In this document: positions 1 to 64,000 of the stretch, in pieces | Layout: each line of letters begins with the position of its first letter | How positions within the stretch are numbered: position 1 is the first letter of the stretch | The notes under the pieces: model-generated | Seen by the model: the letters and a program-made list of their open reading frames with translations, nothing else | Told to the model about the DNA's origin: nothing | Databases searched by the model: none | Program-made: the position numbers and the translations under genes | Assembly (NCBI GenBank): GCA_046538415.1 | Contig: JBKHIY010000013.1 | Span: 747 to 64,746, forward strand | DNA: 64,000 bases | Direction of reading: 5' to 3' | Source of the DNA: Candidatus Brocadiia bacterium | Lineage (GTDB): Bacteria; Planctomycetota; PUPC01; DSUN01

Positions 1-403
1 GGCCTATGGCCTGGGCGGTGGCGAAGGCGCTGGCGGTGTTGACCTCGAGGGTGCGGGCCAGCTGGTCGAGGCCCACCTCTTCGGCGGGTGCCCGCAGGTT
101 GATGCCCGCGGCGTAGAGGAGCACGTCGAGGGTTCCCAGGGCGCCCTCGGCGTCGGCCACTACGGCCTCGCAGTCGGCGGGCCGGGCGAGATCGGCGGGT
201 CGGACGAAGGTCCTGGCGCCGGCCTCTCGGACCTCGGCGGCGGCGGCCTCGAGGTCGTCCTGGGAGCGGGCCACGAGGGCCACGTCGGCGCCCGCCTGGG
301 CGAGGGCGAGGGCGCAGGCCCTGCCGATGCCCCGGCTGGCGCCGGTGACCAGGGCGTGGCGGCCTGCGAGGCGGAAGCGGTCGAGGACCGGGGCGTCGTG
401 GCC
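1..403 (-). CDS. SDR family NAD(P)-dependent oxidoreductase; the C-terminal part runs off the window edge
   Basis: Reverse-strand translation from the ATG at 403 reads MGHDAPVLDRFRLAGRHALVTGASRGIGRACALALAQAGADVALVARS... The TGxxxGIG Rossmann motif is typical of short-chain dehydrogenases. The ORF continues past position 1. Confidence 0.7.
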
Positions 404-415
404 CATGGGCGGCTC

Positions 416-1468
416 TCAGGTGCGTTCCCAGGGCGGGCTTTCGGGCAGGTGGGCCTGGAAGTCGTGGATGAGCTTGGTCTCGTAGTCGCCGGCGTAGTCC
501 TCGGCGAGGAACTTGTCGATGGCTTCCTTGAAGAACCGCTCCCAGCTCTGCTCCTCGTGGCCGGGGTTGACGGGGAAGAAGAGGGCCTGGTTGGCCCGTG
601 CGGCCTTGAGGTCGCCGGGGGCGTCGCCGACCATGAGGACGTGGCCCTGGGGGTATCGCTGTCCGATCTCGGCGACGCTGCCCTTCCCGTCGAGCTTTCC
701 GCCGCAGGCGAGGCCGATGTGCTCGGCCTTCTTGCCCTGCTCCTGGCCGCAGATGATGGCGGCGTATCGAGCGATGTCGTGCTCCTCCCACTCGCGGGTG
801 AGGGCCTCGAAGGGGGTGGCGGAGACGCAGATGATGTCGGCCTTGGGGGCCAGCTTCTCGAGGCTTTCGCACACGTGGGGGAAGGGGGGCACGTCGCGCA
901 CGCGGAGGGCGACGAGGGCGTTGACCAGGTGGGTCCAGTAGATGAGACGCACGAGGCAGCTCTGGGGGTCGGTGGGCGCGTCGGTGACCTCTCGGCCCAT
1001 GGGCGAGGTGGCCACGGCCACGGGGTCGGCGACGACGCAGCGTGCGAGCAGCTCGGCGGGCGGGGTATCGAGCTTCTCGCCGGCGAACAGCAGGAGCCCC
1101 TGGTTGCTCAGGTGGACGTCCTCGCGTTCGTCGGCGGCCTGGATGAACTCGCGGATCACGTCCAGGTGGGCCTCCAGGAAGGGCTGGAACCGCTCGTAGG
1201 GCGAAAGCTCGATGAGGTACTGGAAGGTGTCGCGGAGCGCCAGCCAGCGGTTGCACCCGCGGGTCGTGCCGTTGAGGTTCACGAAGTCCCACACGTCCCT
1301 CAGGATGCGTGCCAGGGCGGCCAGGCCGTATGCGTGGAGCACGGCCACGACGAAGCAGAACTTGTGCTTGACCTCCATGGTGTCGAAGGTGCAGCCGTCG
1401 CTGTCGATGCAGACCAGGAAGTCGTGCTGCGGCTCGAAGGCCTTGAGCTGCGCTTGCGGGTCGGCCAT
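416..1468 (-). CDS. HAD-like hydrolase or phosphatase, tentative
   Basis: A 350-aa ORF. The N-terminus FLVCIDSDGCTFD resembles HAD motif I (hhhDxDG). No other family signature was recognised. Confidence 0.35.
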   Translation of the reverse strand: MADPQAQLKAFEPQHDFLVCIDSDGCTFDTMEVKHKFCFVVAVLHAYGLAALARILRDVWDFVNLNGTTRGCNRWLALRDTFQYLIELSPYERFQPFLEAHLDVIREFIQAADEREDVHLSNQGLLLFAGEKLDTPPAELLARCVVADPVAVATSPMGREVTDAPTDPQSCLVRLIYWTHLVNALVALRVRDVPPFPHVCESLEKLAPKADIICVSATPFEALTREWEEHDIARYAAIICGQEQGKKAEHIGLACGGKLDGKGSVAEIGQRYPQGHVLMVGDAPGDLKAARANQALFFPVNPGHEEQSWERFFKEAIDKFLAEDYAGDYETKLIHDFQAHLPESPPWERT

Positions 1469-1505
1469 TGGACGGGTCTCCTAAGCTGTGAAAGGATGCT
1501 GCGGG

Positions 1506-2381
1506 TCACACGCCGCTGAAGGCGGAGAAGCCGCCGTCGATGGGCACCACCACGCCGTGGACGAATCGCGCCGCGGGGGAGAGCAGCCACACGATGGTGC
1601 CCACCAGGTCGGCGGGCACGCCGAAGCGTCCCATGGGGGTGTGGTCGAGGATGGTGCGGCCGCGCTCGGAGAGCTCCGCCGCGCACTCGCCCGTCTCGGG
1701 GTCCACGTCCGCCTCGTAGTCCCTCTCGGTATCGTAGAGCAGGGAGTGGTTCTGGATGGTATGGAAGAAGCCCGGGGCGATGGCGTTGACGCGGATGGCG
1801 GGGCCGAAATGCTGGGACATGTAGACGGCCAGCCACTGGGTGAAGTTGCTCACCGCGGCCTTGGCCGCGGAGTAGGCCACGACGCGGGTGAGGGGGGTGA
1901 AGGCGCACATCGAGGAGGTATTGAGCACCACCCCTTCGTTTCGCTGGGCGAGGTATTTGCCCAGCACCTGGCAGGGCAGGAGGGTGCCGATGCAGTTGAG
2001 CTCGAAGACCCATCGCATGGCGTCCGGGGGGATGTCGAAGAAGGGCATCTGGTCGGTGGCGGTGGCCCGCGGGTTGTTCCCGCCGGCGCCGTTGATGAGG
2101 AAGTCGATCTGTCCGAAGCGGTCGAGGACGGCGTCGCGGGCGGCCTCGATGCTCTCGCGGTCGAGCACGTCGCAGACCACGGGAAGGGCCTCGCCGCCGG
2201 CCTGGGCCACGGCCCGGGTCACCTCGGCGGCGGCCTCCTCGCGAATGTCGAGCACCGCCACCTGGACGCCCAGGCGGGCCAGGGCCGCGGAGATGGCGCT
2301 GTAGAGCACGCCGCCTCCGCCGGTGATCACCGCCACCTTGCCGTCGATGCCGAAGAGGTCGCGCAGCGGGTCGTCAGCCAT
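1506..2381 (-). CDS. SDR family oxidoreductase, resembling the UxuB-type fructuronate/mannonate reductase
   Basis: 291 aa. GKVAVITGGGGVLYSAISAALARLGVQV gives the Rossmann motif. The catalytic YxxxK (YSAAK) and a NAIAPG motif are present. The size and C-terminal extension fit SDR-type hexuronate reductases. It is adjacent to the UxaE-like gene. Confidence 0.7.
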   Translation of the reverse strand: MADDPLRDLFGIDGKVAVITGGGGVLYSAISAALARLGVQVAVLDIREEAAAEVTRAVAQAGGEALPVVCDVLDRESIEAARDAVLDRFGQIDFLINGAGGNNPRATATDQMPFFDIPPDAMRWVFELNCIGTLLPCQVLGKYLAQRNEGVVLNTSSMCAFTPLTRVVAYSAAKAAVSNFTQWLAVYMSQHFGPAIRVNAIAPGFFHTIQNHSLLYDTERDYEADVDPETGECAAELSERGRTILDHTPMGRFGVPADLVGTIVWLLSPAARFVHGVVVPIDGGFSAFSGV

Positions 2382-2384
2382 CGG

Positions 2385-3962
2385 TCATCCTTTCGCCAGG
2401 GGCTCGATGTGTCGTCCCAGGTGGCGCTGGAGGGCTCGCGTATAGGAGTCCTCGTTGCGGCGCAGGGCCTCGAGCAGTCGGTCGCGGAACCGCGGCTCGC
2501 CGCCCTCGGCCTCGGCGTTGAGCACGGAGCCGTAGGTCACGTGGAGCACCTGGCGGGCGTGGAAGTCGTCGAGGACGCTCTCCAGCTCGCCGTCATCGAG
2601 GTGCGAGGTGCGGGGCACCTGGCCGAGGGAGGCGGAGACGTGGTAGGTGGCCCGGTCGTCCTCGTAGCGCTCGCAGGCGAAGTCGAGCACCTCCCGCAGC
2701 AGGTCGGGGGCCACGCGGCCCACGGTGCGGAGGGCCTCCAGGTAGCTGGTGCCCGCGGTCTTCACGTGCAGGAGGTCGCCGGCCAGCCGCGCGGCGAGGG
2801 GGTAGACGGCGAACTTGTCGCTGCCCGAGTGGATGCTCAGCTTATAGGGGCCCAGGGCGCGGGCGATGGCCGCGTGCTGGGCGAAGGAGCGCTCGAAGGC
2901 CCCCAGGTCGCCCTGGAAGTCCACCCCCTTCTCGAACCGTCCCTCGAAGCGGGGCGCCAGGCTCACCCAGCTCACGCCCAGCCGCCTGAGCTCCCGGGCC
3001 ACGAGGTAGTGCTCCTGGGGCGTGGTGGGTGTGGCCGTCTCGTCGACCGACACCTCGAGCTCGACGGCCCGCTCGCCGGCCCGCTCGGCCAGGTGGCGTG
3101 CGAGCATGGCGGTGTGGGCCACCGCGGCCCCGTACTTCACCGCGGCCCGCATCAGCGCCTCCTCGTCCAGCTCGACGACCAGGTCGCCCTCGACGTGGGC
3201 GGGCCGGTCGGCGTAGGCGGCGATGCAGTCGTCGGGCGAGCTCTCGAGGGCGTCCCAGGGCAGGTTGCGGAAGGCCTGGACGAGCGGCTCGGGCGGCAGC
3301 TCGGCGGCCCCGTCGTCCACGTGGTCGCCGGGGTCGATGGTGAAGAGGGTGAAGCCGGCGTCCAGGCAGCGGTCCACGTCGCCGAGGGTCTTCAGGTGGT
3401 CGGCGTCGGCGCCGTGGGGCTCGCGCCAGCCCTCCTGGAGGAGGCCCCAGGTGGCATCGTCGAGCACGTCGGGGGGCGTCCGCCCGGTGCGGGTCATCTC
3501 CCGGACCGACTGCTGTGCGAAGACGGGCCGCAGGCCGCTGCCGCGCACGGCGCGGACGTGGCCGGGGGTGGCCAGGCCCAGGCGGTCGCCGAGGCCGAAG
3601 GAGCGGTCGAGGCCGAGGCAGCAGGGCTGGAGAAAGGGCAGGTGGCGGCGCAGCGCCGCCGCGTTGCCATGGGTGCGCCGGCAGAGCTTGATGGCCACCT
3701 CGACCCCCGCCAGCTCCCTGGTCTCCACCGTGCCCTCGAAAGCCTCGGCGGCGGGGGGAGGCGAGGCGGCGTCGTAGGCCACGCCCAGGTGCTTGTCGTA
3801 GGCGCTGCGGGCCAGGAAGTAGATCGCCCGGTCGGCCCCCGCGATGGACGGCTCGCAGACCTCCATCTCCACCGCCCCCGAGAGCAGGCCGGCCAGCCGT
3901 TGCGGACGGTCCACCGGCGGGGCGAGGCCGTGGGTGACGAGCAGAAGCTGCAACTCGTGCAT
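2385..3962 (-). CDS. Tagaturonate/fructuronate epimerase (UxaE)-like protein, tentative
   Basis: A 525-aa soluble protein. Its size and sequence character fit the UxaE family, and it sits next to an SDR reductase, as in hexuronate utilisation modules. This rests on recall only. Confidence 0.4.
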   Translation of the reverse strand: MHELQLLLVTHGLAPPVDRPQRLAGLLSGAVEMEVCEPSIAGADRAIYFLARSAYDKHLGVAYDAASPPPAAEAFEGTVETRELAGVEVAIKLCRRTHGNAAALRRHLPFLQPCCLGLDRSFGLGDRLGLATPGHVRAVRGSGLRPVFAQQSVREMTRTGRTPPDVLDDATWGLLQEGWREPHGADADHLKTLGDVDRCLDAGFTLFTIDPGDHVDDGAAELPPEPLVQAFRNLPWDALESSPDDCIAAYADRPAHVEGDLVVELDEEALMRAAVKYGAAVAHTAMLARHLAERAGERAVELEVSVDETATPTTPQEHYLVARELRRLGVSWVSLAPRFEGRFEKGVDFQGDLGAFERSFAQHAAIARALGPYKLSIHSGSDKFAVYPLAARLAGDLLHVKTAGTSYLEALRTVGRVAPDLLREVLDFACERYEDDRATYHVSASLGQVPRTSHLDDGELESVLDDFHARQVLHVTYGSVLNAEAEGGEPRFRDRLLEALRRNEDSYTRALQRHLGRHIEPLAKG

Positions 3963-4144
3963 GGCAGGACACCGAACGCGAGGCGAAAGCAGCGGTCTCC
4001 ACGGGAATGGGTGCTATTCTAGCCAGCGGGCCATGGAAGTCAAGTCGCCGCGCCGGCGGCCCGGCCAGGGGCGCGTTGACTCGGTCCCCGCGGACCGCTA
4101 TAGTGGCCCCGTAGGCCACAACAAGAGGAAAGGAGCGCTGCCTC

Positions 4145-4951
4145 ATGGTGCGAGCCATCATCAACGGCGCCGGGGGACGGATGGGCCGGCGGCTGGTGGC
4201 CCTGGCCGCCGAGGATGCGCGGTTCCAGGTGGTGGGGGCCTTCGAGAAGCCCGGCCACCCCCGCCTGGGCGCCGACGCGGGGGTTCTGGCGGGCGTCGGC
4301 GAGCTGGGCATCGAGCTGAGCGAGCGGCGCGACGTCGAGGCCGACGTGGCCGTCGACTTCTCCCACGCCGACGCGGCCCTGGAGATGATCGACTGGTCCG
4401 CCGCCCGGGGCATCCCCGTGGTGGTGGGCACCACCGGCCTGGGCGACGAGGGCGCCCGGCGCGTGGCCGCCGCCGCACAGCGCATCCCTTGCCTCCTGGC
4501 ACCCAACATGAGCCTGGGCATCAACCTCCTGTGCCGCGTGGCCGCCCAGGTGGCCCAGGCCCTGGGCGAGGGCTACGACGTGGAGATCATCGAGGCCCAC
4601 CACAACAAGAAAAAAGACGCGCCCAGCGGCACCGCCCTGGCCCTCGGCCAGTGCGTGGCCACGGCCCTGGGGCGCGAGCTGGCCGATGCCGCTGTCCACG
4701 GTCGCCAGGGCATGGTGGGCGAGCGGGGACGGGCCGAGATCGGCTTCCACGCCGTGCGGGCCGGCGACATGGTGGGCGAGCACACGGTGCTCTTCGGCGG
4801 GCAGGGCGAGCGGGTGGAGCTGCGGCACGTGGCGACCAGCCGCGACACCTTCGTCCGCGGCGCCCTGCGAGCCGCCGCCTTCCTGGCCGGCAAGCCCCCG
4901 GGGACCTACGGCATGCCCGACGTGCTGGGCCTCTCGGGCGGCGGAGAATGA
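4145..4951 (+). CDS. dapB: 4-hydroxy-tetrahydrodipicolinate reductase
   Basis: 268 aa. The N-terminal dinucleotide-binding motif is INGAGGRMGR. The C-terminal region EAHHNKKKDAPSGTA is the hallmark of DapB. Confidence 0.9.
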   Translation: MVRAIINGAGGRMGRRLVALAAEDARFQVVGAFEKPGHPRLGADAGVLAGVGELGIELSERRDVEADVAVDFSHADAALEMIDWSAARGIPVVVGTTGLGDEGARRVAAAAQRIPCLLAPNMSLGINLLCRVAAQVAQALGEGYDVEIIEAHHNKKKDAPSGTALALGQCVATALGRELADAAVHGRQGMVGERGRAEIGFHAVRAGDMVGEHTVLFGGQGERVELRHVATSRDTFVRGALRAAAFLAGKPPGTYGMPDVLGLSGGGE

Positions 4952-5036
4952 GCCCTAAGGTTTGTGGTTGACAGCACGTAGAGGTCGCCTATAATCGGGC
5001 ATGACCCGAATCGACGTCACTGCAAGAGGGGCACTC

Positions 5037-6416
5037 ATGGGCAACTACGACGTCGTAGTGGTAGGCTCCGGGCCGGGAGGCTACGTGGCCGCGCTGCGCG
5101 CCGCACAACTGGGAGGGAAGACCTGCGTCGTCGAGCGCGACGCCCTGGGCGGGGTGTGCCTGAACCGGGGCTGCATCCCCACCAAGGCCCTGGCCCACAC
5201 CGCCGAAGTCCTCTCCATGGCCCGGGAGGGCGAGGAGCTGGGCATCGTGGCCCAGCAGGTCGCCGTGGACTTCCCCAGGGCGATGGCCAACAAGGACGCC
5301 GTGGTCGAGAAGCTCACCAAGGGCGTGGGCTTCCTGCTCCAGCGGGCCGGGGTCGACGTGGTGGAGGGCAGGGGACGGCTGGCAGGGCGGGGCAAGGTCG
5401 CCGTGGCCACTCCCGAGGGCGACGAGCAGACCCTCGAGGCCGCCAAGATCATCCTGGCCACGGGCTCCGAGCCCGCCAGGCCGCAGTGGGTGTCGTTCGA
5501 CAGCGACCGCGTGCTCACCAGCGACGAGGCCCTGGCCCTGGAGGCCCTGCCGCAGAGCATGGTGGTGCTGGGCGGGGGCTACATCGGCTGCGAGTTCGCC
5601 TCCATCTTCGCCCAGTTCGGCACCCAGGTGACCCTGGTGGAGATGCTGGAGGGGCTGCTGCCCACCCTCGACCCCGACGTGGGGCCGGCGATCGCCAAGG
5701 CCCTCAAGAAGCGCAAGGTGAAGGTCCACCTGGGGACCAAGGTGGAGTCCATGGAGTCCGGGCAGAACGGCGTGAAGGCCGCGCTATCGAACGACCAGAG
5801 CGTGGAGGCCGAGGTGGCCCTGGTGTGCGTGGGCCGCCGGCCCCTCAGCGAGGGCCTGGGCCTCGAGGAGGCCGGGGTGCAGGTGGACGAGGGGGCCATC
5901 GTCGTCGACTCCCACTGCGAGACGTCCACGCCCGGCATCTATGCCATCGGCGACGTCACGGGCAAGCTGCTGCTCGCCCACGTGGCCTCGGCCCAGGGCA
6001 TCGTGGCCGCCGAGCACGCCATGGGCCAGGAGGCCACGATGGACTACCGGTGCGTGCCCGCCGCGGTGTTCACCCAGCCCGAGGCGGCCACCGTGGGCCT
6101 CACCGAGGCGCAGGCCGGCGAGGCCGGCTACCGGCCCAAGGCCGCCGCATTCCCCCTCCAGGCCCTGGGCCGCGCCGTGGCCATGGGCCAGACCGCCGGC
6201 TTCGCCAAGGTGGTGGGCGACGAGGAGACGGGCCAGGTGCTGGGCCTCCACCTCGTCGGGCCCCACGCCTCCGACGTCATCGCCGAGGGGGCCATGGCCG
6301 TGGCACTGGAAGCTACCATGGACGAACTGGCCCGCACGGTGCACGCCCATCCCACCCTGCCCGAGGCGGTGATGGAGGCGGCCCGGGCGTGGCTCGGCCA
6401 GGGCATCCACGCCTGA
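5037..6416 (+). CDS. lpdA: Dihydrolipoyl dehydrogenase (E3)
   Basis: The FAD motif is YDVVVVGSGPGGY. The redox disulfide is GGVCLNRGCIPTK. A second Rossmann motif is GGGYIGCEF, and the C-terminal dimerisation His-Pro motif is HAHPTLPE. The ORF track starts 12 codons earlier at 5001. The ATG at 5037 gives the canonical N-terminus. Confidence 0.9.
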   Translation: MGNYDVVVVGSGPGGYVAALRAAQLGGKTCVVERDALGGVCLNRGCIPTKALAHTAEVLSMAREGEELGIVAQQVAVDFPRAMANKDAVVEKLTKGVGFLLQRAGVDVVEGRGRLAGRGKVAVATPEGDEQTLEAAKIILATGSEPARPQWVSFDSDRVLTSDEALALEALPQSMVVLGGGYIGCEFASIFAQFGTQVTLVEMLEGLLPTLDPDVGPAIAKALKKRKVKVHLGTKVESMESGQNGVKAALSNDQSVEAEVALVCVGRRPLSEGLGLEEAGVQVDEGAIVVDSHCETSTPGIYAIGDVTGKLLLAHVASAQGIVAAEHAMGQEATMDYRCVPAAVFTQPEAATVGLTEAQAGEAGYRPKAAAFPLQALGRAVAMGQTAGFAKVVGDEETGQVLGLHLVGPHASDVIAEGAMAVALEATMDELARTVHAHPTLPEAVMEAARAWLGQGIHA

Positions 6417-6584
6417 GCCCCTGGCCCTCCCCGTTCCCCGTAAGCGTCGCTCCCGCCAGCCCGGCGGCCCGGGCCTGGGCCGGGCGGCACCCCGGGAGCC
6501 ACGGTCGGGGCCGGCAGGGGGCGTCCCGGGGCGGCCGGTTCCCTGGTCGAGGGGCTTGCGGCCCGAGGACGAGGAAGGTGGCGG

Positions 6585-7094
6585 GTGCGCTGGTTGCGGT
6601 TCGCTCTCGTGGCTCTCGTGGCGGTTCTGGCCCAGGTGACCGTGATGCGGGCCTGCGGGCCGCCGGCCAGGCGTCCCGACCTGGTGGTGGCCGTGCTGGT
6701 GGTCTTCGCCCTGGGGGTGCGGAAGGGCCAGGCGTTCGCCGCGGGGGGCCTGCTGGGCCTGGGGCGCGACCTGTTCACCGTCGAGCCCTTCGGCCTGGGC
6801 ATCGCCACGCTGGCCCTGCTGGGGCTGGGCCTGGCGTGGCTGCGGCCCAACGTCTTCGCCGACCACCCGGTGACCCACGCCATCCTGGGCTTCGTGTGCG
6901 CGGCGGCCTGCGGCGGGGTGTCGGCGCTGGCGGTGGCGGTGCAGGGCGGGGCGCCCTCGCTGGCCGCGGTGGGCAAGAGCCTGGCCCTGCGGGGCGCCGA
7001 GACGGCCCTGGTGGCGGGGCTGTTGGGCTGGCTGGTGTGGCGACGGGCGCGGTGGTTTGGGCTGCGTCCCCGGGTGGAGTTTCGGCATGTATAG
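6585..7094 (+). CDS. mreD: Rod shape-determining protein MreD
   Basis: 169-aa polytopic membrane protein with a GTG start after the Shine-Dalgarno GAGGAAGG. It lies immediately upstream of mrdA and rodA and overlaps mrdA by 8 nt. Confidence 0.6.
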   Translation: MRWLRFALVALVAVLAQVTVMRACGPPARRPDLVVAVLVVFALGVRKGQAFAAGGLLGLGRDLFTVEPFGLGIATLALLGLGLAWLRPNVFADHPVTHAILGFVCAAACGGVSALAVAVQGGAPSLAAVGKSLALRGAETALVAGLLGWLVWRRARWFGLRPRVEFRHV

Positions 7095-9213
7095 ATTTCG
7101 CGTCCGCGTGGTGCTGATCCTGATCTTCGGCGGCATGCTGATGGTCTCCACGCGGCTTTTCTACCTCCAGGTGGTGCGGGGGAGCCACTACCGGCACATT
7201 GCGGACAACGTGCGGCTCGACCAGCGGGAGACGGAGGCGAACCGGGGGCAGATCTTCGACTGCGACGGGGAGCGCCTGGCCTTCGACGCCCCCGCGTTCA
7301 ACCTCGCCCTGGCCCCCACCCGCCTGCCTCAGTGGCGGCGGCTGTGCCGCCCCGTGCTGGACCTCTATCGCCTGCGTCGCCGCGAGAGGGTGCTGTCGGT
7401 CGAGGAGGTGGAGATCGACGTCCAGCCCCTGGGCTCGGGCGGGCTGGAGGTGAGCTTCGAGGTGGCCGCCGCCTTCCTCCGCCGCAAGGGCACCGAGCTG
7501 GTCGAGCGCGACGAGCGCCACGGAGCCCGGTTCCGCGTGCCCGCCCCGGTGATGGCCCTGCTCGAGCGCCTGGCCGAGGCGGCCGTCCTGGGCAGGGGCG
7601 GGCTGGAGAGCCCGGACGAGGAGGCCGTGGCCGGGCCAGTGGCCATGGTGGAGGCCTTCATGGAGGGCCTGGCCCAGGTGGGCCGGGGCTGGCGGCGCCT
7701 GGGAAGCCCCTGCGTCGTGGCCCGCGACGTGGGCTTTGCCGCGGCGGCGGAAGTGGAGTCGCACCAGGCGGCCTACCCCGGCGTGCGCGTCGTCGTGTCC
7801 GCCAAGCGGGTCTATCCCTACAACCAGCGGGCCTGCCACCTGCTGGGCTACATGCAACAGGTCTCCGCCGGCGAGTACCGCCGGTGGCAGGAATCCTACG
7901 CGGGCAGCCCCGCCAAGCGGTTCCTGCCCGACGACGTGATCGGGCGAGCGGGCATCGAGCGGGCGCTCGACCCCCTGCTGCGGCCCGCACGGGGCGAGCA
8001 GCTGGTGGAGGTCGACGCCGCGCGGCGCACCCAGCAGATCCTCAGCGAGGTGCCCGCCGTGCCAGGGGCCGACGTCTACCTGACCATCGACCAGGACGTG
8101 CAGGCCCTGGCCGAGCGACTGCTCGAGGGCCACATCGGAGCCGTGGTGCTCCTGGAGGCCCGCAGCGGACGCATCCTGGCCATGGCCAGCCAGCCGGGCT
8201 TCGACCCCAACGAGATGCCTCGCCCCGTGGACCCCGAGCGGGCCGAGCTGGCCCCCCGGCTCAACCGCGCCACCCAGGGCGAATACCCCCTGGGCTCGGC
8301 CTTCAAGCTCCTGCTTGCCCAGGCCGCCCTGGAGGAGGGATGCTGGTTCCGCGAGATCACCTGCCGCGGCGAGTACCGGGGACACGAGTGCCACAACCAC
8401 CGCCTGCCCATGGTGGTGGACTTCCACAACGCCATCAAGCGCTCGTGCAACGTCTACTTCTACCGCACGGCCGAGCGGCTGGGCATCCACCGCATCGCCA
8501 AGTGGGCCTCGCGCTTCGGCCTCGGCCGGCCCACGGGGGTGGAGCTGCCGGTCGAGGGCGACGGCCTCCTGCCCACGGCCCAGTGGAAGTCCCGGCGCTT
8601 CGGCGAGGCCTGGTACCCGGGCGACACCCGCAACCTGGCCATCGGCCAGGGCTACCTGCTGGTCACTCCCCTCCAGGTGGCCCGCATGGTGGCCGCCCTG
8701 GCCAACGGTGGGCGCCTGGTGCGCCCCCGGCTGGTCGACAGGGTCGTCTACCCCGACGGCACCGAGGAGCCCTGGCGAGCGGGCGAGGAGGCGGCCGCCC
8801 TGGGCCTCTCGCCCTCCCGCCTGGCCATGCTCCACCGGGCCATGCGGGCCGTGTGCCACGAGCGGGGAGGCACCGGCTGGCGAGCCTGGTCGAGCAGCCA
8901 GAGCGGCACGCCCTGGATCGAGGAGCAGGGCTACGCGGTGGCGGGCAAGACGAGCACCGCCGACTGCCCCCTGCGGGGCCGGCGGAGCAACGTGGGCTGG
9001 TTCGTGGGCTTCGCCCCGGCGCGGGAGGCGCGGCTGGCCTTCGTGGTCGTCCTGGAGCACGAGGGCCAGCACCTGCACGGGGGCGACGTGGCGGCGCCCC
9101 TGGCCCGCCGCCTCCTGGCCGGCCTGCCCGAGCGCTACCTGGAGGGCGTGCCCGGCAAGCGGCGGCGCGAGGAGCGTCGCCAGCGCCTGGCGGCGAAAGG
9201 AGGGGGGCCATGA
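7087..9213 (+). CDS. mrdA: Peptidoglycan D,D-transpeptidase MrdA (PBP2)
   Basis: An N-terminal TM segment VVLILIFGGMLMVSTRLFYLQV is followed by a transpeptidase domain with an SxxK motif STFK-like (LGSAFKLL), SxN (KRSCN) and KTG (AGKTSTA). The stop overlaps the rodA ATG as ATGA. Confidence 0.85.
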   Translation: MYRFRVRVVLILIFGGMLMVSTRLFYLQVVRGSHYRHIADNVRLDQRETEANRGQIFDCDGERLAFDAPAFNLALAPTRLPQWRRLCRPVLDLYRLRRRERVLSVEEVEIDVQPLGSGGLEVSFEVAAAFLRRKGTELVERDERHGARFRVPAPVMALLERLAEAAVLGRGGLESPDEEAVAGPVAMVEAFMEGLAQVGRGWRRLGSPCVVARDVGFAAAAEVESHQAAYPGVRVVVSAKRVYPYNQRACHLLGYMQQVSAGEYRRWQESYAGSPAKRFLPDDVIGRAGIERALDPLLRPARGEQLVEVDAARRTQQILSEVPAVPGADVYLTIDQDVQALAERLLEGHIGAVVLLEARSGRILAMASQPGFDPNEMPRPVDPERAELAPRLNRATQGEYPLGSAFKLLLAQAALEEGCWFREITCRGEYRGHECHNHRLPMVVDFHNAIKRSCNVYFYRTAERLGIHRIAKWASRFGLGRPTGVELPVEGDGLLPTAQWKSRRFGEAWYPGDTRNLAIGQGYLLVTPLQVARMVAALANGGRLVRPRLVDRVVYPDGTEEPWRAGEEAAALGLSPSRLAMLHRAMRAVCHERGGTGWRAWSSSQSGTPWIEEQGYAVAGKTSTADCPLRGRRSNVGWFVGFAPAREARLAFVVVLEHEGQHLHGGDVAAPLARRLLAGLPERYLEGVPGKRRREERRQRLAAKGGGP

Positions 9214-10406
9214 GACTCGGCCGGCCGCGGCTCCAGGGACGCGACTGGGCGGCGATCGCCGTGATCGTCGTGCTCCTGGCCATCGGGGTCACGTTCGTGC
9301 GCAGCGCGTCCTACCGCTCGGGGCCCATGGGCGAGGGCTACTACACGGCCAGCCCGGCCAAGCAGGTGGTGTGGGCCGCCTTCGGCGCCGTGGTCTTCGC
9401 GGGCGTGCTGTTCCTCAACTACCGCCACCTCCTGGAGCACGCCTACGTGCTCTACGGGCTGGGGCTGGTGCTCCTGGTGGCGGTGCTCTTCGTGGGGGTG
9501 ACCAGCGACGTGATCCACGCCCGGCGATGGCTCCAGGTGGGGCCCTTCCGCCTCCAGCCCTCGGAGCTGATGAAAATCCTGGTGATCCTGGCCCTGGCCC
9601 GCTACCTGATGTACAGCGAGCAGCACCGCCGCTTCGGCGGGCTGGCCGTGCCTTTCCTCATGGTGCTCGTGCCCATGGTGCTGATCGCCAAGGAGCCCGA
9701 CCTGGGCACCGCCCTGGTGCTCCTGCCCGTGGCCTTCGCGCTGCTCTACGTGGCCGCCGCGCGGTCCCGCCACCTGCTGCTCATCGTCCTCCTCATGGCC
9801 ACCGCGGCCCCCGTGGTGTGGCTCCACATGCGGCCCTACCAGAAGGAGCGGGTGCTCGCCTTCCTGGCCCAGGAGGACCGCAACGTGCGCGAGGAGTACC
9901 AGCTGCGCCAGGCCAAGGCGGCCATCGGGGCGGGCAGGCTGTGGGGCCGGGGGCTGGGGCAGGGGACGCAGAACCGCCTGAACTTCCTGCCCGCGGCCAA
10001 CAACGATTTCATCTTCGCCGTGATCTGCGAGGAATGGGGCTTCGTCGGCGCCAACGCCGTGCTCGCCCTCTACTTCCTCCTCCTCTTGCTGTGTCTGCGC
10101 ACCGCCGAGGACACCCACCACCCCGGGGGGCGCCTCATCGTGGTGGGCGTGGTGGCCATGGTGGGCTCCCAGGTGATCGTCAACACCGCCATGGCCGCGG
10201 GGCAACTGCCCATCGTGGGCCTCACCCTGCCGCTGATCAGCTACGGCGGCTCCTCGCTGCTCTCCTCCCTCATCGGCCTCGCCCTGGTGGTGAACGTGAG
10301 CACCTACCGCCAGGTGGCCCTGGCCGGCGACGACTTCGATCCCGAGGCCGAGGCCCGCCGGGCCACGGCTCCCATGCCCGAAGAAAGTTTCATGAGGCCC
10401 TCCTGA
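9210..10406 (+). CDS. rodA: Peptidoglycan glycosyltransferase RodA (SEDS family)
   Basis: A 10-TM protein with conserved SEDS motifs LQPSELMKI and NDFIFAVICEEWGFVG. The Shine-Dalgarno AAGGAGGGGGG precedes the ATG. Confidence 0.9.
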   Translation: MRLGRPRLQGRDWAAIAVIVVLLAIGVTFVRSASYRSGPMGEGYYTASPAKQVVWAAFGAVVFAGVLFLNYRHLLEHAYVLYGLGLVLLVAVLFVGVTSDVIHARRWLQVGPFRLQPSELMKILVILALARYLMYSEQHRRFGGLAVPFLMVLVPMVLIAKEPDLGTALVLLPVAFALLYVAAARSRHLLLIVLLMATAAPVVWLHMRPYQKERVLAFLAQEDRNVREEYQLRQAKAAIGAGRLWGRGLGQGTQNRLNFLPAANNDFIFAVICEEWGFVGANAVLALYFLLLLLCLRTAEDTHHPGGRLIVVGVVAMVGSQVIVNTAMAAGQLPIVGLTLPLISYGGSSLLSSLIGLALVVNVSTYRQVALAGDDFDPEAEARRATAPMPEESFMRPS

Positions 10407-10418
10407 CGCCCACCGACC

Positions 10419-12230
10419 ATGAGCGACCTGACCTACGACCCAATCCTCGACCGCGTCGAGCGCCCCGCCCAGTACATCGGCGGGGAGTGGAACGCCGTGG
10501 TCAAGGACCACGAGGCGGTGGACCTCACCGTGGCCCTCGCCTTTCCCGACACTTACGCCATCGGAATGTCCCACACCGGCCTGGCCATCCTCTACGAGAC
10601 GCTCAACCGCCAGCCCTGGATCGCCGCGGAGCGGGTCTTCATGCCCCAGCCCGACATGCAGGCCCAGCTCCAGGCCGCGGGCATCCCCCTGCTGAGCCTG
10701 GAGACGCGGACTCCGCTGGCCGAGTTCGACCTCGCGGGCTTCACCCTCCAGTACGAGATGTGCCTCACCAACGTGCTGGCGGTGCTCGAGCTGGCGGGCA
10801 TCCCCGTGCGGGCCGCCGACCGCGACGACGCCCAGCCCCTGGTCGTGGCCGGGGGCGTGGGCGCCATGGCCCCCGAGCCCATGGCCCCGTTCATCGACCT
10901 CTTCGCCGTGGGCGACGGCGAGCAGATGGCGGTGACCCTGGCCGAGGCGGCTCGCGACACCCGCGGGATGCCCCGCGAGCGGCGCCTGCGGGCCCTCGCC
11001 GCGGCGAGCCCCCACTTCTACGTGCCCGCGCTCTACCGCGAGCGGCGCGAGCCCTCTGGGCGCCTCGCCGGCCTCGAGCCGCTGGCCCCCGAGGCCCGTC
11101 CCGTGGTTCGCCGGGCCGTGGCCGACGACCTGGAAGAGGCTCCCTACCCGGTGCGGCCCATCGTGCCTTTCTGCGAGGTGGTGCACGACCGCATCGCGGT
11201 CGAGATCATGCGGGGCTGCACCCGGGGCTGCCGCTTCTGCCAGGCGGGGATGACCCGCCGCCCAGTGCGCCATCGCTCGGTCGAGACCCTCCGCGACCAG
11301 GCCCGCCAGGCCTACCGGGCCACGGGCCACGACGAGGTGAGCCTCACCTCGCTGTCCAGCAGCGACTATCCCGACCTGCCCGCCCTCATCGCGGCCATGG
11401 CCGAGACCTTCGACGGCCAGGCCGTGAACGTGGCTCTGCCGTCCCTGCGGGTCGACGACCAGCTGGCGGGCATCCCCCGGGCCATCCGCCGCGTGCGCAA
11501 GTCGGGCCTCACCCTGGCCCCCGAGGCGGCGCGCGAGGAGCTGCGGCGGCGGATCAACAAGGACATCCGCACCGACGACCTCCTGCGGGGCGTACGGCGG
11601 GCCTACCAGGAGGGCTGGCGTTCGGTGAAGCTCTACTTCATGATCGGCCTCCCCGGGGAGACCGAGGCCGACGTGGACGCCATCGTCGACCTGGCCTACG
11701 AGGTCTCCGCCCAGCGCGGCGGCAAGGGGGGCCACGTGAACGTCTCGGTGGCCTCCTTCGTACCCAAGCCCCACACCCCGTTCCAGTGGGAGCCCATGGA
11801 CGAGCCCCAGGTGCTGCGGGCCAAGCACGAGCGCATCCTGGCCCGGGCCCGGGGCCGGCGGGTGCGGTTCAAGTTCCACGACGCGGCCCGCAGCCACGTG
11901 GAGGCGGTGATCGCCCGGGGCGACCGGCGGGTGGCCGAAGCCATCGGCCAGGCTCGCCGCATGGGAGCCCAGCTCGACGCCTGGGACGAGCACTTCGACC
12001 ACCCTCGATGGCTCCGCGCCTTCGACTGGGCAGGCGTCGCCCCCGCGGCCTACGCCAACCGCCGCCGCGAGGACCACGAGCCGCTGCCCTGGGACCACAT
12101 CGACGCGGGGGTCACCAAGGCTTTCCTGCTCGAGGAGAAGCGCCGCGCCGAGCGCGGAGAGACCACCCCCGACTGCCGCTTCGGCCCCTGCTCCCGCTGC
12201 GGGGCCTGCCCCGGAACCCGAGAGGAGTGA
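10419..12230 (+). CDS. TIGR03960-family B12-binding-domain radical SAM protein
   Basis: 603 aa. The CxxxCxxC cluster motif is IMRGCTRGCRFCQAG. The N-terminal region ERPAQYIGGEWNAV is characteristic of the TIGR03960 family that commonly follows rodA/mreBCD. Confidence 0.8.
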   Translation: MSDLTYDPILDRVERPAQYIGGEWNAVVKDHEAVDLTVALAFPDTYAIGMSHTGLAILYETLNRQPWIAAERVFMPQPDMQAQLQAAGIPLLSLETRTPLAEFDLAGFTLQYEMCLTNVLAVLELAGIPVRAADRDDAQPLVVAGGVGAMAPEPMAPFIDLFAVGDGEQMAVTLAEAARDTRGMPRERRLRALAAASPHFYVPALYRERREPSGRLAGLEPLAPEARPVVRRAVADDLEEAPYPVRPIVPFCEVVHDRIAVEIMRGCTRGCRFCQAGMTRRPVRHRSVETLRDQARQAYRATGHDEVSLTSLSSSDYPDLPALIAAMAETFDGQAVNVALPSLRVDDQLAGIPRAIRRVRKSGLTLAPEAAREELRRRINKDIRTDDLLRGVRRAYQEGWRSVKLYFMIGLPGETEADVDAIVDLAYEVSAQRGGKGGHVNVSVASFVPKPHTPFQWEPMDEPQVLRAKHERILARARGRRVRFKFHDAARSHVEAVIARGDRRVAEAIGQARRMGAQLDAWDEHFDHPRWLRAFDWAGVAPAAYANRRREDHEPLPWDHIDAGVTKAFLLEEKRRAERGETTPDCRFGPCSRCGACPGTREE

Positions 12231-12237
12231 GCCCCCC

Positions 12238-13083
12238 GTGGAACGCCCCGTGACCTTCCGCAAGGACGGCCGCCTGGTGGGCATCCTGCACGAGCCCGAG
12301 GGCCAGGCCCGGGGCGCGGGCGTGGTCTTCATCCACGGCTGGTCGGGCTACCGGGCGGGCCCCCACCGGATGTTCGTGGAGGCCGCGCGGCGGCTGTGTG
12401 CCCAGGGCTACCACGCCCTGCGCTTCGACCTGCGGGGCCGGGGCGATAGCGAAGGCCAGGTGGCGGCCACGGACCTGGACGGAATGGTCGACGACGCGCG
12501 GGCGGCCCGCCGCTTCCTCCTCCAGGAGACGGCGGTGGCGGCCACCTACTGGCTGGGCATCTGCTCGGGCGGCAACGTGGCCCTGGGCGCCGCCTCGCTG
12601 GAGAAGGACGTGGACGGCCTGGTGCTGTGGTCCACGCCGCTGTTCGCGCCCCAGAAGAGCCGCGGCCAGGAGGCCGTGCGCCGGGGCATGTTCTTCGTGG
12701 AATACGCCAGGAAGCTCTTCCGGCGGGAGACCTGGGCCAAGGTGCTTCGGGGGCGGGTGCGCCTGGGCATCATCGCCCGCATCCTCTTCGGCCGCCGAGA
12801 GCCGGCCGAGGGCCAGCGGGACCCCAAGGACTCGCGGCGCGACGTGATGGCCGACCTGCGCGGCTACCGCGGCAGGGCCCTCTTCGTCTACGGGAGCAAG
12901 GACGACGAGGCGGTGGGCGCCCCCGGCTACTACCGCGCCTTCTGTCGCCAGGAGGGCATCCCCGCCCGCTTCCACACCGTCGAGGGAGCCAACCACAGCT
13001 ACTACTCGGTGGCGTGGACGGAGGAGGTGCTCGACCGGACCCTGGCGTGGCTGGCCGAGGCGTCGGAGGGGCAGGCGTCGTAG
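12238..13083 (+). CDS. Alpha/beta-fold hydrolase
   Basis: 281 aa. GVVFIHGWSGYRAG and a nucleophile-elbow-like GICSGGNVAL (GxSxG variant) are present. The start codon is GTG. Confidence 0.7.
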   Translation: MERPVTFRKDGRLVGILHEPEGQARGAGVVFIHGWSGYRAGPHRMFVEAARRLCAQGYHALRFDLRGRGDSEGQVAATDLDGMVDDARAARRFLLQETAVAATYWLGICSGGNVALGAASLEKDVDGLVLWSTPLFAPQKSRGQEAVRRGMFFVEYARKLFRRETWAKVLRGRVRLGIIARILFGRREPAEGQRDPKDSRRDVMADLRGYRGRALFVYGSKDDEAVGAPGYYRAFCRQEGIPARFHTVEGANHSYYSVAWTEEVLDRTLAWLAEASEGQAS

Positions 13084-13108
13084 GAACGTCCGGGAGGGAC
13101 CGCGGGCC

Positions 13109-13153
13109 CAAGACGAAGACCTCCCCTTCCGACCACGGGAAGAGGAGGTCTTG
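13109..13153. terminator. Bidirectional stem-loop between convergent genes
   Basis: An inverted repeat AAGACCTCC...GGAGGTCTT surrounds an inner CTTCC/GGAAG repeat and is followed by TTGGTTT on the + strand. It lies between the convergent hydrolase gene and the histone-fold gene. Confidence 0.4.
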
Positions 13154-13177
13154 GTTTCACTACCAGAGGCTGGGAGG

Positions 13178-13393
13178 CTAGAGGTCCTGGGGCTTGACCG
13201 TGGCGCGCTTGTTGGCCTTGGCCCGCTCGATGGCCTTATCCAGGGCGCAGGTCACCATGTCGTTGAGCGCCTCGAGGAGCTCACCGGACATCATGGCCTT
13301 CTTGCCGCGGATGTAGGCTCGCACCTTGGTGCCCACGACCAGCGTATCCTTGGGCGCTTTCTTCTTCTTCGACTTCTTCTTCGACTTGGCCAT
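13178..13393 (-). CDS. Bacterial histone-fold protein (archaeal HMf-like singlet histone)
   Basis: 71 aa reading MAKSKKKSKKKKAPKDTLVVGTKVRAYIRGKKAMMSGELLEALNDMVTCALDKAIERAKANKRATVKPQDL. The C-terminal half aligns by eye with archaeal HMfB (…[33 protein letters not shown]). There is a lysine-rich N-terminal tail. An ATG with the Shine-Dalgarno GGAGAG sits 24 codons inside the annotated ORF. Confidence 0.55.
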   Translation of the reverse strand: MAKSKKKSKKKKAPKDTLVVGTKVRAYIRGKKAMMSGELLEALNDMVTCALDKAIERAKANKRATVKPQDL

Positions 13394-13476
13394 TCTCTCC
13401 TCTACCCCCTTCTGGAAAAAGACACCGGTCAAACGGGTGCGCGGCACGCGCCGGCCCGCTACCACACGCTGCCCCC

Positions 13477-13505
13477 TATATAATCGCGGGGGCCGGGCTT
13501 GTCAA
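13477..13505 (-). promoter_or_regulatory. Sigma70-consensus promoter for the histone-fold gene
   Basis: The minus strand reads gattttttgc-TTGACA-agcccggcccccgcgat(17)-TATATA. There is a perfect -35 box, a 17-nt spacer, a 5/6 -10 box and an upstream T-tract resembling an UP element. This is rare in a 70% GC background. Confidence 0.55.
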
Positions 13506-13566
13506 GCAAAAAATCGCCGTAGCGGGCTGTTCCTGGGAGCATGAGCCGATTCGCGGCACTGCGCAC

Positions 13567-14661
<1,095 letters not shown>

Positions 14662-14695
14662 GGCGTGTGCTCCTGTGTTGGCGGTGCGGGCCTGA

Positions 14696-17600
14696 TCATT
14701 GCTGAGCGGCGATGCGGACGATGCGGAAGCGCGGCGACTCGCCGGGCACCTCGCCCAGGATCCGAGGGGGCCGCACGGCGGGCCGGCGCGTCTCCTCCTC
14801 GACCACGGCGTAGAGCGAGCGGCCCAGGAGCTGGAGGGCGTGGAGCCGACCCTTGCCCACGGACACCTCCTGAGCCTCCTCGCCGGTCCGCGGATCCAGG
14901 GTCAGCACGGCCGCGGCCTGGGCGTCGACTACGTCGCTGCGGCTGAGGCCGAGGAAGAGCGCCTGGGGAGCAGCGCACCAGTCGTCCAGCGTGGTGTCCC
15001 GCTCGAGGGCGTACTCCCAGGCGACCTCGCCGCTACGGGCATCCAGGCGCACGAGGGTGGCCACGCCGGCTCGGCGCGTCGCTGCGTAGAGAGCCTGCGG
15101 GGTCAGGGCAGCCCGCTGGAGGCTCTCTCCGCGCTGGAGGGCCAGCGACCAGAGGGCCTCGCCGCTGTCCGCCCGGCGGCATTCCAGGACCTCCAGGCCG
15201 CGGCCGTCCTCCCCGTGGGCCACCAGGCGCTGCCCCGCGACCCACAGGCGGCGCGAAGCGAAGTTCTCCACCCGCCGGCTCCACACCAGCTCCTCCGCCG
15301 CGGCGTCGTAGCAGCCCAGGGTGGAGCCCATGGCATAGCACAGCCGGCCACGGCCCGCGGGAGCGAGCAGCGGCGGCGTGAGGGCCCGCCGGGCCTCGAC
15401 GCGGAAGAGGAGCCGCCCGTCGAAAGGGTTGAGGATCTCGACGGCCGAGGGCTGCGCGTAGGCCGCCACCAGCCCGTGCTCCCAGAGGGCCAGCCGGCGC
15501 AGCGATGGGCCGGCCAGGGGGCGGGTCCACAGCACGCGTCCCGTCTGGGGGTCGAGCGCGAAGAGCCGCTGACGCTCGTCGGCGATCGCCACGATGCCAG
15601 GGGCGCTGGCGGAGGCCCACGCCGCGCCGTCCGCCTCGAGGCCCCCGGCGCTCTGCTCCAGGGCGAACGACCAGGCCCGGGCCCCCCCCTCGACGCGGAT
15701 GGCGTCGAGGCGCTGCTCGCGCCGCACGAACACGCAGCCGCCGGCCAGCCCCACGAAGCTGTGGGGCTGGAGGTGGAACTCGCCGGCCTGGGTGGGCCGC
15801 TCGCCCAGCTCCAGATGTATCTTGTGCTCCTCGCCGTCCCGCAGGAAGCGCACGGCCACCCGGGTGCCCGGGCGGCGGGCCAGGCAGGTGTCGATCAGCT
15901 CGGTTACGTGGCGCACCGCTCGAGCGTCGAAGCTCACGATCACGTCGCCGTTGCGAAGCCCCGCCCGCGCCGCCGGCGTCCCGTGCACCACGCCTCGCAC
16001 GAGCACCCCGCCCTTGCGGCGATCGGCGTCCAGGATATGGATGCCGATCCACCCCGGGCGGTCGGCCCACCGCAGCGCCCCGTCGGCCGCCTCGCGGCAC
16101 TCGAAGGAGCGGCCCACCAGGAGGAAGAACTCGTCCGCCCCACCGCGGTCGCCCGCCACGTAGAGCTCCGACGAGCCGTATTCCTGGGGCACCCCCCACT
16201 GGACGGCCAGCGGAGGAGCCAGCGTAGGGGCCTCGGCGGGCCTCGGGGCGCGGAAATGCTCGGCCAGGAGGGCCTCGGGCTCGACCTTCGCCGAGGCCGC
16301 ACGTCCGTCCACCACGGCTCGCCACTCGGGGTGCTCGCGCCCCAGGGCGCGCAGGGCGCCGCGGGCCATGGCCCTGGCCCCTGCCCTGGCGTGGACCAGG
16401 GCCAGGCGGTAGAGGGCCTCGGGGGCGTGGGGCGAGGCGGGATAGTCGTGGGCCAGGCGGTGGAGCCACAGCTTGGCCTGGGCGAGCCGCCCGTCGCGCC
16501 GCGCCGCGGCCGCCAGGCCGAGGAGGGCCTGCGGGGCCGCGCGGCTGTTGGGATAGCGGCGCACAACCTCCTGAAGGCTCCGCTGACTGCCCTCGCGGAG
16601 CGCCGCGGCAGCTTCCTGCTCGAACCGCTCGTAGAGCCCCCTGCCGGCCCGGGCCAGCAGGTCGCCCAGCCCGCGGCGGGCCTCTTGCCAGTCGGGCCCG
16701 CGCGGCTCCGCGGCGGCGAGCACATGGTGGTAGGCCTCGATCGCTTCGTCCCATTGGCGAAGCGTGGTGCACAGGCGGGCCACGCGGAGGTGGAGGCACG
16801 GGGCCTCCAGGGGCTCGGCGTAGCGCAGGGCGGCCCGGGCGGCGTTGAGGGCCATGTCGTGCCTGCGGGCCTCCTGGTGGCGGCGCGAGAGGGCGGCGTA
16901 GGAGGCGGACAGGCGTCGGCGGACGTCGCCCAGCTCGCCGGCCGACAGGGCCTCGGGGTGCTGGGCGGCCAGCTCCAGGGTCTTCTCGAACGCGGCGGCG
17001 GCGGCCGCCAGGTCGCCTTCCCACTGGTGCTCCTTGGCCACGGCGAAGTGCACCCTGGGGTCCTGCGGGTTGCGGGCCAGCTCGCGCTCCAGGGCCGGGC
17101 GCGGCTCCAGGGGGGAGAAGACGTTGAGGGTGAAGGGGGTAGCCACAAACAACCTGCCCTCGGCGATCAACAGGTCGCCCGAGGACAGATCGGCGTCCCA
17201 CGTCGGCTCGTGGGTGCTCTTCCACTCGGCCCAGGACGTCTCGGCCAGCTTGTGCCCCGTCCTGGCGTCCAGGAACAGCAGCCCCCCGTCCACGGGCAGG
17301 TGGAGGACGTGGCCGGCGAGGGCCGGCCGGCCCACCACCTCGGCCGGCACGTGGGCCTCCCATTCGAGCTCGCCTTCGGCGCTCAGCGACGCGGCCCGGC
17401 GGCCCGCGAGGTAGACGCCGCCTCGGTCGGCCGCGGCCAGGTAGTGGTGGTCCTGACGTTCGGCCCGCCAGAGGAACCGCCCGGTGGCCAGGTCCAGGGC
17501 GTAGAGGAAGTCCGAGTCGACGGGCGTCACGTAGGCCACGCCGTCGGCCACGACAGGCGTGGGCGTTCGCCAGCCGTCGTGGAGGACGATGCGTCCGGTC

Positions 17601-19264
17601 CGCACCGCGGCTTCGTCCGCCTGGTCGTAGCGAAACAGCCAGGCCAGTCGCCCTGTGGCGGTCTCCGCCGCGGCCACGATGCCCCCGCCCGCGCAGGCGA
17701 CCACCAGCCCATCGCCGGACGCGGGCATTCCCTCGAACCACTGCTGGTGGAGGCCGATGCGGAAGAAGCGGCTGGCCGGACGGCTGCACACGAAGCGCCG
17801 CCACAGCAACCCGCCGTCGCGGGCACGCAGGGCGCACAGATGGTACTCGTGGCCCGTCTCCCCGGCGCGCAGGCCGACCATCAGGCGCTCCCCGCGGGGG
17901 AGTGGCGGCGACACGAACCAGCCGCTGGCCAGCGGCTTGGGCAGATGCTCCTCCGCACCATGCTGCCAGCGCAGGGCGCCTCGCGCCGCGCCCACCGCCA
18001 GCATCTCGCCCACCATCTCCTGGCCGCGCACCCGGTGGGAGGTGCGCAGCATGGGGAAGGAGCAGTAGACCCGCTGGCCCCGGGCCGAGCACCACCAGCG
18101 GCCCACGGAGGACGACGTGGCGGTGGAAAAGGGCTCGACCAGGCGCCCGCTCGTGGGCGGCCAGGGCAGCTCCCACAGCAGCTTCCCGGAGTCCAGGTCG
18201 CGAGCCACCACGCCCCCCCTGGAGGGGTAGATCACCCGCCCCTGTCCCACCGCGGGCAGCACCCACACGGGTGGGCGGTAGGGCCTCGCCGCACGGCGCG
18301 CGGCCTGGCGCCCGGAGCGGAAGGCCGCGGCCTGGGCCACGGCCTTGGCGTGGATCAGATCGGACCACAGCAGGGGGCCTGGGCGGACCGGGGTCGCCGC
18401 GTCGGGCCGCGCCGGGCAACCGCCCGGGTAGGCCCACTCGCTGGCTTCCGTGGCCAGACGGGGCAGGCGGTCCAAGACCTTGGCATACGCGGCGAGCGGG
18501 ATACGCCGGCCGGCCACCGCCAGCGTGGCCCCCGGGCCGGCCTCGTTCGCCGCTCGGCGGAGCAGCGCCCGGGCGGCCGCGGGACGGCCCAGGCGCTGGA
18601 GGCAGGTGGCCAGCTTGGCCGCCGTGGCCACCAGGTCGGTATCCGTATCCGAGCACAGCCGGAGCAGGCGCCGCCAGGCGCGGAGGGCCTGGCCCGCCTT
18701 CCCCCGGGCGAGCCACGCCGTGGCCAGGCGGTCGAGCGCGTCGTCGCCCCAGGAGCTGAGCAGAAAGCGCTGCGCCACGAGCCTGAGCGCGGCGAGGTCG
18801 CCGCTGGCCACCGCGGCGTGGTAGAGCTCCGCCGCCCGCCCGTCCACCGCCGCCCGGTAGACCCGGCGCCCCTCGGGGGGCAGGGCGGCCAGCCGCTCTT
18901 CGACGAAGCTGCGGATAGGCACGTAGCGGCGAGGCTCGGGATGGCACAGCTCGTGGGGAGCCTCGTCCACCAGGCGCTGGTAGAGCTCGATGGCCTGGCT
19001 CCATCGCTCGTCCTGCTCCAGCCGACGGGCCCGCTCCAGGGCCGCGTTGGGCCGGGAATGCGGCGAGTAGTCGGCCGTCACCGCCCCTTCGGGCTCGGCC
19101 AGGCTGGCGCCCGAGGAGGGCCGGGGGGCCGTCGCCGCCAGGCTCCGGCGAAGAGCGGCTGCCAGGCGCCCTCGGGCCGTGGGCTCCGGCTCCGCGCCCC
19201 AGCTCGCCGTCGCTGCCAACAACAAGACCAGCGCGTTGACCGCTGGACGCATGCAGAAACTCAC
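14696..19264 (-). CDS. Giant secreted multidomain protein with TPR-like regions, two PQQ-like beta-propellers and a PDZ domain
   Basis: 1522 aa. The N-terminal signal peptide is [22 protein letters not shown]. Repeated motifs such as ALDxxTGxxLW and AxDAxTGxxxW resemble BamB/PQQ blades. A PDZ-like segment reads [33 protein letters not shown] central TPR region resembles YbgF. Its stop lies 35 bp from the moxR start. Confidence 0.7.
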
Positions 19265-19485
19265 TGAAAACTAGAACATACGACGGATACCGAACCCATC
19301 TTAGTATGCGCCCCGAGGGAAGTCAAGAACGCCCACGGCGGCGGCGAACGACTGGCGGCGGCCGCAACCGCACGCTGCGACGCCCGCGTCTTCCTTCCGG
19401 CGAGCGGCGGGACGCGGCCCGGGGCGGCGCCCTGGCCCACAGCCGCGGGCCGGTGGCTCCCGGAGCGCGTAACCTGCAAGGGCGC

Positions 19486-19514
19486 TTGACCTTCCGTAAT
19501 GCATGTGATACAGT
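19486..19514 (+). promoter_or_regulatory. Putative promoter for rnc
   Basis: TTGACC-N17-TACAGT, with a TG motif at the extended -10 position (tgaTACAGT). It lies about 45 nt upstream of the rnc ATG. Confidence 0.35.
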
Positions 19515-19558
19515 TGCAGCGGCTTACGCAAGCGGCTGAGCGAGCTGAGGAAGCTCCC

Positions 19559-20299
19559 ATGGACCAGGAGCGCGTCGAGGCCTGCGAGCGGGCCATCGGC
19601 TACCGATTCAGCGAGTCCTTCTGGCTCCAGAAGGCCCTCATCCACTCCTCGAATCGCAGCGACGAGGGACTGAGCAACGAGCGCATGGAGTTCCTGGGCG
19701 ACGCCATCCTGGGAATGGTCACCTCGGAATACCTCTTCCACACCTATCCCGAACACACGGAGGGCGAGCTGACGGCCATCAAGAGCATCGTGGTCAGCCA
19801 GCGCACCCTGGCCCGCCACGGCCGCGAGCTCCAGCTCGACGAATTCCTGTCCGTGGGTCGGGGGATGAGCGTGGCCCGGCGGCTGCCCAATTCGGTGGTG
19901 GCCAACGTCTTCGAGGCCCTGGTGGCGGCCATTTACCTCGACGCCGGCCTGGCCGCGGCCCGCCAGTTCGTCCTTCGCAACCTCGAAGCCGAAATCGAAG
20001 AGGCCGAGCGCACCAAGCACGCGGTCAACTACAAGTCGCAACTCCAGCAGCTCGCCCAGCGAGAGCTCGCCTGCACCCCCACCTACCGGGTGGTCGAGGA
20101 AGCAGGGCCCGACCACGCCAAGTCGTTCCGCGTGGTCACCGTGATCAACGACGTGGACTACGGCACGGGCTGGGGGCGGAACAAGAAGGAAGCCGAGCAA
20201 CGCTCGGCCAAGGAGAGCCTGGCGGTGCTCAAGGCCGAGGTCGAACTGGCGGGCGACGAGACCGCGGGCAGCGTGGAGACGGAAGCCGCCGAGAGCTGA
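19559..20299 (+). CDS. rnc: Ribonuclease III
   Basis: The RNase III signature is ERMEFLGDAILG. A C-terminal dsRBD is present. The Shine-Dalgarno GAGGAAG precedes an internal ATG. The ORF track begins 20 codons earlier. Confidence 0.9.
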   Translation: MDQERVEACERAIGYRFSESFWLQKALIHSSNRSDEGLSNERMEFLGDAILGMVTSEYLFHTYPEHTEGELTAIKSIVVSQRTLARHGRELQLDEFLSVGRGMSVARRLPNSVVANVFEALVAAIYLDAGLAAARQFVLRNLEAEIEEAERTKHAVNYKSQLQQLAQRELACTPTYRVVEEAGPDHAKSFRVVTVINDVDYGTGWGRNKKEAEQRSAKESLAVLKAEVELAGDETAGSVETEAAES

Positions 20300-20339
20300 G
20301 GCGTCGGCACCCCCCGGCGCCCTGTCCCTGGGGTCAGCG

Positions 20340-21458
20340 ATGGCACGGGACCTCAATGCCACGGTCGAGGACTACCGGCGGGGCCTCGCCGCGCAGAATC
20401 GCGAGATCGAGCGCCTCCAGGCCATGGTGCGCGAGCTGGAGGAGCAGGCCCACGGCATCGGCTCGCGGCGCATCGAGAAGTCGCTGCGCCGGGCCCGGCA
20501 CGACCTGCGGCGCGCCCAGGCCGAGCGCGCCGACCTCCAGCGCGAGTACGCACGCTTCCGCCTCCGCGAGTTCATCGGCGACGACCCGGCCCACATCGAC
20601 ACCCAGCTTTTCGACGAGGAGCTGCTCCGCGTCACGTCCGCTCGCCTCGCCCGTCGCCGCTCAGGAGTGCTCTACGAGGGGCGGATCTCGGCCGACTCCT
20701 TCCGCACCGCCCTGCTCGCCGACCTGCCGCTCGACCAGCTGATCGAGAACGAGCGCTCGGAGCGGAAGGCCGGGGTGATCCTCGATCTCCTCGACGAGCA
20801 CACCTCCACCAAGGCCATTCTCCGCCACTGGGCGGCACTCGTCCAGTCCGACGACTACGTCTGCGGCGTCCTCCACCGCGCCGAGGACGCCACGGCTCGC
20901 TTCGAGGAGCATCTGGCCAACTTCACGCGGGGCCTGGAGAACCTGCGGATCGACTACGAGCTGCGCCAGCGGAAGGTCGACGACCTGCTCTTCTCCTTCG
21001 ACGACGGCCGCCCCGCGCTGCTGGCCGCCAACTACTGGGACAACATCGAGCGGCTGTGCGCCAGCCAGGTCCAGCAGCTCTTCGGCCAGTTCCTTGGCCT
21101 GGACCGGGCCCGCGAGGAGCTGCGGGTCCTCCGCGAGGAACTGAACGAGGAGCTGAGGCAGTTCATGAGGGCCTTCGTGCCCCGCTACCTGGCCTACGCC
21201 GCCAGCCAAGGCCGCCGCGGCCCCCGCCGAATGCGCCTGGGATGGCTCGCCACCCGCCGCCTGTGCCGCTACGTGCTCGACGAGGTGGACCGCACGGACC
21301 TCCTCCTGCCCCAGGGCGGCGGCATGGAGATCCCCCTGCCCCGTGTGCCCCGGAACATCGCGGCCTTCCGCAAGCTCAAGTCGTATCGCCGCTTCAAGGA
21401 ATCGGGCGAGGCCCAGGCCGACGCGGAGAGCCCCACGACGGCCCAGGGGACACGCTGA
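20340..21458 (+). CDS. Hypothetical coiled-coil protein
   Basis: 372 aa. An N-terminal heptad-rich segment (EIERLQAMVRELEEQ...) is followed by an Arg/Leu-rich C-terminal part. No family was recognised. It lies 40 bp downstream of rnc on the same strand. Confidence 0.5.
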   Translation: MARDLNATVEDYRRGLAAQNREIERLQAMVRELEEQAHGIGSRRIEKSLRRARHDLRRAQAERADLQREYARFRLREFIGDDPAHIDTQLFDEELLRVTSARLARRRSGVLYEGRISADSFRTALLADLPLDQLIENERSERKAGVILDLLDEHTSTKAILRHWAALVQSDDYVCGVLHRAEDATARFEEHLANFTRGLENLRIDYELRQRKVDDLLFSFDDGRPALLAANYWDNIERLCASQVQQLFGQFLGLDRAREELRVLREELNEELRQFMRAFVPRYLAYAASQGRRGPRRMRLGWLATRRLCRYVLDEVDRTDLLLPQGGGMEIPLPRVPRNIAAFRKLKSYRRFKESGEAQADAESPTTAQGTR

Positions 21459-21519
21459 GGCCGCGGGCCCGCTCCTGTGCCCCTGGCCCCGCCACATCCT
21501 GCCAGGTCGCGCGCGCTTC

Positions 21520-22638
21520 ATGAGCCAGGCGCCATCGCCACCGCCGGGAAGGGACGAGACGACGGAGGCTCCCGCTCCGAGAAGCCTCCGAGCGCGGCTG
21601 CTCCTCGTCCTGGCCGGCCTGCTCGGGGCGCTGGTGGTGGCCGAGGCGGCGCTCCAGGTGGGCGGCGTCGAGGTGCGCGCCGGGCGGCTCACCCGTGACC
21701 CCCTGCTCGGCTGGCGCAACCGCCCCGGCTGGGAAGGCCCCGTCTTCTCGGTCAACTCCCTGGGATTCCTGGGCGAGGAGTTCTCGCCGACCAAGCCGCC
21801 GGGCACCGTCCGCGTCTTCTGCCTCGGCGATTCGTGCACCGCGGGAGACCTCCTGGCGTCGTTCGATCGGACCTACCCGCGACAGCTGGAGCAGGAGCTG
21901 GAGCGGCGGCTCCCCGGCGCGCGCTGGCAGGCGATCAACGCCGGGGTGGGCGGCTACAGCTCGTTCCAGGGCCGGCTGTGGCTGGAGCGCGAGATCCTGG
22001 GCTACGAGCCCGACGCGCTGGTGCTCTACTTCGGCTGGAACGACCACTGGCCCGCCCGCTCGGGCGGCCCGGACAAGGAAGTCTCGGGCTCCCTCCCCGA
22101 GCGCCTGCGGGCCGGGCTCTCCTGGTGCAAGCTGCTCCAGCTGGGCATCAAGGCTTATCACATGGCCCGGGAGCGCGAGCCCCTCCCCGCAGCAGGGCCG
22201 GCGGGCGGAACGGCCTCCCAGCCGGATCGCCCGCCCAGGGTCTCACGGGAGGATTACGCCGAAAACCTGCTGGCCATGGTCCAGGCCATGGGCGAGAGGG
22301 GAGGGGAGACGGTGATCGTCACCGCGCCCAACTACCTGGCCGCCGTACCGCTCGACTCCCTGCCCCCTGGCCTCCATGGCGGACGCGACGCGGTGGCGGC
22401 CCTGGTGGAGCTGCACGACGAGTACAATGCCATCGCGCGGGACGTGGCCAGGGAGGCGGGCGCCTGCCTGGTGGACGCGGCCCGCGACTTCGCCGAGGCC
22501 GCCGACCCCGAGGCGCTGTTCTGGAATCCGCCGCAGGACTTCATTCATCTCAGCGCCGAGGGCTGTCGGCGGCTCGCTTCCGCCGTGGCCCGCTGCCCCG
22601 CCTTCGGGAAGCTGGCCAACGAGGTCGAGCAGCCATGA
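21520..22638 (+). CDS. SGNH/GDSL-family hydrolase with an N-terminal membrane anchor
   Basis: The ATG is at 21520 and the TM helix is LLLVLAGLLGALVVA. Block I is FCLGDSCTAG (GDSx with Ser nucleophile). GWND marks a later block. A C-terminal DFIH resembles the DxxH catalytic pair. Confidence 0.7.
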   Translation: MSQAPSPPPGRDETTEAPAPRSLRARLLLVLAGLLGALVVAEAALQVGGVEVRAGRLTRDPLLGWRNRPGWEGPVFSVNSLGFLGEEFSPTKPPGTVRVFCLGDSCTAGDLLASFDRTYPRQLEQELERRLPGARWQAINAGVGGYSSFQGRLWLEREILGYEPDALVLYFGWNDHWPARSGGPDKEVSGSLPERLRAGLSWCKLLQLGIKAYHMAREREPLPAAGPAGGTASQPDRPPRVSREDYAENLLAMVQAMGERGGETVIVTAPNYLAAVPLDSLPPGLHGGRDAVAALVELHDEYNAIARDVAREAGACLVDAARDFAEAADPEALFWNPPQDFIHLSAEGCRRLASAVARCPAFGKLANEVEQP

Positions 22639-24302
22639 GCATCCCCAGCGCTGGTAGCCCGTCCTGGCGTCCCTCGCGCGGCTTCCGCCACGCGCTGGCC
22701 TGCCTGGCGCTGCTGGTTCTTGTGGGGGCGGCGTTCCTCAACGCTCTGGCCAACGGCTTCGTCACCTACGACGACTGGTTCCTGGTCGAGGAGAACCCGC
22801 GCATCCGCTCGCTCGCCTGGCCTCGCGTGGTGGCGCTGTTCGCCCGGCCCAACGACCGTGGGGTGTGGCTGCCGCTGCGCGAGCTCAGCTACGCCGTGGA
22901 CTACCGCTTGTGGGGCCTTGACCCCTTCGGCTACCACCTGACCAACGTAGGGCTCCACGCGGCCAACGTGCTCCTGGCCTACGCCCTGGTGTGCTGGGTG
23001 GTGGGGCGGCCGGCGATGGCCTTCCTCGGAGCGGCGGTGTTCGCCGTGCATCCGGTGCAGGCGGAGTCGGTGGCCTGGGTGGCGGGCCGCCGGGACGTGC
23101 TGAGCGGCTTCTTCTTCCTCGCCGCGTTCCTGGCGTTCGTGGGCTTCGAGCGGCGGGGGGGCAGGCGGCGGTGGCTTCTCTACGCCGCTTCGTTGGCCGG
23201 GCTGGCGTGCGCCCTGGCCTCGAAGGCTACGGCGATGATGCTGCCCGCGGTGTTGGTGCTCGCCGTGCTGGTGTTCGGGGGGCGGGCCGGCGCGGTGTGG
23301 CGTCGGGTGGCGCTGTGCGTGCCCCACGGCCTGTTGGCGGCAGGGGGTGCGGCGGTGCACTTCCTGGCGGCCCGTCAGGCCGGGGTCGTCAAGGAGGTGG
23401 TGGCCGGGGGCCGGCTGCCCAGCGTGGCGTGGAGCCTGGCGGCCTACTGGCGGCTGCTGTTCTTCCCCGTGGGCCTGTCCACGCCGCAGGCCCGACAGCC
23501 GGTGCCGTGGTCGGCCACGTGGGTCGTCCTCGGCTCCGTGGCGGTCGTGGTGGGGGTGGTGGCGGCGGCGTGGTGGGCGGCCCCTCGGCGGCGGCTGGCG
23601 CTGTTCTGCCTCGGCTGGTGGTTCCTGCTCCTGCTGCCGGTGTCGAACCTGGTGCCGCTGAGCATGCTCATCGCCGAGCGCTACCTGTACCTGCCGCTGC
23701 TCGGCGCCGGGGCCTACGGCGCCGAGCTGGTGGCGAGCCTGGCCAGGCGGCGTGGGGCGCTCGTCGTCGCCTGCTCGGCCCTGGTGGTGGGGCTTCTGGG
23801 AACGGCCACGGTGGAGCGTAACCGCACGTGGCGAAACAGCATGGTCTTCTGGAAGGAGGCGGTCGAGCGCTGGCCCGATTCGCCCGTCACTCGCCTCGGC
23901 CTGGCCAGCGCTTACGTCGACGCGAACCGCCCGGAGAGGGCCTGGGGGCAGTATCTCGAGGTCGCCTCCCACGCCGGCACCGCGCTGTCGCGGAACCCGG
24001 AGCACGAGCGCTTCATCCGCGCCGGCCTGGAGCGGTGCTCCGAGCGACTGGGCCGGCTCCTGGAGGCCAGGGGCGAGCGGGAGCGGGCGCTGGAGGTCTA
24101 CGCCACCGCGCTCAGCCTGCGGCCCGACGACATCGAGCTGCGGGCACAGCTCGCCAGGGCCTACGAGCGCTACGGCATGGTCGAGGAGGCCAGGGCGCAG
24201 GTGGAGGCCATCGCCGAGGCGGAGGGCGATGTCCCGGGGCTCGAGCAGTGGCTGGAGCGCCTGGAGAGGAAAGCCTCGTGGCGGTCGAAAGGGGAGGAAT
24301 AG
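22635..24302 (+). CDS. TMTC-like GT-C glycosyltransferase (PMT_2/DUF1736 membrane domain) with C-terminal TPR repeats
   Basis: 555 aa. The N-terminal motif is FVTYDDWFLVEENPRIRSL…LRELSYAVDYRLWGLDPFGYHLTNVGLH, followed by about 10 TM helices. The C-terminal segment is rich in TPR-like helices. The ATG overlaps the stop of the SGNH gene as ATGA. Confidence 0.7.
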   Translation: MSIPSAGSPSWRPSRGFRHALACLALLVLVGAAFLNALANGFVTYDDWFLVEENPRIRSLAWPRVVALFARPNDRGVWLPLRELSYAVDYRLWGLDPFGYHLTNVGLHAANVLLAYALVCWVVGRPAMAFLGAAVFAVHPVQAESVAWVAGRRDVLSGFFFLAAFLAFVGFERRGGRRRWLLYAASLAGLACALASKATAMMLPAVLVLAVLVFGGRAGAVWRRVALCVPHGLLAAGGAAVHFLAARQAGVVKEVVAGGRLPSVAWSLAAYWRLLFFPVGLSTPQARQPVPWSATWVVLGSVAVVVGVVAAAWWAAPRRRLALFCLGWWFLLLLPVSNLVPLSMLIAERYLYLPLLGAGAYGAELVASLARRRGALVVACSALVVGLLGTATVERNRTWRNSMVFWKEAVERWPDSPVTRLGLASAYVDANRPERAWGQYLEVASHAGTALSRNPEHERFIRAGLERCSERLGRLLEARGERERALEVYATALSLRPDDIELRAQLARAYERYGMVEEARAQVEAIAEAEGDVPGLEQWLERLERKASWRSKGEE

Positions 24303-24327
24303 GTCACCGGGCGCCTGCTCGCGACCC

Positions 24328-25314
24328 CTAGTTTCTCAACTGCCAGAGCAGCCCACCCTCTTTGCCCACGCCGCGGCGGAGGTCGATCTCGCGGTTGGTC
24401 TTGAACTCGACGTGGCTGTCGAAGAAGAGCACGCTCATCCCGCCGTTGTGCTCCTCGCCGTGGTTGATGGGGTCCTGGGTGTCGTCGCTGCCCATGGGCA
24501 TGTTGGGTGGGAACATGTCGGGGATGGCCCGGGCCACCCGCGTACCGCCCGCTTCGGTCATGCTGTAGTAGTGCATGCCCGCGTAGCTGACGGTGTGGGG
24601 GCCGAAGCGCCAGCGGTCGGCGCGCTCGGCTCCCAGGTCGCGGCCGTTGTGGTTCGTGTCGGACGTGCTGGGGCAGAGGAAAACGCCGGGGTCGGGCACC
24701 ACGCTGGTCCAGTAGAGGCTGGCCAGCCACTCGGCGCCGTTGTAGTTGTCGGCCCGCGCGCCCCGTCCCAGGGGGCAGGGGTAGAAGCGGTTGTCGCCCA
24801 GCTCGGTGAGGTAGGTGGCCATCCCCTTGGCCATCTGGTTGAGGTTGTTGCGGCAGCGGATGCGTCGGGCCTCTTCCCGCGCCCGGGCCAGGGCCGGGAG
24901 CATCATGAGGCTGAGGACGATGGAGCCGAAGAGGGCTACGGCCACCACACCGCAGGGCACGCCCACGGCGATGGCGCTGACCAGGGCATTGCGGTCCGCC
25001 CGGGGGTAGGCCAGGCGCATGCCGGCGAGCGCTTGCGGGGGCGTGGCCTCCCCGCGGACCACCGCGGCGAAGGGCTCCACCTGCCCCATGGGCTGCCAGT
25101 CGGCCATGCCCTCCCGCCAGCAGGGGGTGGTCTCGTCGACCTGCCCTCGCCACAGGCGGTCGAGCAGCCGGTCCGTGGAAAAAGGTCCCGAGGGCCGGTC
25201 GCCGGCTCCTCGGACGTACCACTGGTCGGGCGGGGTGCTCACCTTCCTGCCTCCTGCGCTCGCGGTCCGTGCGGAACGGGTCAGTGGCAGTCGTAGCCCG
25301 TGAAGACGGGGCAA
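24328..25314 (-). CDS. DUF1559 (H-X9-DG) domain protein with an N-terminal GYF/DUF4339-like domain and a single TM
   Basis: 328 aa with a TTG start. The N-terminal segment DQWYVRGAGDRPSGPFSTDRLLDRLWRGQVDETTPCWREGMADWQPMG resembles DUF4339. A TM helix follows, and then about 190 aa that are near-identical to the downstream pseudopilin paralog, ending in the [20 protein letters not shown] motif. Confidence 0.7.
   Translation of the reverse strand: MPRLHGLRLPLTRSARTASAGGRKVSTPPDQWYVRGAGDRPSGPFSTDRLLDRLWRGQVDETTPCWREGMADWQPMGQVEPFAAVVRGEATPPQALAGMRLAYPRADRNALVSAIAVGVPCGVVAVALFGSIVLSLMMLPALARAREEARRIRCRNNLNQMAKGMATYLTELGDNRFYPCPLGRGARADNYNGAEWLASLYWTSVVPDPGVFLCPSTSDTNHNGRDLGAERADRWRFGPHTVSYAGMHYYSMTEAGGTRVARAIPDMFPPNMPMGSDDTQDPINHGEEHNGGMSVLFFDSHVEFKTNREIDLRRGVGKEGGLLWQLRN
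24331..24909. repeat. Tandem-duplication copy A, the 3' part of the first DUF1559 gene
   Basis: It encodes about 190 aa that are more than 85% identical to copy B. Antisense-frame ORFs 24362..24568 and 25336..25698 also translate near-identically, which shows nucleotide-level similarity. Confidence 0.6.
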
Positions 25315-25380
25315 CTGTAGCGCGACGGGGGGAAGGTGTCAACTGAGAAGCGGCGGAGGAGCGGGCGGCGTCGGGGCGGG

Positions 25381-25424
25381 TTAAAAGCCGAGCAGCCCGC
25401 CTTGGGAGGCGGGCTGCTCGGGGC
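25381..25424 (-). terminator. Intrinsic terminator after the prepilin/DUF1559 gene
   Basis: On the minus strand the 15-bp GC stem reads GCCGAGCAGCCCGCC-tcccaa-GGCGGGCTGCTCGGC and is followed by TTTTAA. Confidence 0.6.
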
Positions 25425-25442
25425 GACACTGGATGGTCTGCC

Positions 25443-26111
25443 TCAGTTGCTGAGCTGCCAGAGCAGCGACTTGTCGGCCCCACCGCTGTCGGCGCCCACG
25501 CCTCGCAGCAGGTCAATGTCGGTATTGGTCCTGAATTCGACGTGGCTGTCGAAGAACAGGACGCTCATACCGCCGTTGTTCTCCTCGCCGTGGTTGATGG
25601 GGTCTTGGGTGTCGTCGCTACCCATCGGCATGTTGGGCGGGAAGTTGTCGGGGATGGCCCGGGCCACCCGCGTACCGCCCGCTTCGGTCATGCTGTAGTA
25701 GTGCATGCCCGCATAGCTGACGGTACCTTCGTCGAAGGTGGTAGCGGCGGTTTCCGAGCCGATCCGGAGCCCGTCCTCGTTCGTGTCGGGCGAACTCGGG
25801 CAGATGAAAACGCCGGGGTCGGGCACCACCCTGGTCCAATAGAGACTGGCCAGCCATTCGGCTCCGTTGTAGCTGTCGCCGCTTGCCGACCGCGTCCGAC
25901 CGAGCGGACACGGATAGAAGCGGTTGTCGCCCAGCTCGGTCAGGTATGTGGCCATACCCTTGGCGAGCTGGTTGAGGTTGTTACGACAACGGATCCGTCT
26001 GGCCTCCTCACGAGCCCTGGCCAAGGCAGGCAGAAGCATGCCCGCCAGAATTGCGATAATGGCAATGACGACCAAGAGCTCGATGAGGGTAAAGCCGCGC
26101 CTTTTCTTCAT
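25443..26111 (-). CDS. Prepilin-type N-terminal cleavage/methylation domain protein with DUF1559 (type II secretion pseudopilin-like, H-X9-DG)
   Basis: 222 aa. The class III signal is MKKRRG|[20 protein letters not shown], with G at -1, F at +1 and E at +5. The DUF1559 body carries the [20 protein letters not shown] motif. Confidence 0.85.
25446..26033. repeat. Tandem-duplication copy B, the second DUF1559 gene body
   Basis: See copy A. Boundaries are approximate. Confidence 0.6.
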
Positions 26112-26171
26112 CTTGTCTCACCCCCTTTCTGGGTTGAAAAGGCTATAGGCTGTGACCTGACACCACCCTAA

Positions 26172-26199
26172 ATTATACGCCGGCGACGCGCGGTGTCAA
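26172..26199 (-). promoter_or_regulatory. Sigma70-consensus promoter for the prepilin/DUF1559 gene
   Basis: The minus strand reads gatttgc-TTGACA-ccgcgcgtcgccggcg(16)-TATAAT. Both hexamers are perfect. An A-rich tract lies upstream. The Shine-Dalgarno AAAGGGGGTGAGA lies before the ATG at 26111. Confidence 0.55.
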
Positions 26200-26237
26200 G
26201 CAAATCCCACAAAAACTCGCGGCCCCACACAGCCCCC

Positions 26238-27530
26238 TCACAGCTCCTCCAGGGAACGGAAGACCATGCCAGTGCGAGGCTTGGGCCAGAAATAGGTCGA
26301 CTTCGGCGGCATCCGCTGTCCCGCGTTCACCACGGCCATCAGCTCCTCGGCCCGTACCCCGGGCAGGAGGGCCGCCATCCGGGCCGCCCCCGCGTCCACC
26401 TGGGCGGTGGCCCGCGCCGCGCACGCCTCGTAGCTGACCTCCGGCTCGCGTTCCGTAAATGCAGCGCTCACAAAGCCATGCGTGAAAACGGCAGCGGGAA
26501 GGCGGCGGACGGGCGAGCCGCTCGGGTAGGGGGACTCGGCGAGCGCCGCCTCGTCGCGCAGCTCGAGGAGGGTGTAGCCCGGCCCCTGGCCGCCGTGGAG
26601 CGCGAAGGCGGCCCGCCCCGCCCGGTCGGCCAGGGCCGCCAGAGCATCGTCCACGCTCGCCTCGGCCAGCCGCTGCACGTCGAACCATGCTGCCGCGCGG
26701 TCCACCACCTCGTCCGCCGTCGGTTCGCCCGCCCAGCGGAGGACGCGGTGGGTGGGGCGGATGACCAGCCCGGGGTCCGCGGAGGACATGCAGGCGGCGA
26801 GGACGTAGTCGCAGGGCAGCTGGCCCTCCGGCGCGGGATGGCCGGCGCGCTGGAGGCGTCGGTAGGCCAGAGCCGTTTCGTAGCGGTGGTGTCCGTCCGC
26901 GATATAGAGGGGCAGGGGGGCGAGCGCATCGGCCAGCGCGGCCCTGCGGTCGGCCGACCACAGGGGGCGCAGCTCGTGGTCGATGCCCCGCTCGTCGGCG
27001 AAGACGGCGAGGGGCTCGGCCTGGGGGCCCGCCAGGAGGTCTCGCACCCGCGCCTCCGGGTCGGGGAAGAAGGCCAGGATGGGGCTGAGGTTCGCGGGGC
27101 AGGCTCTCATCAGGCGCAAGCGGTCGGCCTTCGGCCCGGGCATGGTATTCTCGTGGGGCAGCACGCTGCCCTCTTCGTACGGCTCGAGGCGCAGGGCGCC
27201 CATCACCAGCGTGCGCTGGCGGCGCTCGCCCTGGTGGTTGAACCGCTGGACGTAGAGGTAGAAGGCGGGCTCGGGATCGGGGACCAGGATGCCCTGGCGG
27301 AGCCAGGCGCGGTAGAGCTCCTTGGCCCGCTCGTACCAGTCGTCGGCCGGCGGGGCTTCTGCGCGGCGGCGCTCCCCGAGGATCAGGCGCACCGCGTTGT
27401 AGGGGCTTCGCCGGCACAGGGCGACGTGGTCCTCCGGCCCAATGACGTCGTAGGGCGGCGAGACCAGATCGGCGAGGGGACCGGCGTCGCTAGCGTAGCG
27501 AATGCCGCGAAAGGGCTTCAGCTCTGGCAT
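26238..27530 (-). CDS. DUF1015 family protein
   Basis: 430 aa starting MPELKPFRGIRYA…. A conserved ADGHHRYETA motif is present. The longer ORF in the track is Arg/Pro-rich before this ATG and is an artefact. The start lies inside the 3' end of the upstream STT3 gene, with a 13-nt overlap. Confidence 0.6.
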   Translation of the reverse strand: MPELKPFRGIRYASDAGPLADLVSPPYDVIGPEDHVALCRRSPYNAVRLILGERRRAEAPPADDWYERAKELYRAWLRQGILVPDPEPAFYLYVQRFNHQGERRQRTLVMGALRLEPYEEGSVLPHENTMPGPKADRLRLMRACPANLSPILAFFPDPEARVRDLLAGPQAEPLAVFADERGIDHELRPLWSADRRAALADALAPLPLYIADGHHRYETALAYRRLQRAGHPAPEGQLPCDYVLAACMSSADPGLVIRPTHRVLRWAGEPTADEVVDRAAAWFDVQRLAEASVDDALAALADRAGRAAFALHGGQGPGYTLLELRDEAALAESPYPSGSPVRRLPAAVFTHGFVSAAFTEREPEVSYEACAARATAQVDAGAARMAALLPGVRAEELMAVVNAGQRMPPKSTYFWPKPRTGMVFRSLEEL

Positions 27531-29560
27531 CCGTGGGCCTGCCTCGTCTGTGGGAGTCTCGGGAGAACGTGGGCCTCGCCCGTCGCCTCGGCCGGGCCAG
27601 GGGGCACCAGCTCGAAGAGCCGCGTGGAGAAGTCGCGGCCCAGACGGCGGCTGTGGTGGACCGTCTCGTGGACCAGGCGGAACTGGCGCAGCGGCCGGCG
27701 CGTGCCCGGGGCCAGCGGCTCGGGGCGGGCCTGGAGCGCGCCGGCCATCACGGCCGCCTCGGCCCCCGTGCGGGGGTCGAGCCCCAGGTCGGCGAGAATG
27801 AGGGGCAGGAAGAAGTCGGTGGACAGCACGTAGCGGACCCCCAACCGTCGGCACAGCGCCGCGGCTTGCGCCTCCGAGCGGGCCCCGAAGAAGGCCCTCG
27901 CCCGCTCCAGCCCCAGACGGTGCTGCGGGGTGTTGCCGAAGGGGCACGCGACGTTGGCTCGCTGCCCCAGGTAGGTGAGCCAGTGCCCGTAGTGCCAGTA
28001 GGCCATCACCGCGTACGGGGGCCGCGTATCGAAGTCCGAGATGTCCCCCCCGGGCGGGGCCTCGGCACGCAGCCACTCCAGGGCCGGCAGCACCCGCTGA
28101 AGCTCGTAGCGGGGAAGGCCCAGGCGCGGGCGCCATCGCTCGACCGGCGCCCCGGCGGCGACCGCAGTCACCGCCACCAGCGACACGCGGCAGAGCACCC
28201 GCGTGCGCGGCGCCCCCAGGGCCGCCGCGCGCCAGAGCCCCGCGGCCAGCGCCGCCAGGCACAGCGCCAGGGGCGCGGCCAGGTGCCCTGCGAAGCGGCG
28301 CTGGGCCACGGCCAGGAGGCAGGTGCCCGCCGCCCAGACGGCCACCAGCCAGTCGCCCTCGGCCGCCCGCCGCCCCGCGGCCCGCCACACCACCAGGAGC
28401 AGACCGGCGGGGAAGGCCACCGCGGCCCACGTGAGCCGATTCACCGCGCCGTCCAGCCCGGTGGCGAACAGGCCCCTCGCCTCGCCCGCCGTGGCCACCA
28501 CCACGTCCGTCCGTCGGCCCATGAACCCGATGCCGCCCCCGAGCGCCGACCAGCCCCCGGGAACGGCCCACACGGCCGCCGCAGCCAGCGCCGCGTGCGA
28601 GCCCACCACCCAGGCCAGCTTCGCGCCCCGGCTCAGCCGACCGCTCCGCAATACCGCCCAGAGCAGCACCGGGCTCGCCCCACAGGCCAGCGCCGCCGCC
28701 CCATGGAAGCCGGAAAGGAACGCGAACGAGGCCCCCCAGGGCCGCGCCGCCGGCGAAAGACCCAGGAGGAACACGACCACCAGGGCCGCGCCGCCCAGCG
28801 CCGCGCTCGCCGCACCCCAGCCACGCGGTACCGGCCGCTGCAACGCGAGCGCGGTTACCGCACGCACCCAAAGGCTCCCCGCGGCCAGGAGCACGAAGAC
28901 CACCGAGCCGGGCCACAGCCACAACGAGCCGCCCAGCAGGAGACCCGCCAGCCCGCTCCAGGCGAGCCGTCTTCGCCGGCCCGGCTGCCGCCGCGCCGCG
29001 AGCCAGCAGCCCAGGCCAGCCGTCACCGCTGCGACCACCGCCGCGTCGTGGTCTACCTTCCCCACCGCCGAGGCCGCGATGCACGTCGGAAGCAGGGCCA
29101 CCAGGGCCGCCGCCACACAGCCCACCGACCGACCGCGCCACAGGGAGCCGAACCAGTACGTGGCCACCACGACCAGGCAGCCCAGCACGGGCATGGCCCA
29201 CGCACACACGCGCTCGACGTCCTGCGACCAGGGGCGGGCCCCGGCCACCCGCCCCGCGGCGGCGAGGACGAGGTCGAAGCCTGCCGGCCAGTAGATGTGG
29301 GCTCCCTCGGGGTAGTTCACGTAGGCGTCGAAGGCGGGTACCGTGGGGAAATCGGCGACCGCCTTCTGGACGCGTCGCAGGTGGTAGTAGGGGTCGTTGC
29401 CCGGCAGGAGCACGCGCCCGTCGACGAATACGAAGTGAGCGTCGCGAGCGCGGGCGAGGAAGGCTCCGGCCAGCACCAGCACGAGGGCCGCCCCACAGGC
29501 CCACCTGCGGCGGCCTGCCCACGGCTTGCGGCGTTCGTGCTCATCCTCGGGCAGCGCCAT
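27518..29560 (-). CDS. STT3/AglB/PglB-family oligosaccharyltransferase (GT-C)
   Basis: 680 aa with about 13 TM helices. The N-terminal loop reads GNDPYYHLRRV. The periplasmic C-terminal domain carries AYWHYGHWLTYLGQRANVACPFGNTPQH, which matches the WWDYG motif region. It is followed by SEAQAAALCRRLGVRYVLSTDFF, which resembles the eukaryotic/archaeal STT3 '…MRELDVDYVLVIFGG' segment. Confidence 0.55.
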   Translation of the reverse strand: MALPEDEHERRKPWAGRRRWACGAALVLVLAGAFLARARDAHFVFVDGRVLLPGNDPYYHLRRVQKAVADFPTVPAFDAYVNYPEGAHIYWPAGFDLVLAAAGRVAGARPWSQDVERVCAWAMPVLGCLVVVATYWFGSLWRGRSVGCVAAALVALLPTCIAASAVGKVDHDAAVVAAVTAGLGCWLAARRQPGRRRRLAWSGLAGLLLGGSLWLWPGSVVFVLLAAGSLWVRAVTALALQRPVPRGWGAASAALGGAALVVVFLLGLSPAARPWGASFAFLSGFHGAAALACGASPVLLWAVLRSGRLSRGAKLAWVVGSHAALAAAAVWAVPGGWSALGGGIGFMGRRTDVVVATAGEARGLFATGLDGAVNRLTWAAVAFPAGLLLVVWRAAGRRAAEGDWLVAVWAAGTCLLAVAQRRFAGHLAAPLALCLAALAAGLWRAAALGAPRTRVLCRVSLVAVTAVAAGAPVERWRPRLGLPRYELQRVLPALEWLRAEAPPGGDISDFDTRPPYAVMAYWHYGHWLTYLGQRANVACPFGNTPQHRLGLERARAFFGARSEAQAAALCRRLGVRYVLSTDFFLPLILADLGLDPRTGAEAAVMAGALQARPEPLAPGTRRPLRQFRLVHETVHHSRRLGRDFSTRLFELVPPGPAEATGEAHVLPRLPQTRQAHGCQS

Positions 29561-29577
29561 GTGGGACACGCGGACGC

Positions 29578-30612
29578 CTAGCGGGAGCCTGCCTGGTCGA
29601 CCTGGAGCCGCTCGAAGCCGCTGGAGCGCGCCGTAGCCAGCTCCCCGTCGCGGCGGTACATGATGAGCATCTCGACCTCCTCGCGCTTTTCGGCGAAGGC
29701 CAGCGCCTGCTCGACCCCCATCACGCTCGCCGCCGTGGCGTAGGCGTCGGCGGTCATCGGGTCGGCCGCCACCACGGTGACGCTGGTCATGTCCTCCACG
29801 GGACGGCCGGTGCGAGGGTCCAGGATGTGGGAGTAGCGCCGCCCGTCGACCATTCCGAACTGCTCGTAGTCGCCCGAGGTGGCCACGGCGCGGTCGCGCA
29901 GGAGGATGGGCCGGGGCAGGATCTTGCCTCGCCGGCTGGGGTCGCGGACGCCGATGAGCCAGCCCTCGCGGCCCGGCGGGGCGCCCACGCCGTAGATGTC
30001 GCCGCCGGCGTCCACCAGAGCGGCGCGAATGCCATGGGCCTGGAGGGCTTCGATCGCCTGGGCCACGGCGTAGCCCTTGCCGATGCCGCTGAGCTCGAGC
30101 CTCTGGCCCGCCTTGGCCAGCCGCACGCGGGGCGCGTCGGGAGCGCACTCCACCGACCGGTAGTCCACGAGAGCCCTGGCCGCCGCGATCTCTTCGTCGC
30201 CGGGGCGCTTGCCCGTGCGCCAGCTGCGCCGCCACAGCGCCACCACGGGGCCCACCGTGGGGTCGAAGGCGCCGCGGGTCTCCTCGGCGATCTCCACGGC
30301 CCTCCGCAGGGGCACCCACAGATGCTCGCTCACGGCCATGGGCGGCGACCCGGCGGCGCGGTTGAGCTTCGAGACGTCGCTGTCCTCCCGCCAGGTGCTG
30401 GTGGCCGCCTCCACCTCCTCGACGCGCTGGAACGCGGCCTCGATGGCCCGCAGCCCTGCCTCCCGCCCGGGCGCGTAGACGGTCACCGCCATGTAGGTGC
30501 CCATGGGCCTGCGCGTGCGGGACAGGCGCACCAGGTCGGCCTCCCCGGCGCCGCTCCGCGCGGCGGCGAGGACCAGCAGGCACGCGACGGGCTGGATGCG
30601 CGCTGCTCGCAT
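29578..30612 (-). CDS. apbE: FAD:protein FMN transferase
   Basis: 344 aa. A signal or lipoprotein-like N-terminus is followed by MGTYMAVTVYA, GIGKGYAVAQAIEAL and a TSGDYEQF motif typical of ApbE. Confidence 0.85.
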   Translation of the reverse strand: MRAARIQPVACLLVLAAARSGAGEADLVRLSRTRRPMGTYMAVTVYAPGREAGLRAIEAAFQRVEEVEAATSTWREDSDVSKLNRAAGSPPMAVSEHLWVPLRRAVEIAEETRGAFDPTVGPVVALWRRSWRTGKRPGDEEIAAARALVDYRSVECAPDAPRVRLAKAGQRLELSGIGKGYAVAQAIEALQAHGIRAALVDAGGDIYGVGAPPGREGWLIGVRDPSRRGKILPRPILLRDRAVATSGDYEQFGMVDGRRYSHILDPRTGRPVEDMTSVTVVAADPMTADAYATAASVMGVEQALAFAEKREEVEMLIMYRRDGELATARSSGFERLQVDQAGSR

Positions 30613-30726
30613 CAGGGCACACTCCCATCTCCCCCTGTCATTCTAGCAGAATGGGCACGGGGGAAAAACCATGGCATGGGCCTCGCCGTATGTCCTCACG
30701 CCGGTCCCTGGGCGAGGGCAGCACCA

Positions 30727-31329
30727 TCATTCCAGGTTGGCGTGCTTGGCGGACATACTTTCTGGCGAGGCCCCGCGGTGCTCCTGGAGCAGGAGCACCA
30801 TGGCGTCGAGAAAGAGGAGGAGGGACTGCTCGAACAGCGACGCCCCGAACTGCTCCGATGGCGAGGCGCTGGAGGGCGTGGTGGGCGCCGGAAGCACCAC
30901 CTCGATATCCGCCTCCGCCGCCAGGCGGCTGCCCGGCGCGGCGGTGATGGCCGCCACCGTGGCGCCCACCTCGCGGGAGCGGCGGGCGCGGTGGCAGGTG
31001 ATGGGCGTCTCGCCGGAGCCGGAGCAGGCGATGCACAGGTCGCCGGCCTCGATGGCGGGAGTGATGGTCTCCCCGCACACGAAGCTGTGCATCCCCAGGT
31101 GGATGAGGCGCATGGCGAAGGCCCGTCCCACCAGGCCCGAGCGGCCCTCGCCCGCCACGTACACGCGGCGAGCCGCTACGAGGCCGTCGAGCAGGCGGTC
31201 GGCAGCGCCCAGGTCGGCCCGGGCGAAGAGCTCCTCGAGCTCCTCCTCGATCTGTCGCACGGCCCGGTGGATGTCCATCGCTCGCTCCGCGACGTTCTGC
31301 TGCGGCATTGTGCCCAAGTATACCCTCAC
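30727..31329 (-). CDS. SIS-domain sugar-phosphate isomerase, 6-phospho-3-hexuloisomerase-like
   Basis: 200 aa. RRVYVAGEGRSGLVGRAFAMRL and ACSGSGET are SIS motifs. Confidence 0.7.
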   Translation of the reverse strand: MRVYLGTMPQQNVAERAMDIHRAVRQIEEELEELFARADLGAADRLLDGLVAARRVYVAGEGRSGLVGRAFAMRLIHLGMHSFVCGETITPAIEAGDLCIACSGSGETPITCHRARRSREVGATVAAITAAPGSRLAAEADIEVVLPAPTTPSSASPSEQFGASLFEQSLLLFLDAMVLLLQEHRGASPESMSAKHANLE

Positions 31330-31372
31330 GGCACCCTTCCCGCAAGGCCCGCGGCGAGTGCCTGGCGGCCGC

Positions 31373-32440
31373 TTACGCCCCGTCGCAGCGTTCGGACGCC
31401 CGGTGGGGCGTCACGGCCACCGCGCCCTCGCCGCCGACCTCGCCCTCCAGGACGACCGTGGCGTCGACGAACCGCTCGATCACCCGCGCGTTCGTGACCA
31501 GGTGCGTGGTGATGCACGGCACGGGGAACCGCGAGGGAGCCGACGCCAGGGCGAGGGCCAGGAGCAGCTGGTCGGCGCTGTGGGCGTCCACGGCCCCCGC
31601 GGTGCCCAGGAAGCCCAGCAGCGCGTCGCACGCCTCGTCGGCCACCTGCTCGGCCCGCTTTCCCCGGGCTCCCAGCGCGTCGAAGGCGGCCCGCCCGCCC
31701 CCTCGGTAGCAGGACAGGAGGTGGAGCACCGTGCCCTTGCCAGGGGAGGGCAGCTCGGCGATCTCGATGCCCGCGTGCAGCCCCGCCGCCTCCAGGCGTG
31801 CCAGGGCCTGGCGCCGCTGGCGCTCGGCGATGGAGCGCGGCAGGTTGCTCACCGCCGACACCCCCTCCAGCCGCTCCAGCGGGCCGCGAGACCCCAGCTC
31901 CAGCGGGTCCACGGAGCGGGCGGGCAGGATCTTCGCCCGAACCTGGCCCCCGCCCTCCGGATAGTAGCCGGCCTGGCTGAGGGTCAGCTCCACCTCGATC
32001 CCCATCCTGCGGAGCAGCGACGCCCACTGGTGGCGCAAGAAGTGGAACGAGGGGCTGAACGGCACGTGCGTGCCGCCCCCGAGCGTGACCACGGAGCGCG
32101 ACGGCTCCAGGGCCAGGGGCAGGGACAGGGTCTGGAGGAGAAGCGAGGTGGAGCCTGCCGTGCGGATATCGAACCGATACGTGCCCGGACGAACCGCCGA
32201 GGGCGCGAAGCGGACCGTCCTGGAGCCCAGCGCGGCGCCCTCCACCTGGGCGCCGCTCACCTTGGCCGCCGCCTTCACGCACGCCAGGTGCTGGGGCCGC
32301 AGCCCCGGCTTGCGCCGGCCGGCCCGCAGGTTCCGGATCGCGAACGGCCGGCCAGTGACCATGGAGAGGGCTAGGGCCGTGCGCAGAATCTGCCCGCCGC
32401 CCTCGCCTTCGGAGCCGTCGATGTGGAGTATCTCGGCCAC
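31373..32440 (-). CDS. rtcA: RNA 3'-terminal phosphate cyclase
   Basis: The motif ILHIDGSEGEGGGQILRTALALSMVTGRPF matches the RtcA N-terminus. The annotated ATG at 32539 would collide with the divergent gmhB start. A GTG at 32440 (VAEILHIDG…) gives the canonical length. The start is uncertain. Confidence 0.75.
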   Translation of the reverse strand: MAEILHIDGSEGEGGGQILRTALALSMVTGRPFAIRNLRAGRRKPGLRPQHLACVKAAAKVSGAQVEGAALGSRTVRFAPSAVRPGTYRFDIRTAGSTSLLLQTLSLPLALEPSRSVVTLGGGTHVPFSPSFHFLRHQWASLLRRMGIEVELTLSQAGYYPEGGGQVRAKILPARSVDPLELGSRGPLERLEGVSAVSNLPRSIAERQRRQALARLEAAGLHAGIEIAELPSPGKGTVLHLLSCYRGGGRAAFDALGARGKRAEQVADEACDALLGFLGTAGAVDAHSADQLLLALALASAPSRFPVPCITTHLVTNARVIERFVDATVVLEGEVGGEGAVAVTPHRASERCDGA

Positions 32441-32536
32441 GTCCCATCCCCGTGTTCGCCGCGCCCTGCGCCGGCGACGAGCTTCGCCGGCGGCTTGCCG
32501 TCGGCGCGTGCCGCGGCTACAATACAGCCCCGTGAC

Positions 32537-33104
32537 CATGGACGCAACCCGCTCCTACCGCCGCGTGGTGTTCCTGGACCGCGACGGGGTGGTCAACAGG
32601 CCGCCGCCGAAGGGGAGCTGGGTGTTCCGGTGGGAGGACTTCCACTTCGCCGACGGGGCCCTGGACGCCCTGCGGACGCTCCGCCGCCACGGCTTCACCG
32701 TGGTGGTAGTGACCAACCAGTCGTGCGTGGGCCGGGGCTTCGCGCAGCTGGCGGCCATCGAGGCCATTCACGCCAGGATGCTCGCCGCCGTGGGCGAGGC
32801 CGGCGGGGCCATCGCTGGGGTCTACGTCTGCCCCCACGTGGACGAGGACCGCTGCCCCTGCCGCAAGCCCAGGCCGGGGCTCATCGACCGGGCCGCCGCC
32901 GAGCTGGGCATCGATCCCGCGGGGGCCTTCCTGGTGGGCGACTCTCCCCGCGACGTCCAGGCGGGAGCGGCCAGGGGCTGCACCACCATCCTCGTAGACG
33001 CGGAAGAGGCTCCTGCGTGCGAGGCCGACTTCGTGGCCGCCGACCTGCGGGAGGCCACCCACCTGATCCTCCGCCTGGTGGGGGACTTGCCCCGGGAGCC
33101 CTGA
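32537..33104 (+). CDS. gmhB: HAD-IIIA phosphatase, D,D-heptose 1,7-bisphosphate phosphatase (GmhB)-like
   Basis: 189 aa. Motif I is VVFLDRDGVVN. CPHVDEDRCPCRKPRPGL carries the Zn-binding Cys residues of GmhB. The text continues with LVGDSPRDVQAGAARGC. Confidence 0.7.
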
Positions 33105-33112
33105 GCCCGGCG

Positions 33113-34108
33113 TCACTCTCCCGCTCGGTCCACCAGCTCGACCAGGGCGGCGAGCAGGGCCGGGATGCCCTCGCCCGTGGCGGCCGAGATGGGTAGGACG
33201 CGCACCGGCAGGTCGGCCTCCAGGGCCCGTACCGCCTCTCGCCCCTCGGGCAGGTCTACCTTGTTGGCCGCTACCAGGGCTGGCCTGTCGAGGAGGGCGT
33301 GGCCGTAGGAGGCCAGCTCGTCGCGGAGCACGCGGTAGGCCTCCAGGGGCGGCGTGCCGTCCACCCCCGCCGCGTCGACCACGTGGAGGAGCACGCGGGT
33401 GCGTTCGATGTGGCGGAGGAACTCGATGCCCAGGCCGTGGCCTTCGTGGGCTCCCTCGATGAGGCCCGGGATGTCGGCAACGACCAGGCGGCGGAAGTCC
33501 CCCATGTCCACGATGCCCAGGCACGGCTGGCGGGTGGTGAAGGGGTAGGGGGCCACGCGGGGATGGGCGTGGGAGATGCGGGAGATGAGGGTGGACTTTC
33601 CCGCGTTGGGGAGGCCCACCAGGCCCACGTCGGCGAGCAGCTTGAGCTCCAGGCGCAGGGTACGCTCCTCGCCGGGCTGGCCCTCCTCGGCTTCGCGGGG
33701 GGTCTGGTGGGTGGCGGTGGCGAAGTGCTTGTTGCCGCGTCCCCCGGCGCCTCCCCGGGCCACGCACACCCGCTCCCCCTGCTTGCTCAGGTCGCGGAGC
33801 AGGAGGCTCTTGTCCACGTCGTAGACCAGGGTGCCCACGGGCACGGGGACGACCAGGTCCGGGGCGCTGGCCCCCGTCTTGTTCTTGCCCTGGCCGCCCT
33901 TGCCGGCCTTGGCCACCAGGTGGCGGCGGTAGGTGAAATCGTAGAGGGTGTCGACCGAGGGGTCGGCGACGAGGACTACGTCGCCCCCCTTACCGCCGTC
34001 GCCGCCGTCGGGGCCGCCGCGGGGCACGAACTTCTCGCGGCGGAAGCTCACGCAGCCGTCGCCCCCCCTGCCGGCCCGCACATAGACTGTGGCTTCGTCG
34101 ATGAACAT
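33113..34108 (-). CDS. obg: GTPase Obg
   Basis: MFIDEATVYVRAGRGGDGCVSFRREKFVPRGGPDGGDGGKGGDV is the Obg fold N-terminus. The G-domain motifs are GLPNAGKST and DIPGLIEGA. Confidence 0.9.
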   Translation of the reverse strand: MFIDEATVYVRAGRGGDGCVSFRREKFVPRGGPDGGDGGKGGDVVLVADPSVDTLYDFTYRRHLVAKAGKGGQGKNKTGASAPDLVVPVPVGTLVYDVDKSLLLRDLSKQGERVCVARGGAGGRGNKHFATATHQTPREAEEGQPGEERTLRLELKLLADVGLVGLPNAGKSTLISRISHAHPRVAPYPFTTRQPCLGIVDMGDFRRLVVADIPGLIEGAHEGHGLGIEFLRHIERTRVLLHVVDAAGVDGTPPLEAYRVLRDELASYGHALLDRPALVAANKVDLPEGREAVRALEADLPVRVLPISAATGEGIPALLAALVELVDRAGE

Positions 34109-34163
34109 GGCGTGGCGGGGATGGGAGGCGGGCGCCCGATGCCGGGCGCCCATCCCTGGGGGC

Positions 34164-34406
34164 TCAGTCGGCGAGGACGTGGACCTTGCGGCCGGTGCCG
34201 AAGTGGACGCGCCCGGCGGACTTGGCGAAGAGGGTGTCGTCGGAGCCCCGTCCGACGTTGAACCCCGGCTTGAATCGCGTTCCGCACTGTCGGATGATGA
34301 TGGTCCCCGACTTCACCGACTGGCCGCCGAAGCGCTTGACGCCGCGGTGCTGGGCATTGCTGTCCCGTCCGTTCCGCGAGGACCCCTGTCCTTTCTTGTG
34401 TGCCAT
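34164..34406 (-). CDS. rpmA: 50S ribosomal protein L27
   Basis: [29 protein letters not shown] is the canonical L27 N-terminus. Confidence 0.95.
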
Positions 34407-34424
34407 GGGAGGAGCTCCTTTTGC

Positions 34425-34739
34425 TCAGGATGCGAGGATACGGTTGATCTGCACTCGGGTGAGTTTCTGGCGGTGGCCCATTTTCCGGCGGCGTCCCTTT
34501 CGCCGCTTGAAGGTGGCCACGGTGATCTTCTCGCCCAGCTCGTGGGCGACCACGGAGCCGATCACGCGCACGTCGGCCAGGGTCGGGCTGCCCCAGCGCA
34601 CGTCGTCGCCGTCGCTGTAGAAGAGGACTCGCTCGAACTCGATGGGCTCGCCGGCCTTGTCGGGCAGGCGCTCGACCTCGATGGTGTCGCCGGGGGCCAC
34701 CTTGTGCTGTTTTCCTCCGCTCTCGATGACGGCGTACAT
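34425..34739 (-). CDS. rplU: 50S ribosomal protein L21
   Basis: MYAVIESGGKQHKVAPGDTIEVERL…, 104 aa. The longer ORF in the track is an upstream read-through in the same frame. Confidence 0.95.
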   Translation of the reverse strand: MYAVIESGGKQHKVAPGDTIEVERLPDKAGEPIEFERVLFYSDGDDVRWGSPTLADVRVIGSVVAHELGEKITVATFKRRKGRRRKMGHRQKLTRVQINRILAS

Positions 34740-34756
34740 GATGGGGTCTCCTGGAC

Positions 34757-36274
34757 TCAGAGCGTGGTCTTCTTGCCCGATTTCAGGTAGCACACCACCT
34801 CGCAGTCGCCGGGCCCGAGTCCGGGACGGCAGATGATGCGTAGTCGTCGGTTCGATTCGCGCTCGATGCGGTCGAGTTCGTGGCGCTTGGCGTTGGCCAG
34901 CTCCTCGGCCACCTGGGGATGGGTGGCGACCTCGATGCGCTCGGCGTCCTTCTTGGAGACGGCCAGGCGCGTCTGGCGCATCACGTGGGGCACCATGCTC
35001 TCCACGCTGCGCACCAGGCCGGTGCCCGAGCACGTGGGGCACGAGGTGAACAGGGCTCGCTTGGTGCCCTCGCGGACCCGCTGCCGGGTGATCTGCATGA
35101 GGCCGAAGCTGGACATTCGGAGGACTCGGCTGCGCGCCCTGTCGCGCCGCAGCTCGGCGGTCATGGTCTTCTCCACCTTGCGGCGGTGTTTGTCCTGGCG
35201 CATGTCGATGAAGTCCACCACGATCACCCCGCCCATGTCGCGCAGTCGGAGCTGTCGTGCGACCTCCTTGGCCGCCTCCATGTTGGTGCGGAAGGCGGTC
35301 TCCTCGATGTCGTCCTCGTTGGTGTAGCGGCCGGAATTGACGTCGATGGCCACCAGGGCTTCGGCCTGCTCGATGACGATGGAGCCGCCGCTCTTGAGGG
35401 GGAAGCGGTTGGAGAAGGTCTTCTGGATTTCCTCTTCGATGCCGTAGCGGTGGAAGAGGGGGGTGGCGCCGCGGTAGTGCTTGACCCGCTTGCAGTGGGT
35501 GGGGGAGACCATGCGGAGGAACTCGGCGGCCTTGTGGCAGGCGTCCTCGGTGTCGATCACGATCTGCTGGATGTCGGGGGTGAGCACGTCGCGCAGGCAC
35601 CGGATCACGATGTCGCTTTCCTGGTAGACGAGCGAGGGGGCCTTGGTCTTTCGAATCCGCTCCTCCAGGGCTTGCCACAGCCTCTTGAGGTAGCGCAGGT
35701 CGCGCTGGAGGTCGGACTTGCGGCAGTCGGCCCCCGCGGTGCGCACGATGAAGCCCATCTTCTCGGGCAGGTCGAGCTCCTGGAGCATCTTGCGCAGCCG
35801 CTGGCGCTCGGGGTCGTCCTGGATCTTCCGCGACACCCCTCGGTGGACCACCCCGGGCATCATCACCAGGTAGCGCCCGGGGAGGCTGATGTAGGTGGTG
35901 ACGCTGGGGCCTTTGTTTCCGATGGGCTCCTTGGTCACCTGGACGACGATCTCCTGGCCTTTCTTGAGGCTTTTCTGGATGGGCGGGGAGTTCTTCCGCC
36001 GCGTGGCCACGGCCCCGTCGGTGGGCACCAGCTCGTCGGCGCCGTTGGGCTTGACCTCGGAGACGTGGAGGAAGGCGTTCTTGGGCAGCCCGATGTCCAG
36101 GAATGCGGCCTGGATGCTCCGCTCCACGTTGGTGATGCGGCCCTTGTAGATGTTGCCCAGGTACTGCTCGGTGGCCGTGGGCTGGATGTAGAGCTCCTGT
36201 AGCACGTCGTCCTCGAGGATGGCGATGCGGCTTTCCTCGGGCTCCAGGGCATTGATGAGCATCTTACGTTGCAT
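34757..36274 (-). CDS. rng: Ribonuclease G (RNase E/G family)
   Basis: The N-terminal S1 domain reads GNIYKGRITNVERSIQAAFLDIG. The catalytic region carries the DVNSG/DFIDM motifs. Confidence 0.9.
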   Translation of the reverse strand: MQRKMLINALEPEESRIAILEDDVLQELYIQPTATEQYLGNIYKGRITNVERSIQAAFLDIGLPKNAFLHVSEVKPNGADELVPTDGAVATRRKNSPPIQKSLKKGQEIVVQVTKEPIGNKGPSVTTYISLPGRYLVMMPGVVHRGVSRKIQDDPERQRLRKMLQELDLPEKMGFIVRTAGADCRKSDLQRDLRYLKRLWQALEERIRKTKAPSLVYQESDIVIRCLRDVLTPDIQQIVIDTEDACHKAAEFLRMVSPTHCKRVKHYRGATPLFHRYGIEEEIQKTFSNRFPLKSGGSIVIEQAEALVAIDVNSGRYTNEDDIEETAFRTNMEAAKEVARQLRLRDMGGVIVVDFIDMRQDKHRRKVEKTMTAELRRDRARSRVLRMSSFGLMQITRQRVREGTKRALFTSCPTCSGTGLVRSVESMVPHVMRQTRLAVSKKDAERIEVATHPQVAEELANAKRHELDRIERESNRRLRIICRPGLGPGDCEVVCYLKSGKKTTL

Positions 36275-36962
36275 TCGCCCCGTCCCTCTCTTCTCGCTGC
36301 TCGGTGCCCCCTCGGGGTCTTCGCCGGGTCGGGCCCGCCAGGTGGACGCGGGTGCGGCGGTAGCGGGTTCCTCTCAGCTCGTCCGTCCTGCGCCCGAGCA
36401 CCGCGGCCACCACTTCGGCGGGCCGGGGCGTGCCTCCGGGTGCGACTCGGAGGGCGAAGGTCAGCCGCCGGCCCTCCACCTCCATGGCCTCCACGGGCGG
36501 GCGGAGATCGATCCGCCGGGTCCCCTTCTTGGTCGTCCGCTGGACCTCGAGCGAGTCGCGGGCCAGGAAACGGTCCACGTCGGCGGAGCCGACGGGCAGA
36601 TGGGGCGGCAGCTCGGCCTGGTAGACGATAGCCTCGACGCGCGCCCGCTGGTGCTCGTCCAGGGCCTGTGCCGAGGCGAACGAGAGCCCGGAAGGCAACT
36701 GCTCATCCAGGCGCGCCAGCAGGTCGGCCGGGGGCACGGGGCTCGCCAGGTCGACCTCCAGGGGCTCCTCGTCCGCCTCCGCGCCGAGGGGCAGGGCCAG
36801 GACGATGGCCAGCCTGGGGTGCGGGTTGAAGCCCTGGGTCATGCGCACCGGGAGCCCCGCACGCCGCACCGCCCGAGCGAAGAGCCGCATCAGGTCGCGA
36901 TGCGACAGGAACCTCGCTTCTCCTTCCTTGCGAAAACGCAACAGGACACGATGAAGGGTCAT
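36264..36962 (-). CDS. TIGR03936/DUF2344-family radical-SAM-associated protein
   Basis: About 232 aa. RFRKEGEARFLSHRDLMRLFARAVRRAGLPVRMTQGFNPHPR is the DUF2344 signature. It overlaps the rng start by 11 nt. Confidence 0.75.
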   Translation of the reverse strand: MTLHRVLLRFRKEGEARFLSHRDLMRLFARAVRRAGLPVRMTQGFNPHPRLAIVLALPLGAEADEEPLEVDLASPVPPADLLARLDEQLPSGLSFASAQALDEHQRARVEAIVYQAELPPHLPVGSADVDRFLARDSLEVQRTTKKGTRRIDLRPPVEAMEVEGRRLTFALRVAPGGTPRPAEVVAAVLGRRTDELRGTRYRRTRVHLAGPTRRRPRGGTEQREERDGANAT

Positions 36963-37028
36963 GGCAGCTCGATGCTGCATGCGGCCTGGCGGCCGCCACG
37001 TTCGGTCTCGGTGTGCCCCGTGGCCACT

Positions 37029-38816
37029 CTACTTCCCCTTCCGAGAGGCTTCGGCGCCTGCTGTCCGGGCCGCCTGGGGGGCTGGCTGGACCTGCTCGGC
37101 CAGCAGCTCCTCGGTGACTTCCCGCAGGTAGGCCACCGTGCGTTCGGCCTCGTCGAAGGACAGGGCCTGGCGCGTGACCTCCCGGGCGTACTCCAGGGAC
37201 ACGGAGCGGATGATCTCCTTGATCTGGGGAAGGACGGCGGGGCTGACGCTGAACTCGTTGAGGCCCAGCCCCACGAGCAGAATGGCGTAGACCACGTCGC
37301 CCGACATCTCGCCGCACATGGCCACACGGGTGCCGGTGCTCCGCGCCTCGGTGATCACGTCGCGGATCATCCGCAGCACCGCGGGATCGGCGGGCTGAAA
37401 GAGCGAGGAGACGCACTGGTTGCCCCGGTCGACGGCGAGACAGTACTGCACCAGGTCGTTGGTGCCGATGGAGAAGAAGTCCACCTCCTGGGCCAGCAGG
37501 TCGGCGGTCCACACGGCGCTGGGCACCTCGACCATGATGCCCATTTCGATGTTGCGGTCGAAGGGCACTCCCTCCTCGTCCAGCTCGGCCATCACTTCGT
37601 GGACGAAGCGCTTGGCCAGGCGGATCTCGCGGAGCATGGCGATCATGGGGAACAGGATGTTCACGTTCCCTCGCGCCGAGGCCCGCAGGATGGCGCGGAT
37701 CTGGGTGCGGAAGAGGTCCGGGTTCTGGAAGCACAGGCGGATCGACCGGCAGCCCAGGAAGGGGTTGCGCTCGCTGGCGCTCTCGCCGGGGACCAGCTTG
37801 TCGCCCCCCATGTCGAAGGTGCGGATGGCCACCGGCCGCCCGCCCAGGGCGTCCACTACGTGGCGGTAGGCCTCGTAGTGCTCCTCCTCCTCGGGGGGCC
37901 GGCCCTTCTCGAAGAAGAGGAACTCGGTGCGGTAGAGGCCCACCCCCTCGGCGCCCCGCTCCACGGCGACCTGCACCTCGGCCGGCGACTCGATATTGGC
38001 GTAGAGGCGCACGCGGTGGCCGTCGGTAGTCTCCGCGGGAAGCTGGCGGAGGCGGGCCAGGCGCACCTCGTGCTCCTGGATGTTCTGCACTTCGGCGTGG
38101 TAGCGGTCGAGGGTATCGGCGTCGGGATTGACCACCACCGCGCCCGAGCCGCCATCTACGATCAGCAGGTCGCCGCCCACCACCTCGGCCGTGATGGAGC
38201 CCAGGCCCACCACCGCGGGGATGCCCAGGGCACGAGCGATGATGGCCGTGTGGGAGGTGCGGCCCCCGGCGTCGGTGGCGAAGGCTACCACCTTCTCCTT
38301 GTCCAGGGTCACGGTCTGTGACGGGGAGAGGTCCTTGGCCACGATGATCACGTCGGACTCCAGGTGGCTGAGGTCCTCTCGCTTGAGCCCGTGGAGGTGG
38401 CGCAACAGCGTGTGCTCGATATCGTAGAGGTCGTGGACCAGGCGCTTGAGGTACTCGTTGTCCAGGAACTTGCGCACGTAGCGCTTGATGACCGACGAGA
38501 CGGCGAGCTCGGCCGTGCAGTTCCTCGATTCGATCTCCTCGAAGACGCCCCGCTTCAGCTCCTCGTCGCGGAGGATGGAGATGTGGGCGTCGAAGATCTT
38601 GAGGTATTCGCCCGCCGCGCCGTCCGAGGCCTGCTGCTGGATGGACTGGATTTCGGCGATGGCGTCGCTCACGCTTTGCTCGAAGCGCTCCTTCTCCCTG
38701 GGCACCTCCTCCGCGTTGATCTTGCGGTGCGAGATGGGGAATTCCTGGCTGTCCAGCACCAGGGCCTCGGCGATGGCCACCCCGGGAGAGGTGGGGATTC
38801 CACTGAGCTCTTCCAT
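37029..38816 (-). CDS. ptsI: Phosphoenolpyruvate-protein phosphotransferase (PTS enzyme I)
   Basis: 595 aa from MEELSGIPTSPGVAIA. The active-site His region is GGRTSHTAIIARALGIPAVVG. The PEP-utilising C-terminal domain carries NDLVQYCLAVDR. The 122 codons upstream in the track ORF are Arg/Gly-rich artefact. Confidence 0.9.
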   Translation of the reverse strand: MEELSGIPTSPGVAIAEALVLDSQEFPISHRKINAEEVPREKERFEQSVSDAIAEIQSIQQQASDGAAGEYLKIFDAHISILRDEELKRGVFEEIESRNCTAELAVSSVIKRYVRKFLDNEYLKRLVHDLYDIEHTLLRHLHGLKREDLSHLESDVIIVAKDLSPSQTVTLDKEKVVAFATDAGGRTSHTAIIARALGIPAVVGLGSITAEVVGGDLLIVDGGSGAVVVNPDADTLDRYHAEVQNIQEHEVRLARLRQLPAETTDGHRVRLYANIESPAEVQVAVERGAEGVGLYRTEFLFFEKGRPPEEEEHYEAYRHVVDALGGRPVAIRTFDMGGDKLVPGESASERNPFLGCRSIRLCFQNPDLFRTQIRAILRASARGNVNILFPMIAMLREIRLAKRFVHEVMAELDEEGVPFDRNIEMGIMVEVPSAVWTADLLAQEVDFFSIGTNDLVQYCLAVDRGNQCVSSLFQPADPAVLRMIRDVITEARSTGTRVAMCGEMSGDVVYAILLVGLGLNEFSVSPAVLPQIKEIIRSVSLEYAREVTRQALSFDEAERTVAYLREVTEELLAEQVQPAPQAARTAGAEASRKGK

Positions 38817-38827
38817 AGCTACCCAAC

Positions 38828-39133
38828 CTAGGCGTCGCCGGGGCGTAGCCTGGCGACGGACTCCTCGTCGAACTCGCCTCCGATCAGCGCCGCCAGGGCG
38901 GCCACCGCTTGCTCCGCATCGTGGCCCCGGGCCTCGATGGTCAGCCGCGCGCCCTTGGGCGAGGCCAGCTCGAGGACGGGCAGGAACTCCTTGGCATCCA
39001 CCGCGCGGTCGCCCTGTCGGAGCACGATGTCCGAGTCGAACTGCTGCGCCACTTCCACGATCACCTGGGCGGGCCGGAAGTGGATGCCCTGTGCGTGCGT
39101 CACCTCGACTTGCTGCGCAGCTTGCTGGGCCAC
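38828..39133 (-). CDS. ptsH: Phosphocarrier protein HPr/NPr
   Basis: The motif …VEVTHAQGIHFRPAQVIV… contains the active His in the GIHxRPA context. The size is 88-101 aa depending on the start chosen. Confidence 0.8.
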   Translation of the reverse strand: MAQQAAQQVEVTHAQGIHFRPAQVIVEVAQQFDSDIVLRQGDRAVDAKEFLPVLELASPKGARLTIEARGHDAEQAVAALAALIGGEFDEESVARLRPGDA

Positions 39134-39188
39134 GGGCGCGGCTGGCTCTCTGCGTTGGGCTCCCAGCGCGGGGTCCGCCCACGAGGTC

Positions 39189-39566
39189 TCAGGCGCTGGT
39201 GTCGTCTGCTCCTGGTTGCTCGGCGGGCCCCTGGGCGCCGGGGGCGCCCCCGGGCGCCGCCTGCGGGCCGCGATGGTGGTGGTCGCGGATCTTGTCCTTG
39301 TGCTTTCGCAGCTGGGCCTCCACCTTGTCGGCGGCCTTGTGGAGCGAGGCGTAGGCGTTGTCGGTCGACACCTTGGCGACGACGGCAGGGCCGTGGCTGA
39401 CGTTGGCCACCAGTTCAGCGATGCGCCGCTCCTTTTCGGCCTGCAAGGTCACGTGCAGGCACAGGACGCCATCGAAGAAGTGCTCCAGGCGGTCGGCGAG
39501 GTGCTGGACGTAGCCGCGCAACTCGTCGGTCACCTCGAGATGGTGCGCGGAGAGCTCGATTTGCAC
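39189..39566 (-). CDS. hpf: Ribosome hibernation-promoting factor (HPF/RaiA)
   Basis: A GTG start after GGGAAGAG. (V)QIELSAHHLEVTDELRGYVQHLADRLEHFFDGVLCLHVTLQAEK… matches the HPF/YfiA fold. Confidence 0.8.
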   Translation of the reverse strand: MQIELSAHHLEVTDELRGYVQHLADRLEHFFDGVLCLHVTLQAEKERRIAELVANVSHGPAVVAKVSTDNAYASLHKAADKVEAQLRKHKDKIRDHHHRGPQAAPGGAPGAQGPAEQPGADDTSA

Positions 39567-39758
39567 TTTGCTCTTCCCTGCGAGGGTCGTGGCGGCGTGG
39601 GCCGCCCCCTGAGAACCGTGCCTATGGGGTCGTAAAGCCCCGTATTTTAGCACCTTCTGGCGTGTCGGTCAAAGTTTTTTTCGCTTGACACATGGGGGGC
39701 CAGGGGTAGAATCGTGGCCGTTCGCCGCCCATCGAGGCCCAGGTCGCGGAGGCCGGCA

Positions 39759-41249
39759 GTGCATTGTCCCTCCTTCCCCGAGTTTCAGCGGCTGGCTCGC
39801 ACGGCCAACGTGATTCCCGTCTACCGCCAGCTCCTGGCCGACACCCTTACGCCGGTCTCCGCCTTCCAGAAGCTGGACGTGGCGGACCACGGCTTCCTCC
39901 TGGAAAGCGTGACGGGGGGCGAGCGGATCGGACGCTACTCCTTCCTGGGGGGCGGCCCGCCGGCCATCCTCCGGGCGCGGGACCACCGCGTGGAGATCGT
40001 CAGGGGGCAGGCCGTCAAGCAGTACGAGTCGGCCGACCCGCTGGGCGAGGTGGAGCAGCTCCTGGCCCACACCCACCCGGCGCGGCTGCCCGACCTGGAG
40101 GCCTTCACGGGCGGCGTGGTGGGCTACCTGGGCTACGACGTGGTGCGCTACGTGGAGGACCTGCCCCACGCCCCCAGCGACGACCTGGGCCTGCCCGACA
40201 TCTACCTCCTGGCCTGCGAGACCCTGGTGGTCTTCGACCACGTGTTCAAGACCATCAAGGTGGTCACCAACGCCCGGCTCGACGGGCGCTCGGCCCGCGA
40301 GGCCTACGACCAGGCGGCGAGCCGCATCGACGCCGTGGTCGAGCGCCTGCGCACCCCCGTCACCCAGGTGACCGACGACGTGCGCCCCGCCGGCGAGGTC
40401 ACCGTGCCCTTCGAATCGAACTTCACCCGGCAGGACTTCGAGGACGCCGTGCGCCGCTGCCTGGACTACATCCGCGCCGGCGACATCATCCAGGTCGTCC
40501 TCTCTCAGCGGCTGGCGGTCGAGACCCAGGCCCACCCCTTCGACGTCTACCGCGTGCTGCGGGTGGTCAACCCCTCGCCCTACATGTTTTATCTCCGCCT
40601 GGGGGAGCTGACCCTGGTAGGGGCCTCGCCCGAGGTGATGGTCAAGCTGGAGGGGGATAAGGTGACCGTGCGGCCCATCGCCGGCACCCGCCCCCGCGGG
40701 GCCACTGCCGAGGACGACGAGCGCCTGGCCGCCGAGCTGCTCGCCGACCCCAAGGAGCGGGCCGAGCACGCCATGCTCCTCGACCTGGGGCGCAACGACG
40801 TAGGCCGCGTGGCGCGCTACGGCTCCGTGACCGTCGACGAGCAGATGGTGATCGAGCGCTACTCCCACGTGATGCACATCACCTCCAACGTCACGGGGCG
40901 GCTCCGCCCCGACGCAGGCCCCTTCGACGTCCTCCGCGCCTGCCTCCCCGCGGGCACCGTGTCCGGAGCCCCCAAGGTGCGGGCCATGCAAATCGTCGAC
41001 GAGCTGGAGCCCACCCGCCGTGGCCCCTACGCCGGGGCCGTAGGCACCATCGATTTCCACGGCAACATCAATACCTGCATCACCATCCGAACCATCGCCT
41101 TCCACCAGGGCAGGGCCTACGTGCAGGTGGGCGCCGGGATGGTGGCCGACTCCGTGCCCGCGCGAGAGCACGAGGAGACCATCAACAAGGCCAAGGCCCT
41201 GCTCCGGGCCATCGAGCTGGCCGAGCAACTGTCCGGCGGCCACGGCTAA
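39759..41249 (+). CDS. trpE: Anthranilate synthase component I
   Basis: LLESVTGGERIGRYSFLG is the Trp-binding region. The chorismate-binding C-terminus carries GAVGTIDFHGNINTCITIRT. A GTG at 39759 after GGAGG is preferred over the Arg-rich ATG at 39714. Confidence 0.9.
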   Translation: MHCPSFPEFQRLARTANVIPVYRQLLADTLTPVSAFQKLDVADHGFLLESVTGGERIGRYSFLGGGPPAILRARDHRVEIVRGQAVKQYESADPLGEVEQLLAHTHPARLPDLEAFTGGVVGYLGYDVVRYVEDLPHAPSDDLGLPDIYLLACETLVVFDHVFKTIKVVTNARLDGRSAREAYDQAASRIDAVVERLRTPVTQVTDDVRPAGEVTVPFESNFTRQDFEDAVRRCLDYIRAGDIIQVVLSQRLAVETQAHPFDVYRVLRVVNPSPYMFYLRLGELTLVGASPEVMVKLEGDKVTVRPIAGTRPRGATAEDDERLAAELLADPKERAEHAMLLDLGRNDVGRVARYGSVTVDEQMVIERYSHVMHITSNVTGRLRPDAGPFDVLRACLPAGTVSGAPKVRAMQIVDELEPTRRGPYAGAVGTIDFHGNINTCITIRTIAFHQGRAYVQVGAGMVADSVPAREHEETINKAKALLRAIELAEQLSGGHG

Positions 41250-42457
41250 CGGCCCGCGGCCAGACCCTCGTAGAGTTCCGCCATCTGCCCCAGGAATCGC
41301 GCCTCGGTGTAGTGCGTCAGCACTCGCTGGCGAGCCGCGGCGGCGAGCTCACGACGCCATCCGGCATCGTCCAGAAGCCGTGCCACGGCCCGGGCGAAGC
41401 CCCGCCAGTCCCCGGGCTCGATCAGCAGCCCGCTTCGCTCGTGCTCCACGGCGTCGCGGTTGCCCGTCACGTCCGATGCCACGGGCACCACGCCGCGGGC
41501 CATGGCCTCGAGCAGCGAGTAAGGCAGGCCCTCGTAGCGGGAGGGCAGGACCACGGCGTCGAAGGCGGCGACCAGGTCGGCCGCGTCCGCGCGGTGCCCC
41601 AGCACGCGGATGGGCAGGGACGGCGACCACAGGACCGGCTCGGCGGGCCTCAGGTCGCGCACCACCACCCGCCACACCGGGGGCGCGTAGCGGGGCTCCA
41701 GGCTCCGCAGGTAGCGGGGATTGTCGGTCCGACCGACCAGGAAGGCGTGGACGTCGGGGCGCGGGCGCCGAAGCTCGCTCACCGCAGAGAGGTAGGTCTG
41801 CACGTCCTTCTGCGGGGTCAGCCGGCCTACGAAGGCCACGGCCCCGGCCTCGTCGGCCAGCTCCAGCTCCCGCCGGTAGCGTGCCCGCAGCGCCCCGGGG
41901 GCGGCTTCGGGGGGCCGAATGCCGTTTTCCACGACCAACAGCTTCTCCTCCTCGCACAGCCGCGCGCGGCGAGCGGTCTCCCGCTGGCTGGGGGCGACCA
42001 GCACGATGCGGTCCGCCCAGCGCGCCGCGCGGCGCTCGAGGCGCCGATAGAGCCAGCCCAGCCGCGTGTCCGCCCGCTCGAAGGGGAAAGTGTGGGGGGT
42101 ATGGACGACCGCCGGCACCCTCGCGCGCCGGGCGGCCAGGCGGCCCAGGAAACCCGCCTTCGCCGCGTGCGTATGCACCACGTCGTAGCTCCCGCGTTTC
42201 ATCAAGCGGGTGAGCTGGCCGAGGGCGGCGCAATCGGCCCGCGCGCTGGGGGCCCGCTTCATGGGCACCACCTCGACCTCGCAGCCTTCGGCGCGGAGGC
42301 CCTCGACCACCTCCTCGCCCTCGCCCCCTCGCTCCACGGAGCAGGCGAGGTGGAGGTCGAAGCGGCGGCGGTCAAGCCCCCTAAGGATCTGCTCGACGTG
42401 CTTGCGCGCCCCCCCGGCGTAGGCCTCTACGACCTCCAGGATTCGGATGGGCTTCAT
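41246..42457 (-). CDS. Glycosyltransferase family 4 (GT-B, EX7E type)
   Basis: 403 aa. The N-terminal RILEVVEAYAGGARKHV and the C-terminal LPSRYEGLPYSLLEAMARGVPVVASD carry the EX7E motif. It is convergent with trpE by 4 nt. Confidence 0.85.
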   Translation of the reverse strand: MKPIRILEVVEAYAGGARKHVEQILRGLDRRRFDLHLACSVERGGEGEEVVEGLRAEGCEVEVVPMKRAPSARADCAALGQLTRLMKRGSYDVVHTHAAKAGFLGRLAARRARVPAVVHTPHTFPFERADTRLGWLYRRLERRAARWADRIVLVAPSQRETARRARLCEEEKLLVVENGIRPPEAAPGALRARYRRELELADEAGAVAFVGRLTPQKDVQTYLSAVSELRRPRPDVHAFLVGRTDNPRYLRSLEPRYAPPVWRVVVRDLRPAEPVLWSPSLPIRVLGHRADAADLVAAFDAVVLPSRYEGLPYSLLEAMARGVVPVASDVTGNRDAVEHERSGLLIEPGDWRGFARAVARLLDDAGWRRELAAAARQRVLTHYTEARFLGQMAELYEGLAAGR

Positions 42458-42641
42458 CTGGCTCCCGCATTCCGCTTGGTGGCGCCCGGAGAGTAGCAGA
42501 AAGCCCCGGGCGACGCAAGACCGCGAAGGAGCGGGCCGCGGGCTTGACTTCGTTCCGGGCCGCGCTTACGCTACACTTGGGAAAGTGGGGCGTAGCCCCC
42601 GCCGCAAGGCAAGGCCGAACTCGGTGAAGACGAGGTAAGTC

Positions 42642-43319
42642 GTGCTGATAGAAGTACATAGGAAGTCGGACAAGAGGGCACAGCAGGAGGCCCGGGCGCG
42701 AAGAAGGGCGAAGAGATGCCGGGCCGCCGCGCTGGCCGCGGCCTTCGCCGCCACCATCGTCGCCTGCTTCCTGCTGGGGCGGCTGGCCAGGCCCGCCGAG
42801 GACTGGTCGCGCCAGCATACCGATACCGACGACGACCCCAAGGTCTTCCGTAACTCCTTCCTCGGCCTGTGCATGCTGATTCCCGACGAAGACGACTGGC
42901 GGATGGTCAGCGATCCTTCCCACTTTCGCTTTCAGGGCCTGAAGGGCGTCAACAAGGTGCTGGAAATCGACCGGATGGTCGGCCCCGGGGAAAGCCGCCG
43001 CCAGTGGGCGCGGATGGACCTCTTCGTCCATCCCCTCTACGGCCAGGTGGAGCCCGACCACGTGCTGCGCGTGCTCGAGTTCCGGCCCCAGCGTCCCGGC
43101 TTCCGCATCGTTGACGAGCGGACGGTGACCATCGGGGGAGAGGAGGGGACGGCGCGCACCGGTGCCTGGAGCCTCGGGGGGCGGCGGTTCCGGGCCATCA
43201 ACTACGCGGTGAGCCACGCCGAACGCCTCTTGTGCTTCGTCGCGGTGTGCGAGGCGGAGGCCTTCGCCCGGCACCGCGCGCGCTTCGACCGGATCGTTGC
43301 CTCCGTCCGCTTCGAGTAG
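42642..43319 (+). CDS. Cassette partner X1, a small membrane-anchored hypothetical protein
   Basis: 225 aa with a GTG start. A basic N-terminus is followed by a TM helix AAALAAAFAATIVACFLLGRL. The C-terminal motif LLCFVAVCEAEAFARHRARFDRIVASVRFE is shared with X2 and X3. Confidence 0.5.
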   Translation: MLIEVHRKSDKRAQQEARARRRAKRCRAAALAAAFAATIVACFLLGRLARPAEDWSRQHTDTDDDPKVFRNSFLGLCMLIPDEDDWRMVSDPSHFRFQGLKGVNKVLEIDRMVGPGESRRQWARMDLFVHPLYGQVEPDHVLRVLEFRPQRPGFRIVDERTVTIGGEEGTARTGAWSLGGRRFRAINYAVSHAERLLCFVAVCEAEAFARHRARFDRIVASVRFE

Positions 43320-43633
43320 CCCGCCCCGCGACCTCCATCGCCGCCGCCCATCAACCCATACCCCAGGCCCGTCGCAGGCCCCGCCACGCGGTGCTCTGGC
43401 CCGCCGCTGCGGGGGAGGCAAGCCCCGAGGCGACCACGTCGCGGCGCCCTGCCTGGGCGCCAGCCCCGGCGCATAAGTGTCGCTATACCAGATGGGTATG
43501 CGTAGCTGAGGCAGTCCCGCACGGTGGCTCAGCCGCCCGCCGGCACGCCGCTTGCACGATGCACCAAGCGCCTGCGGCGAGACCGCCGCCGGAAGCCGTG
43601 AAGACGCCGAGCCAAGGGAAAAGGAGAACGACG

Positions 43634-45094
43634 ATGGGTGGACTGCGAACGAGGAACCGAAGGGCCTTCGTCGCCGTCGAGGTGGCCGCCGTGGTGGCCG
43701 TGATCGCGCTGCTGCTGGCCATGGGCTTCATGCTCTATCGCGGCATGCGGCTCGCCGCCCGGGCCTCCCTGGCCGAGAGCAACCTCAAGCAGGTCTCCAC
43801 GGGGATGGAGCTCTACTTCCGCAAGTACAACAGCTATCCCCCCGAGGGCAGCGACCTGACGGCCGAGCTGGCTCCCTTCGTGACCGACCCCGACGCCTTC
43901 GCCAACCCCCTCAAGGAGGAGCAGAGCCCGGGCGAGACCCTCAACGCCCTCTACAAGGAGCCCTCCCTGGAGCAGCTCGACAGCCCCGACCACTACATCA
44001 CCTCCCTGGTCTCCGAGGACGGCCGCACCGTGGTGGTGCTGAAGACCGGCGGTAAGGTCGAGCGCCGCAACGACTTGCGGTTCGACCCCGACGCGCCGCC
44101 CGGCGACCTGGTGGCCATGCTCGACCCGGAAACGACCACCAGCTCGGGCGATGGCGACGACGACGTGGTGATCCTTGCCGCGCCCGACGAGCCCACCGAT
44201 ACCAGCTCGCCCGATGACCATAGCAACGAGGTCGTCCCCGGGGTGATCAAGGTCCTCGACGACGTGGTCGTGGACTTCGAGGTCATCGAGACCGCGCTCA
44301 GCTCCGGCACCACGGACCTGGACGTCTTCGTGGAGGGCAAGTTCGGCAAGGCCATCACCTACGTAGTGGTCCAGGACGGGGTGAGCCGCGTGAAGTTCGA
44401 GGACGCCCCGGAGGGCCTGGGCGAGGACGACGCCCAGGAGACCGACCGCTTCGTGATGAGCGTCCAGGGCACCACCGACTCGGTCACCGTCTCCACCAAG
44501 GCGGCTACGGGCAAGGCCACTACCACCCTGCCCGCCGAGGTGGGCGCCACGGCCAAGGACGAGCTGGGCTTCGTGATCACCGTCGAGAGCATCTCCGACG
44601 ATAGTGTCTACACCCTCTCGGTGAGCAGCGAGAGCAACGAGCACGCCCTCAGCCACGTGGAGTTCGACTTCGGCGAAGGCACGGAAGTCGAGGTGACCGA
44701 GGACGTTACGCGGATGAGCGGCGAGCCGCTCTTCGGCGGCGCCGACGTGGACGGCGGCGAGTTCGACTCCAAGACCCTCGCCAAGGACCAGTCCTTCGCC
44801 CTCATCGGCATCGCCGGCACCGCCACCTACGCCAGCGACGTCCACACCTCCCAGGTACTCACCCTGCGCAACGGCGATCAGGCGTTCGAGGACCCCGCGA
44901 CGAGCAACATCCCCATCACCGGCACCCCGCTGGAGGGCCTCATCGACCCCGTCACCGGCACGGTCACCATCGAGAACGACCAGGTGCTGTTCCTCTTCGA
45001 GCTGGGCACCATCGACCCCAGCAGCAGCGCCTTCGACCTCGACGACCTCGTCGTCCTCGCCACCCTCAAGAAGACCGCCACCAGCGAGCAGTAG
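43634..45094 (+). CDS. Cassette protein Y1, a large acidic type IV pilin-like protein
   Basis: 486 aa, preceded by the Shine-Dalgarno AAGGAG. The class III signal MGGLRTRNRRA|FVAVEVAAVVAVIALLLAMGF has F at +1 and E at +5. A pilin-like helix follows. Then come Asp/Glu/Thr/Ser-rich linkers and two beta-rich modules, A (KFEDAPEGLGEDDAQETD…HALSHVEFDFGEG) and B (VLTLRNGD…DLVVLATLKK). Confidence 0.6.
   Translation: MGGLRTRNRRAFVAVEVAAVVAVIALLLAMGFMLYRGMRLAARASLAESNLKQVSTGMELYFRKYNSYPPEGSDLTAELAPFVTDPDAFANPLKEEQSPGETLNALYKEPSLEQLDSPDHYITSLVSEDGRTVVVLKTGGKVERRNDLRFDPDAPPGDLVAMLDPETTTSSGDGDDDVVILAAPDEPTDTSSPDDHSNEVVPGVIKVLDDVVVDFEVIETALSSGTTDLDVFVEGKFGKAITYVVVQDGVSRVKFEDAPEGLGEDDAQETDRFVMSVQGTTDSVTVSTKAATGKATTTLPAEVGATAKDELGFVITVESISDDSVYTLSVSSESNEHALSHVEFDFGEGTEVEVTEDVTRMSGEPLFGGADVDGGEFDSKTLAKDQSFALIGIAGTATYASDVHTSQVLTLRNGDQAFEDPATSNIPITGTPLEGLIDPVTGTVTIENDQVLFLFELGTIDPSSSAFDLDDLVVLATLKKTATSEQ
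43664..43873. repeat. Conserved pilin-helix coding segment, copy 1
   Basis: It is about 85% nt-identical to 46207..46416, with FVAVEVAAVVAVIALLL…NLKQVSTGMELYFR. Boundaries are approximate. Confidence 0.5.
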
Positions 45095-45143
45095 GGCGCA
45101 GAGGACGCCGCCGAGATGAGCACCTCCATCGGGACAAAGGCCC

Positions 45144-45180
45144 GCCTGGGCACGGAGCCGCCTGCCCGTGCCCAGGCGGC
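45144..45180 (+). other. GC-rich hairpin downstream of Y1, a possible attenuator or partial terminator
   Basis: GCCTGGGCACGG-agccgcctgc-CCGTGCCCAGGC is a 12-bp stem. It is followed by an A-rich rather than a U-rich tract. Confidence 0.35.
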
Positions 45181-45250
45181 CAAAACTCCACTGAAACCGA
45201 GGACACCACGAGCCCAGAGCTGGCAGCCGCATCCACCGGACACTCAAGCC

Positions 45251-45859
45251 ATGAACACACGTCGACGCACCGCCCGCCTCCTGCTCGCCGCACTGGGCGC
45301 CGCTCTCCTGGCAGCGGGGTGCAGCAGCTCGAAGGACGAGCGGTACTACCGCGGCCCGGCCTTCGAAGTCGGTAAGCCCCCTTCCCAAGGGTGGATCCTG
45401 GTCTCCAAGCCCAGGAACTTCGCGTTCGCAGCGGCCCGCGGCCACGTGGGGCTCGCGGACACGGCGGAGGGCAAGCTCGTGGAGCTGACCAACCCCGCGG
45501 CCCGGGCCTCCGCCGAAATCTACCTCGTCGACACCACTGCCGCCGACACGCAGACCGTCGTCACAGCTCTCCTTCGCCAGCCGCCGAGGCGCCACCTGAC
45601 CGAGGGGCCGAGGAGACGCGTCCTCGTCGACGGCCGCGAGGGAGTCGGAAGCATCTTCGCCTGGCGACAGAGCCGCAACGCCACGACCTACTATCTCTAC
45701 TGCGTGCGAGTGCCGCTGGGCACCAAGCTGTGGTGCTTCGTGGGCACGGCCCCGGCCGAAGCCTTCCCTCGCCTGCGGTGGGACTTCAAGACGGTGCTCC
45801 GCACCGTGCGCTTCAAGGCCCCTGCTTTGGCCACGGCGGGCGTGAACGGCAAAGGATAA
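45251..45859 (+). CDS. Cassette partner X2, a lipoprotein
   Basis: 202 aa. MNTRRRTARLLLAALGAALLAAGCSSSK is a lipobox LAAGC. The C-terminal motif LWCFVGTAPAEAFPRLRWDFKTVLRTVRF is homologous to X1 and X3. Confidence 0.5.
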   Translation: MNTRRRTARLLLAALGAALLAAGCSSSKDERYYRGPAFEVGKPPSQGWILVSKPRNFAFAAARGHVGLADTAEGKLVELTNPAARASAEIYLVDTTAADTQTVVTALLRQPPRRHLTEGPRRRVLVDGREGVGSIFAWRQSRNATTYYLYCVRVPLGTKLWCFVGTAPAEAFPRLRWDFKTVLRTVRFKAPALATAGVNGKG

Positions 45860-46176
45860 TCCCCGGGTGGGGAGGGGGCAAGGCGCGACGACTCCGCGCC
45901 GTCCGCCCACCGGTCGCTCGCCGGAACCCGGGCCCCGCGCGACGGGGCCCAACCCCCGCGATGCGTAGGCGCCTCGCCACCGGCGAGAGCCCGTCGCGAC
46001 GGGCGCCAACCGCCCGCACAATCCCACAACAGCCTGTGGCATAGACGCTTAGGCCTCCAGGCCGGTCCCCCCCGGGAAACCGCGGCCCGAGGCGGCACGG
46101 GGCTTGCAAGCGGGCAGGGACGGTGGCGAAGGAACTGACCGCGCCTGGTCTCACGCACTGGGGAGAGGAGAGAACA

Positions 46177-48087
46177 ATGAGCGGGTCCCGACGCACGAAG
46201 AAGACGGGCTTCGTGGCCGTAGAGGTGGCCGCCGTGGTGGCGGTGATCGCGCTGCTCCTGGCCCTGGGCTTCATGCTCTATCGAGGCATGCGACTGGCGG
46301 CCCACGCCTCCGTCGCCGAGAACAACCTCAAGCAGGTCTCCACCGGCATGGAGCTCTACTTCCGCCAGTACAGCAGCTATCCGCCGGAGGATAGCGACCT
46401 GACCGTCGAGCTGGCGCCCTTCGTCGAGAATCCGGAAGTCTTCGAAAACCCCCTGCTGGACGAAGAAGCTCCCGGCGAGACCATCAACAAGCTCTACCGC
46501 CAGCCCACCCTCGAGGAGCTCGACCGCCCCGACCAGTACATCACCGCCATGGTCTCCGATAACGGGAAGACCGCGGTGATCCTCAAGACCAACAGCAAGG
46601 TGGAACGGGAGGACGACCTGCTCTTCGACCCCGACGCCCCCGCCGAAGAGCTCCTGGCCGTCCTCGACCCCGACCTGGGCGAGGAGGAGGACGCGCCCGA
46701 CGCGCCCGCAGAGCCCGTAGAGGAGGAGGCGGGCTTCGACTTCCACGACGACGGGGAGGTCGAGACCAGGACCTGCTCCGACCTCCGCATCTTCATCGTC
46801 GGCTCCCAATTCGGCTACGAGGACGGGAGCCTGGTGGACGTCGTGACCGAGGCCGACCTGGGGGACGGCTGGTTCGACCTCTTCAACGGCCAGCCCGTGC
46901 GGGCTGGCGACGAGTTCACCCGCGACAGCGTGCCCGCAGGCACCCGGGTGGTGGTGAAGGGCGAGATCGCCGGGGCCTACGAGCGCTGGCTGTGGAGCTA
47001 CTACGGCTACCCCCTCTCCTACAGGTCCACCGACGGCACGGGCCAGGTGCTCACCCTCCAGCGGGGCGACACCCCGGTCTACTTCGAGCCCGGGTTCCCC
47101 TGCCAGGCGCCCGTGGGCGAGCTGCTCGCCCCCTACGTGGACCCCCAGACAGGCACCGTGACCATCGCCGAGAACGAGGCGTTGTGGCTGTGGGACTTCA
47201 ATCCCCTGGAGACCGAGTACGGCATCGACTTCCAGGACCTCATCGTCCTGGCCACGGCCACCGTCGCCGAGCGCGAGTGTGAAGAAGACGACGAGGGCGG
47301 CGGCTCGGAGCCGCCTTCCGAGGACCCTGAGCCCGTGCTCGCCATCGCCTCGGACGGCGTGAGCGAAGGCGAGATCGAGGACACCACGTCGAGCGTCGAG
47401 TACGTGGTCGAGCGCGACGAGGACAACACCATCAAGTTCGAGGACGCTCCCGTGGGCCTCGGCGAGGACGGCGCCCACCAGACCGACGAGTTCGTCATCT
47501 CCGTCGAGGGCGACGTGACCAGCGTGAAGGTCAAGACCAAGGCGGCCACGGGCACGGCGACCAACGATGTGCCCCTCGGTGGCAGCGTGACCGACACCCT
47601 GGGCTTCCGGACCAGCCTCGAGCCCCTGGGCGGCGGCCAGTACAAGCTCTCGGTCACCAGCGTGAGCAACCGCCACGCCCTCAGCCACGTGGAATTCGAA
47701 TTCGAGGGCGGCGAGGTCGTCGGCCCCGATGGCCCCTACGCGGCCACCCGACGCGAGGAGGCCACGGTTCCCAGTAGCTATACCGCCACCGCGGTGATCA
47801 CCAACACCGCCTCGGATCCGCAGGACGCCGCCGCCGACGTGCAGCTCGGCATCCAAGTGGTCGAGGGCGCGAGCCACGTCGAGGCCATCCAGTGCCAGAC
47901 CGACGTCGGCTCCGTGCCCAGCGGCGAGAGCCATTCCGTGGACATCACCGTTACCACGAAGCCGAGCTGGCAGACCGCCTTCGGCGAGCACATCCGCGTG
48001 CGAGTGACCATCGAGAACGAGGCGAACGACCCCGACGTCAACGAGGGCAAGAGCGTGACCTTCACCTTCGACGGGCCGGAGGGCTAG
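46177..48087 (+). CDS. Cassette protein Y2, a large acidic type IV pilin-like protein
   Basis: 636 aa, preceded by the Shine-Dalgarno GGAGAGGAGAG. The class III signal MSGSRRTKKTG|FVAVEV… is the canonical G/F…E at +5. The pilin helix is about 85% nt-identical to Y1. Module order is B' (VLTLQRGD…DLIVLATATV), an acidic linker, A' (KFEDAPVGLGEDGAHQTD…HALSHVEFEFEGG), and then an extra C-terminal beta domain. Confidence 0.6.
   Translation: MSGSRRTKKTGFVAVEVAAVVAVIALLLALGFMLYRGMRLAAHASVAENNLKQVSTGMELYFRQYSSYPPEDSDLTVELAPFVENPEVFENPLLDEEAPGETINKLYRQPTLEELDRPDQYITAMVSDNGKTAVILKTNSKVEREDDLLFDPDAPAEELLAVLDPDLGEEEDAPDAPAEPVEEEAGFDFHDDGEVETRTCSDLRIFIVGSQFGYEDGSLVDVVTEADLGDGWFDLFNGQPVRAGDEFTRDSVPAGTRVVVKGEIAGAYERWLWSYYGYPLSYRSTDGTGQVLTLQRGDTPVYFEPGFPCQAPVGELLAPYVDPQTGTVTIAENEALWLWDFNPLETEYGIDFQDLIVLATATVAERECEEDDEGGGSEPPSEDPEPVLAIASDGVSEGEIEDTTSSVEYVVERDEDNTIKFEDAPVGLGEDGAHQTDEFVISVEGDVTSVKVKTKAATGTATNDVPLGGSVTDTLGFRTSLEPLGGGQYKLSVTSVSNRHALSHVEFEFEGGEVVGPDGPYAATRREEATVPSSYTATAVITNTASDPQDAAADVQLGIQVVEGASHVEAIQCQTDVGSVPSGESHSVDITVTTKPSWQTAFGEHIRVRVTIENEANDPDVNEGKSVTFTFDGPEG
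46207..46416. repeat. Conserved pilin-helix coding segment, copy 2
   Basis: See copy 1. Confidence 0.5.
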
Positions 48088-48134
48088 GGCCCCGCCCTCG
48101 GCCCGGGCGAGCGCGGCCGCTCGCCGGTCATCCG

Positions 48135-48164
48135 CCCCGGGCGCGGCAGCTCCCGCGCCCGGGG
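48135..48164 (+). other. GC hairpin downstream of Y2
   Basis: CCCCGGGCGCGG-cagctc-CCGCGCCCGGGG is a 12-bp perfect stem followed by CTTCC. Confidence 0.35.
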
Positions 48165-48302
48165 CTTCCGCATGCGTAAGCGTGTCAGACACCTATGAAC
48201 ACGGCTTGACGGCGGGCGCGACTCCGGACATGCTTGCAGGGGGCCCCGCGCCCGCGGCGGAGGGCCCGGGGCCGCAACGACACGCGAGATGAGGGGGACG
48301 AG

Positions 48303-49052
48303 ATGCAGCGCTCGACCATCGCCATCGCCGCAGCGCTCCTGGCCGCAGGCGGAGCGGCGTTTCTCGCCGGGCGCGCCGGCACTCGCCGCAAGCTGGTCCC
48401 GGCCGTGGCCATGGCCCGGCCGGCAACCGTCGGCGCCCAGGATGCCCGCTCGGAGCCGCCGGCCGCAGACATCCCAGCCTCCCGGGCCGTCCGTGAGGCC
48501 CCCGCTGGCAACGAGCAACGGCCGCAGCCCCTCGCTGCGCCGGAACCGGCGGAGCGCACCGTATGCCAGACCTTCGAAGACGACGAGCTGGAGGTGAAGG
48601 TCGAGAAGCCGAAGAGCACGGACTGGACGGTGTCGACCAAGAGGACCAACTTCCGCGACCCCGTGCGCCATCCGGCCAAGGTCCTGGAGATGCGAAGAAA
48701 CCCTCGATCCGGGGAGCCGAAGTTTGCTATCATAGAGTTGTTCGTCGCGGAGATTCCCTCGGGCTCGACGGCGTGGCAGGAGGTGGAGCGCTTCGAGAAG
48801 CTGGGCCGACGCGGCGTCCTGGCGTCCTTCGAGGTGGTGGAGGAGGGGACGGTGCGAATCGGTGGGCGGGCGTTCACCCGCCGCGTGTCGCTATGCAGGT
48901 GGCGGGGCCGCCGGGAGCAAGCGAAGTTCCTGAGCGTCCATACCGTGCTGGAGGGCAAGCTCTACCTGCTGATGGGCTATGCGTCGGCGGAGCACTTCGA
49001 CGAGCTGCTGCCGGAATTCGAGCAGGCGTTCGCGTCGCTGGAGATTGGCTGA
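48303..49052 (+). CDS. Cassette partner X3, a membrane-anchored hypothetical protein
   Basis: 249 aa from an ATG after the Shine-Dalgarno GAGGGGGA. The N-terminal TM helix is IAIAAALLAAGGAAFLAG. The C-terminal motif LYLLMGYASAEHFDELLPEFEQAFASLEI is shared with X1 and X2. Confidence 0.5.
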   Translation: MQRSTIAIAAALLAAGGAAFLAGRAGTRRKLVPAVAMARPATVGAQDARSEPPAADIPASRAVREAPAGNEQRPQPLAAPEPAERTVCQTFEDDELEVKVEKPKSTDWTVSTKRTNFRDPVRHPAKVLEMRRNPRSGEPKFAIIELFVAEIPSGSTAWQEVERFEKLGRRGVLASFEVVEEGTVRIGGRAFTRRVSLCRWRGRREQAKFLSVHTVLEGKLYLLMGYASAEHFDELLPEFEQAFASLEIG

Positions 49053-49095
49053 GTATCGGCGAGGGCCTTCCATAGGCGGGCATGTCACAGGCACC

Positions 49096-50016
49096 GTGAT
49101 CCGGCTCGACACCGCTTCCTGCCTTGTGAGGGCGGACGGCGAGACCGTGCGCTGCCCGCTGCGGGGCAGGTGGCGCCTCCACCGCGGCGAGCAGACGCGT
49201 CCCATCGCAGTCGGCGACCGGGTGGTGGTCGCGCCGGGGGACGAAGGGGAGGGGGTGGTCGAGCGCATTCTCCCTCGCGAGAAGGGCAAGCTCTCGCGCA
49301 AGGCCGCCGGGGGCCGCCGCGGGGAGCAGGTGGTGGCGGCGAACGTCGACCAGCTCGTCGCCGTGGTCGCCGCCGCGGAGCCGCCGCTGAACCGACGCCT
49401 CCTCGACCGGATCGTCGTCTCCGGGGAGCACGACGAGCTCGACGTGGTGGTGTGTGTGAACAAGATTGACCTCGTCGACCTCGCGGCCCTCCAGCCCCTT
49501 CTCGACCTATACCGCCGGCTCGGCTACGCGGCCCTGGCTACGAGCGCGGTGACCGGGGAGGGCTTGGACGCCCTGCGAGGAACCCTCCGGAACAAGACGA
49601 GCGTCCTGGCGGGACCGTCCGGCGCCGGGAAATCGGCGCTCCTCAACCGCCTCCAGCCGGGGCTCGAACTGCGGGTGGGCGAGGTGAGCCAGAGCACGCA
49701 GAAGGGCCGCCATACCACCACCGCGGTCCAGCTCCTGCCCCTGGACTTCGGCGGCTTTGTGGTGGACACCCCGGGGGTGCGGGAGTACGCGCTGTACGAC
49801 ATCCACCGCGACGTGCTCCAGCACCACTTTCCCGAGATCGGCTGCCGCTTCCACGACTGCCGCTTCGCCGACTGCATCCACACCCACGAGCCGGGCTGCG
49901 CCGTGATCGCCGCGGTGGAGAGCGGTGAGATCGACCCCGAGCGCTACGAGAGCTACTGCCGCATCCTGGAGACCCTCCCCGAGGCCGGGGTCTACCGCGA
50001 CGACAGCAAGAGATAG
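49096..50016 (+). CDS. rsgA: Ribosome small-subunit-dependent GTPase A
   Basis: An N-terminal OB fold (TVIRLDTASCLVRADGE) is followed by a circularly permuted GTPase (VCVNKIDL …GPSGAGKSAL… DTPG) and a C-terminal Zn finger CRFHDCRFADCIHTHEPGC. The start is uncertain. A GTG at 49096 is chosen to avoid a long overlap with X3. Confidence 0.8.
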   Translation: MIRLDTASCLVRADGETVRCPLRGRWRLHRGEQTRPIAVGDRVVVAPGDEGEGVVERILPREKGKLSRKAAGGRRGEQVVAANVDQLVAVVAAAEPPLNRRLLDRIVVSGEHDELDVVVCVNKIDLVDLAALQPLLDLYRRLGYAALATSAVTGEGLDALRGTLRNKTSVLAGPSGAGKSALLNRLQPGLELRVGEVSQSTQKGRHTTTAVQLLPLDFGGFVVDTPGVREYALYDIHRDVLQHHFPEIGCRFHDCRFADCIHTHEPGCAVIAAVESGEIDPERYESYCRILETLPEAGVYRDDSKR

Positions 50017-50024
50017 GTGCCCCG

Positions 50025-50735
50025 GTGTCCCTCTCCGCGAACCGCAGCGGCGCCGTGATCTTCGACCTCGACGGCGTGCTGGTGGACAGCGAGCCCCTGC
50101 ACGTCCAGGCCTGGAAGATCCTCTTCGCCCAGCACGGCATCGACGCCACGGAAGAAGAGTACGCCCACGGCATCGGGATGCGCGACGCCGAGTGGATCCA
50201 GTACCTCTTCGAGCGGCGCGGCCAGGAGACCGACCCCCGCTGGTGGCAGGAAGCCAAGCGGCAGGTCTTCGCCCGCATCCTGGAGCGCCACGTGAGGCCC
50301 TTCGAGGGTGTGCCCCAGCTCATCGAGACCCTCCACCCCGAGTTCCACCTGGCCGTCGCGTCCAACTCCTGGCGCGAGAACATCCAGACGGTGCTGCGGG
50401 CCATGGGCGTCGAGGCGCGCTTCCAGGCTCTCGTAGGCCAGGAGGAGGTCGAGCGGCACAAGCCGCACCCCGAGGCCTTCCTGCTCGCGGCCTCGCGCCT
50501 GGGCGTCCCCGGGCCGCGGTGCACGGTGATCGAGGATTCCCCCCTGGGCATCCGGGCCGCCAGGGCCGCGGGCATGCCCTGCATCGGGGTCGCGAAGACC
50601 CTGCCCGCCGCCCAACTCCACGAGGCCGACCTGGTCCTCGCCTCTCTCGCCGATCCGGAGCCCGTGGTCCGCTTCGCCCGCATGGTCGTGCGGCGAGCGG
50701 ACCAGCAGCGCGGCGGAAAGCGCGGAAGCGGGTAG
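50025..50735 (+). CDS. HAD-family hydrolase (beta-phosphoglucomutase-like subfamily IA)
   Basis: Motif I is VIFDLDGVLVDSE. Motif IV is GMPCIGV…. It is about 230 aa. Confidence 0.8.
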   Translation: MSLSANRSGAVIFDLDGVLVDSEPLHVQAWKILFAQHGIDATEEEYAHGIGMRDAEWIQYLFERRGQETDPRWWQEAKRQVFARILERHVRPFEGVPQLIETLHPEFHLAVASNSWRENIQTVLRAMGVEARFQALVGQEEVERHKPHPEAFLLAASRLGVPGPRCTVIEDSPLGIRAARAAGMPCIGVAKTLPAAQLHEADLVLASLADPEPVVRFARMVVRRADQQRGGKRGSG

Positions 50736-50750
50736 AGTGGGGGAGGGGGG

Positions 50751-51635
50751 TCAGCGTCGCTTGCGGCACACGAAGCCCATCAGCTCGCGGTCGTACTCCG
50801 CGTCGAACCCCGCGCTCGACAGGTGCTGGGCGATGCTGCGATGGAAGTCCTTCTGGCCCCGCCGCGAGAAGGGGACCCCCACGTAGTGGTACATCTTGCC
50901 GCTGGCGCCCAGCACGCGGCTGAGCTCGAAATAGAAATGCTTGTCGTAGAGGGGTGCCGCCCGCGAGAAATGCGGGGGGTCGTGGACCGCGGAGTCGAAC
51001 GAGCCGGAGGGCTGGCTGGCCAGGTAGTCGGTCACGTCCTCAGGGATCACGTCGATGCGGCTATCGAAGAAGTACTCCTCGGACCACGGGTTCAGGCGGG
51101 CCAGTTCCAGGACGTCGAGGTCGTACTCGACGGAAACCACGCGCTCGGCCCCCAGGCGAGCCGCCCAGATGGCCGTATAGCCCAGGCCCCCGCAGGTGTC
51201 CAGGAACCGGTCCCCCGTGGTCACCACGCTGCGCACGATGAGCTCCGCCTGTGTATAGGGGCAGCAGCCCTCCGTGCGGTGCATCTTCACCCCGCTCATC
51301 TCCAGCGTAGGGGCCGTGTCGGTGGCCAGCAGGCGGTAGTGGTAGGTGCCCTGCCGCTCCACGGGCACCAGCTCGCCCCCTCGAACCACGAACACCCGCT
51401 TCCCCCGACGGGACAGCGACCGCAGGTCGTCCACGGACAGCTCGGCCTCGTCGGGGAACACCACCTTGCGACCCTCGATGCGGACCACCGACCGCGAGCG
51501 GTTGAGGTCCAGCGACACCGTGGCTCGATCTTTCCGCGCTCGCCGAGCCTTCAGCACCTCGCCTGCGACCGAGGAGGTGAGGCAAACGCGCTGCGTGGGG
51601 GGAACGTGAAGATCGGGAAGATGTGGTTGGGACAT
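50751..51635 (-). CDS. Class I SAM-dependent methyltransferase with an (N/D)PPH motif, a putative N-methyltransferase of RNA or DNA
   Basis: 294 aa. The SAM-binding motif is LDTCGGLGYTAIWAARLGA…VVSVEYD. Motif IV is VHDPPHF, which is DPPY-like. Confidence 0.65.
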   Translation of the reverse strand: MSQPHLPDLHVPPTQRVCLTSSVAGEVLKARRARKDRATVSLDLNRSRSVVRIEGRKVVFPDEAELSVDDLRSLSRRGKRVFVVRGGELVPVERQGTYHYRLLATDTAPTLEMSGVKMHRTEGCCPYTQAELIVRSVVTTGDRFLDTCGGLGYTAIWAARLGAERVVSVEYDLDVLELARLNPWSEEYFFDSRIDVIPEDVTDYLASQPSGSFDSAVHDPPHFSRAAPLYDKHFYFELSRVLGASGKMYHYVGVPFSRRGQKDFHRSIAQHLSSAGFDAEYDRELMGFVCRKRR

Positions 51636-51869
51636 TCAGCGACTCGTACCTGGGATTCCGCTCCGCCCCGCTCGCCAGCGGGCGTCGCTCGAAGACAGGA
51701 AGCGCTCCGGCCCCCCCGCTTCCCGCAGGGGGCGCACCGCCACACCGTGGGCCGCCTCGCGCCCTGCTGCAGCGACCGCTCGCGCACTTTCCGACCGCGA
51801 TTATACCCGCGCAGGCAGGTAAAGTCAACAGCAAAACTGGCCATAGCCGTCCCGGCGGTCTGATTCCGG

Positions 51870-51898
51870 TTGCATCCTGTTGGCGCCGCTGCTAGAAT
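51870..51898 (+). promoter_or_regulatory. Putative sigma70 promoter for the dapA-family gene
   Basis: TTGCAT-N17-TAGAAT lies about 45 nt upstream of the preferred GTG start at 51944. That start is preceded by the Shine-Dalgarno GAGGAG. Confidence 0.4.
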
Positions 51899-51943
51899 AC
51901 CGGCGGTTCCCTCCCTGCGATCGCTGTGCGAGGAGACGGCTCC

Positions 51944-53005
51944 GTGGAGTTGAAACGGCTACAAGGCGCCTGGACCGCGCTGGTGACCCCCTTCGCTATC
52001 GACGGGGACATCGCGTGGGACGAGTTCGAACGGCTCGTCGAATTCCAGATCGACCAGGGCATCGACGGCTTGGTGCCCGTGGGTACCACCGGCGAGTCTC
52101 CGACCCTGGAGTGGCGGGACCACGACCAGGTGATCGAGACCACCATCCGGCTCAGCCGCGGCCGCTGCGGCGTGCTCGCCGGCACTGGCTCCAACTCTAC
52201 GGCCGAGGCCCTCCGCGGCTCCAAGCACGCGGCCGAGGCCGGAGCCCACGCGCTGCTGCTCGTGGACTGCTACTACAACGGCCCGTCCAGCCTCGAGCTG
52301 CGCCGTCACTACCACGGGGCCGTGGCCGAGGCCTGTCCCAAAACCCTCATCGTCCCCTACGTGATCCCAGGGCGTTCGGGCACCGCCCTGGCACCTGAAG
52401 ACCTCGCCCTGCTGGCCGATGCCTACCCCAACGTCCGCTCCGTCAAGGAGGCCACGGGAGACCTCGAGCGGATGGCCCACACCCGCGCCCTGGTCGGCGG
52501 GGACTTCGATATCCTCTCCGGCGACGACAACATGACGGCCACCATGATGCTCGACGAGGCGGTGAGGGCCGACGGCGTCGTCTCCGTGATGTCCAACGTA
52601 GTCCCCGCCTCGGTCGCCGCCATGGTCCGGGCACTGGCCGAGGGACGCAGCGACGAAGGCCTGGCCCGGGCCAAGGCGCTGGAGCCGCTGTTCGGCATCG
52701 TCACCGTGACGGTCGACGATCCCAGGAGCCTGCGGGGCCAGCCGCTCACCGTGCGCGACAAGTTCCGAAATCCGGCGCCGGTGAAGACCCTGATGCAGGG
52801 CCTGGGGATGATCGCCAACGGCTGCCGCCCGCCCCTGGGCAAGATGTCGCCAGCGGGGGTGGAGGTGGTGCGCGCCGCGGCCCGCGAGGTGTGGAGCACG
52901 AGCCCGGAGGTCCTCGAGCCCATCGCCGAAGCCTTCGATGTCGACATCGAGCAGCGCCTGGCCGACGACGCCCTCTGGGCCTCCCTCGCCGAGCCGTCCA
53001 CCTGA
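51944..53005 (+). CDS. DapA-family (4-hydroxy-tetrahydrodipicolinate synthase / N-acetylneuraminate lyase superfamily) protein
   Basis: ALVTPF, GLVPVGTTGESPTL and the Schiff-base Lys context VKEATGD are present. It has a C-terminal extension of about 60 aa relative to typical DapA. The track ORF starts at 51926 (GTG). Confidence 0.75.
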   Translation: MELKRLQGAWTALVTPFAIDGDIAWDEFERLVEFQIDQGIDGLVPVGTTGESPTLEWRDHDQVIETTIRLSRGRCGVLAGTGSNSTAEALRGSKHAAEAGAHALLLVDCYYNGPSSLELRRHYHGAVAEACPKTLIVPYVIPGRSGTALAPEDLALLADAYPNVRSVKEATGDLERMAHTRALVGGDFDILSGDDNMTATMMLDEAVRADGVVSVMSNVVPASVAAMVRALAEGRSDEGLARAKALEPLFGIVTVTVDDPRSLRGQPLTVRDKFRNPAPVKTLMQGLGMIANGCRPPLGKMSPAGVEVVRAAAREVWSTSPEVLEPIAEAFDVDIEQRLADDALWASLAEPST

Positions 53006-53057
53006 CCCCCGCGCTCGCGAAAACGGGCCGCGCTCTGGGAAAGGGGAAGACCCCAAC

Positions 53058-54170
53058 GTGACCACCAGCTATCCCGTCCGCTGGTCCCGGGTCGCTGTTG
53101 CCGCCCTGGCCGGCTTCGCTGCCGGCTGCGCCTACCAGCCGCGCCGCATGCTCCGTATCGCCGCCACCCGCAACGTGCTCGAGGGCCGGCCGGCCCGCGT
53201 CAGGGTCACGGTCAAGAACGTCCTCAGCCAGCCCATCGTCCCGGTCTCCCTGGGTCTCCACCTGCGTCGCGCCCCTGGCGAGTACTTCGCCCTCCCGCGG
53301 ACCCTGGCGGAGGCGGACTACCTGAGGCCCATCCGCGCCACCCAGGTGCGCCACTTGCCCTCGCTGAATCGAATCGAGGCATTGCATATCCGGGACGCCG
53401 GCGTGTGGCGGCGGGTGCCCAACTCGCGTTTCCTCCACCCCGCGCGCATCCTCCTGCCCGGCCAGAGCTACGTCGAGACCTTCGACTGCCAGGCCCGCCG
53501 CTACTACCGGGGGCGGCTCTACTGCGACCTCTACTACCTGCGCCTCGCCACGCCCCAGGTGGCCGGCAGCCTCTATCGCCGCGCCGGTCCGGAGACTGTC
53601 CCGCCCGACGCCGACCGCTACACCGAGGTATTCACCCCCGTGGAGCCCGAGCAGGTCTCTCCCGTCGCCTCGCCGCCCGACCGGTATCTCCTCGTCCGCC
53701 CCCGCGGGCCGTCCGCCCAGCCGGCCCGGCTGGTCCGCAAGCGCGTGCCCCTGGACGTCCGGCCCCGACCGTTCAGCTACCACGACGCCGCGGCCAAGGC
53801 CCGCTACGGGGCCCGCGACTACGCCTACTTCTCCGCCGCCGGCATGTGGGTCTTCGACTACGGCCCCGAGGGCACCTGGTTCGTCGGGCCGGTGGCCACC
53901 GTCAAGCTCCAGGGCTCCTACGTCGATCTCATCAAGGCTCTGGAGACTACCGACGCCGCCAGCCTCACGCTCACCGCGCCCCGACGTCCCGACGACAAGC
54001 TCGCAGCCCTGTTCCGCAAGGCCGGTTACACCGATCCCCAGGCCGCGGGCGACACGCTCCTCGCCACCATTCCCGTCGAGCACCTCCTGCCCACCCTGGA
54101 GCAAGCCGAGGCCCTCGGCTACGCCATCGACGGTACCACCTGGCGGCCCCTCGACGCCGCCGGCACCTAG
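53058..54170 (+). CDS. Hypothetical lipoprotein
   Basis: A GTG start after the Shine-Dalgarno AAGGGGAAG. The lipobox is LAGFAAGC. The body is Arg/Tyr/Pro-rich. No family was recognised. Confidence 0.45.
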   Translation: MTTSYPVRWSRVAVAALAGFAAGCAYQPRRMLRIAATRNVLEGRPARVRVTVKNVLSQPIVPVSLGLHLRRAPGEYFALPRTLAEADYLRPIRATQVRHLPSLNRIEALHIRDAGVWRRVPNSRFLHPARILLPGQSYVETFDCQARRYYRGRLYCDLYYLRLATPQVAGSLYRRAGPETVPPDADRYTEVFTPVEPEQVSPVASPPDRYLLVRPRGPSAQPARLVRKRVPLDVRPRPFSYHDAAAKARYGARDYAYFSAAGMWVFDYGPEGTWFVGPVATVKLQGSYVDLIKALETTDAASLTLTAPRRPDDKLAALFRKAGYTDPQAAGDTLLATIPVEHLLPTLEQAEALGYAIDGTTWRPLDAAGT

Positions 54171-54708
54171 TCCTCCCTCGCGGCCCGTCTTCCACGCCAG
54201 GGAAGAGCGCCGACCACCCTTTCGCCTCGCCGACGCCGCTTCCCGGCCCTCATCTCGCTCCCGCGCGCCTCGTCCTCAGGCGGCCTCACGCCCGCGGCGA
54301 ACTCCGCCAAAGCCGCTGTCATTCGTCCTGCCGACGCGCACGCCACGCTGCCGCCCGCCGCCTGTCCGCATCCTGCGCTCGCACCGCCCACGCCACCACG
54401 CGCAGCTGTCCCGAGAACGCCAATCGGGCGCCAGAGCTTCCACCCGACGCCATTTCCTCCGCCGCTCGTGCTTGCCCACTTGCTCACGCGCCGAGACCGA
54501 GCCACACGCCGCCCACGCGCCGTATCTCCTGGCACACAGCGGCTTCCGGGAGTCGGATCAGTGGATGCCTACGGTCTGATAATGTCTGTTATGTCGCGCT
54601 CCGGCTTGCGCGGCCCAGCTAGAGCCCCAAAGCCCTCCTGCGGTCCCGTCCGTGCGATTCCATCATTAGGTCAAGGGAATCGAGGGCCCGGACGGCAGCG
54701 GTTGCGAC

Positions 54709-55437
54709 TTAGCGCTTGGGGGGCACGTAGATGGGCGGCAGGCGGCGCTTGTGCTCGGAGGCGCGCATGGCCTCGCGGACTCGCGAAAGCGCGGGCGCGG
54801 GCATGGCCGTGGGATCTTTGGTGGCCATGGCGCGGAGTGCGAGGTCGAGTTGGCCGTAGGACATGCCCAGCTCGTCCTCGTCGGTCTGGCCCGGCCACAG
54901 GCCGGCGCTGGGCGGCTTGTCGATGATGCGCTGCGGGATGGCGAGCTGGCGGGCGAGCTCGCGCACCTCGTACTTGAGCAGGCCGCCGATGGGCATCAGG
55001 TCGACGGCGCTGTCGCCGTACTTCGTGAAGTAGCCCATGGCGATCTCGGTGCGATTGCTGGCGCCGCACACCAAGTAGCTGCGGGTGGCGGCGAAGTAGT
55101 ACAGCGAAGTCATGCGGAGGCGGGGCTTGATGTTGGCTCGCGCCAGGCGGTCGCCCTCGGGCAGGACTTCGAGCAGGGCCTGATAGGCGGGCGTGAGGTC
55201 GGCCTCGGCGGTCTCGATGTCCAGGGTGTTGGCCACGAGGCGAGCGTCCTCGGCGTCCTGAGGCTCGCTCTCGCAGGGGAGGATGACGCCGAGCACTTTG
55301 CGTCGGAAAGCGCGCTGGGCGAGGGCCGCGGTGACGGCGGAGTCGATGCCGCCACTGAGCCCTAGCACCAGACCCTCGGCCTCGGCGTCGTGGACGATGG
55401 TGCGGATCCAGGCAGCGATGTCGTCGGCCAGGCTCAT
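54709..55437 (-). CDS. nadE: NH3-dependent NAD+ synthetase
   Basis: 242 aa from MSLADDIAAW. The PP-loop is GLSGGIDSAV. The 3' end overlaps the upstream oxidoreductase gene by 4 nt. Confidence 0.9.
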   Translation of the reverse strand: MSLADDIAAWIRTIVHDAEAEGLVLGLSGGIDSAVTAALAQRAFRRKVLGVILPCESEPQDAEDARLVANTLDIETAEADLTPAYQALLEVLPEGDRLARANIKPRLRMTSLYYFAATRSYLVCGASNRTEIAMGYFTKYGDSAVDLMPIGGLLKYEVRELARQLAIPQRIIDKPPSAGLWPGQTDEDELGMSYGQLDLALRAMATKDPTAMPAPALSRVREAMRASEHKRRLPPIYVPPKR

Positions 55438-56597
55438 GTCGCGCTCCGGGGAGGTTCGAGGTCGACCCACCGCCCGGTGCGCGAGGACTGGTAGGCCGCG
55501 GCCATCACGCGCTGGACGGCGATGGCGTCGTGGATGCTCGGGCGCGCCGGGCGGTCCTCGACGATGCAGGTCAGGAAGTTGTGGAGACAGGCGATGTGGG
55601 CCCGCACCCAGCCCACGGGGCACTTGGGGCTGGGGAGCGCGGCGGGTCGGGGATAGCGCTGGACGGTCTGGATGGCCTTGAAGCCGCGGTCGCCGCCATG
55701 GGGACCGGGCGCGTCGCGGTGGTCGTAGGCGTAGAGCCAGTTGGGAGCCATGAGGTCGAACCTCAGAGCGCCCTGGTTCCCGTGGATGTCGAACTTCAGT
55801 TCGTCCTGGACGCCCGTGGCCAGGCGAGAGGCCTCGATGGTGCCCAGCGCTCCGTCGGCCAGCTCCACCATCAGGAGGGCCAGATCGTCGACCTCGACGG
55901 GGGCTGTGCCGCCGTCGGCAGTGGGCCGCTCGGGGATGAATGTGGCGCACCGCGCTGAGACGCGCGCCATCTCGCCGGCCAGGTGGCGCATGAGGTCGAT
56001 GATGTGGGAGCCGAGGTCCAGGAGGGCCCCGCCCCCTGCGGCCTGGCGGTCGAGGCGCCAGGACATGGGCCGCGAGGGCTCGATGTAGCCCGAGTGGAGG
56101 TAGCCGGCGCGGTAGCTGAACAGGCGCCCGCAGAAGCCCTCGTCCACGAGCTCCTTGGCCCGGAGGGTGGCGGGCAGGAAGCGGCACTGGAAGGTCATCT
56201 GGTGCCTCACGCCGGCGGCGCGTTCGGCGGCCGCGGCCACCTCCTCGGCCTCCGCCAGGTTTCGGGCCAGGGGCTTGTCGCAGTAGAGGTGCTTGCCCGC
56301 CTCGAGGGCCGCCACGCAGGCATCGCGGTGGGCCGCGTTGGGGGTGCACACGTGCACGACGTCCACGTCGGGGTCGTCGACGACCTCTCGGTAGTCCGTG
56401 GCGGCGTGCTTGTAGCCGCCGCGCTCTGCAGCCCGCCGCGCGGTGTCCTCGTGGGCCGTGCACACGGCCACGAAACGGGGCTGCACGGGCGGTGGATCGT
56501 AGAGGAACGGGAGGCTGCGGTAGGCGTAGGTGTGGATCGCCCCCATCGAGCCGTAGCCGATCATCCCGACTCCGAGCTCCGGGATGCTTTCACCCAT
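55434..56597 (-). CDS. Gfo/Idh/MocA-family oxidoreductase
   Basis: The N-terminal Rossmann segment is VGMIGYGSMGAIH. The dimerisation/C-terminal domain is typical of the family. Confidence 0.9.
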   Translation of the reverse strand: MGESIPELGVGMIGYGSMGAIHTYAYRSLPFLYDPPPVQPRFVAVCTAHEDTARRAAERGGYKHAATDYREVVDDPDVDVVHVCTPNAAHRDACVAALEAGKHLYCDKPLARNLAEAEEVAAAAERAAGVRHQMTFQCRFLPATLRAKELVDEGFCGRLFSYRAGYLHSGYIEPSRPMSWRLDRQAAGGGALLDLGSHIIDLMRHLAGEMARVSARCATFIPERPTADGGTAPVEVDDLALLMVELADGALGTIEASRLATGVQDELKFDIHGNQGALRFDLMAPNWLYAYDHRDAPGPHGGDRGFKAIQTVQRYPRPAALPSPKCPVGWVRAHIACLHNFLTCIVEDRPARPSIHDAIAVQRVMAAAYQSSRTGRWVDLEPPRSAT

Positions 56598-56685
56598 GGG
56601 CGCTCTCCTGCCGTTCGATGGCGCGGGACGGCGATATTATAGCCGACCTGGGAATCGTCTTCAACGCCTTGGCCGGTGCGGAATC

Positions 56686-56713
56686 TTGACATTGGGCGCC
56701 CCTACGCTATACT
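56686..56713 (+). promoter_or_regulatory. Sigma70-consensus promoter for the FHA-GAF histidine kinase operon
   Basis: TTGACA-ttgggcgcccctacgc(16)-TATACT lies about 45 nt upstream of the ATG at 56763. Confidence 0.5.
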
Positions 56714-56762
56714 TGACCTCGATGCCGGACAGTGCCGGCCCGGACGCTCGCGAGGGGCCGCC

Positions 56763-58421
56763 ATGAAGCTGATCATCGCCAGGGGGCCGAACAAGGGCTC
56801 GCTCTTCGACGTGCCCGACGAGCGGTGCACCATCGGCCGTGCCCACTCGAACCGCGTGGTGCTCTACGACCGCCGCGTCTCCGCGCACCACGCGGCGGTC
56901 GAGCCCCAGGATAGCGGCTACGAGATCCGCGACCTGGGCAGCTCCAACGGCACCTACGTCAACGGCTTGCTCATTACGCGTTCGCGCCTCCGCCCCGGCG
57001 ACGCCATCCAGCTCGGGGACACCGTGCTGGCCTTCGAGCGCCTGCCCCAGCAGGAGGCGGAGCCGCCCTCCTTCGAGGTCGTGCGCGACGCCCCCGAGCA
57101 AAGCTCCACCATCCGGGCCACGGTCAAGCAGAAGGACTCCTCGACCATCGTCGGAGCGCGGCGGAAGAAGGTCGACGTGGATGCCCTGCGGGAGGATCGC
57201 CGCAAGCTCCTCGCCCTCTACCGCGTGAACAGCGCCATCAACTCCGTGCGCGAGACCCACGAGATGCTGTGCCGCGTGCTGGAGGAGATCTTCGACGTGC
57301 TCAATGCCGAGCGGGGCTTCGTCATGCTCCTCGACCAGGAGACGGGGGCCCTGTTGCCCGCCGCCATGCGTCGCCGCCGCGCCGAGGACGATGCTCCCCA
57401 GGTGACCATCAGCCGCACCATCGCCCGCCAGGTGATCGAGCAAGGCGAGGCGGTGCTCAGCGCCGACGCCGCCCACGACGAGCGCTTCGCCGCCTCCGAG
57501 AGTATCGTGGCCCACGGTATCCGCTCCGCCATGTGCGCCCCTCTGCACGGGCGGGCCAGCCTCCAGGGCATCATCTACCTGGATAACGTGGGCTCCGCCC
57601 ACAGCTTCACCCCTCGCGACCTCCGGCTGCTCACCGCCATGGCCAACCAAGTGGGCATCGCGGTAGAGAGCTCCCGCCTGGTCGAGGCTCGCGTGGCCGG
57701 CGAGCGCTACGCCGCCATCGGCCAGGCCGTGGCCGGGCTGTCCCATTACATCAAGAACATCCTGGGCTGCACTCAAGGCGGCGCTGCCATCGTCCAACGC
57801 GGGCTGGCCACGAGCGACCTGGAGGCCGTCCAGCGAGGGTGGGAGATCGTGCGCCGCAACGAGGCCAAGATCTCCGAGCTGGTGCTCGACATGCTCAACT
57901 ATTCGGGCGCCGCAGAGCCCCTCACCCGGCCCTCGCAGGTCAACGACATCGTCCGCGAGACCGCCGAGGACGTGGCTCCCCAGGCGGAGAAGGAGGTGCG
58001 GGTGGAATGCGACCTCGCTCCCCACCTCCCCGAGGCCCGGGTGGACCCCAACGCCGTTCACCGCTGCCTGCTCAACCTGGTGTCCAACGCCATCGATGCC
58101 CTTCCCGACGCCGGTGGCGTCGTGCGCCTCGCCACCCGCTACGATCGGGACGAGCAGGCGGTACGAATCGCCGTCACCGACAACGGCTGCGGCATCGAGC
58201 CCGAGCTGATCCCCACGCTCTTCAACGTCTTCGTGAGCACCAAGGGCTCCAAGGGCACGGGCCTGGGGCTGGCCGTGGTGGACAAGCTGGTGAAGGAGCA
58301 CGGGGGCCGGGTGGAGGTCGCATCCAGCCCCGGCGAAGGCAGCGCCTTCACCCTCGTCTTGCCCCTGGAGCCGGAGAGCGACGTCTCGGAGACGGCCCGG
58401 CCCGCCGCCCCCCCGTCCTGA
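56763..58421 (+). CDS. Sensor histidine kinase with N-terminal FHA and GAF domains
   Basis: The FHA region is CTIGRAHSNRVVLYDRRVSAHHAAV…GSSNGTYVNG. The GAF region is GFVMLLDQETG…IYLD. The HisKA H-box is AGLSHYIKNIL. The HATPase_c region carries the N (LLNLVSNAIDA), G1 (DNGCGI) and G2 (GTGLGL) boxes. Confidence 0.85.
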   Translation: MKLIIARGPNKGSLFDVPDERCTIGRAHSNRVVLYDRRVSAHHAAVEPQDSGYEIRDLGSSNGTYVNGLLITRSRLRPGDAIQLGDTVLAFERLPQQEAEPPSFEVVRDAPEQSSTIRATVKQKDSSTIVGARRKKVDVDALREDRRKLLALYRVNSAINSVRETHEMLCRVLEEIFDVLNAERGFVMLLDQETGALLPAAMRRRRAEDDAPQVTISRTIARQVIEQGEAVLSADAAHDERFAASESIVAHGIRSAMCAPLHGRASLQGIIYLDNVGSAHSFTPRDLRLLTAMANQVGIAVESSRLVEARVAGERYAAIGQAVAGLSHYIKNILGCTQGGAAIVQRGLATSDLEAVQRGWEIVRRNEAKISELVLDMLNYSGAAEPLTRPSQVNDIVRETAEDVAPQAEKEVRVECDLAPHLPEARVDPNAVHRCLLNLVSNAIDALPDAGGVVRLATRYDRDEQAVRIAVTDNGCGIEPELIPTLFNVFVSTKGSKGTGLGLAVVDKLVKEHGGRVEVASSPGEGSAFTLVLPLEPESDVSETARPAAPPS

Positions 58422-58432
58422 GGTCCGCGCGT

Positions 58433-59245
58433 ATGGCTGGCCATCCCACCGCCCCCCGGAGGCCCTCCCCGCCCTGGAAGGCTGTGTGCCTGGTCCTGGG
58501 GCTCTACGCGCTCCTCCTGGGCGGCCTGGCAGCGCGGGCCCGGGGCTCTGGGTCCGAGATCGCTGAGATTCTAGTGACCGCGGAATCGGCCATGGTCGCG
58601 GTGGGGGCGCCTTTCTTCCTTGTGGCGGCTCGGCGGATGCGGGGAGGGCTGCGGCGGGCCCTGTGTGCCGCCGGCCCGCTGCTGCTGGTCTTCGCTCTGT
58701 CGCTTGCCATCCGGGGCATCGCCGACGACGCCGGGCGCCAGGCCGGGGCTTTCGCCTGGGCGCAGGTGTTTCTCCTTTCCTTCGCTCTGCTGCTGTGGGG
58801 CTTCGCGACGGGCCTGGCGCGCCTGGGCGCCCGCCCCACGGCGGCTCAGGCGGCAGCCACCCTGGTGGGCCTGGCCATGGTGGGCAACCTTTTCTACGCG
58901 AATCCCTTCATCGAGGCGCACGAGCCTGGGCCGGGCAAGCTGCGGGCCGTGAAGGCGGCCCTGTGGACGAATCCCTGGGTCATCGCGCTGCGCAGCATTC
59001 TGGAGGAGGACCCGCTCCAGACGGAAGGGCTCTACGCCGTCACCGTCGTCCACTGGTACGACGTCCGCTACCCAGGCACGGAGGTCGAGGGCACGGCTTC
59101 CCGCGTGGGGCTCTTGAGCGGCGCCTACGCCGCGTCGGCCCTCGTCGTGTGGGGCCTGAGCTGGCTGGCGCTGGGGGTGCGGCGAGGGGCTGGACGGGCC
59201 GCGGCGAGGGCGCGGGGCCCGCGTGCCGGGCCGCCGGCCCGCTGA
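58433..59245 (+). CDS. Hypothetical polytopic membrane protein, co-transcribed with the kinase
   Basis: 270 aa with about 6 predicted TM helices and an Arg-rich C-terminal tail. It starts 11 nt after the kinase stop. Confidence 0.45.
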   Translation: MAGHPTAPRRPSPPWKAVCLVLGLYALLLGGLAARARGSGSEIAEILVTAESAMVAVGAPFFLVAARRMRGGLRRALCAAGPLLLVFALSLAIRGIADDAGRQAGAFAWAQVFLLSFALLLWGFATGLARLGARPTAAQAAATLVGLAMVGNLFYANPFIEAHEPGPGKLRAVKAALWTNPWVIALRSILEEDPLQTEGLYAVTVVHWYDVRYPGTEVEGTASRVGLLSGAYAASALVVWGLSWLALGVRRGAGRAAARARGPRAGPPAR

Positions 59246-59317
59246 TCCCAGGATGCGCGGCGCCCGGAGGGAAACAAAGGGGCCGCCCCCCGCCATCCCC
59301 TGCCCTCCTCCATGCGC

Positions 59318-60535
<1,218 letters not shown>

Positions 60536-60582
60536 CGCTTCCTGGGCTCGAGGATGGTTCGGGGTCACGGTCGAGCGGCGCG

Positions 60583-61716
60583 TCAGCGTTGCCTGGTGAC
60601 CTTCGGGGGGTTGATGTAGTCGTGGTATTTCTCGCGGACTCGGGCCACGGAGGCATCGCCGAGGTGGATGAAGATGCGGTAGTCGAAGCGGAGCTGCTCG
60701 CCGGCCTTGAGGGTGTACTCGCCGGTTTCCCCGGAGTCGGGCTGGAAGTAGGAGATGCCGAAGGGGTTGGCGGTCATCAGGCCGTAGTCGCGCACGTGCC
60801 AGTAGGTCGGGTAGCGGAAGTTGGTGGGGGTGTCGAAGACGGCGATGCCCACCAGCTTGCCGCGCACGGGGCCGCTGTAGTCGCACCATACGGCGCGGCG
60901 TCCCCACGTCTCGTCCTCGCCGATGGCGCCGTAGGAGTTTTCGATGCTGCCGTCTTTGTTGCCGTCCATCGAAGTGGCCACGCGCACGGAGCAGAGGCCG
61001 CCCTCCTTGGTGTCGCCGAAGGTGACCTTGCGCGAGGTGGCCTTGAAGGTCACGCTGAGGTCCATGATCCGCTCTTCGGGGCTGGCGGCGTAGACTCGCA
61101 CCTCGCGCTCCTCGCTGCACAGCTTCTTGCCCCGGTTCGAGACCCAATCGAGGTCCTGGCGGAGGAGGGCCGCCACGGGACCGTCGCTGAGCTCCTTGAC
61201 CCTCCGGCTCACCTGGCGGCCGTGGCCTTTCTCCTCCGACCAGTTGTCCGCCCCGCTCACGTCGCCGTGGGCCACCCACAGGCTCTTGTGGTGAGGGTGG
61301 TCGGTGGTCTCTCCGGGCACGTTGTCGACCAGGGGATAGCTGCGGGTGATGGGGGTCTGCTCGGGGCCGTAGAGCGGGTAGAAGAAGGGCCGCGCCCAGT
61401 CCTTGGCGAAGTTGTAGGTGGTGAAGAGCTTGCCCCGCACGAAGAAGTGCACGGCGTCGCCGTCGCGGGTGGCCTCCGCCGCCTTGCCCCCTGCCCTGCT
61501 GCCCCGGCCGGTTTCGAGCAGGTAATGCTTCTCCTCGCCGGGGGGAATGTGGTCGAGCATCCAGCACAGCTCGCCGCGCACCACCTGGCAGGGCACCACT
61601 CGCTGGGTGGTCTCGTCGGTGAGCTTGGCCTTCTTCGCTCGGCCGATCGGCATGCCCATGGGGACGTCGTGGCGGGGCCGCGGCCCTGCTTCCACCACCA
61701 GCCGGCTCTTGGCCAT
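60583..61716 (-). CDS. PmoA-family (PF14100-like) protein, tentative
   Basis: 377 aa. It is beta-rich with His-rich motifs [13 protein letters not shown]. It is co-localised with a xylose-isomerase-like TIM barrel gene and a Gfo/Idh/MocA gene, as seen for PmoA-family proteins in Planctomycetota. This is a recall-based call. Confidence 0.35.
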
Positions 61717-61779
61717 AGGAACAACCCTCCTCCGCAGGAACGGGAGCGGGGTGAGTCGCCGCCTCCCGATAGCAGCGGC

Positions 61780-62598
61780 CTATGGGCGAAACACCTCGCG
61801 CAAGTAGTCCAGCGACCGCGTGGCGATGGTCTGGGGATCGGGCGAGAAGTCGAACACCTCGACCGACACCCAACTCTCGTAGCCGATGTCGCGGAGAGCA
61901 GCGGCGATGGGATGGAAGTCCACCTCGCCGAAGCCCGGCCCCCGCAGGTTCACGTCGTTGGCGTGCACGTGAGCCAGGTGGTCCTTGCTCTCGCGGATGA
62001 TCGTCTCGGGCGGGCGCTCCTCCTCGCCCACCATGGCCTTCACGTCTAGATGCAGGCGCACCGCGGGGCAGTCCACGGCCTCGATGAGCCGCACCGCCTC
62101 GTCCTTGGTGCGCAGGAAATTGGTCTCCTTGCTGGTCAGCGGCTCGAGGGCGATGGTCACGCCGTGGCGGGCGGCCTCGTCGCCGCAGGAGCGGAACATG
62201 GCCACGCTGCGCTCCCAGGCCGCCTCGTAGGTGTCCCCCTCGGCCACGTTGCGCTGTCCCGGCGAGCCGAACACCATCACCTGGCCGCCCAGGTCGCGGC
62301 ACAGGCGGATGAGGGCGAACATGAAGTCGCGGGTCCGCTCTCGCGCCGCCTCGTCGGGGCCGTTGATCGACAGGCCCTTGGGGCTGGAGAGCAGCCAGTG
62401 GAGCCCCACGATGGCCATGCCTGCCTCCTCGGCCGCTCGGCGCACCTCCGCCGCTCGGCCCGCGGGCAGCTCACGGATGTCTTCCGCCAGCGTGAAGGGA
62501 GCCACCTCCACCCCCTCGTAGCCCACCGACGCAGCGTAGCGCAGCACCCGCTCGAGGGGCCACCCCTCGAACAGCTCGTTGCAGATGGCGAATCGCAT
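61780..62598 (-). CDS. Sugar phosphate isomerase/epimerase (xylose isomerase-like TIM barrel)
   Basis: 272 aa. [10 protein letters not shown]…, GYEGVEV and the metal-binding His/Glu pattern (…ALEPL…, [10 protein letters not shown]) are present. Confidence 0.85.
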
Positions 62599-62629
62599 CC
62601 TCGTCGTCCTCCGCCGCCCGGTCGCGGGG

Positions 62630-63991
62630 CTAAGTGATGTTCAGCACCTGGATGCTCGCCGCTGCGAGCACCGCCTGGACCGCTTGCGCCGCGAATACCA
62701 CGGCGAAGGCAGCCAGACGATACGGAGCCAGCCGCTCGACCTCGGCCGCCGCCCCCACGGCGCAGGCGGGCATCAGGAACATCCACAGCCGGGCCACCTC
62801 GCCGCGGTTGGCGCCCGCCAGGTCGAGCGCCACCAGGAGGCCGGCCAGGATCAGCGTCGGCCAGTCCCCCGCTCGTAACCCCTTCGTCCGCAGGGCTCTG
62901 AGCTCACGCAGGCTCCTGGCCACGAACAGGCAGGCCACAGGCACCCCGAGGAAGAAGCCGTACTCCAGGGGGTTGAGGACCAGCCACGTCCAATAGCCAC
63001 GCTGCGTCCGCGCGTTGAACTCCGCGTTGCCCTCCCAGCAGGCCCGCCACACGGCGAACGAGTTGTAGCCCACCACGGCGTACAGGACGCCCACCGGCAC
63101 CAGCACCCCCGCGCCCCCGCAGGCCAGGAGCTTCGCCCAGGTTCCCGCCGGCCCCCTGCCCTGCCCCCGCCACAGGCCCACCACACCGAGCAGCCCCGTC
63201 CAACCCGCGACCACCGCGAACGACAGCGACAGAAACAGGCCCGCAGAAACCACCAGCCCCGCGGCGAACGCCCGCCGCCCGCTCCCCTTCTGCCCCGCCG
63301 TGAGCCCCAGCCAGCACGCGCTCAGTGCCAGCACAGGAAAACACACGTCCAGAGCAGGGCTGAACATGAGCAAGCTGGGCACCGCCGCCGCGAACCCCGC
63401 GGCGAGCAGAGCCGTCCGCCGTCCATAGAGGCTCCTGCCCAGCGCATAGGCGGGCAGGACCACCAGGCACCCCGCCAGGCGAACGACGAACGTGCCCAGC
63501 CACAAGCCGGCCATCTCCGCCGCCGTGCGGTCCCGCAGCAAGTGAGCGGCCCACGGCGTCTGCGCCAGGCGCACGCCGCCGCCCACCACGTCCTCGCACC
63601 CCCGCACAAAGGCGCGGGCCGCCTCGGGGTGCCCCTCGAAGACCCGGTTGAGACCCCAGAAGGTGACCAGCGGCCCGGCCGGATGGGTGCTCAACTGGGC
63701 GCGAAACCGCTGCCCCATCCACTTCTCGTAGCTGCGCAGCCGCTCCCCCAGGTCCTCCACCTCCCGCGCCGCCTCATGGTAGCTGCTCGCCCCGCGGCGG
63801 CCCAGGGCCACCAGCCCCGCCTGGTAGCCCGCCGGCGCCTGCCGACCTGCGGCGATCTGGGCCAGCAACGCAAGGACCGCGATCCCGACCAGCAAGAGAG
63901 CCTCCCGAGCCCGGCTCGCGGCTGCCGCCCCGCGCCATGCCAGGGCTACCACGGCGCCCAGGACGGCGAACACCACCAGCGGCTGCCACAC
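62630..63991 (-). CDS. Hypothetical polytopic membrane protein, possibly a GT-C-like glycosyltransferase
   Basis: 453 aa with about 11 TM helices. No motif was recognised. The ATG lies 9 nt from the window end, so the true start may be outside. Confidence 0.4.
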   Translation of the reverse strand: MWQPLVVFAVLGAVVALAWRGAAAASRAREALLLVGIAVLALLAQIAAGRQAPAGYQAGLVALGRRGASSYHEAAREVEDLGERLRSYEKWMGQRFRAQLSTHPAGPLVTFWGLNRVFEGHPEAARAFVRGCEDVVGGGVRLAQTPWAAHLLRDRTAAEMAGLWLGTFVVRLAGCLVVLPAYALGRSLYGRRTALLAAGFAAAVPSLLMFSPALDVCFPVLALSACWLGLTAGQKGSGRRAFAAGLVVSAGLFLSLSFAVVAGWTGLLGVVGLWRGQGRGPAGTWAKLLACGGAGVLVPVGVLYAVVGYNSFAVWRACWEGNAEFNARTQRGYWTWLVLNPLEYGFFLGVPVACLFVARSLRELRALRTKGLRAGDWPTLILAGLLVALDLAGANRGEVARLWMFLMPACAVGAAAEVERLAPYRLAAFAVVFAAQAVQAVLAAASIQVLNIT

Positions 63992-64000
63992 CTGCCCCCA

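Follow-up and report, generated by a model that had tools for sequence, protein, structure and literature searches.

The histone gene and its neighbourhood

Within the 64-kb stretch of planctomycete DNA analyzed here, referred to in the following as the window, a short gene on the minus strand (13178..13393, stop codon included) encodes a basic protein of 71 amino acids with a mass of 7.8 kDa and a pI of 10.26. Translation of this interval yields MAKSKKKSKKKKAPKDTLVVGTKVRAYIRGKKAMMSGELLEALNDMVTCALDKAIERAKANKRATVKPQDL* and agrees with the 71-residue open reading frame that the original prediction had located at this place. The protein consists of a lysine-rich N-terminal tail, MAKSKKKSKKKKAPK (codons 1–15; 13349..13393, minus strand), which is predicted to be disordered, and a histone fold (codons 16–71; 13181..13348, minus strand) that contains R57, N61, R63, T65 and D70 and ends at the C-terminal L71. 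By composition, the tail holds nine lysines and no acidic residue, resulting in a net charge of +9 versus +4 for the remaining 56 residues. An identical sequence is present at NCBI as ‘hypothetical protein ACLF0G_04350 [Candidatus Brocadiia bacterium]’, derived from a metagenome-assembled genome (MAG) of the Planctomycetota. The same gene, without any difference, is also found on Logan contigs of the runs SRR29060561 and SRR21542051.

The gene is located 173 bp downstream of a co-directional MoxR AAA+ ATPase gene (13567..14661, minus strand) and converges with an α/β hydrolase gene (12238..13083, plus strand). Thus, the convergent neighbours described earlier are indeed there, with the histone gene on the same strand as MoxR. 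The local order comprises a giant PQQ/TPR/PDZ protein, MoxR and the histone, convergent with the hydrolase, a radical SAM protein, RodA and PBP2, and it is kept from the PQQ/TPR/PDZ gene to PBP2 in all four orthologous loci whose gene content was compared. With 61% G+C, the histone gene is less G+C-rich than the window (71%), but its GC3 of 0.93 is the same as that of the neighbouring genes. This indicates that the gene is native and that its low G+C content is due to AAG lysine codons and not to a foreign origin.

A mechanical list of open reading frames also offers a 95-residue version starting from a GTG at 13465. The additional in-frame peptide is conserved in no orthologue and the GTG and the likely transcription start are only about 5 nt apart, which together identify the ATG at 13393 as the start codon. 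A tblastn search for a second histone or an HU protein, restricted to the 64-kb window, returned chance-level matches; one of them, at 54275..54418 (E 0.21), was considered as a candidate and rejected, being inside no credible open reading frame.

Putative promoter, 5′ UTR and terminator

Upstream of the gene, a −35 hexamer TTGACA (13500..13505, minus strand; 6/6 matches) is separated by 17 nt from a −10 hexamer TATATA (13477..13482, minus strand), which matches TATAAT at four of six positions, so that both hexamers together reach 10/12. The original prediction of a ‘near-perfect’ sigma-70 promoter is therefore accurate as far as the presence of TTGACA-N17-TATATA is concerned and overstated with respect to the −10 element. 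Just upstream of the −35 hexamer lies the T-tract that had been pointed out, a run of six T (T6, 13508..13513, minus strand) resembling an UP element. If transcription starts, as presumed, at the A lying about 7 nt past the −10 hexamer, the inferred 5′ UTR is about 77 nt long (13394..13470, minus strand). It contains a Shine-Dalgarno-like GAGGAG, as had been proposed, at 13397..13402 (minus strand; positions −9 to −4), and a GGGGG box at 13405..13409 (minus strand; −16 to −12) that is invariant in eight of eight orthologous 5′ UTRs.

Allowing for at most one mismatch, TTGACA-N17-TATAWA occurs a single time in the 64-kb window with its 71% G+C; 100 shuffles that preserved dinucleotides yielded no match. 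A stricter sigma-70 scan did not call the putative histone promoter, since the −10 hexamer has the A at position 2 and no T at position 6. This final T is usually conserved; the promoter rules of Planctomycetota are poorly known.

We compared eight orthologous loci, namely the window and L003–L009, whose surrounding intergenic DNA has diverged. All eight share the block GCTTGACA, which includes the −35 hexamer, without any change. Seven of them have TATAWA as their −10 hexamer and L008 has TAAAAA; the spacer is 17 nt long except in L003, where it measures 16 nt and the −10 element was read by the script as TAATAT. In all orthologues the −10 hexamer lies 83–97 nt away from the ATG, and an A/T-rich stretch precedes the −35 hexamer in otherwise G+C-rich DNA. 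GAGGAG itself is particular to the window locus, the orthologues showing a purine-rich stretch at this place. Outside the clade formed by the window and L001–L009, TTGAC[AT] was found within 300 nt in 10 of 72 upstream regions, and none of these 10 contains GCTTGACA-N17-TATAWA at 83–97 nt. Only L012 and L032 carry promoter-like motifs (TTGAC[AT]-N16 followed by a −10 hexamer with 5/6 matches); apart from these, the remoter relatives from Phycisphaerae and Sedimentisphaerales lack the motif, which argues that it is specific to the clade of the window.

At the other end of the gene, a G+C-rich hairpin with a 15-bp stem (13116..13152, assigned to no strand) begins 26 nt downstream of the histone stop codon. 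A strong hairpin follows the stop in eight of eight orthologous loci, several times with a T-run. In the window this hairpin separates the histone gene from the convergent hydrolase gene and is a probable bidirectional terminator; read on the histone strand, it has a weak U-tract. Judged by its own conserved promoter and terminator, the histone gene looks monocistronic, and some read-through from the co-directional MoxR gene may occur. Together with what is known from its relatives, the conserved promoter suggests that the gene is probably expressed strongly and constitutively as that of a main chromatin protein.

The 5′ UTR was also considered as a candidate for a structured RNA. Rfam returned no match for it at E values up to 1, and the five orthologues folded with RNAalifold showed a weak stem whose covariation term was unfavourable (+1.48), hence no covariation support, so the candidate was dropped.

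Identification of the histone by sequence and fold

Family databases give little away for this protein. Searched on its own, it has no significant match in Pfam, including the histone family PF00808; the sole match is a spurious one to Sp38 (E 0.14). The NCBIfam model archaea_histone (NF043032) scores 15.2 bits, below its cutoff of 50. These results explain the label ‘hypothetical protein’, and they made sequence and fold searches against the PDB necessary to place the protein.

The top match of phmmer against the PDB is HLp from Leptospira perolatii (9QT0) with an E value of 1.3e-13 over residues 10–70, followed by HBb/Bd0055 (8CMP, 8FVX; E 0.02) and HTkC (9F2C; E 0.07), the others not being credible. 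A profile built from 48 homologues strengthens all three (HLp 1.6e-22, HBb 2.6e-13, HTkC 1.7e-11) and brings the nucleosomal archaeal histones to a borderline E of 0.3–0.4. An HU-like or ribosomal-protein fold, named as a refuting outcome of the profile check proposed at the outset, did not turn up.

In agreement with these searches, an AlphaFold2 model of the single chain, built on the 48-homologue alignment, has a mean pLDDT of 80, with about 87–94 in the core and values below 50 for residues 1–12. It places α1 at residues 21–30, α2 at 39–60 and a one-turn α3 at 68–70, and thus displays the order α1-L1-α2-L2-α3 of a histone fold with a truncated α3, as this helix consists of a single turn and the chain stops at L71. 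A Foldseek comparison of the model with HLp (9qt0) yields a TM-score of 0.93, an rmsd of 1.0 Å and 45% identity. HBb and HTkC rank after HLp, the other PDB matches listed are histones or histone-fold proteins, and the weaker ones include HPhA and the Asgard histone HHoB. A fourfold tandem fusion modelled from the single sequence reached a pLDDT of only 53.8 and showed spurious β-strands where α1 is expected; we discarded it as meaningless.

The window gene therefore encodes a bacterial histone, as shown by both fold and family, and the prediction of a bacterial histone fold with a lysine-rich tail holds. What does not hold is the description ‘HMf-like’. BLASTP finds no match between the window protein and HMfB even at E 100, and we rejected direct homology to HMfB as a candidate relationship: the kinship is real, but profiles and fold comparison are needed to see it. 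The alignment with HMfB made by eye does lie in the correct part of the protein, which comprises α2 in its C-terminal half, L2 and the RxTxxxxD motif. Other hallmarks of archaeal nucleosomal histones are missing as well: besides the lack of PF00808 and the sub-threshold NF043032 score, α3 is truncated and the sequence R63-A64-T65 takes the place of RKT. By its sequence and predicted fold, the protein belongs to the α3-truncated face-to-face (FtF) class and not to the nucleosomal class.

A profile search of 1.84 billion representative sequences returned 2317 matches at E ≤1e-3, 456 of them at ≤1e-10. By this sequence measure, the histone family to which the window protein belongs is large.

Sequence-based assignment to the face-to-face class

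Among the α3-truncated prokaryotic histones, Schwab et al. 2024 distinguished FtF histones from bacterial dimers and from minor groups (PMC11390915). FtF histones assemble into a tetramer shaped as a closed torus, and their sequence logo is marked by R48, N52, R54, T56 and D61 (PMC11390915). R48 and N52 make the dimer–dimer contacts, and bacterial dimers are without both (PMC11390915). In HLp, the tetramer residues are R49, N53 and R55, and an ‘RD clamp’ between R55 and D62 shapes loop L2 (PMC12701072).

The window protein reads R57-x3-N61-x-R63-x-T65-x4-D70, with a spacing exactly as in the FtF logo (48/52/54/56/61), and none of the five residues varies in the 48-homologue alignment. According to the PDB phmmer alignment, R57, N61 and R63 at the putative tetramer interface correspond to HLp R49, N53 and R55, and R63-D70 to the L2-shaping clamp R55-D62. 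R57 also corresponds to R45 of HTkC, whose mutation R45A turns the HTkC tetramer into a dimer. In HTkC and in a predicted Haloferax tetramer, the interface arginine bonds the carboxylate at the C-terminus of the opposing dimer. The window protein terminates with D70-L71-stop, and 87 of 87 loci examined end in PQD-x-stop, one residue past the aspartate, as such an arginine–carboxylate salt bridge requires. In terms of sequence, then, every feature that marks the FtF class is present, and the absence of both contact residues that defines the bacterial dimers is not observed.

These residues also speak against the strongest competing explanation, namely that the protein is an HBb (Bd0055)-like dimer histone, in which a dimer bends DNA or coats it end-on and no wrapped tetramer is formed. 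HBb is a clear homologue, as seen from its profile match (E 2.6e-13) and its superposition in Foldseek (rmsd 0.9 Å, 34% identity), and ‘bacterial dimer’ histones are present in Planctomycetota too (PMC11390915). Yet that class is defined by the missing R48/N52 pair, while R57 and N61 occur in the window protein and in 48 of 48 relatives; in the PDB phmmer alignment HBb itself has Ser and Asp at these positions. Moreover, HLp is a far better match than HBb, with single-sequence E values of 1.3e-13 versus 0.02 and identities of 45% versus 34%. We consider a dimer histone unlikely. By its sequence signature, the window protein is an FtF histone, probably assembling as a four-subunit ring wrapped by DNA.

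Proposed mechanism

Tetramer formation, DNA wrapping, the function of the tail and the abundance of the protein are inferred, the first two by homology with HLp and HTkC. Two monomers would associate into a head-to-tail histone-fold dimer via their crossed α2 helices, and two such dimers would close into a ring tetramer through both dimer–dimer interfaces. Here, R57 would bond the C-terminal carboxylate of L71 of the opposing dimer and N61 would bond R63 of the opposing dimer, with the R63-D70 ‘RD clamp’ keeping loop L2 in shape.

About 50–60 bp of DNA, of any sequence, could then wrap around the positively charged rim of the ring. In HLp, DNA is contacted by A13-S14-K15, K17, K21, T27, G29 and T56-T57 (PMC12701072), which map to G21-T22-K23, R25, R29, M35, G37 and A64-T65 of the window protein. 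Compared with HLp, the α1 and ‘paired-ends-of-helices’ contacts are retained, including the basic α1 residues K23, R25 and R29, and two loop threonines are lost. Contacts would thus be expected from the N-terminal end of α1 (G21-T22-K23), from R25 and R29 of the same helix, and from G37 and T65 in loops L1 and L2. The tail would exit the fold right before α1 on the DNA-binding face, and with its four tails a tetramer would gain 36 positive charges. Most likely the tails would neutralize phosphates non-specifically or reach to neighbouring DNA and thereby aid compaction. Taken as a whole, the account of an FtF nucleoid histone that forms a DNA-wrapping ring tetramer with lysine tails, expressed from its own transcription unit in a high-G+C Brocadiia MAG, appears likely to us.

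The tail among relatives

How the tail relates to the core can be judged from its variation. Relatives were found in 216 species-representative genomes, and nearly all of the 80 listed are Planctomycetota MAGs. We surveyed the tails of 84 distinct proteins from Planctomycetota relatives. The segment preceding α1 has a median length of 7 residues, typically MAKKKES, and ranges from 4 to 41; 20 of the 84 have tails of at least 12 residues, three carry H1-tail-like KKVAKK or AKKAAP repeats of 38–41 residues, and five are without any basic residue. The tail of the window protein is at the long, highly charged end of this continuum and among the more highly charged ones in its clade. Since tail length varies while the fold as well as the DNA-binding and tetramer residues are invariant, the core is likely to hold the conserved function and the tail to be accessory.

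This pattern bears on a second alternative, in which the lysine tail is the main module and the fold a mere scaffold, so that the protein would chiefly condense or bridge DNA in the manner of H1, Hc1 or protamines, for instance during a particular life-cycle or stress state, and would not be a general wrapping histone. Its attraction comes from the charge of the tail, which at +9 exceeds that of the core at +4, and from those relatives whose 38–41-residue AKKAAP/KKVAKK repeats resemble H1. A leading role of the tail is nevertheless difficult to reconcile with its unconserved length (median 7 among 84 relatives), with the five tails devoid of basic residues and with the invariance of the residues for folding, DNA binding and tetramerization, making this explanation quite improbable.

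In a related idea, the histone tail of this planctomycete lineage might be a regulated or architectural module, eukaryotic-like or H1-like, in the form of a Lys/Ala/Pro extension whose length varies from 15 residues in the window protein to AKKAAP-type repeats of 38–41 residues in relatives. We regard this as speculative and rather doubtful. Reversible lysine acetylation or bridging between tetramers are possible modes in which such a module could work. If true, it would give planctomycetes a tunable histone-based chromatin. Planctomycete bacteria are known for their unusually condensed nucleoids.

Finally, it is hardly credible that the protein has a histone fold and does not organize DNA, as has been proposed for DUF1931 pseudodimers with their missing DNA-binding residues, perhaps being a MoxR-linked adaptor instead: the PDB label of HLp is ‘DUF1931 domain-containing protein’, weak PF09123/DUF1931 matches occur in 15 of 48 relatives (best E 3.8e-4) and the histone gene lies just downstream of MoxR in each of the four orthologous loci examined, but the window protein is a single 71-residue fold and no pseudodimer of the kind represented by Aq_328 (PDB 1R4V), has no PF09123 match at E values up to 10, keeps K23, R25, R29 and the L2 threonine at a pI of 10.3, is encoded by a gene with its own conserved promoter and terminator, and has as its closest relative HLp, which binds DNA in crystals and reorganizes the E. 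coli nucleoid.

Prior knowledge and significance

Histones in bacteria had been described in the original prediction as rare and only recently characterized, which fits the figure of less than 2% of bacterial genomes (PMC12701072). Planctomycetota are among the four bacterial phyla that mainly bear FtF histones (PMC11390915; PMC12701072), and positively charged FtF tails are common (PMC11390915). Experimental work on bacterial histones comprises only HBb from Bdellovibrio and the FtF histones from Leptospira; among the latter, HLp was studied biochemically and the L. interrogans protein is abundant and essential. In our full-text search, FtF histones and Planctomycetota were paired only in Schwab 2024, Hu 2025 and the HTkC preprint, and our literature search turned up no experimental study of a planctomycete histone. 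The existence of the family, its occurrence in Planctomycetota and the positive charge of its tails are thus known already; new is this uncharacterized member.

Established knowledge of the FtF family is unchanged by the window protein. Its value lies in being a cleanly delimited planctomycete case, with a promoter, 5′ UTR and terminator conserved over eight loci and a full FtF signature. This makes it a reasonable candidate for learning what a wrapping tetramer gains from positive tails, and it also suits the question of whether the nucleoid of Planctomycetota has histones as its main protein. The protein further illustrates that annotation overlooks the FtF family, as it remains without a Pfam match and is labelled ‘hypothetical protein’.

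Comparison with known histones

The closest known system is HLp, a tetrameric FtF histone that wraps about 60 bp of DNA (PDB 9QT0/9QT1/9QT2; Hu et al., Nat Commun 2025, PMC12701072). In both proteins a disordered N-terminal extension is joined to one histone fold, which is about 56 residues long and has a one-turn α3, and both share the tetramer residues R, N and R, the RD clamp, a C-terminus one residue past the aspartate and a basic α1. The extension of HLp, however, is short, with about seven unresolved residues, and its visible part AQNAEK is not lysine-rich, whereas the window tail spans 15 residues with nine lysines. Several contact or interface residues of HLp are changed in the window protein, namely T27 to M35, S52 to A60, T56 to A64, T61 to Q69 and F63 to L71. 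The surroundings differ too: HLp comes from a spirochaete and the window protein from a planctomycete with 71% G+C, and in place of the Leptospira neighbours SMC, MAP and DUF350 (PMC12701072) the window has MoxR and the hydrolase.

Thermococcus kodakarensis HTkC (PDB 9F2C; PMC11390915; bioRxiv 10.64898/2025.12.06.692711) has the same truncated fold (rmsd 1.1 Å) and the RxTxxxxD motif, and its R45 aligns with R57. It differs in having 28% identity to the window protein and a Glu in place of N61, and it shares its cell with the nucleosomal histones HTkA and HTkB. Archaeal FtF histones are generally without tails (PMC11390915), unlike the window protein.

HBb/Bd0055 from Bdellovibrio bacteriovorus (PDB 8CMP, 8FVX, 9EZZ) is a small, abundant bacterial chromatin protein that shares the truncated α3, the RD clamp and 34–35% identity with the window protein. 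In contrast to the tetramer proposed here, HBb is dimeric and either bends DNA or attaches to it end-on, with Ser/Asp at the interface positions and no lysine-rich tail.

The archaeal nucleosomal histones HMfB and HPhA (PF00808) belong to the same superfamily and have the α1-L1-α2-L2-α3 order and the RxTxxxxD motif in common with the window protein. They differ by a full-length α3, a longer α2 and RKT versus RAT. A single four-helix-bundle interface lets them polymerize into open hypernucleosomes, while the window protein, like HLp, would close into a ring through both of its dimer–dimer interfaces.

Genomic context and upstream region of the histone gene

Around the histone gene (13178..13393, minus strand), gene order is strictly kept between window positions 9300..19264 and the orthologous loci L003-L006. 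On the histone side, a PQQ β-propeller/TPR/PDZ protein of about 1500 amino acids is followed by a MoxR AAA+ ATPase and then the histone, while the convergent side holds an α/β hydrolase, a radical-SAM protein (Radical_SAM_N2), RodA and PBP2. No functional tie between these conserved neighbours and the histone is evident in the window or in L003-L006.

The 5′ UTR carries a GGGGG box (13405..13409, minus strand) that is found at the same position in L003-L009 and is invariant in all eight orthologous 5′ UTRs. Lying 12-16 nt 5′ of the start codon, it is further away than the typical Shine-Dalgarno range. For an RNA structure here there was neither an Rfam match nor covariation support. Further upstream, the −10 region of the histone promoter reads TATATAAT on the plus strand (13477..13484) and contains a perfect TATAAT that points in the opposite direction to the promoter. 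Since no −35 hexamer to pair with it was seen upstream on that strand, this TATAAT is probably incidental, arising from the palindromic nature of TATATA.

Distribution and variants of the fold

A few genome records with close histone relatives (L013, L018, L056, L016, L031 and L070) come from MAGs labelled Candidatus Saccharibacteria or Actinomycetes/Actinomycetota. Because nearly all remaining loci among those listed belong to Planctomycetota, these labels may reflect binning or labelling errors and not true occurrences.

In most relatives, MAKKKES constitutes the whole N-terminal tail. Tails of 38-41 residues built of KKVAKK or AKKAAP repeats occur in some Phycisphaerae and Sedimentisphaerales relatives (L072, L073/L078 and L058, with the histone gene near locus position 3000). 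These long tails are reminiscent of histone H1 or of the H1-like proteins of bacteria.

Outside the window, many top-scoring profile matches of 115-150 aa, including P0049, P0051, P0053, P0055 and P0058, comprise two tandem α3/FtF-like folds, each copy keeping the R..N.R.T....D motif. These proteins are natural 'doublet' (pseudodimeric) forms of the fold, separate from DUF1931. Some variants, P0050 and P0065, have signal-peptide-like N-termini, and the N-terminal region of P0176 (268 aa) is Cys-rich and zinc-finger-like.

Follow-up and report, generated by a model that had tools for sequence, protein, structure and literature searches.

The locus comprises two adjacent, paralogous open reading frames within positions 24328-26111 of the window (the whole stretch of 64,000 nucleotides that was analysed), both on the minus strand. 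The tandem paralogs described in the initial annotation are thereby recovered, as is a canonical pseudopilin among them. Its position has to be revised: it had been called "downstream", whereas along transcription this gene, termed B here, lies upstream of the GYF-containing gene A. The two genes and the signals around them are as follows.

26172-26199, minus strand: promoter-like site of gene B, TTGACA-16-TATAAT, 12/12 consensus matches, predicted from consensus alone
25443-26111, minus strand: gene B, canonical prepilin-type pseudopilin, 222 aa
25383-25421, minus strand: probable intrinsic terminator in the gap between B and A, a 15-bp G+C-rich hairpin followed by CUUUU
25314-25342, minus strand: promoter-like site of gene A, TTGACA-17-TACAGT, predicted
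24328-25242, minus strand: gene A, 304 aa, GTG start; GYF_2 domain, linker, long hydrophobic helix and pseudopilin body

Sigma-70-like sites were found 5′ of both genes (two, versus 0.2 expected), in agreement with the separate promoters proposed earlier. The hairpin (25388-25421) sits 22 nt past the gene B stop codon, and the 76-nt segment examined folds with -40.5 kcal/mol (z -5.5). A strong terminator had been placed at 25381-25424; its hairpin part is indeed strong, but the tail, CUUUUAAC, offers four U only, and the terminator scan, the rule of which is a run of at least five U, made no call. A hairpin at the same position in a related locus (L086) is 85% identical over 33 nt and carries the tail CUCUUUUGG. 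The element between B and A is probably an intrinsic terminator.

The window contains neither pilus or type II secretion machinery nor a prepilin peptidase, and no second GYF gene or further copy of the short DUF1559-like family to which gene B belongs; no gliding genes lie near gene A. The neighbourhood is shared with loci L001-L004, where STT3, DUF1015 and a pseudopilin array are followed by convergent TPR and GDSL genes. N-glycosylation of the pseudopilins by the neighbouring STT3/AglB oligosaccharyltransferase was considered and dropped, as there is no N-X-S/T sequon in A or B; within the short DUF1559-like family, such a sequon occurs in only 22 of 120 members.

Gene B corresponds to NCBI MFP4056087.1, annotated as "type II secretion system protein". 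Its N-terminus, MKKRRG/FTLIELLVV (cleavage position marked by the stroke), with Glu at +5, is a full class III signal, as had been recognised, and matches N_methyl (PF07963, E 9.5e-11), TIGR02532 and the GspG N-terminus. The hydrophobic stretch is 25 residues long. The SBP_bac_10/DUF1559 profile (PF07596) is matched at its start only, with 27.5 bits for a cutoff of 23.3.

The architecture of gene A is very different, and its elements are given below.

25250-25255, minus strand: Shine-Dalgarno sequence AGGAGG, 7 nt 5′ of the GTG at 25242, read from the sequence
25075-25221, minus strand: GYF_2 domain (PF14237, DUF4339), aa 8-56, by Pfam; predicted cytoplasmic
25018-25020, minus strand: internal ATG, Met75, which leaves a remainder of 230 aa, the length of leaderless relatives
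24889-24990, minus strand: hydrophobic segment, aa 85-118, ALVSAIAVGVPCGVVAVALFGSIVLSLMMLPALA, from hydropathy, in place of the pilin alpha1-N helix
24331-24900, minus strand: pseudopilin body, aa 115-304, with alpha1-C helix, globular head and C-terminal H-X9-DS motif

Translation from the GTG at 25242 yields a 304-aa product identical to NCBI MFP4056086.1 (P0001), a "DUF4339 domain-containing protein", the N-terminus of which, MSTPPDQWYV, fits the consensus MSxxxxSWYI of 45 close GYF relatives. The initial annotation had proposed a TTG start. This codon, at 25314, would give a 328-aa form, and it was rejected as the start: it overlaps the predicted -10 hexamer of the gene A promoter, and the 24 codons between it and the GTG are devoid of coding signature (GC3 of 0.58, compared with 0.90-0.91 in the GYF region). 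On these sequence criteria (codon periodicity, the Shine-Dalgarno sequence, the match to the family N-terminus and the presence of all seven invariant residues), the GYF region is very probably translated. The architecture and the start codon of gene A can be regarded as secure with high confidence.

The GYF/DUF4339-like nature of the N-terminal domain, noticed at the outset, is confirmed at several levels. GYF_2 is matched with E 8.4e-14 (51.5 bits, cutoff 25.8), or E 1.7e-14 when the N-terminal fragment is taken alone. The AlphaFold (AF2) model of aa 1-60 shows the beta-beta-alpha-beta-beta order with pLDDT values of 86-96, and the top Foldseek match in the PDB is the GYF domain of GltJ (7z3c, probability 1.00, 31% identity). 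Ranks 1-16 of that search are all GYF domains, except for TOC-TIC/TIC complex chains at ranks 2, 10 and 11. Residues W8, G19, P20, W42, G45, W49 and F58 are the same in all 46 sequences compared, gene A among them. Attia et al. (2024, PMC11135422) report that the GYF domain of bacterial proteins usually sits at the N-terminus, ahead of a membrane-associated receptor module. Similarly, 90 of the 150 best GYF relatives of gene A have a single N-terminal GYF domain, which is followed by exactly one transmembrane (TM) segment in 77 of these 90. GYF-TM-X is the normal design.

The single TM helix expected in gene A corresponds to one hydrophobic stretch of 34 residues (hydropathy of the 304-aa form). 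The AF2 model has a long helix at aa 97-147, and strands within aa 221-282 form a beta head; pLDDT exceeds 90 in this body. The prepilin leader is indeed replaced by a GYF domain and a TM segment. The hydrophobic segment lacks Gly-1, Phe+1 and Glu+5. PF07963 and TIGR02532 give no match to gene A, the G-F-T-L-x-E motif is absent from it, and no G-x-x-x-x-E motif occurs within aa 1-114. All the features recognised by prepilin peptidase are thus missing, as had been anticipated, and the absence of processing would be the expected outcome.

The body of gene A is related to the DUF1559/SBP_bac_10 "H-X9-DG" proteins of Planctomycetota, and relatives of A are annotated as "prepilin-type processing-associated H-X9-DG protein". 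DUF1559 is a large paralogous family, with 68 paralogs in Planctopirus limnophila, two of them essential (PMC10632474). The bodies of A and B open with the signature LLPAL-AREEARR-x-C-x-NNL-Q and score above the Pfam gathering threshold; in gene A, the match to PF07596 (26.0 bits, cutoff 23.3) covers profile positions 2-27 of 268 only and is confined to aa 144-168 of the 328-aa form. Several differences set A and B apart from this family. Their body is short, about 190 aa for a 268-position profile, the C-terminal motif is here H/N-X9-DS, and gene A has no N_methyl leader. The C-terminal motif of gene A reaches 16.4 bits with TIGR04294 (cutoff 19), and its His is not conserved within the short family, being replaced by Asn in B. 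With the profile of this short family, matches to solved structures of pilins and GspG (for example 9egp, 8pfb and 5wda) were obtained along the alpha1 helix, while neither sequence nor Foldseek searches returned a solved structure matching the head. The body appears to be under purifying selection, judging from the dN/dS of about 0.04 at aa 115-165 between A and B.

Taken together, gene A is best explained as coding for a GYF-anchored, leaderless pseudopilin-like protein that has undergone gene conversion with B, a composite reading of several layers to which we assign a probability of about 0.5. The product would span the inner membrane once. The GYF_2 adaptor domain, made up of the first ~60 residues, would be kept in the cytoplasm, because there is no N-terminal signal peptide and Arg81 and Arg84 stand just before the helix. 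The positive-inside rule is uninformative for gene A, the conserved segment after the helix being basic as well. The ~34-residue hydrophobic helix would cross the membrane and run, from the conserved Pro of LLPALARA onwards, into a pilin-type alpha1-C helix and a periplasmic globular head. Since the class III signal (Gly-1, Phe+1, Glu+5) is missing and a folded cytoplasmic domain stands in front, the protein would be neither cleaved nor methylated by prepilin peptidase, nor extracted as a normal fibre subunit.

Comparison with known systems helps to delineate this design. The long N-terminal helix and globular head of the AF2 model recall type IV pilins and T2SS pseudopilins (GspG, PilA/PilE), from which A differs by the lack of Gly-1/Phe+1/Glu+5 and by a 74-aa cytoplasmic domain in front. 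Modular type IV pilins such as PilB of Streptococcus sanguinis (PMC8179133) also join a pilin scaffold to an additional functional domain. Modular pilins carry the extra module at their exposed C-terminus and retain the class III signal, whereas in A the module is N-terminal, predicted to be cytoplasmic, and takes the place of the signal. In GltJ of Myxococcus xanthus, a cytoplasmic ZnR-linker-GYF part precedes a TM segment and a periplasmic region; it shares with A an N-terminal cytoplasmic GYF domain of the bacterial type, a membrane span and an extracytoplasmic module. However, A is not an ortholog of GltJ: NF033761 gives 27.2 bits for a cutoff of 450, over the GYF region only, A has no ZnR domain, its periplasmic part is an unrelated pseudopilin head and the neighbouring genes are unrelated.

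Further counterparts of gene A are found among leaderless members of its own family (P0003/P0390, P0006, P0007, P0020, P0022 and P0028), which also carry a pseudopilin head behind a non-prepilin N-terminus, and among ~550-aa leaderless DUF1559 proteins (P0272, P0350 and P0326). Unlike A, none has a GYF domain. They show either a short charged N-terminus and a long TM segment, often with an AVGC lipobox-like motif, or a signal peptide and a ~300-aa domain without assignment. P0003/P0390 and P0022 (loci L001-L003) occupy the same genomic slot as A, after the canonical copy. On related contigs, the order is a canonical gene, a terminator, a promoter and then a leaderless gene of 231-232 aa without GYF. 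L086 illustrates this organisation, with the canonical gene, the conserved hairpin, a TTGACC-17-TATAAT promoter, a leader of ~240 nt and the leaderless gene. The array of L004 ends with a gene of another than the long-TM type, and positional equivalence is hence not universal. No GYF relic was detected 5′ of the leaderless orthologs in L001, L004 and L085-L089, where in-frame stop codons are present.

Counted from Met75, gene A has 230 aa, in the 230-232 aa range of the leaderless P0006, P0007, P0020, P0022 and P0003. This exact length suggests that the GYF domain was probably grafted onto an already leaderless copy. By the same comparison, Met75 would probably be the ancestral start codon. 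The prepilin leader was most likely lost before GYF arrived. According to this scenario, A would descend from a leaderless "long-TM" paralog lineage, members of which follow the canonical copy in related genomes. Ahead of the old start Met75, at a place taken by a 5′ leader of ~240 nt in relatives, a GYF module of 74 codons would have been joined in frame, and a head tract of ~186 nt would later have been homogenised with B. This order of events (leaderless ancestor, GYF graft, conversion) seems to us somewhat more probable than not.

The kinship of A's TM segment to the long-TM leaderless class is drawn from length, position and neighbours, not from sequence. A profile of eight long-TM leaderless N-termini scores -2.0 bits against aa 75-113 of A, a value equalled or exceeded by 460 of 500 shuffles, and the resemblance of VGCGG to VPCGV was accordingly discarded as evidence of TM homology. 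This mismatch is one of the observations that speak for a different origin, in which an N-terminal block of ~113 aa (GYF, linker and TM) was taken as a whole from a GYF-TM-X gene and joined at LPALARA, replacing a canonical or a leaderless N-terminus. In the closest GYF relatives, the TM segment indeed stands at the same distance from the GYF domain, and phmmer alignments remain colinear up to query aa 100-109 (P0136 5-105, P0148 6-108, P0167 1-107, P0234 2-109). Hydrophobic segments do, however, align for compositional reasons, the hydrophobic stretch of A has 34 aa as in the long-TM class instead of ~20-23 aa in the GYF-TM-X relatives, and Met75 with its exact 230-aa remainder fits the leaderless relatives. 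We consider such a block exchange a possible but clearly less likely route; its functional outcome would be the same.

The divergence between A and B is uneven, with one segment probably shared by exchange:

24400-24585, minus strand: putative gene-conversion tract in A, aa 220-281, dS 0.29, with the 67-nt run (24514-24582) that is identical in B
25530-25715, minus strand: putative gene-conversion tract in B, aa 133-194, including the identical run at 25644-25712

The two bodies had been described as more than 85% identical. This is not the case over their whole length, protein identity being 76% over 213 aa (BLASTP) or 79.7% over 197 aa (tblastn) and nucleotide identity 78%; only aa 220-281 of gene A reach 95%. 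Along gene A, NG86 dS amounts to 1.26 at aa 115-165 (dN 0.05), 0.48 at aa 166-219, 0.29 at aa 220-281 and 0.81 at aa 282-304. Third-position identity within the tract is 0.75-0.95, and an identical run of 67 nt would be expected by chance with a probability of ~7e-6. Within aa 220-281 alone, A and B are mutual best matches; the next best sequence is a third paralog of the same metagenome-assembled genome (P0004, 85%), other family members reaching at most 77%. Outside the tract, the nearest neighbour of A is the leaderless P0003/P0390 (80.3% with P0003, bootstrap 87%) rather than B (75.6%), a preference that is modest at the protein level (80% versus 76%). GC3 follows the same partition: A, at 0.94, resembles the leaderless class, while B has the 0.73-0.82 of the canonical class in its 5′ half and climbs to 0.89 inside the tract. 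The combination of saturated dS in the N-terminal body and low dS in a ~186-nt tract indicates, from the sequences themselves, that A and B are old paralogs partly homogenised by gene conversion, which would account for their high local similarity.

These data bear directly on the history put forward initially, that of a recent tandem duplication of B in which the leader and alpha1-N helix were directly replaced by GYF and TM. The contrast between a leader in one copy and GYF plus TM in the other stands, but not the young, "clearly visible" duplication, given the dS of 1.26 and the greater proximity of P0003 outside the tract. A and B certainly lie next to each other on one strand. Their proteins show 76% identity over 213 aa, beginning exactly at the M(L/M) segment, and the two genes have a 67-nt identical run and a 95% identical stretch in common. 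A recent origin is nonetheless improbable, since dS is saturated in the most conserved part and varies more than fourfold along the gene, and outside aa 220-281 homologs from other organisms are at least as close to either gene as the other copy is. They also belong to different codon-usage classes, a distinction that holds across four loci, and GYF-less leaderless orthologs fill the same slot after the canonical copy.

Fusions of a similar kind occur elsewhere. GYF-TM-pseudopilin architectures were found twice with DUF1559 and twice with GspG: P0138 combines GYF_2 with a full DUF1559 domain (E 8e-44), P0265, a truncated remnant, combines it with the DUF1559 start motif, and P0132 and P0173 combine it with T2SSG (GspG). 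All four are built, like A, from three parts and have a GYF domain of the same subfamily as A (45-56% identity, motif CWREGMxxWxPxxxVEPFA), but their heads, full-length DUF1559 or GspG, are of other classes, outside A's short family, from which it follows that the fusions arose independently. A contig scan, dominated by the common GYF peptide WREGMADW, gave unrelated GYF genes; several matches from Verrucomicrobiota that seemed to reach query aa 130-150 were set aside as small GYF proteins with multiple TM segments and not pseudopilin fusions. In a search of 5.8 billion proteins, PF14237 was associated with A's body only in P0001, among the best 120 of 352 matches. Being a singleton in its family, the fusion could be young and of little consequence.

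It is quite unlikely, in our view, that gene A is merely a young, neutral or decaying chimera, or an artefact of metagenome assembly, devoid of specific function. This singleton status, the truncated state of P0265 and the metagenomic origin of the genome would be compatible with that idea. On the other hand, gene A has no frameshift or stop codon, its codon usage is uniform over the junction (GC3 of 0.91, 0.93 and 0.94), dN/dS is ~0.04 in the conserved body, the conversion tract is less than 100% identical and so is not a collapsed repeat, and full-length fusions of like kind arose independently in P0138, P0132 and P0173. Gene A is real and rare, but adds one more case to a theme, the leaderless pseudopilin, of which public databases already contain examples.

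Translation from Met75, which would make A an ordinary leaderless 230-aa paralog preceded by an untranslated relic, is very improbable: Met75 does align with the start of leaderless relatives, the remainder has exactly their length and they carry a long untranslated leader at this position, but the upstream frame is open and continuous with a GC3 of 0.90-0.91, the seven invariant GYF residues are intact (Pfam E 8e-14), a predicted promoter lies upstream of the GTG at 25242, and AGGAGG stands 7 nt before this GTG while no Shine-Dalgarno site is read 5-12 nt upstream of the Met75 ATG.

To come back to the GYF-anchored, leaderless protein, A would be a membrane-retained pseudopilin-like module, the head of which could meet the periplasmic partners of B or B itself. 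The GYF domain of GltJ binds a proline-rich sequence of AglZ (PMC11135422). By analogy, the GYF domain of A would probably dock onto a cytoplasmic, likely proline-rich partner; the resulting function, that of a pseudopilin-like protein kept in the membrane and connected to a partner in the cytoplasm, is proposed tentatively. A bolder and rather doubtful extension is that GYF-anchored pseudopilins are distinct, recurrent, non-processed "base" subunits in PVC bacteria. Their head and alpha1-C helix would co-assemble with canonical pseudopilins (such as B, kept compatible by conversion), and through their uncleavable TM segment and their GYF domain, the proximal pseudopilus end, or a binding head in the periplasm, would be tethered to a proline-rich partner in the cytoplasm. 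We know of no such tethering mechanism described for type IV filament systems. If true, these base subunits would serve in anchoring, in the control of length or termination, or in signalling from the outside inwards.

The A/B pair provides a natural matched set, with a canonical B under a consensus promoter-like site and a putatively anchored A sharing a converted head segment, through which the contribution of the leader and the ligand of a bacterial GYF domain could be addressed. Few paralog families of Planctomycetota are as large as that of the DUF1559-type pseudopilins, for which no function is known. Independent GYF-TM grafts onto DUF1559 and GspG heads, together with whole leaderless DUF1559 clades, suggest that the "pilin-like" annotation overstates processing and polymerisation, and gene A illustrates how a pseudopilin head may serve as a periplasmic module held in place by a membrane anchor and not only as a fibre subunit.

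The pair of pseudopilin paralogs at 24328-26111, one of them bearing a GYF domain, is real. It stems from a metagenome-assembled genome (MAG) labelled Candidatus Brocadiia bacterium, and both genes lie on the minus strand. The canonical copy (gene B) is transcribed first and is followed by the GYF-bearing copy (gene A), an order that reverses the initial annotation, which had placed the canonical gene downstream.

26199..26172, minus strand: promoter-like site of gene B, TTGACA-16-TATAAT, a perfect consensus match
26111..25443, minus strand: gene B, 222 aa, N-terminus MKKRRG and then the canonical leader cleavage point
25388-25421: hairpin between B and A, 15 bp, G+C, fold z -5.5
25342..25314, minus strand: promoter-like site of gene A, TTGACA-17-TACAGT, sigma-70-like, its -10 hexamer overlapping a TTG
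25242..24328, minus strand: gene A, 304 aa

Gene B matches Pfam N_methyl (E 9.5e-11) and TIGR02532, together with the first 26 profile positions of SBP_bac_10/DUF1559, as expected of the canonical pseudopilin it had been called; its NCBI entry (MFP4056087.1) reads 'type II secretion system protein'. The consensus-like site before each gene is consistent with the separate promoters proposed earlier. The strong terminator announced between the genes survives in part: the hairpin is stable and kept at the same position in one related contig (L086), but since its U-tail is only CUUUU, it is a probable terminator, short of the textbook form. Within 25443-26237, gene B has a GC of 0.62 and a GC3 of 0.81 in a host genome of 71% G+C, and canonical GFTLIE copies in related pseudopilin arrays (L001, L004, L086) are steadily below both genome and leaderless neighbours, i.e., those without a prepilin signal. 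The low G+C and the perfect promoter may be signs that the canonical copy is expressed very strongly.

With TTG 25314 as its start, as first proposed, gene A would encode 328 aa. This start is rejected because the -10 hexamer overlaps the TTG, which would thus fall outside the transcript. The 24 codons from TTG to GTG have a GC3 of 0.58, vs 0.90 in the GYF part, 0.88 in the linker and TM and 0.94 in the body. An AGGAGG Shine-Dalgarno sequence lies 7 nt before GTG 25242, and the N-terminus read from this GTG, MSTPPDQWYVRG..., fits the consensus MSxxxxSWYIPGEG of 45 close GYF relatives. The internal Met75 of AGMRLAYP (ATG 25020..25018), a start that would leave the GYF part untranslated, lacks a Shine-Dalgarno site in the 5-12 nt before it; the GYF part also keeps its coding signature and 7/7 invariant residues (W8, G19, P20, W42, G45, W49, F58). 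From these sequence signals, we conclude that gene A very probably starts at GTG 25242 with its GYF part translated, behind its own promoter-like site and ribosome-binding site.

[quoted passage not shown] The GYF-like N-terminus is borne out by both profile (GYF_2, E 8.4e-14, 51.5 bits vs a Pfam cutoff of 25.8) and fold: aa 1-60 are modelled by AlphaFold2, from an alignment of GYF relatives, in beta-beta-alpha-beta-beta order with pLDDT 86-96. Foldseek ranks the GYF domain of Myxococcus GltJ first in the PDB (solution structure 7z3c; 31% identity, probability 1.00), and most of its top 16 matches are GYF domains. The hydrophobic stretch, aa 85-118, counts 34 residues vs 25 in B. The DUF1559 start motif of B is also matched by Pfam in A, and the two proteins become colinear at the conserved Pro of LLPALARA. 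The body (family alignment, pLDDT >90) forms an unbroken helix from aa 97 to 147, then a beta-rich head. Solved pilins and GspG are matched by the family profile over the alpha1 helix only, and no solved relative of the head was found by profile or Foldseek searches against the PDB. The C-terminal motif is H-X9-DS, scoring under the TIGR04294 cutoff.

The two copies are less alike than the >85% first estimated: identity is 76% in protein over 213 aa (BLASTP) and 78% in nucleotides (codon alignment). Divergence is a mosaic. By Nei-Gojobori, dS is 1.26 over aa 115-165 (dN only 0.05), then 0.48 over aa 166-219, 0.29 over aa 220-281 (dN 0.027) and 0.81 over aa 282-304. The dN/dS of ~0.04 in aa 115-165 argues for purifying selection on the pseudopilin body of A. 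An identical 67-nt run (A 24514-24582, B 25644-25712) has a chance probability of ~7e-6 at 78% identity. Among 120 family members, A and B are mutual best matches (95%) within aa 220-281 only, the next best there being P0004 at 85%. Outside this tract, A is closer to P0003, a leaderless relative from another sample (80.3%, 87% bootstrap), than to B (75.6%), and 13 of the 15 nearest neighbours of B are canonical GFTLIE proteins. Codon usage follows the same division: in the window and three related loci, GC3 is 0.80-0.86 in canonical copies and 0.93-0.96 in leaderless ones; A stands at 0.94, and B goes from 0.73-0.82 in its 5' half up to 0.89 in the shared tract. Regional dS, the identical run, segmental best matches and codon usage thus indicate that A and B are old paralogs with a recent exchange of a ~186-nt segment. 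A fresh duplication followed by domain replacement, as initially proposed, is unlikely given dS values up to 1.26, the proximity of A to P0003 outside the tract and the distinct GC3 classes. The 85% match of P0004, a third paralog assigned from its accession number to the same MAG, suggests genome-wide concerted evolution of the head segment. P0004 (MFP4056451.1), on another contig, has a degenerate leader, MRRRG then TTLKE, and a Gly-rich insertion of ~30 aa between alpha1-N and AAAREEARR.

The bodies of A and B belong to a short DUF1559-like family (~210-260 aa, >350 metagenome clusters). Among 120 members, the leader is exactly GFTLIE in 46 and a G-x-x-x-x-[E/D] variant in 33; in the others the N-terminus is degenerate or non-prepilin. 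In one recurrent leaderless class of 230-249 aa (P0003, P0006, P0007, P0012, P0013, P0020, P0022, P0028), a short charged N-terminus is combined with a hydrophobic stretch of ~34 aa ("long-TM"). An AVGC|GG lipobox-like motif occurs in 7/8 members of this class, at ~23-26 residues from the N-terminus and ahead of a second hydrophobic stretch; cases include P0022 (L001 10001-10696), two genes of L004 (9429-10178, 10207-10923), P0006, P0007, P0020 and P0028. In these proteins, a lipoprotein (signal peptidase II) signal may have replaced the prepilin signal, and cleavage at the motif would leave a mature N-terminus of about processed-pilin length. Gene A reads GVPC; the Pro at -1 disqualifies it as a lipobox.

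The array is embedded in a conserved neighbourhood. In the window and L001-L004, genes for RTC, SIS, ApbE, STT3/AglB and DUF1015 precede 2-7 family genes, past which lie convergent genes for a TPR protein, a GDSL lipase, a protein of unknown function and RNase III.

27518-30628, minus strand: STT3/AglB-type oligosaccharyltransferase, directly upstream of the array with DUF1015 in all syntenic loci
26238-27530, minus strand: DUF1015 protein, directly upstream of the array in all syntenic loci
20340-21458 (plus), 416-1468 (minus), 43682-45094 (plus), 46213-48087 (plus): well-formed coding regions without Pfam match, GC3 0.94-0.96
14696-19081, minus strand: 1,461-aa protein with PQQ/BamB-like beta-propeller repeats, TPR repeats and a PDZ domain
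13567-14661, minus strand: MoxR-type AAA ATPase, adjoining the 1,461-aa protein

The 372-aa protein at 20340-21458 is kept in syntenic loci between GDSL lipase and RNase III. Pilin N-glycosylation by STT3/AglB was considered and set aside, neither A nor B having an N-X-S/T sequon, which occurs in only 22/120 family members. Genes for a pilus or T2SS are absent from the 64-kb window, as is any second GYF gene.

How A acquired its GYF part is best approached from its leaderless relatives. Counted from Met75, A has exactly 230 aa, and the last array gene in L001-L003 is the long-TM leaderless P0022. In L086, leaderless P0390 (232 aa) comes after a canonical gene of 216 aa; between the two lie the conserved hairpin, a TTGACC-17-TATAAT promoter and a ~240-nt leader, with no GYF relic upstream of P0390. 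P0390 and the part of A from Met75 on are 71.5% identical and have one 11-residue motif in common. The most economical reading is that a GYF module of 74 codons was added, in frame, at the former start of a paralog that was leaderless by then. Arrival of GYF, linker and TM as one unit is a live alternative, because a profile of long-TM N-termini fails to recognise the TM of A; the nearest GYF relatives also have a TM at the same spacing. With a graft preferred, the history of A needs revision to one of old paralogs, probable earlier leader loss, GYF graft and gene conversion. The L086 leader (940-1186) contains a direct repeat, GGTAGCACAGGCTTCCAGCCTGTG, twice, ~45 nt apart, which could be a regulatory RNA element or binding site.

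Bacterial GYF domains are described as N-terminal, followed by membrane-associated receptor modules, and that of GltJ binds a proline-rich sequence of AglZ (Attia et al. 2024, PMC11135422). An exhaustive search with the N-terminal 114 aa of A retrieved 1,468 GYF proteins. A lone N-terminal GYF is present in 90 of the top 150 and is followed by exactly one TM in 77/90, so that GYF-TM-X is the standard design. The fusion, sought elsewhere as first recommended, recurs on other heads among these relatives: P0138 joins GYF_2 to a full DUF1559 with H-X9-DG (E 8e-44), and P0132 and P0173 join it to T2SSG (GspG). P0265 (L090 8001-8684), also one of these relatives, is a truncated GYF_2-TM-DUF1559 that passes into unrelated sequence ~50 residues past the DUF1559 start motif, the next gene starting after another 243 nt, and resembles a decayed remnant of such a fusion. 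Among the best 120 of 352 matches of the short family, only A combines PF14237 with this body. Together, these proteins indicate that pseudopilin heads of at least three kinds have received GYF in independent grafts. Most DUF1559 relatives of P0138 measure ~550 aa. They begin with a signal peptide and an N-terminal domain of ~300 aa without annotation, continue with a pilin-like hydrophobic helix and have no N_methyl, so that leaderless DUF1559 proteins are common. This clade includes P0272, P0326, P0350 (Thermopirellula anaerolimosa) and about 100 more matches, the hydrophobic helix, GVLVALLLPAVQAAREAARR, lying directly before the DUF1559 body; P0271 has two such bodies in tandem. In Verrucomicrobiota (L005-L084; for instance L058 9995-10490, from Luteolibacter sp. 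Populi), small GYF_2 proteins of 150-230 aa, fused to Cys- and Gly-rich 2-TM segments, form tandem clusters, frequently with two or three adjacent copies.

The protein of gene A was already deposited and annotated by domain (MFP4056086.1, 304 aa, 'DUF4339 domain-containing protein'). Its architecture recurs, though rarely, in public data; a literature search found no paper describing GYF-TM-pseudopilin or leaderless DUF1559 architectures. We infer an N-in, C-out topology for three reasons: A lacks a signal peptide at its N-terminus, its helix is preceded by Arg81 and Arg84, and the canonical homologous heads are periplasmic by pilin biology. With this topology, prepilin peptidase should leave A uncleaved in the inner membrane, where its pseudopilin head would face the periplasm and its GYF domain would offer a docking site on the cytoplasmic side. 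The head might bind B-type subunits, A acting as an anchor or terminator, or it might bind a ligand, making A a receptor, as proposed for GYF-membrane proteins.

Follow-up and report, generated by a model that had tools for sequence, protein, structure and literature searches.

An intact AglB-type STT3-family protein with a variant acceptor motif, encoded between apbE and a DUF1015 gene in a lineage of Planctomycetota

In solved oligosaccharyltransferases, the WWD of the WWDYG motif binds the +2 Ser/Thr of the N-X-S/T sequon, with the Asp making the contact, and we know of no characterized oligosaccharyltransferase in which this Asp is not conserved. The bacterial N-oligosaccharyltransferases characterized to our knowledge come from Campylobacterota and Desulfobacterota, and all of them carry the WWD triad. 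Archaeal AglB is described in a long form (AglB-L; 3WAJ, 5GMY, and 7E9S) and in short forms (AglB-S1/S2; 3VU0 and 3VGP), and it is this enzyme that gives the top match, in both sequence and fold, to a protein of 680 aa encoded on the minus strand (27518..29560) of the 64,000-nucleotide stretch of Candidatus Brocadiia DNA analyzed here (the window). Both have GNDP(W/Y)Y, QxRF, a DxH/DxD motif, and a Glu of TIXE type, and the WWDYG segment ends in G-H-W in both; they also have in common the "(V/I)RYV" strand, and the small, core-only periplasmic domain of the window protein resembles that of the short AglBs. Unlike archaeal AglB, the window protein has a bacterial host, YWHYG in place of WWDYG, and Asp rather than His at the third DxD position. 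It is also shorter than AglB-L (680 versus 868 aa) and lacks the AglB-L peripheral domains, and its gene has no archaeosortase or agl context. The score against TIGR04154 (archaeosortase-A-associated STT3) is 262.7 bits, under the cutoff of 450. Bacterial PglB (Campylobacter lari/jejuni and Desulfovibrio) is a single-subunit enzyme that has its GT-C fold and catalytic logic in common with the window protein (3RCE, 5OGL, and 6GXC), but the match to it is much weaker (TMq ∼0.52, 12% identity). PglBs keep WWD(Y/W)G, divergent Desulfovibrio PglBs still having WWDWG (PMC12229607), and sit in pgl glycan-assembly clusters, whereas the window protein does neither. Bacterial "STT3 domain-containing proteins," for example those of Myxococcota and Anaeromyxobacteraceae MAGs, have the invariant residues (D, DHH, E, and R) along with a degenerate W-x-x-G-H motif and lie nearest to the window clade in a neighbor-joining (NJ) tree. 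They are only 25%–33% identical to it, and the window clade differs from them in its fixed WHYGHW and in having DHD instead of DHH.

The 680-aa open reading frame is a real, intact member of the STT3 family, of AglB type, built of a multi-helix domain in the membrane and a small core domain in the periplasm. STT3 (PF02516; CAZy GT66) matched residues 28–225 with 63.1 bits (cutoff 24.5), and AglB_core-like (PF22627) matched residues 494–581 with 38.4 bits (cutoff 27). A phmmer search of the PDB matched AfAglB-L (3WAJ and 5GMY), AglB-S1/S2, and eukaryotic STT3; in AglB-S1/S2 it was the C-terminal domains that were matched (3VGP, E 3.4e-11, and 3VU0). The AF2 model (pLDDT 80, pTM 0.85) had A. fulgidus AglB (7E9S) as its top Foldseek match, with an E value of 3e-21 and a TMq of 0.71–0.72, and human and yeast STT3 followed at 0.59–0.72. 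AglB ranked first and STT3 second, ahead of DPY19 and PglB; ArnT came much lower. The assignment to STT3/AglB made in an earlier note on this DNA, which had proposed a PF02516 search, is thus upheld by profile, PDB sequence matches, and predicted fold, and the NCBI annotation is already that of an STT3 domain protein. The outcome that the note had named as refuting, an ArnT-like or other GT-C family, did not occur. Among the other GT-C families (ArnT, PMT, and DUF2079-like), none matched better than STT3 by profile or fold, as seen from a PMT profile score below its cutoff (19.8 versus 22.7 bits) and from poor fold matches, with TM values of 0.29–0.38 for ArnT and, for ArnT/Pmt folds together, E values of 1e-4 or weaker and TM ≤0.4.

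The residues expected of the catalytic and donor side are in place, all of them encoded on the minus strand. The first external loop contains GNDPYYH (29381..29401), which aligns to GNDPWYY of AfAglB, and its D56 (29393-29395), by alignment the catalytic/metal-binding Asp, is Asp in all 157 relatives. The DxD/DxH metal-binding motif is D170-H171-D172 (29045..29053), aligned to NDHH of AfAglB. D170 is likewise found in 157/157 relatives; the third position is His in 143 of them, and Asp is limited there to this clade and a small number of others. E360 of TAGE (28481..28483; Glu in 156/157) is the counterpart of the TIXE-motif Glu in external loop 5 (EL5), so that the acidic set formed by the EL1 Asp, the DxD/DxH motif, and the EL5 Glu of TIXE/SVSE is complete. 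The loop around E360 has low pLDDT in the AF2 model, as expected of a flexible EL5, and inspection of EL5 by eye for a flavinylation-type motif gave none, TAGEA being unlike the S/T-G-A-S/T pattern. R422 of QRRF (28295..28297; Arg in 155/157) aligns to QNRF of AfAglB, and by the PglB and AglB structures we take it to be the conserved Arg that binds the phosphate of the lipid-linked donor. Given the kept acidic residues and R422, transfer from a lipid carrier is most likely. The protein would be a membrane GT-C enzyme with its active site facing the periplasm, in which D56, D170-x-D172, and E360 would bind a divalent metal and activate the acceptor, while R422 would hold a polyprenyl-(di)phosphate-linked glycan by its phosphate; a preassembled glycan would then most likely be moved off its lipid carrier, and the acceptor would lie beyond the cytoplasmic membrane. 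Across the seven STT3 proteins of the clade, which are ∼50% identical, 145 alignment columns are invariant, which argues for purifying selection.

On the acceptor side, residues 520–527 read AYWHYGHW. The segment YWHYGHW (27980..28000, minus strand) aligns without a gap to WWDYGHW of AfAglB, as a variant of WWDYG with W1 replaced by Tyr and D3 by His. The WWDYG-like motif described in the earlier note is therefore found where it should be but is not canonical, the Asp position being His. Each of the seven loci of the clade has (Y/F)WHYGHW. Among the 157 relatives, canonical WWDYG occurs in eight and Asp at position 3 in 34, and the only conserved positions are W2, G5, and H6. All 35 archaeal loci retrieved that cover the motif region have at least one WWDYG copy, and one extra paralogue has WWNYG. 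Further along, GVRYVLSTDFF lies at 27809-27841, and the segment that follows VRYVLS, at the DK/MI position, is TDFFLPLIL (D-x-x-L-x-x-x-L), with PQLPVPLLV and TDLVLPLMV as variants in the clade and poor alignment outside it. The replacement of WWDYG by a strictly conserved (Y/F)WHYGHW suggests that the pocket by which known enzymes read the +2 Ser/Thr of N-X-S/T would be remodeled in this protein. The loss of the WWDYG Asp could mean reduced or altered activity.

On balance, we consider it reasonably probable that the STT3 is an intact, probably active AglB-type enzyme with a remodeled acceptor motif, whose position in the genome reflects synteny at the level of the lineage rather than a functional module, and which was lost in one sublineage. 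A complete set of catalytic residues, together with an AglB fold, would also suit a conventional N-oligosaccharyltransferase that acts on N-X-S/T of secreted or surface proteins, with His523 replacing the Asp as hydrogen-bond partner of the +2 hydroxyl. The motif keeps W522, Y524, and G525, and it is established that the characterized STT3-family enzymes are all N-oligosaccharyltransferases (PMC4973528). Such a function is rather unlikely, considering that WWD has lost both its first Trp and its Asp to other residues that are fixed in the clade, that DFFLPLIL, the putative DK/MI-type helix, varies within the clade, that genes for assembly of a lipid-linked oligosaccharide are not adjacent, and that the adjacent pilin-like proteins, ApbE, and a GDSL protein are without an N-X-S/T sequon. 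We regard as less probable still a shift, of the kind that separates DPY19 and ArnT among GT-C enzymes, to a non-Asn residue or to an acceptor that is not a protein, such as a glycan or lipid of the cell envelope. The motif is degenerate in most of the closest 150 relatives while donor-side and metal residues are invariant, and DPY19 and ArnT are among the structural relatives, all of which would fit such a shift; but the protein still has the periplasmic AglB core domain, which frames the peptide site, and we know of no member of the Pfam STT3 family with a non-Asn acceptor.

A metagenomic search with the family profile returned 3010 cluster representatives at E ≤1e-3, with archaeal and possibly eukaryotic members included. 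The earlier view of oligosaccharyltransferase systems as restricted in bacteria is not supported at this level, STT3-domain genes being not rare in bacterial metagenomes. All close relatives whose context or source name was examined are bacterial. Profile scores separate the clade from the rest, the long members of the clade reaching at least 466 bits and all others at most 301, except for a 305-aa fragment of the clade with 310. A further homology search, by word index with a profile of 22 sequences, recovered practically the same 18 proteins without adding any taxon. The taxa of the wider family were sampled rather than measured, since looking up the cluster members of 20 representatives yielded few names, limited to "bacterium," "Myxococcota bacterium," and JGI Stt3 labels. 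A search of the literature on STT3/AglB of Planctomycetes or Myxococcus, on bacterial "AglB-like" proteins, and on ApbE with oligosaccharyltransferase gave nothing specific. In the NJ tree, the closest neighbors of the clade all have degenerate W-x-x-G-H motifs. Tentatively, the clade and this larger W-x-x-G-H radiation might form an STT3-like branch that kept the chemistry of a lipid-linked donor and acquired a recognition other than N-X-S/T, be it of a new protein motif or of an envelope molecule.

The STT3 gene is preceded by that of an ApbE-family FAD:protein FMN transferase of 344 aa (29578..30612), which has a signal-peptide-like N-terminus and a full-length match to ApbE (PF02424; 286.6 bits, profile positions 1–265 of 266), and is followed by the gene of a 430-aa DUF1015 protein (26238..27530; Pfam DUF1015, 271.2 bits), all on the minus strand. 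The operon yielded no flavinylation target for ApbE. A spacer of 17 nt separates the ApbE stop codon from the STT3 ATG. The DUF1015 ATG (27530-27528) lies upstream of the STT3 TGA (27520-27518), and the sequence, read directly, gives an overlap of 13 nt (27518..27530, minus strand) from the ATG to the end of the TGA. Coordinates and sequence thus agree with the order apbE/STT3/DUF1015 and the 13-nt overlap given in the earlier note. The run contains no promoter-like sites, and the three genes are probably co-transcribed. Upstream of apbE and in the same direction are genes for HxlB (6-phospho-3-hexuloisomerase; 30727-31329, minus strand; TIGR03127, 188.8 bits versus a cutoff of 160) and RtcA (31373-32539, minus strand; Pfam RTC, 258 bits), which belong to a conserved syntenic backbone (30727..32539). 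The TIGR03127 match also ruled out that this SIS gene is GmhA, acting in a heptose pathway with the GmhB-like gene. Rfam and tRNA scans of the window gave no matches.

The linkage had been taken to hint at a dedicated, non-canonical protein-modification module of ApbE, STT3, and DUF1015, possibly acting on the pilin-like neighbors. Co-directional genes, the 17-nt spacer, the 13-nt overlap, and the absence of promoter-like sites within the run would all suit a module, as would the recurrence of the order ApbE-STT3-DUF1015-pilin, at ∼50% protein identity, in six loci besides the window (L001–L004, L048, and L055), of which L048 keeps this core while its upstream genes differ. The module is largely refuted by three further loci (L051, L052, and L054) that read GmhB, RtcA-HxlB-ApbE-DUF1015-pilin, TPR protein, and on to RNase III, with ApbE and DUF1015 adjacent, 19–21 nt apart, and no STT3 gene between them; tblastn found no trace of STT3 in the ∼15 kb of each locus. 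The synteny moreover reaches unrelated housekeeping genes (RtcA, HxlB, GmhB, Obg, and RNase III). Distant STT3 homologues have unrelated neighbors, never ApbE or DUF1015, and distant DUF1015 homologues are never linked to STT3. As for the translational coupling suggested earlier, the 13-nt overlap is real but is not kept in L001, L002, L048, and L055, and gaps of 9, 25, 27, and 367 nt were observed in loci other than the window. The tight spacing (17 nt and the 13-nt overlap) and the same position over ∼50% protein divergence also fit a functional operon.

The AF2 model of the DUF1015 protein (pLDDT 93.1) has as its top PDB matches the free serine kinase SerK (5X0B, E 5e-6) and SbnI (6NR6, E 4.5e-3), which is what the GapMind 2026 preprint reports for the family; the protein is probably, on this model, a cytoplasmic enzyme of serine-kinase fold, which speaks against a part in the module. 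The DUF1015 family has been proposed as SerBK (bioRxiv 10.1101/2024.10.14.618325), and the window gene is like SerBK of C. difficile (CDIF630erm_01132), C. botulinum (CBO1128), and B. thetaiotaomicron (BT1151) in its full-length match to the DUF1015 profile; CBO1128 has been tried in complementation of E. coli serB::kan. The association with serA and serC expected of SerBK was not found, neither gene being among the window ORFs scanned with Pfam, several of which had no match.

Pilins and archaellins are glycosylated by archaeal AglB (PMC5131992), and a prepilin-type N-methyl/DUF1559 pilin-like protein is encoded next to the run (25443..26111, minus strand; Pfam N_methyl 41.2 bits, DUF1559 27.5 bits). 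None of its 13 Asn lies in an N-X-S/T sequon. Its gene has its own consensus sigma-70-type promoter, TTGACA-16-TATAAT (26172..26199, minus strand), a 12/12 match that is predicted to start a separate pilin transcription unit; over the whole 9.2-kb region, three promoter-like sites were found versus 0.2 expected. The promoter and the lack of a sequon count against the earlier proposal of the pilin-like proteins as substrates, and the module as a whole we consider very improbable. Just 3′ of DUF1015 there is a weak terminator-like hairpin (26207..26222, minus strand) with a 6-bp stem, within chance expectation. The three-gene run is without glycan-assembly genes, as the earlier note had said of pgl genes, and the neighbors (RtcA, HxlB, ApbE, DUF1015, and pilin-like genes) do not include a pgl/agl-type cluster of glycan-assembly genes and flippase. 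The glycosyltransferases nearest to the run are a GT4 enzyme (41246-42565) and a probable GT-C/TPR protein (22635-24302), the membrane part of which is linked to GT-C by profile-profile comparison only, Pfam giving no family for it. DUF354 and GT4 genes upstream of STT3 were observed only in L048.

Since close relatives keep apbE and DUF1015 adjacent without STT3, the link of STT3 to these genes is only positional. Identity to the window is higher for the STT3-less loci (ApbE 63%–67%, RtcA 71%–72%) than for the other STT3-bearing loci (ApbE 51%–59% by MAFFT matrix, RtcA 65%–66%), and loss is therefore favored over gain, on the basis of NJ trees and identity values of three or four proteins and not of a rooted species tree. 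On this view, the ancestor of a small, Brocadiia-related clade of Planctomycetota would already have had the STT3 gene, and a sublineage in which apbE and DUF1015 are adjacent would have lost it cleanly. Alternatively, the STT3-less genomes could hold STT3 elsewhere, beyond the ∼15 kb of each locus. Loss in a sister lineage, the non-canonical motif, and the missing C-terminal AglB_L1 domain, which is present in L001 and L055, could together suggest that the window copy no longer functions and is decaying toward loss. This we hold to be extremely improbable: the 680-codon frame is open, its GC3 of 0.91 is like that of its neighbors, the catalytic residues are all intact, 145 columns are invariant across the clade, and the variant motif is strictly conserved. 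The overall GC content (0.759) is also neighbor-like, and composition gave no sign of a recent transfer of the gene.

The STT3 gene is therefore a dispensable gene for an AglB-like transferase, optionally slotted into a conserved synteny, and the apparent apbE/DUF1015 operon is no guide to its function and should not serve for inferring it. As judged from sequence comparison, this Planctomycetota clade appears to keep an AglB-like enzyme under purifying selection, its core intact and its acceptor motif rewritten; the enzyme belongs to a large and as yet unstudied radiation in which motifs are degenerate and every member examined is bacterial. If these enzymes are active, glycosylation of proteins or of the envelope in bacteria could prove wider than now known, and oligosaccharyltransferases with new acceptor preferences may become available for glycoengineering. 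Should the radiation prove to be a branch that recognizes something other than the sequon, AglB-like periplasmic glycosylation would extend to Planctomycetota, Myxococcota, and other phyla.

The 680-aa protein encoded at 27518–29560 (−) is an intact AglB-type member of the STT3 family, as the earlier note had claimed. It is 100% identical to the NCBI entry [quoted passage not shown]; the STT3 label is thus already present there as automatic annotation. Two Pfam families exceeded their cutoffs, STT3 (63.1 bits; cutoff 24.5) and AglB_core-like (38.4 bits; cutoff 27), with PMT under its threshold, and the sole NCBIfam match, TIGR04154 (archaeosortase-associated STT3), scored 262.7 bits, well below its cutoff of 450. 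The phmmer matches among PDB sequences were Archaeoglobus fulgidus AglB-L (3WAJ/5GMY), the C-terminal domains of AglB-S1/S2 and eukaryotic STT3. The AlphaFold2 model, with 14 sequences as input (pLDDT 80, pTM 0.85), had A. fulgidus AglB as its top PDB fold match (E 3e-21, TMq 0.71–0.72), followed by human and yeast STT3 and then by DPY19 and PglB; ArnT, PMT and Emb ranked far below, and assignment to another GT-C family, which the earlier note had named as a refutation, was not obtained.

The catalytic residues are conserved. In a MAFFT alignment of 157 relatives of at least 500 aa, collected by word-index and exhaustive profile searches, D56 (GNDPYYH) and D170 (VDHD) are kept in all 157, E360 (TAGE, the TIXE position) in 156 and R422 (QRRF) in 155. 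Equivalences were taken from this alignment and from gap-free alignments to A. fulgidus AglB. In the solved PglB and AglB structures the corresponding residues coordinate the metal, activate the amide of the acceptor and hold the phosphate of the donor, and because all four are kept, the donor side of the enzyme looks fully competent. The C-terminal AglB_L1 is missing from the window copy and kept in the related loci L001 (742 aa) and L055 (799 aa); with the catalytic residues in place, it is highly improbable that the gene is a decaying relic.

The acceptor side is different. The position of the canonical WWDYG motif reads Y-W-H-Y-G, and this variant is fixed, as (Y/F)WHYGHW, in all seven loci of the clade (the window, L001–L004, L048 and L055). 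Among the 157 relatives, WWD(Y/N)G occurs in only 8 and aspartate at position 3 in only 34, while W2 (141/157), G5 (155/157) and H6 (126/157) are largely kept. A genome scan yielded 38 archaeal loci, mostly from Methanothrix; in each of the 35 that cover the motif region WWDYG occurs at least once, and one extra paralogue has WWNYG. Desulfovibrio PglBs, divergent but functionally tested, retain WWDWG (PMC12229607), in contrast to the YWHYG of the window protein. In a neighbor-joining tree the clade is monophyletic, and its nearest neighbors all have degenerate motifs (PWSAGHW, HWDFGHD, HWSYGHF). A profile search of 1.84 billion sequences retrieved 3010 representatives at E≤1e-3 (1999 at E≤1e-10). 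The clade itself is small: it comprises eight representatives at 50% identity, which reach 466 bits or more or else are fragments of clade members, and the next full-length match is at 301 bits. In a separate, unrelated bacterium two STT3-family paralogues of 639 and 761 aa lie in tandem and overlap (L049 8085–12286; L050 2367–6568), the larger with the degenerate motif HWDFGHD.

The enzyme would transfer a lipid-linked glycan in the periplasm, and its acceptor specificity may be other than N-X-S/T. A conventional N-X-S/T oligosaccharyltransferase, which would fit the competent donor side and less well the altered motif, is a distinctly weaker possibility. The pilin-like proteins, proposed earlier as substrates, cannot be substrates of a canonical enzyme because N-X-S/T is absent from both (0 among 13 and 14 Asn); this covers canonical specificity alone. 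An acceptor that is non-protein or non-Asn, a reading that overlaps with that of a new acceptor specificity, is rather unlikely.

The motifs AYWHYGHW (residues 520–527) and GVRYVLSTDFF (27809–27841), the 17-nt ApbE-STT3 spacer and the 13-nt STT3/DUF1015 overlap are exactly as described before. The overlap is found in the window only; the STT3 stop codon overlaps DUF1015 because AglB_L1, a beta-sandwich domain, is deleted in this copy (window 27518–27620 (−); compare L001 141–2369 and L055 4263–6662). The C-terminal tail has low model confidence. The minus strand of this region (window G+C ∼72%) carries, in this order, RtcA (31373–32539), the 6-phospho-3-hexuloisomerase HxlB (30727–31329), ApbE (29578–30612), STT3, DUF1015 (26238–27530), a pilin-like N-methyl/DUF1559 gene (25443–26111) and a pilin-like GYF/DUF1559 fusion (24328–25314). 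A promoter scan found no promoter-like site within the ApbE-STT3-DUF1015 run and a perfect TTGACA-16-TATAAT promoter (12/12 sigma-70 consensus) at 26172–26199 (−), between DUF1015 and the first pilin-like gene; (RtcA-HxlB-)ApbE-STT3-DUF1015 is therefore the likely transcription unit, with the pilin gene transcribed apart.

The order ApbE-STT3-DUF1015, or part of it, recurs at every clade locus: STT3-DUF1015-pilin in L001, SIS-ApbE-STT3-DUF1015 in L002, RtcA-SIS-ApbE-STT3-DUF1015 followed by three or four pilin genes in L003, L004 and L055, and DUF354-GT4-ApbE-STT3-DUF1015-pilin in L048. After the pilin in L048, the opposite strand has the arrangement of the window, with a TPR protein, a GDSL gene, a 365-aa protein and RNase III. 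L048 is also the only locus with candidate glycan-synthesis genes abutting the cluster, a DUF354 protein and a GT4 glycosyltransferase (6632–8856) standing where RtcA-HxlB precede ApbE elsewhere.

The decisive search started from DUF1015. The top BLASTP homologue, in L054, is 59% identical, with L051 and L052 at 53%–54%, and these three loci show the block Obg...GmhB / RtcA-SIS-ApbE-DUF1015-pilin / TPR protein, ∼370-aa protein, RNase III (GDSL in L054 only), with 19–21 nt between ApbE and DUF1015 (junctions 6981–7001 in L051/L052, 3729–3751 in L054) and neither an STT3 gene nor a remnant. STT3 is thus a clean presence/absence polymorphism among related genomes with conserved synteny. The STT3-less loci are nearer to the window than are the other STT3-bearing loci, in ApbE (63%–67% versus 51%–59% in the MAFFT matrix; 55%–60% by tblastn for the latter) and in RtcA (71%–72% versus 65%–66%). 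The DUF1015 and STT3 trees are roughly congruent, and vertical inheritance with one clean loss is the parsimonious reading of trees that lack a settled root. Neighbors are unrelated at the distant STT3-like genes (L043, L044, L046, L049) and at a more distant DUF1015 gene (L053). The linkage in the window had suggested an ApbE-STT3-DUF1015 functional module to the earlier note; given the STT3-less block, this operon-based hypothesis for STT3 function fails on gene order, and such a module is very unlikely. The STT3 enzyme would instead be dispensable, with no functional tie to ApbE or DUF1015.

ApbE belongs to the FMN-transferase family over its full length, and its N-terminus resembles a signal peptide. 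DUF1015 matched no PDB sequence; its high-confidence model (pLDDT 93) matches the folds of the free serine kinase SerK (5X0B, E 5e-6) and SbnI. This agrees with the name 'SerBK' serine kinases proposed for the family in a 2026 GapMind preprint, in which a DUF1015 protein complements E. coli serB (bioRxiv 10.1101/2024.10.14.618325). A SerBK-type enzyme would serve metabolism in the cytoplasm, and a part for it in periplasmic glycosylation is not evident.

Several other features of the region were observed. The pilin-like gene at 25443–26111 is preceded by the 12/12 promoter and a strong GGGGGTGA ribosome-binding site and has 62% G+C and GC3 of 0.81 (neighbors ∼0.91; genome ∼72% G+C), which together suggest that it is very highly expressed or has a different history. 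Its paralogue at 24328–25314 has a GYF_2 domain where the N-terminal prepilin methylation motif is expected; its true start is probably further downstream, since a 10/12 promoter-like site (25342–25314) overlaps the listed TTG. The 555-aa multi-pass protein with C-terminal TPR repeats (22635–24302 (+)) adjoins the GDSL hydrolase and is kept in STT3-bearing and STT3-less relatives alike. Its membrane part matches no Pfam family, but in hhalign a five-orthologue profile, with an invariant F-D-D loop motif, aligns to the STT3-family profile at 89% probability (E 2e-6) across the TM region, DxD segment included; the protein is probably another GT-C glycosyltransferase, of a TMTC/PMT-like type. RNase III adjoins a 1524-aa PQQ/TPR/PDZ protein in the window (14696–19270) and instead a large protein with a hydrazine-synthase-alpha-like domain (PF18582 HZS_alpha) in L051 (12878–15299) and L052 (12867–15299). 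Five long plus-strand ORFs with coding-like GC3 (20145–21458, 43115–45094, 46045–48087, 48210–49052, 52812–54170) matched neither Pfam nor NCBIfam; among them, the 437-aa ORF between RNase III and GDSL keeps its synteny in L048, L051, L052 and L054.

Taken as a whole, an AglB-type STT3 with a variant motif that transfers a lipid-linked glycan to a non-N-X-S/T acceptor, and that is dispensable and untied to ApbE or DUF1015, is somewhat favored; the readings weighed here overlap and were judged singly, so that their likelihoods need not sum to one. What is left as new is a conserved WWDYG-to-WHYG variant in a large, unstudied STT3-like radiation that is bacterial wherever examined.

Follow-up and report, generated by a model that had tools for sequence, protein, structure and literature searches.

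Modular type IV pilin-like proteins with predicted sigma-54 promoters, interleaved with PsbP-fold neighbours, in a clade of uncultured Planctomycetota

Five consecutive plus-strand genes in the window (the whole 64-kb stretch of planctomycete DNA that was analysed) alternate in the order X1-Y1-X2-Y2-X3. Judged from sequence, both Y proteins are genuinely type IV pilin-like and have a class III signal peptide; they fit the published class of modular pilins (PMC8179133), and pilins of this kind are thus already known. The X proteins, according to profile comparisons, form a divergent, lineage-specific branch of the PsbP/DcrB/Mog1-fold domains. Two features are new: a sigma-54 type element at every Y gene, each of which has its own predicted promoter, and the PsbP-fold neighbour that recurs beside the pilins. 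Conservation of the X-Y locus is limited to one small clade of Planctomycetota without cultured members. An earlier note on this DNA did not recognise the array as a described system; this holds for the recurring PsbP-fold neighbour but not for Y, and X itself has a recognisable, if divergent, fold.

Organization of the locus

The gene calls are backed by third-position GC, and the same X and Y proteins are called in the public annotation of this contig. X1 (42642–43319, 225 aa) starts with a K/R-rich N-terminal tail; a TM anchor comes next, and a predicted periplasmic PsbP/DcrB-fold domain occupies residues ~65–225. X2 (45251–45859, in an ORF that opens at 45116) encodes a 202-aa lipoprotein with the lipobox LAAG↓C and the same type of domain. 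X3 (P0034; 48303–49052, ORF opening at 48234; 249 aa) combines a TM anchor with a Pro/Ala-rich stalk and a domain of the PsbP/DcrB fold, and lies directly 5′ of rsgA. Y1 (43634–45094, 486 aa) and Y2 (46177–48087, 636 aa), the modular type IV pilin-like proteins, are encoded between them. Upstream of X1, in divergent orientation, is a GT4 glycosyltransferase gene (41246–42457, minus strand, assigned by Pfam). The same window holds an STT3/AglB-like gene (27518–29500, minus strand) and two ordinary N_methyl/DUF1559 genes (24328–26117). The earlier note had the five same-strand genes, their two neighbours and the STT3-like gene right. N-glycosylation of Y by the STT3 enzyme finds no support, as neither Y1 nor Y2 has a single N-X-S/T sequon.

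The array had also been described as a tandem repetition of a two-gene cassette. The gene order agrees with this; iterated duplication does not, as the X proteins are only 23–29% identical to each other and the Y pilin domains ~69% identical (residues 1–166). Sequence comparisons indicate that the X genes of the array fall into three old paralog types, each with orthologs of its own; as relatives have other gene orders and no fixed 1:1 ratio of X to Y, we rejected a duplicated cassette.

Y1 and Y2 carry a class III leader and a pilin domain

The predicted prepilin peptidase site reads RNRRA↓FVAVE in Y1 and KKTG↓FVAVE in Y2. In both proteins a short basic leader ends in A or G, position +1 is hydrophobic and Glu occupies +5; all 20 Y homologs with their N-terminus present keep this Glu and have one of G/A/S at −1. 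The site claimed earlier is therefore borne out, and the objection raised in advance, that it might be a chance TM helix lacking Glu at +5 in homologs, is answered by the constancy of this residue. Leader and pilin domain span 43634–44131 in Y1, where an acidic linker comes next, and 46177–46674 in Y2 (both plus strand). At the nucleotide level the two genes are 81% identical over 300 nt (43663–43962 against 46206–46505), in agreement with the conservation that had been noticed for the N-terminal helix. The mean column identity of the pilin head in the family is 65%.

Taken singly, Y1 and Y2 give no N_methyl match and only sub-threshold similarity to GspG/PilA, and reach no Pfam or NCBIfam cut-off. 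Among 25 family members, however, Pfam detects N_methyl in seven (PF07963, IPR012902; best E-value 2.8e-7), DUF1559 in ten and T2SSG in eight. A profile built from residues 1–166 matches the solved pilins Geobacter PilA-N (E = 3e-12), another at E = 1.5e-10 and PilE1 (E = 2e-4), in alignments that take in the cleavage site. An AF2 model (pLDDT 86) predicts an N-terminal helix of 62 residues and a beta head, consistent with the pilin fold, in which a long N-terminal alpha-helix packs on an antiparallel beta-sheet head. The earlier note had seen no compact pilin head; it is located at residues ~66–165, and the beta modules are additional to it.

By sequence, the N-terminal part of Y resembles the abundant DUF1559/GspG-like prepilins of planctomycetes. 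With DUF1559/SBP_bac_10 (PF07596) and GspG (PF08334, TIGR01710) it shares the leader and the 'NNLKQ(V/I)' helix segment, and like DUF1559 genes the Y genes are scattered in the genome, remote from machinery. The matches are nevertheless confined to the helix region, and the C-terminal architecture is wholly different. We rejected membership of the DUF1559/H-X9-DG family on two grounds: the PF07596 match is partial and sub-threshold (profile positions 3–39 of 268, 12.9 bits, cut-off 23.3), and the H-X9-DG motif (TIGR04294) is absent from both Y1 and Y2. As X also recurs in relatives (see below), the proteins are not ordinary DUF1559-like members devoid of an X partner, an outcome for which the earlier note had allowed.

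GspG fared no better as an assignment (TIGR01710, 12.3 and 17 bits, cut-off 88.85; PF08334, 12.8 bits, cut-off 21). These scores, together with the fact that, among solved structures, type IV pilins and not GspG match best in sequence, make it highly improbable that Y1 and Y2 are type II secretion pseudopilins, which would form a periplasmic piston and not a surface fibre, even though weak GspG/T2SSG similarity (E = 0.005–0.13; 8/25 homologs) and a T2SSE-family ATPase gene beside one homolog point that way. We know of no pseudopilins with 300–800 residues of linker-joined beta-sandwich modules.

Y proteins are acidic and modular

Beyond the pilin domain, Y1 contains module B (44345–44680) and a short variant of module C (44822–45079), and Y2 contains modules C (46732–47286), B (47386–47715) and D (47776–48081), all on the plus strand. 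The AF2 model of Y2 has three extra beta domains with disordered linkers in between, and the modelled folds of the Y modules resemble lectin, CBM and adhesin domains; that these C-terminal parts are beta-rich had been noticed earlier. Modules are shuffled among Y1, Y2 and their homologs, and family members range in length from 486 to 976 aa; one relative, P0025, carries modules C and B but no pilin domain. Some Y homologs, in L010 and L011, have sulfatase, glycosidase or BNR genes around them. Y1 and Y2 have a pI of ~4.1, and 20% of their residues past position 165 are Asp or Glu. The extreme acidity reported earlier is thus real, and the accompanying remark that Lys and Arg are almost missing was overstated because they make up ~5% of the same region.

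Modular type IV pilins, such as PilB and PilC of Streptococcus sanguinis, CofB of ETEC and TcpB of Vibrio, comprise a class III pilin module, a linker and one or more effector modules of the vWA, lectin, beta-repeat or beta-sandwich kind, and in many of these pilins the modules carry no database signature; the proteins are incorporated into pili, where they presumably sit at the tip and serve adhesion (Raynaud et al. 2021, PMC8179133). Y likewise combines a pilin module and a linker with extra folded modules that have no specific tie to T4P biology and lack database signatures. It differs from these proteins in that (i) its modules show no detectable sequence relationship to PilB, PilC or CofB, (ii) it is strongly acidic and its acidic linkers are long and disordered, (iii) its homologs reach four or five modules (976 aa), (iv) its genes lie outside any pil operon, interleaved with PsbP-fold genes, and (v) every one of these genes has its own predicted sigma-54 promoter.

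Sigma-54 type elements precede the Y genes

The motif GGCAY-N5-TTGC occurs upstream of 26/26 Y genes (18 loci), and just two other matches are present in 302,677 bp. The 64-kb window contains two matches in all, GGCACGCCGCTTGC (43542–43555) and GGCACGGGGCTTGC (46094–46107), both on the plus strand and 70–79 nt upstream of the Y1 and Y2 start codons. Both putative elements have the −24 GG and the −12 GC in the fixed spacing of TGGCAC-N5-TTGC. X1 has no such element of its own. Pilin genes typically have sigma-54 promoters, and sigma-54/PilR-dependent pilA promoters are found in Pseudomonas aeruginosa, Myxococcus xanthus and Geobacter. The Y upstream regions resemble them in the sequence TGGCACG-N4-TTGCW (−24 GG/−12 GC), located 70–100 nt 5′ of the Y start, and in upstream GC-rich repeats that are possible activator sites; they differ in that no gene for a PilS/PilR-like or other enhancer-binding protein, nor rpoN, was detected among the Pfam-scanned genes of the 64-kb window.

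One GC-rich repeated or hairpin element (GGCCCCGC..., 43377–43419, plus strand) forms a conserved alignment block some 150 nt 5′ of the Y1 promoter, and a second one (45931–45972, plus strand) is upstream of the Y2 promoter. With at most one mismatch, GGCCCCGC is present in 16/20 Y upstream regions at a median position of −153, compared to 34% in the background. From its sequence and position, the element upstream of Y1 could be an activator binding site or the terminator of X1.

No filament machinery was found in the window

Pfam scans of 49 further predicted genes of the whole 64-kb window returned no domain family of pilus machinery, be it T2SSE, secretin or another, a query with a GspE-type ATPase had no match in the window, and a prepilin peptidase, assembly ATPase, platform protein and secretin are likewise absent from it, which extends to 64 kb what had been stated for the surroundings of the array. 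We therefore only infer that Y assembles into a filament. In one relative (L011), a Y gene is followed by an MshEN+T2SSE ATPase gene, a Y-like gene and a small prepilin-like gene, in this order.

The lack of machinery in the window would also suit class III signal-anchored binding proteins at the surface or in the periplasm, held in the membrane by the pilin helix after cleavage or forming no more than short stubs, whose lectin-like modules would capture substrate, by analogy with the sugar-binding proteins of the Sulfolobus 'bindosome' and with what is suspected for planctomycetal DUF1559 proteins. The bulk of Y (486–976 aa), awkward for a major pilin, the sulfatase, glycosidase and BNR genes around some homologs, the DUF1559 (SBP_bac_10)-like N-terminal region and the occurrence of modules C and B without a pilin domain in P0025 are all compatible with such a function. 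The conservation of the pilin head exceeds, however, what a mere anchor needs, the ATPase that adjoins Y in L011 is of the GspE/PilB type, and the predicted promoters are of the kind usual for pilin genes. The published modular pilins, moreover, do enter pili (PMC8179133). We regard a role of Y outside filaments as improbable.

X proteins are divergent members of the PsbP/DcrB/Mog1 superfamily

X1 and X3 are anchored by a TM helix and X2 by a lipobox, the Cys of which is kept in all X2-type orthologs. These anchors had been recognized earlier, as had the common C-terminal motif, which corresponds to the last strand-helix-strand of a PsbP-like fold. A profile search links X to the superfamily indirectly: 59 of the 104 matches carry PsbP, 42 DcrB and 42 PsbP_2. 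The predicted fold is the alpha-beta-alpha sandwich of PsbP. Direct matches are weak but in agreement (DcrB, E = 0.019; EagT6, E = 0.09); measured against Pfam cut-offs, X1 scores 15.5 bits for DcrB (cut-off 27.2) and X2 and X3 have no match. We compared X with cyanobacterial PsbP (2xb3), Mycobacterium LpqN (6e5d), MTC28, Salmonella DcrB (6e8a), the T6SS chaperones EagT6/SciW and the T6SS immunity proteins Tsi3/TplEi; the Pfam families of this superfamily are PF01789, PF08786 and PF18933. The identity of X to its members is 6–15%, and X is set apart by its three paralog types, confined to one planctomycete lineage. The core X family amounts to ~34 clusters among 1.84 billion representatives and is as rare and lineage-restricted as Y. 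Most X domains are basic (28/38 above pI 8, median 9.2), whereas all Y proteins have a pI of 4.05–4.97.

A role as an Eag/DUF1795 T6SS effector chaperone was rejected: Eag chaperones are cytoplasmic, have no signal sequence and are encoded beside a T6SS effector with N-terminal TM helices, whereas X is exported by way of its TM anchor or lipobox, no T6SS/Rhs genes are nearby, and the fold alone is shared. To our knowledge, PsbP/DcrB/Mog1-fold genes beside pilin genes have not been described.

X and Y genes recur as neighbours in relatives

X and Y are adjacent in 11 of 15 informative loci, so the recurrence for which the earlier note had asked is found, including at one locus outside the rsgA synteny (L015). 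At L015, which has neither rsgA nor GT4 around it and belongs to the MAG that also contains the syntenic L014, an X2-type gene overlaps with the stop of a Y1-type gene. At L013, an X-Y-X-Y array lies beside different upstream genes (two GT4 and a WaaP-like kinase). Gene order within the block differs among relatives, the X:Y ratio varies (3:2, 2:1, 2:3 and 1:1), and X and Y remain interleaved. X is not obligatory for the Y family because it is missing from four Y loci of which both flanks are available (L001, L010, L011, L016). The GT4 gene recurs in L004, L009, L014, L029 and L033 and is a recurrent divergent neighbour of the array, its membership in the system being putative.

Most of this adjacency is seen within a single syntenic, vertically inherited GT4...rsgA locus. 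An X gene is directly 5′ of rsgA in eight syntenic loci. X3-type orthologs lie upstream of rsgA in L005, L008 and L009, and also in L004, where an X2-type gene intervenes; in L014 and L032 the place is taken by an untyped X, and L033 has an X-X pair there. X3 is next to rsgA as consistently as it is next to Y. Neighbourhood by descent alone, with X being general envelope proteins of PsbP/DcrB/LpqN type (for example, in lipoprotein or envelope biogenesis), would account for this synteny, for an X1 that lacks a sigma-54 element, for the Y loci devoid of X and for the unfixed ratio; the characterised fold relatives DcrB and LpqN are general envelope factors. It explains less well the overlapping pair of L015 and the array of L013 in other genomic contexts, the equal rarity of core X and Y, and an interleaving that outlasts the shuffling of gene order. 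We consider descent alone unlikely, though of some weight.

Model of Y and X function

Combining these data, we favour, as probable on balance, a model in which Y proteins are sigma-54-driven modular pilins for a filament made by distant machinery and X is their periplasmic docking or holding partner. Each Y gene would be transcribed from its own sigma-54 promoter, and this would call for an enhancer-binding activator whose gene lies elsewhere. Y would consist of a GspG/DUF1559-like pilin domain joined via flexible acidic linkers to two or three beta-sandwich modules of the lectin/CBM/adhesin type. Its N-terminal helix would insert it into the cytoplasmic membrane, prepilin peptidase would cleave it after G/A, and type IV filament machinery encoded elsewhere would polymerise it via the pilin domain. 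Because of its bulk, Y would most probably be a filament tip or sparse subunit, which would show its acidic binding modules outside the cell.

X would be dedicated to docking or holding membrane-anchored Y before or during assembly, itself tethered to the periplasmic side of the membrane through a TM helix (X1, X3) or a lipid (X2). A chaperone or anchor function, as suggested in the earlier note, is likewise putative. Considering (i) the conserved adjacency, (ii) the relocated, overlapping Y-X pair and (iii) the opposite charge of the two proteins, a role as partner of Y is the most likely one for X, and such a PsbP-fold partner would be an addition to the modular pilins as they have been described.

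Gene content of the locus

Third-position GC, in a window with a G+C content of about 70%, supports five consecutive genes on the + strand: X1 (42642-43319, 225 aa), Y1 (43634-45094, 486 aa), X2 (45251-45859, 202 aa), Y2 (46177-48087, 636 aa) and X3 (48303-49052, 249 aa). The X1-Y1-X2-Y2-X3 pilin-like locus of the earlier note is thereby confirmed as a whole, as are its flanks, a divergent GT4 glycosyltransferase gene upstream (41246-42457, - strand) and rsgA downstream. The window covers nearly all of a 65-kb contig from a MAG labeled 'Candidatus Brocadiia bacterium' (Planctomycetota) at NCBI, and the public protein records are ACLF0G_04475 (X1), ACLF0G_04480 (Y1), ACLF0G_04485 (X2) and ACLF0G_04490 (Y2). 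Rfam gave no matches in the window, and a scan of the + strand of the array found no sigma-70 promoters or intrinsic terminators above chance.

The window also encodes a 294-aa protein (50751-51635, - strand) and a protein of about 360-450 aa (52812-54170, + strand), both lacking a Pfam match and both syntenic in nearly all related loci; the L008 ortholog of the former has a weak N6_N4_Mtase match. An unusual sensor (56643-58421, + strand) combines FHA, GAF and HATPase_c domains, and no HisKA domain was detected in it.

Pilin identity and modular architecture of the Y proteins

In both Y proteins a short, basic leader precedes A|FVAVE (Y1) or G|FVAVE (Y2). The prepilin-peptidase site, which the earlier note had called genuine, holds across the family: in all 20 homologs with an intact N-terminus, position −1 is small, position +1 is hydrophobic and position +5 is Glu. 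Taken alone, Y1 and Y2 give only sub-threshold matches to GspG, PilA, T2SSG and DUF1559. Family-wide, N_methyl matches 7 of 25 members (best 2.8e-7), DUF1559 matches 10 of 25 and T2SSG 8 of 25. A profile of Y residues 1-166 aligns with the solved pilins Geobacter PilA-N (E=3e-12, 1.5e-10 and 1.9e-8) and PilE1 (E=2e-4), and the alignments span the cleavage site. Only 25 Y homologs are present in a database of 5.8 billion clusters, and only four Y loci were found among 185,579 species genomes, all in Planctomycetota MAGs. The Y proteins are modular type IV pilin-like proteins whose family is rare and confined to one lineage.

In the AlphaFold2 model of Y2 (25-sequence input alignment, mean pLDDT 86), an N-terminal helix (residues 4-65) and a small head with a three-stranded sheet (to about residue 165) are followed by a disordered acidic linker (residues 168-181), the beta-rich module C (residues 185-370), a second disordered linker (residues 371-381) and two beta-sandwiches, module B (residues 388-515) and module D (residues 520-636). 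Beta modules had been expected in place of a compact pilin head; the modules are present, but so is the head and, as the model shows both, the modules are additions to it. The extreme acidity ascribed to these proteins is likewise real in part: Y1 and Y2 have a pI of about 4.1 and consist of 20% Asp+Glu past residue 165, but Lys+Arg amounts to about 5% there and is not almost nil.

Domain HMMs built from the Y family assign the architecture pilin + B + a short C variant to Y1 and pilin + C + B + D to Y2, and relatives reach 976 aa with C-C-D-D or C-C-C-B arrangements. The homolog P0025 (601 aa, on contigs of about 3.4 kb) carries modules C + B without a pilin domain, so these modules are not confined to pilins; the start of P0025 resembles an ordinary signal peptide. 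Modules B and C have no sequence matches in Pfam, and their profiles gave none below E=0.7 against PDB sequences. The modules resemble CBM3-like modules (score 7.2), followed, with lower scores, by Gram-positive adhesin domains; as modeled, they are lectin/CBM-like, with a predicted likeness to LecB. The '...FDxxDLVVLAT' ending of module C had suggested a relationship to DUF4114, which was rejected, as the 25 homologs gave no Pfam DUF4114 match at E up to 0.1.

In some relatives the C-terminus is formed by an alternative module with the signature 'PKGNGNQN', which Y1 and Y2 lack and for which Pfam gave no match. It occurs in the homologs P0006, P0010, P0013-P0015, P0017, P0019 and P0021 (for example, L001:11264-11599), with the extended signature 'NINPNN..DFEFEL..PDGS.ITRDDL...RVRPKGNGNQN..TVDG...NGT.Y.I....MTV.LYN...GNAMGKWWIE'.

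The Y architecture is the same as that of published modular pilins, and is in this respect already known; more than 1,200 examples have been described, and many more must exist whose modules have no signatures (PMC8179133).

Sigma-54 elements upstream of the Y genes

When the upstream regions (270-380 nt) of eight Y genes were aligned, GGCA(C/T)-N5-TTGC, the −24/−12 consensus of sigma-54 promoters, stood out as invariant. The presence of these elements before the Y genes is a new finding. They lie at 43542-43555 (+ strand), 79 nt 5' of the Y1 start codon, and at 46094-46107 (+ strand), 70 nt 5' of that of Y2, and are the only two matches to the pattern in the 64-kb window; their upstream location fixes the Y start codons. 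Counted over the window and the related loci L001, L004, L005, L008-L011, L013-L016, L028, L029 and L031-L034, the pattern is found on the same strand upstream of all 26 Y genes, and just two other matches occur in 302,677 bp of distinct loci. In 22 genes the element lies 79-112 nt from where the pilin-domain match begins, and in four it lies 275-338 nt from there.

Some 60 nt 5' of the element there is an AT-richer box resembling 'CATAAGT'. Of 20 regions, 16 have GC-rich GGCCCCGC repeats about 150 nt upstream, compared to a background of 17-34%. The box is a candidate site for an architectural protein, and the repeats are candidate activator sites. No enhancer-binding protein was identified when 49 further predicted genes from the whole window were scanned with Pfam. 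In Pseudomonas, Myxococcus and Geobacter, pilA is classically controlled by sigma-54 together with a PilR-type activator. As one sigma-54 element is predicted per Y gene, each Y, possibly with the X downstream of it, would form its own transcription unit; X1 would lie outside any such unit.

X proteins adopt a PsbP/DcrB fold

The C-terminal motif that the earlier note had seen in all three X proteins is real and corresponds to the terminal strand-helix-strand segment of the PsbP/DcrB fold, which includes the C-terminal helix. The domain of the X1 model has a pLDDT of 80-93, and weak sequence matches to DcrB (E=0.019) and EagT6 (E=0.09) both agree with this fold. Word-indexed searches with X returned merely 3 and 7 proteins. 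Searched exhaustively with an X profile, 1.84 billion representatives yielded 109 matches, about 34 of which form the core family; among the 104 matches scanned with Pfam, PsbP was found in 59, DcrB in 42 and PsbP_2 in 42.

X1, X2 and X3 share 22-29% identity. Three clearly separate types make up the core family, and orthologs of each type exist in several genomes. The X1 type is tethered by a TM anchor, the X2 type is a lipoprotein with the lipobox Cys present in all members, and the X3 type combines a TM anchor with a Pro-rich stalk; a periplasmic orientation is predicted for all three. Most X domains are basic, with a median pI of 9.2 and a pI above 8 in 28 of 38. The X proteins are thus three old types of paralog, all with a PsbP/DcrB fold and a membrane tether. 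We know of no description of such proteins in association with pilin genes.

X and Y genes recur together in variable arrays

Our sample comprised 18 distinct loci with 26 Y genes. In most of them the gene order is S30AE, TrpE, GT4 (- strand), X/Y genes, rsgA, HAD, the 294-aa gene (- strand) and DapA, and the X/Y block itself varies: X1-Y-X2-Y-X3 in the window, X1-Y-Y-X3-X2 in L004, X1-Y-X3 in L009, X-Y-X in L014, Y-X3 in L008, Y-Y-X-Y-X in L032, Y-Y without X1 in L029 and, in L033, one Y ahead of GT4 and X-Y-X-X after it. The array had been read as an iterated two-gene cassette. A recent tandem duplication of an X-Y unit is rejected, as the X paralogs, each with its own orthologs, are far more divergent than the pilin domains of Y1 and Y2, which are 69% identical over residues 1-166 (81% at the DNA level over 300 nt). 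Because the content of the block changes between loci, with a varying gene order and no fixed X:Y ratio, the array is not an iterated duplicate.

The X-Y pairing does recur in other genomes. X adjoins Y in 11 of the 18 loci; three further loci are too short to judge, and in four with both flanks available (L001, L010, L011 and L016) X is not beside Y. The 11 loci include two outside the main synteny, namely L013, where X-Y-X-Y follows genes for a WaaP-like kinase and for two other GT4 enzymes, and L015, a second locus in the MAG that also carries the syntenic L014. In L015, flanked by genes for a PA14/BNR protein and an HZS_alpha-domain protein, the stop codon of a Y1-type gene overlaps the start of an X2-type lipoprotein gene. 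The adjacency thus extends beyond this synteny, and overall we regard the evidence for a functional X-Y link as moderate, short of proof.

Large proteins with a hydrazine-synthase-alpha middle domain (PF18582) are encoded close to relocated Y1-type genes in two different samples (L015:5864-8425 and L034:2647-5319, both - strand).

Filament machinery and glycosylation

The reported lack of pilus machinery near the array extends to the whole 64-kb window: Pfam scans of the 49 further predicted genes detected no T2SSE, secretin or other pilus-machinery families, and a GspE-type query found nothing. Two ordinary planctomycete-type prepilin/DUF1559 genes are present (24328-25338 and 25443-26117, both - strand), one encoding N_methyl + DUF1559 and the other an odd combination of GYF_2 followed by the N-terminal segment of DUF1559. 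In L011:1007-6740 (JGI 3300035158), the gene for a Y homolog is followed in turn by genes for an MshEN+T2SSE (GspE/PilB-type) ATPase, a shorter Y-like pilin (321 aa, pilin + module B) and a 150-aa prepilin-like protein with a module-B-like end but without Glu at +5. This location of the ATPase gene links the Y family with a motor of type IV filaments.

An STT3/AglB-like oligosaccharyltransferase is encoded in the window, as the earlier note had stated (27518-29500, - strand, by frame-plot; PF02516 E=4e-17 and AglB_core-like), near a DUF1015 gene (26238-27452, - strand) and an ApbE gene (29578-30642, - strand). Its proposed link to Y did not hold: Y1 and Y2 contain no N-X-S/T sequon, which leaves their N-glycosylation by this enzyme unsupported and rejected as a specific link, and the enzyme is probably unrelated to them. 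The GT4 enzyme, a recurrent divergent neighbor of the X/Y block, is of the cytoplasmic type.

Proposed model and implications

The sequence assignments, the fold assignments and the promoter motif statistics are results, and we infer the following steps as most likely to connect them. Y would be displayed on, or at the tip of, a type IV filament whose building machinery is encoded elsewhere, X would serve as the periplasmic partner of Y, and a sigma-54 activator would switch the genes on. A bolder generalization, possible but in our view doubtful, is an undescribed accessory principle of type IV filaments, in which each sigma-54-controlled multi-module lectin-like pilin needs a membrane-tethered PsbP-fold protein. 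The latter would chaperone or dock the pilin in the periplasm, or would anchor, on the cell side, a non-canonical surface array that is independent of the machinery. If true, planctomycetes would have their own means of coping with very bulky acidic pilins, and a PsbP/DcrB-fold protein would have its first assigned role in pilus biology.

Planctomycetota encode very many prepilin-like proteins without an assigned function, and to our knowledge almost nothing is known about how, or whether, these are assembled. The Y/X family offers an unusually clean handle on them, with a recognizable pilin module, an adhesin- or lectin-like cargo, a conserved sigma-54 region for each copy and a recurrent PsbP-fold neighbor. 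Should X be a dedicated partner, it would define a new accessory class for type IV filaments and assign a function to one branch of the widespread PsbP/DcrB fold. Should it not be, the locus would still provide a well-defined case of modular pilins from an uncultured lineage, with Y genes whose predicted regulation resembles that of classical pilin genes.
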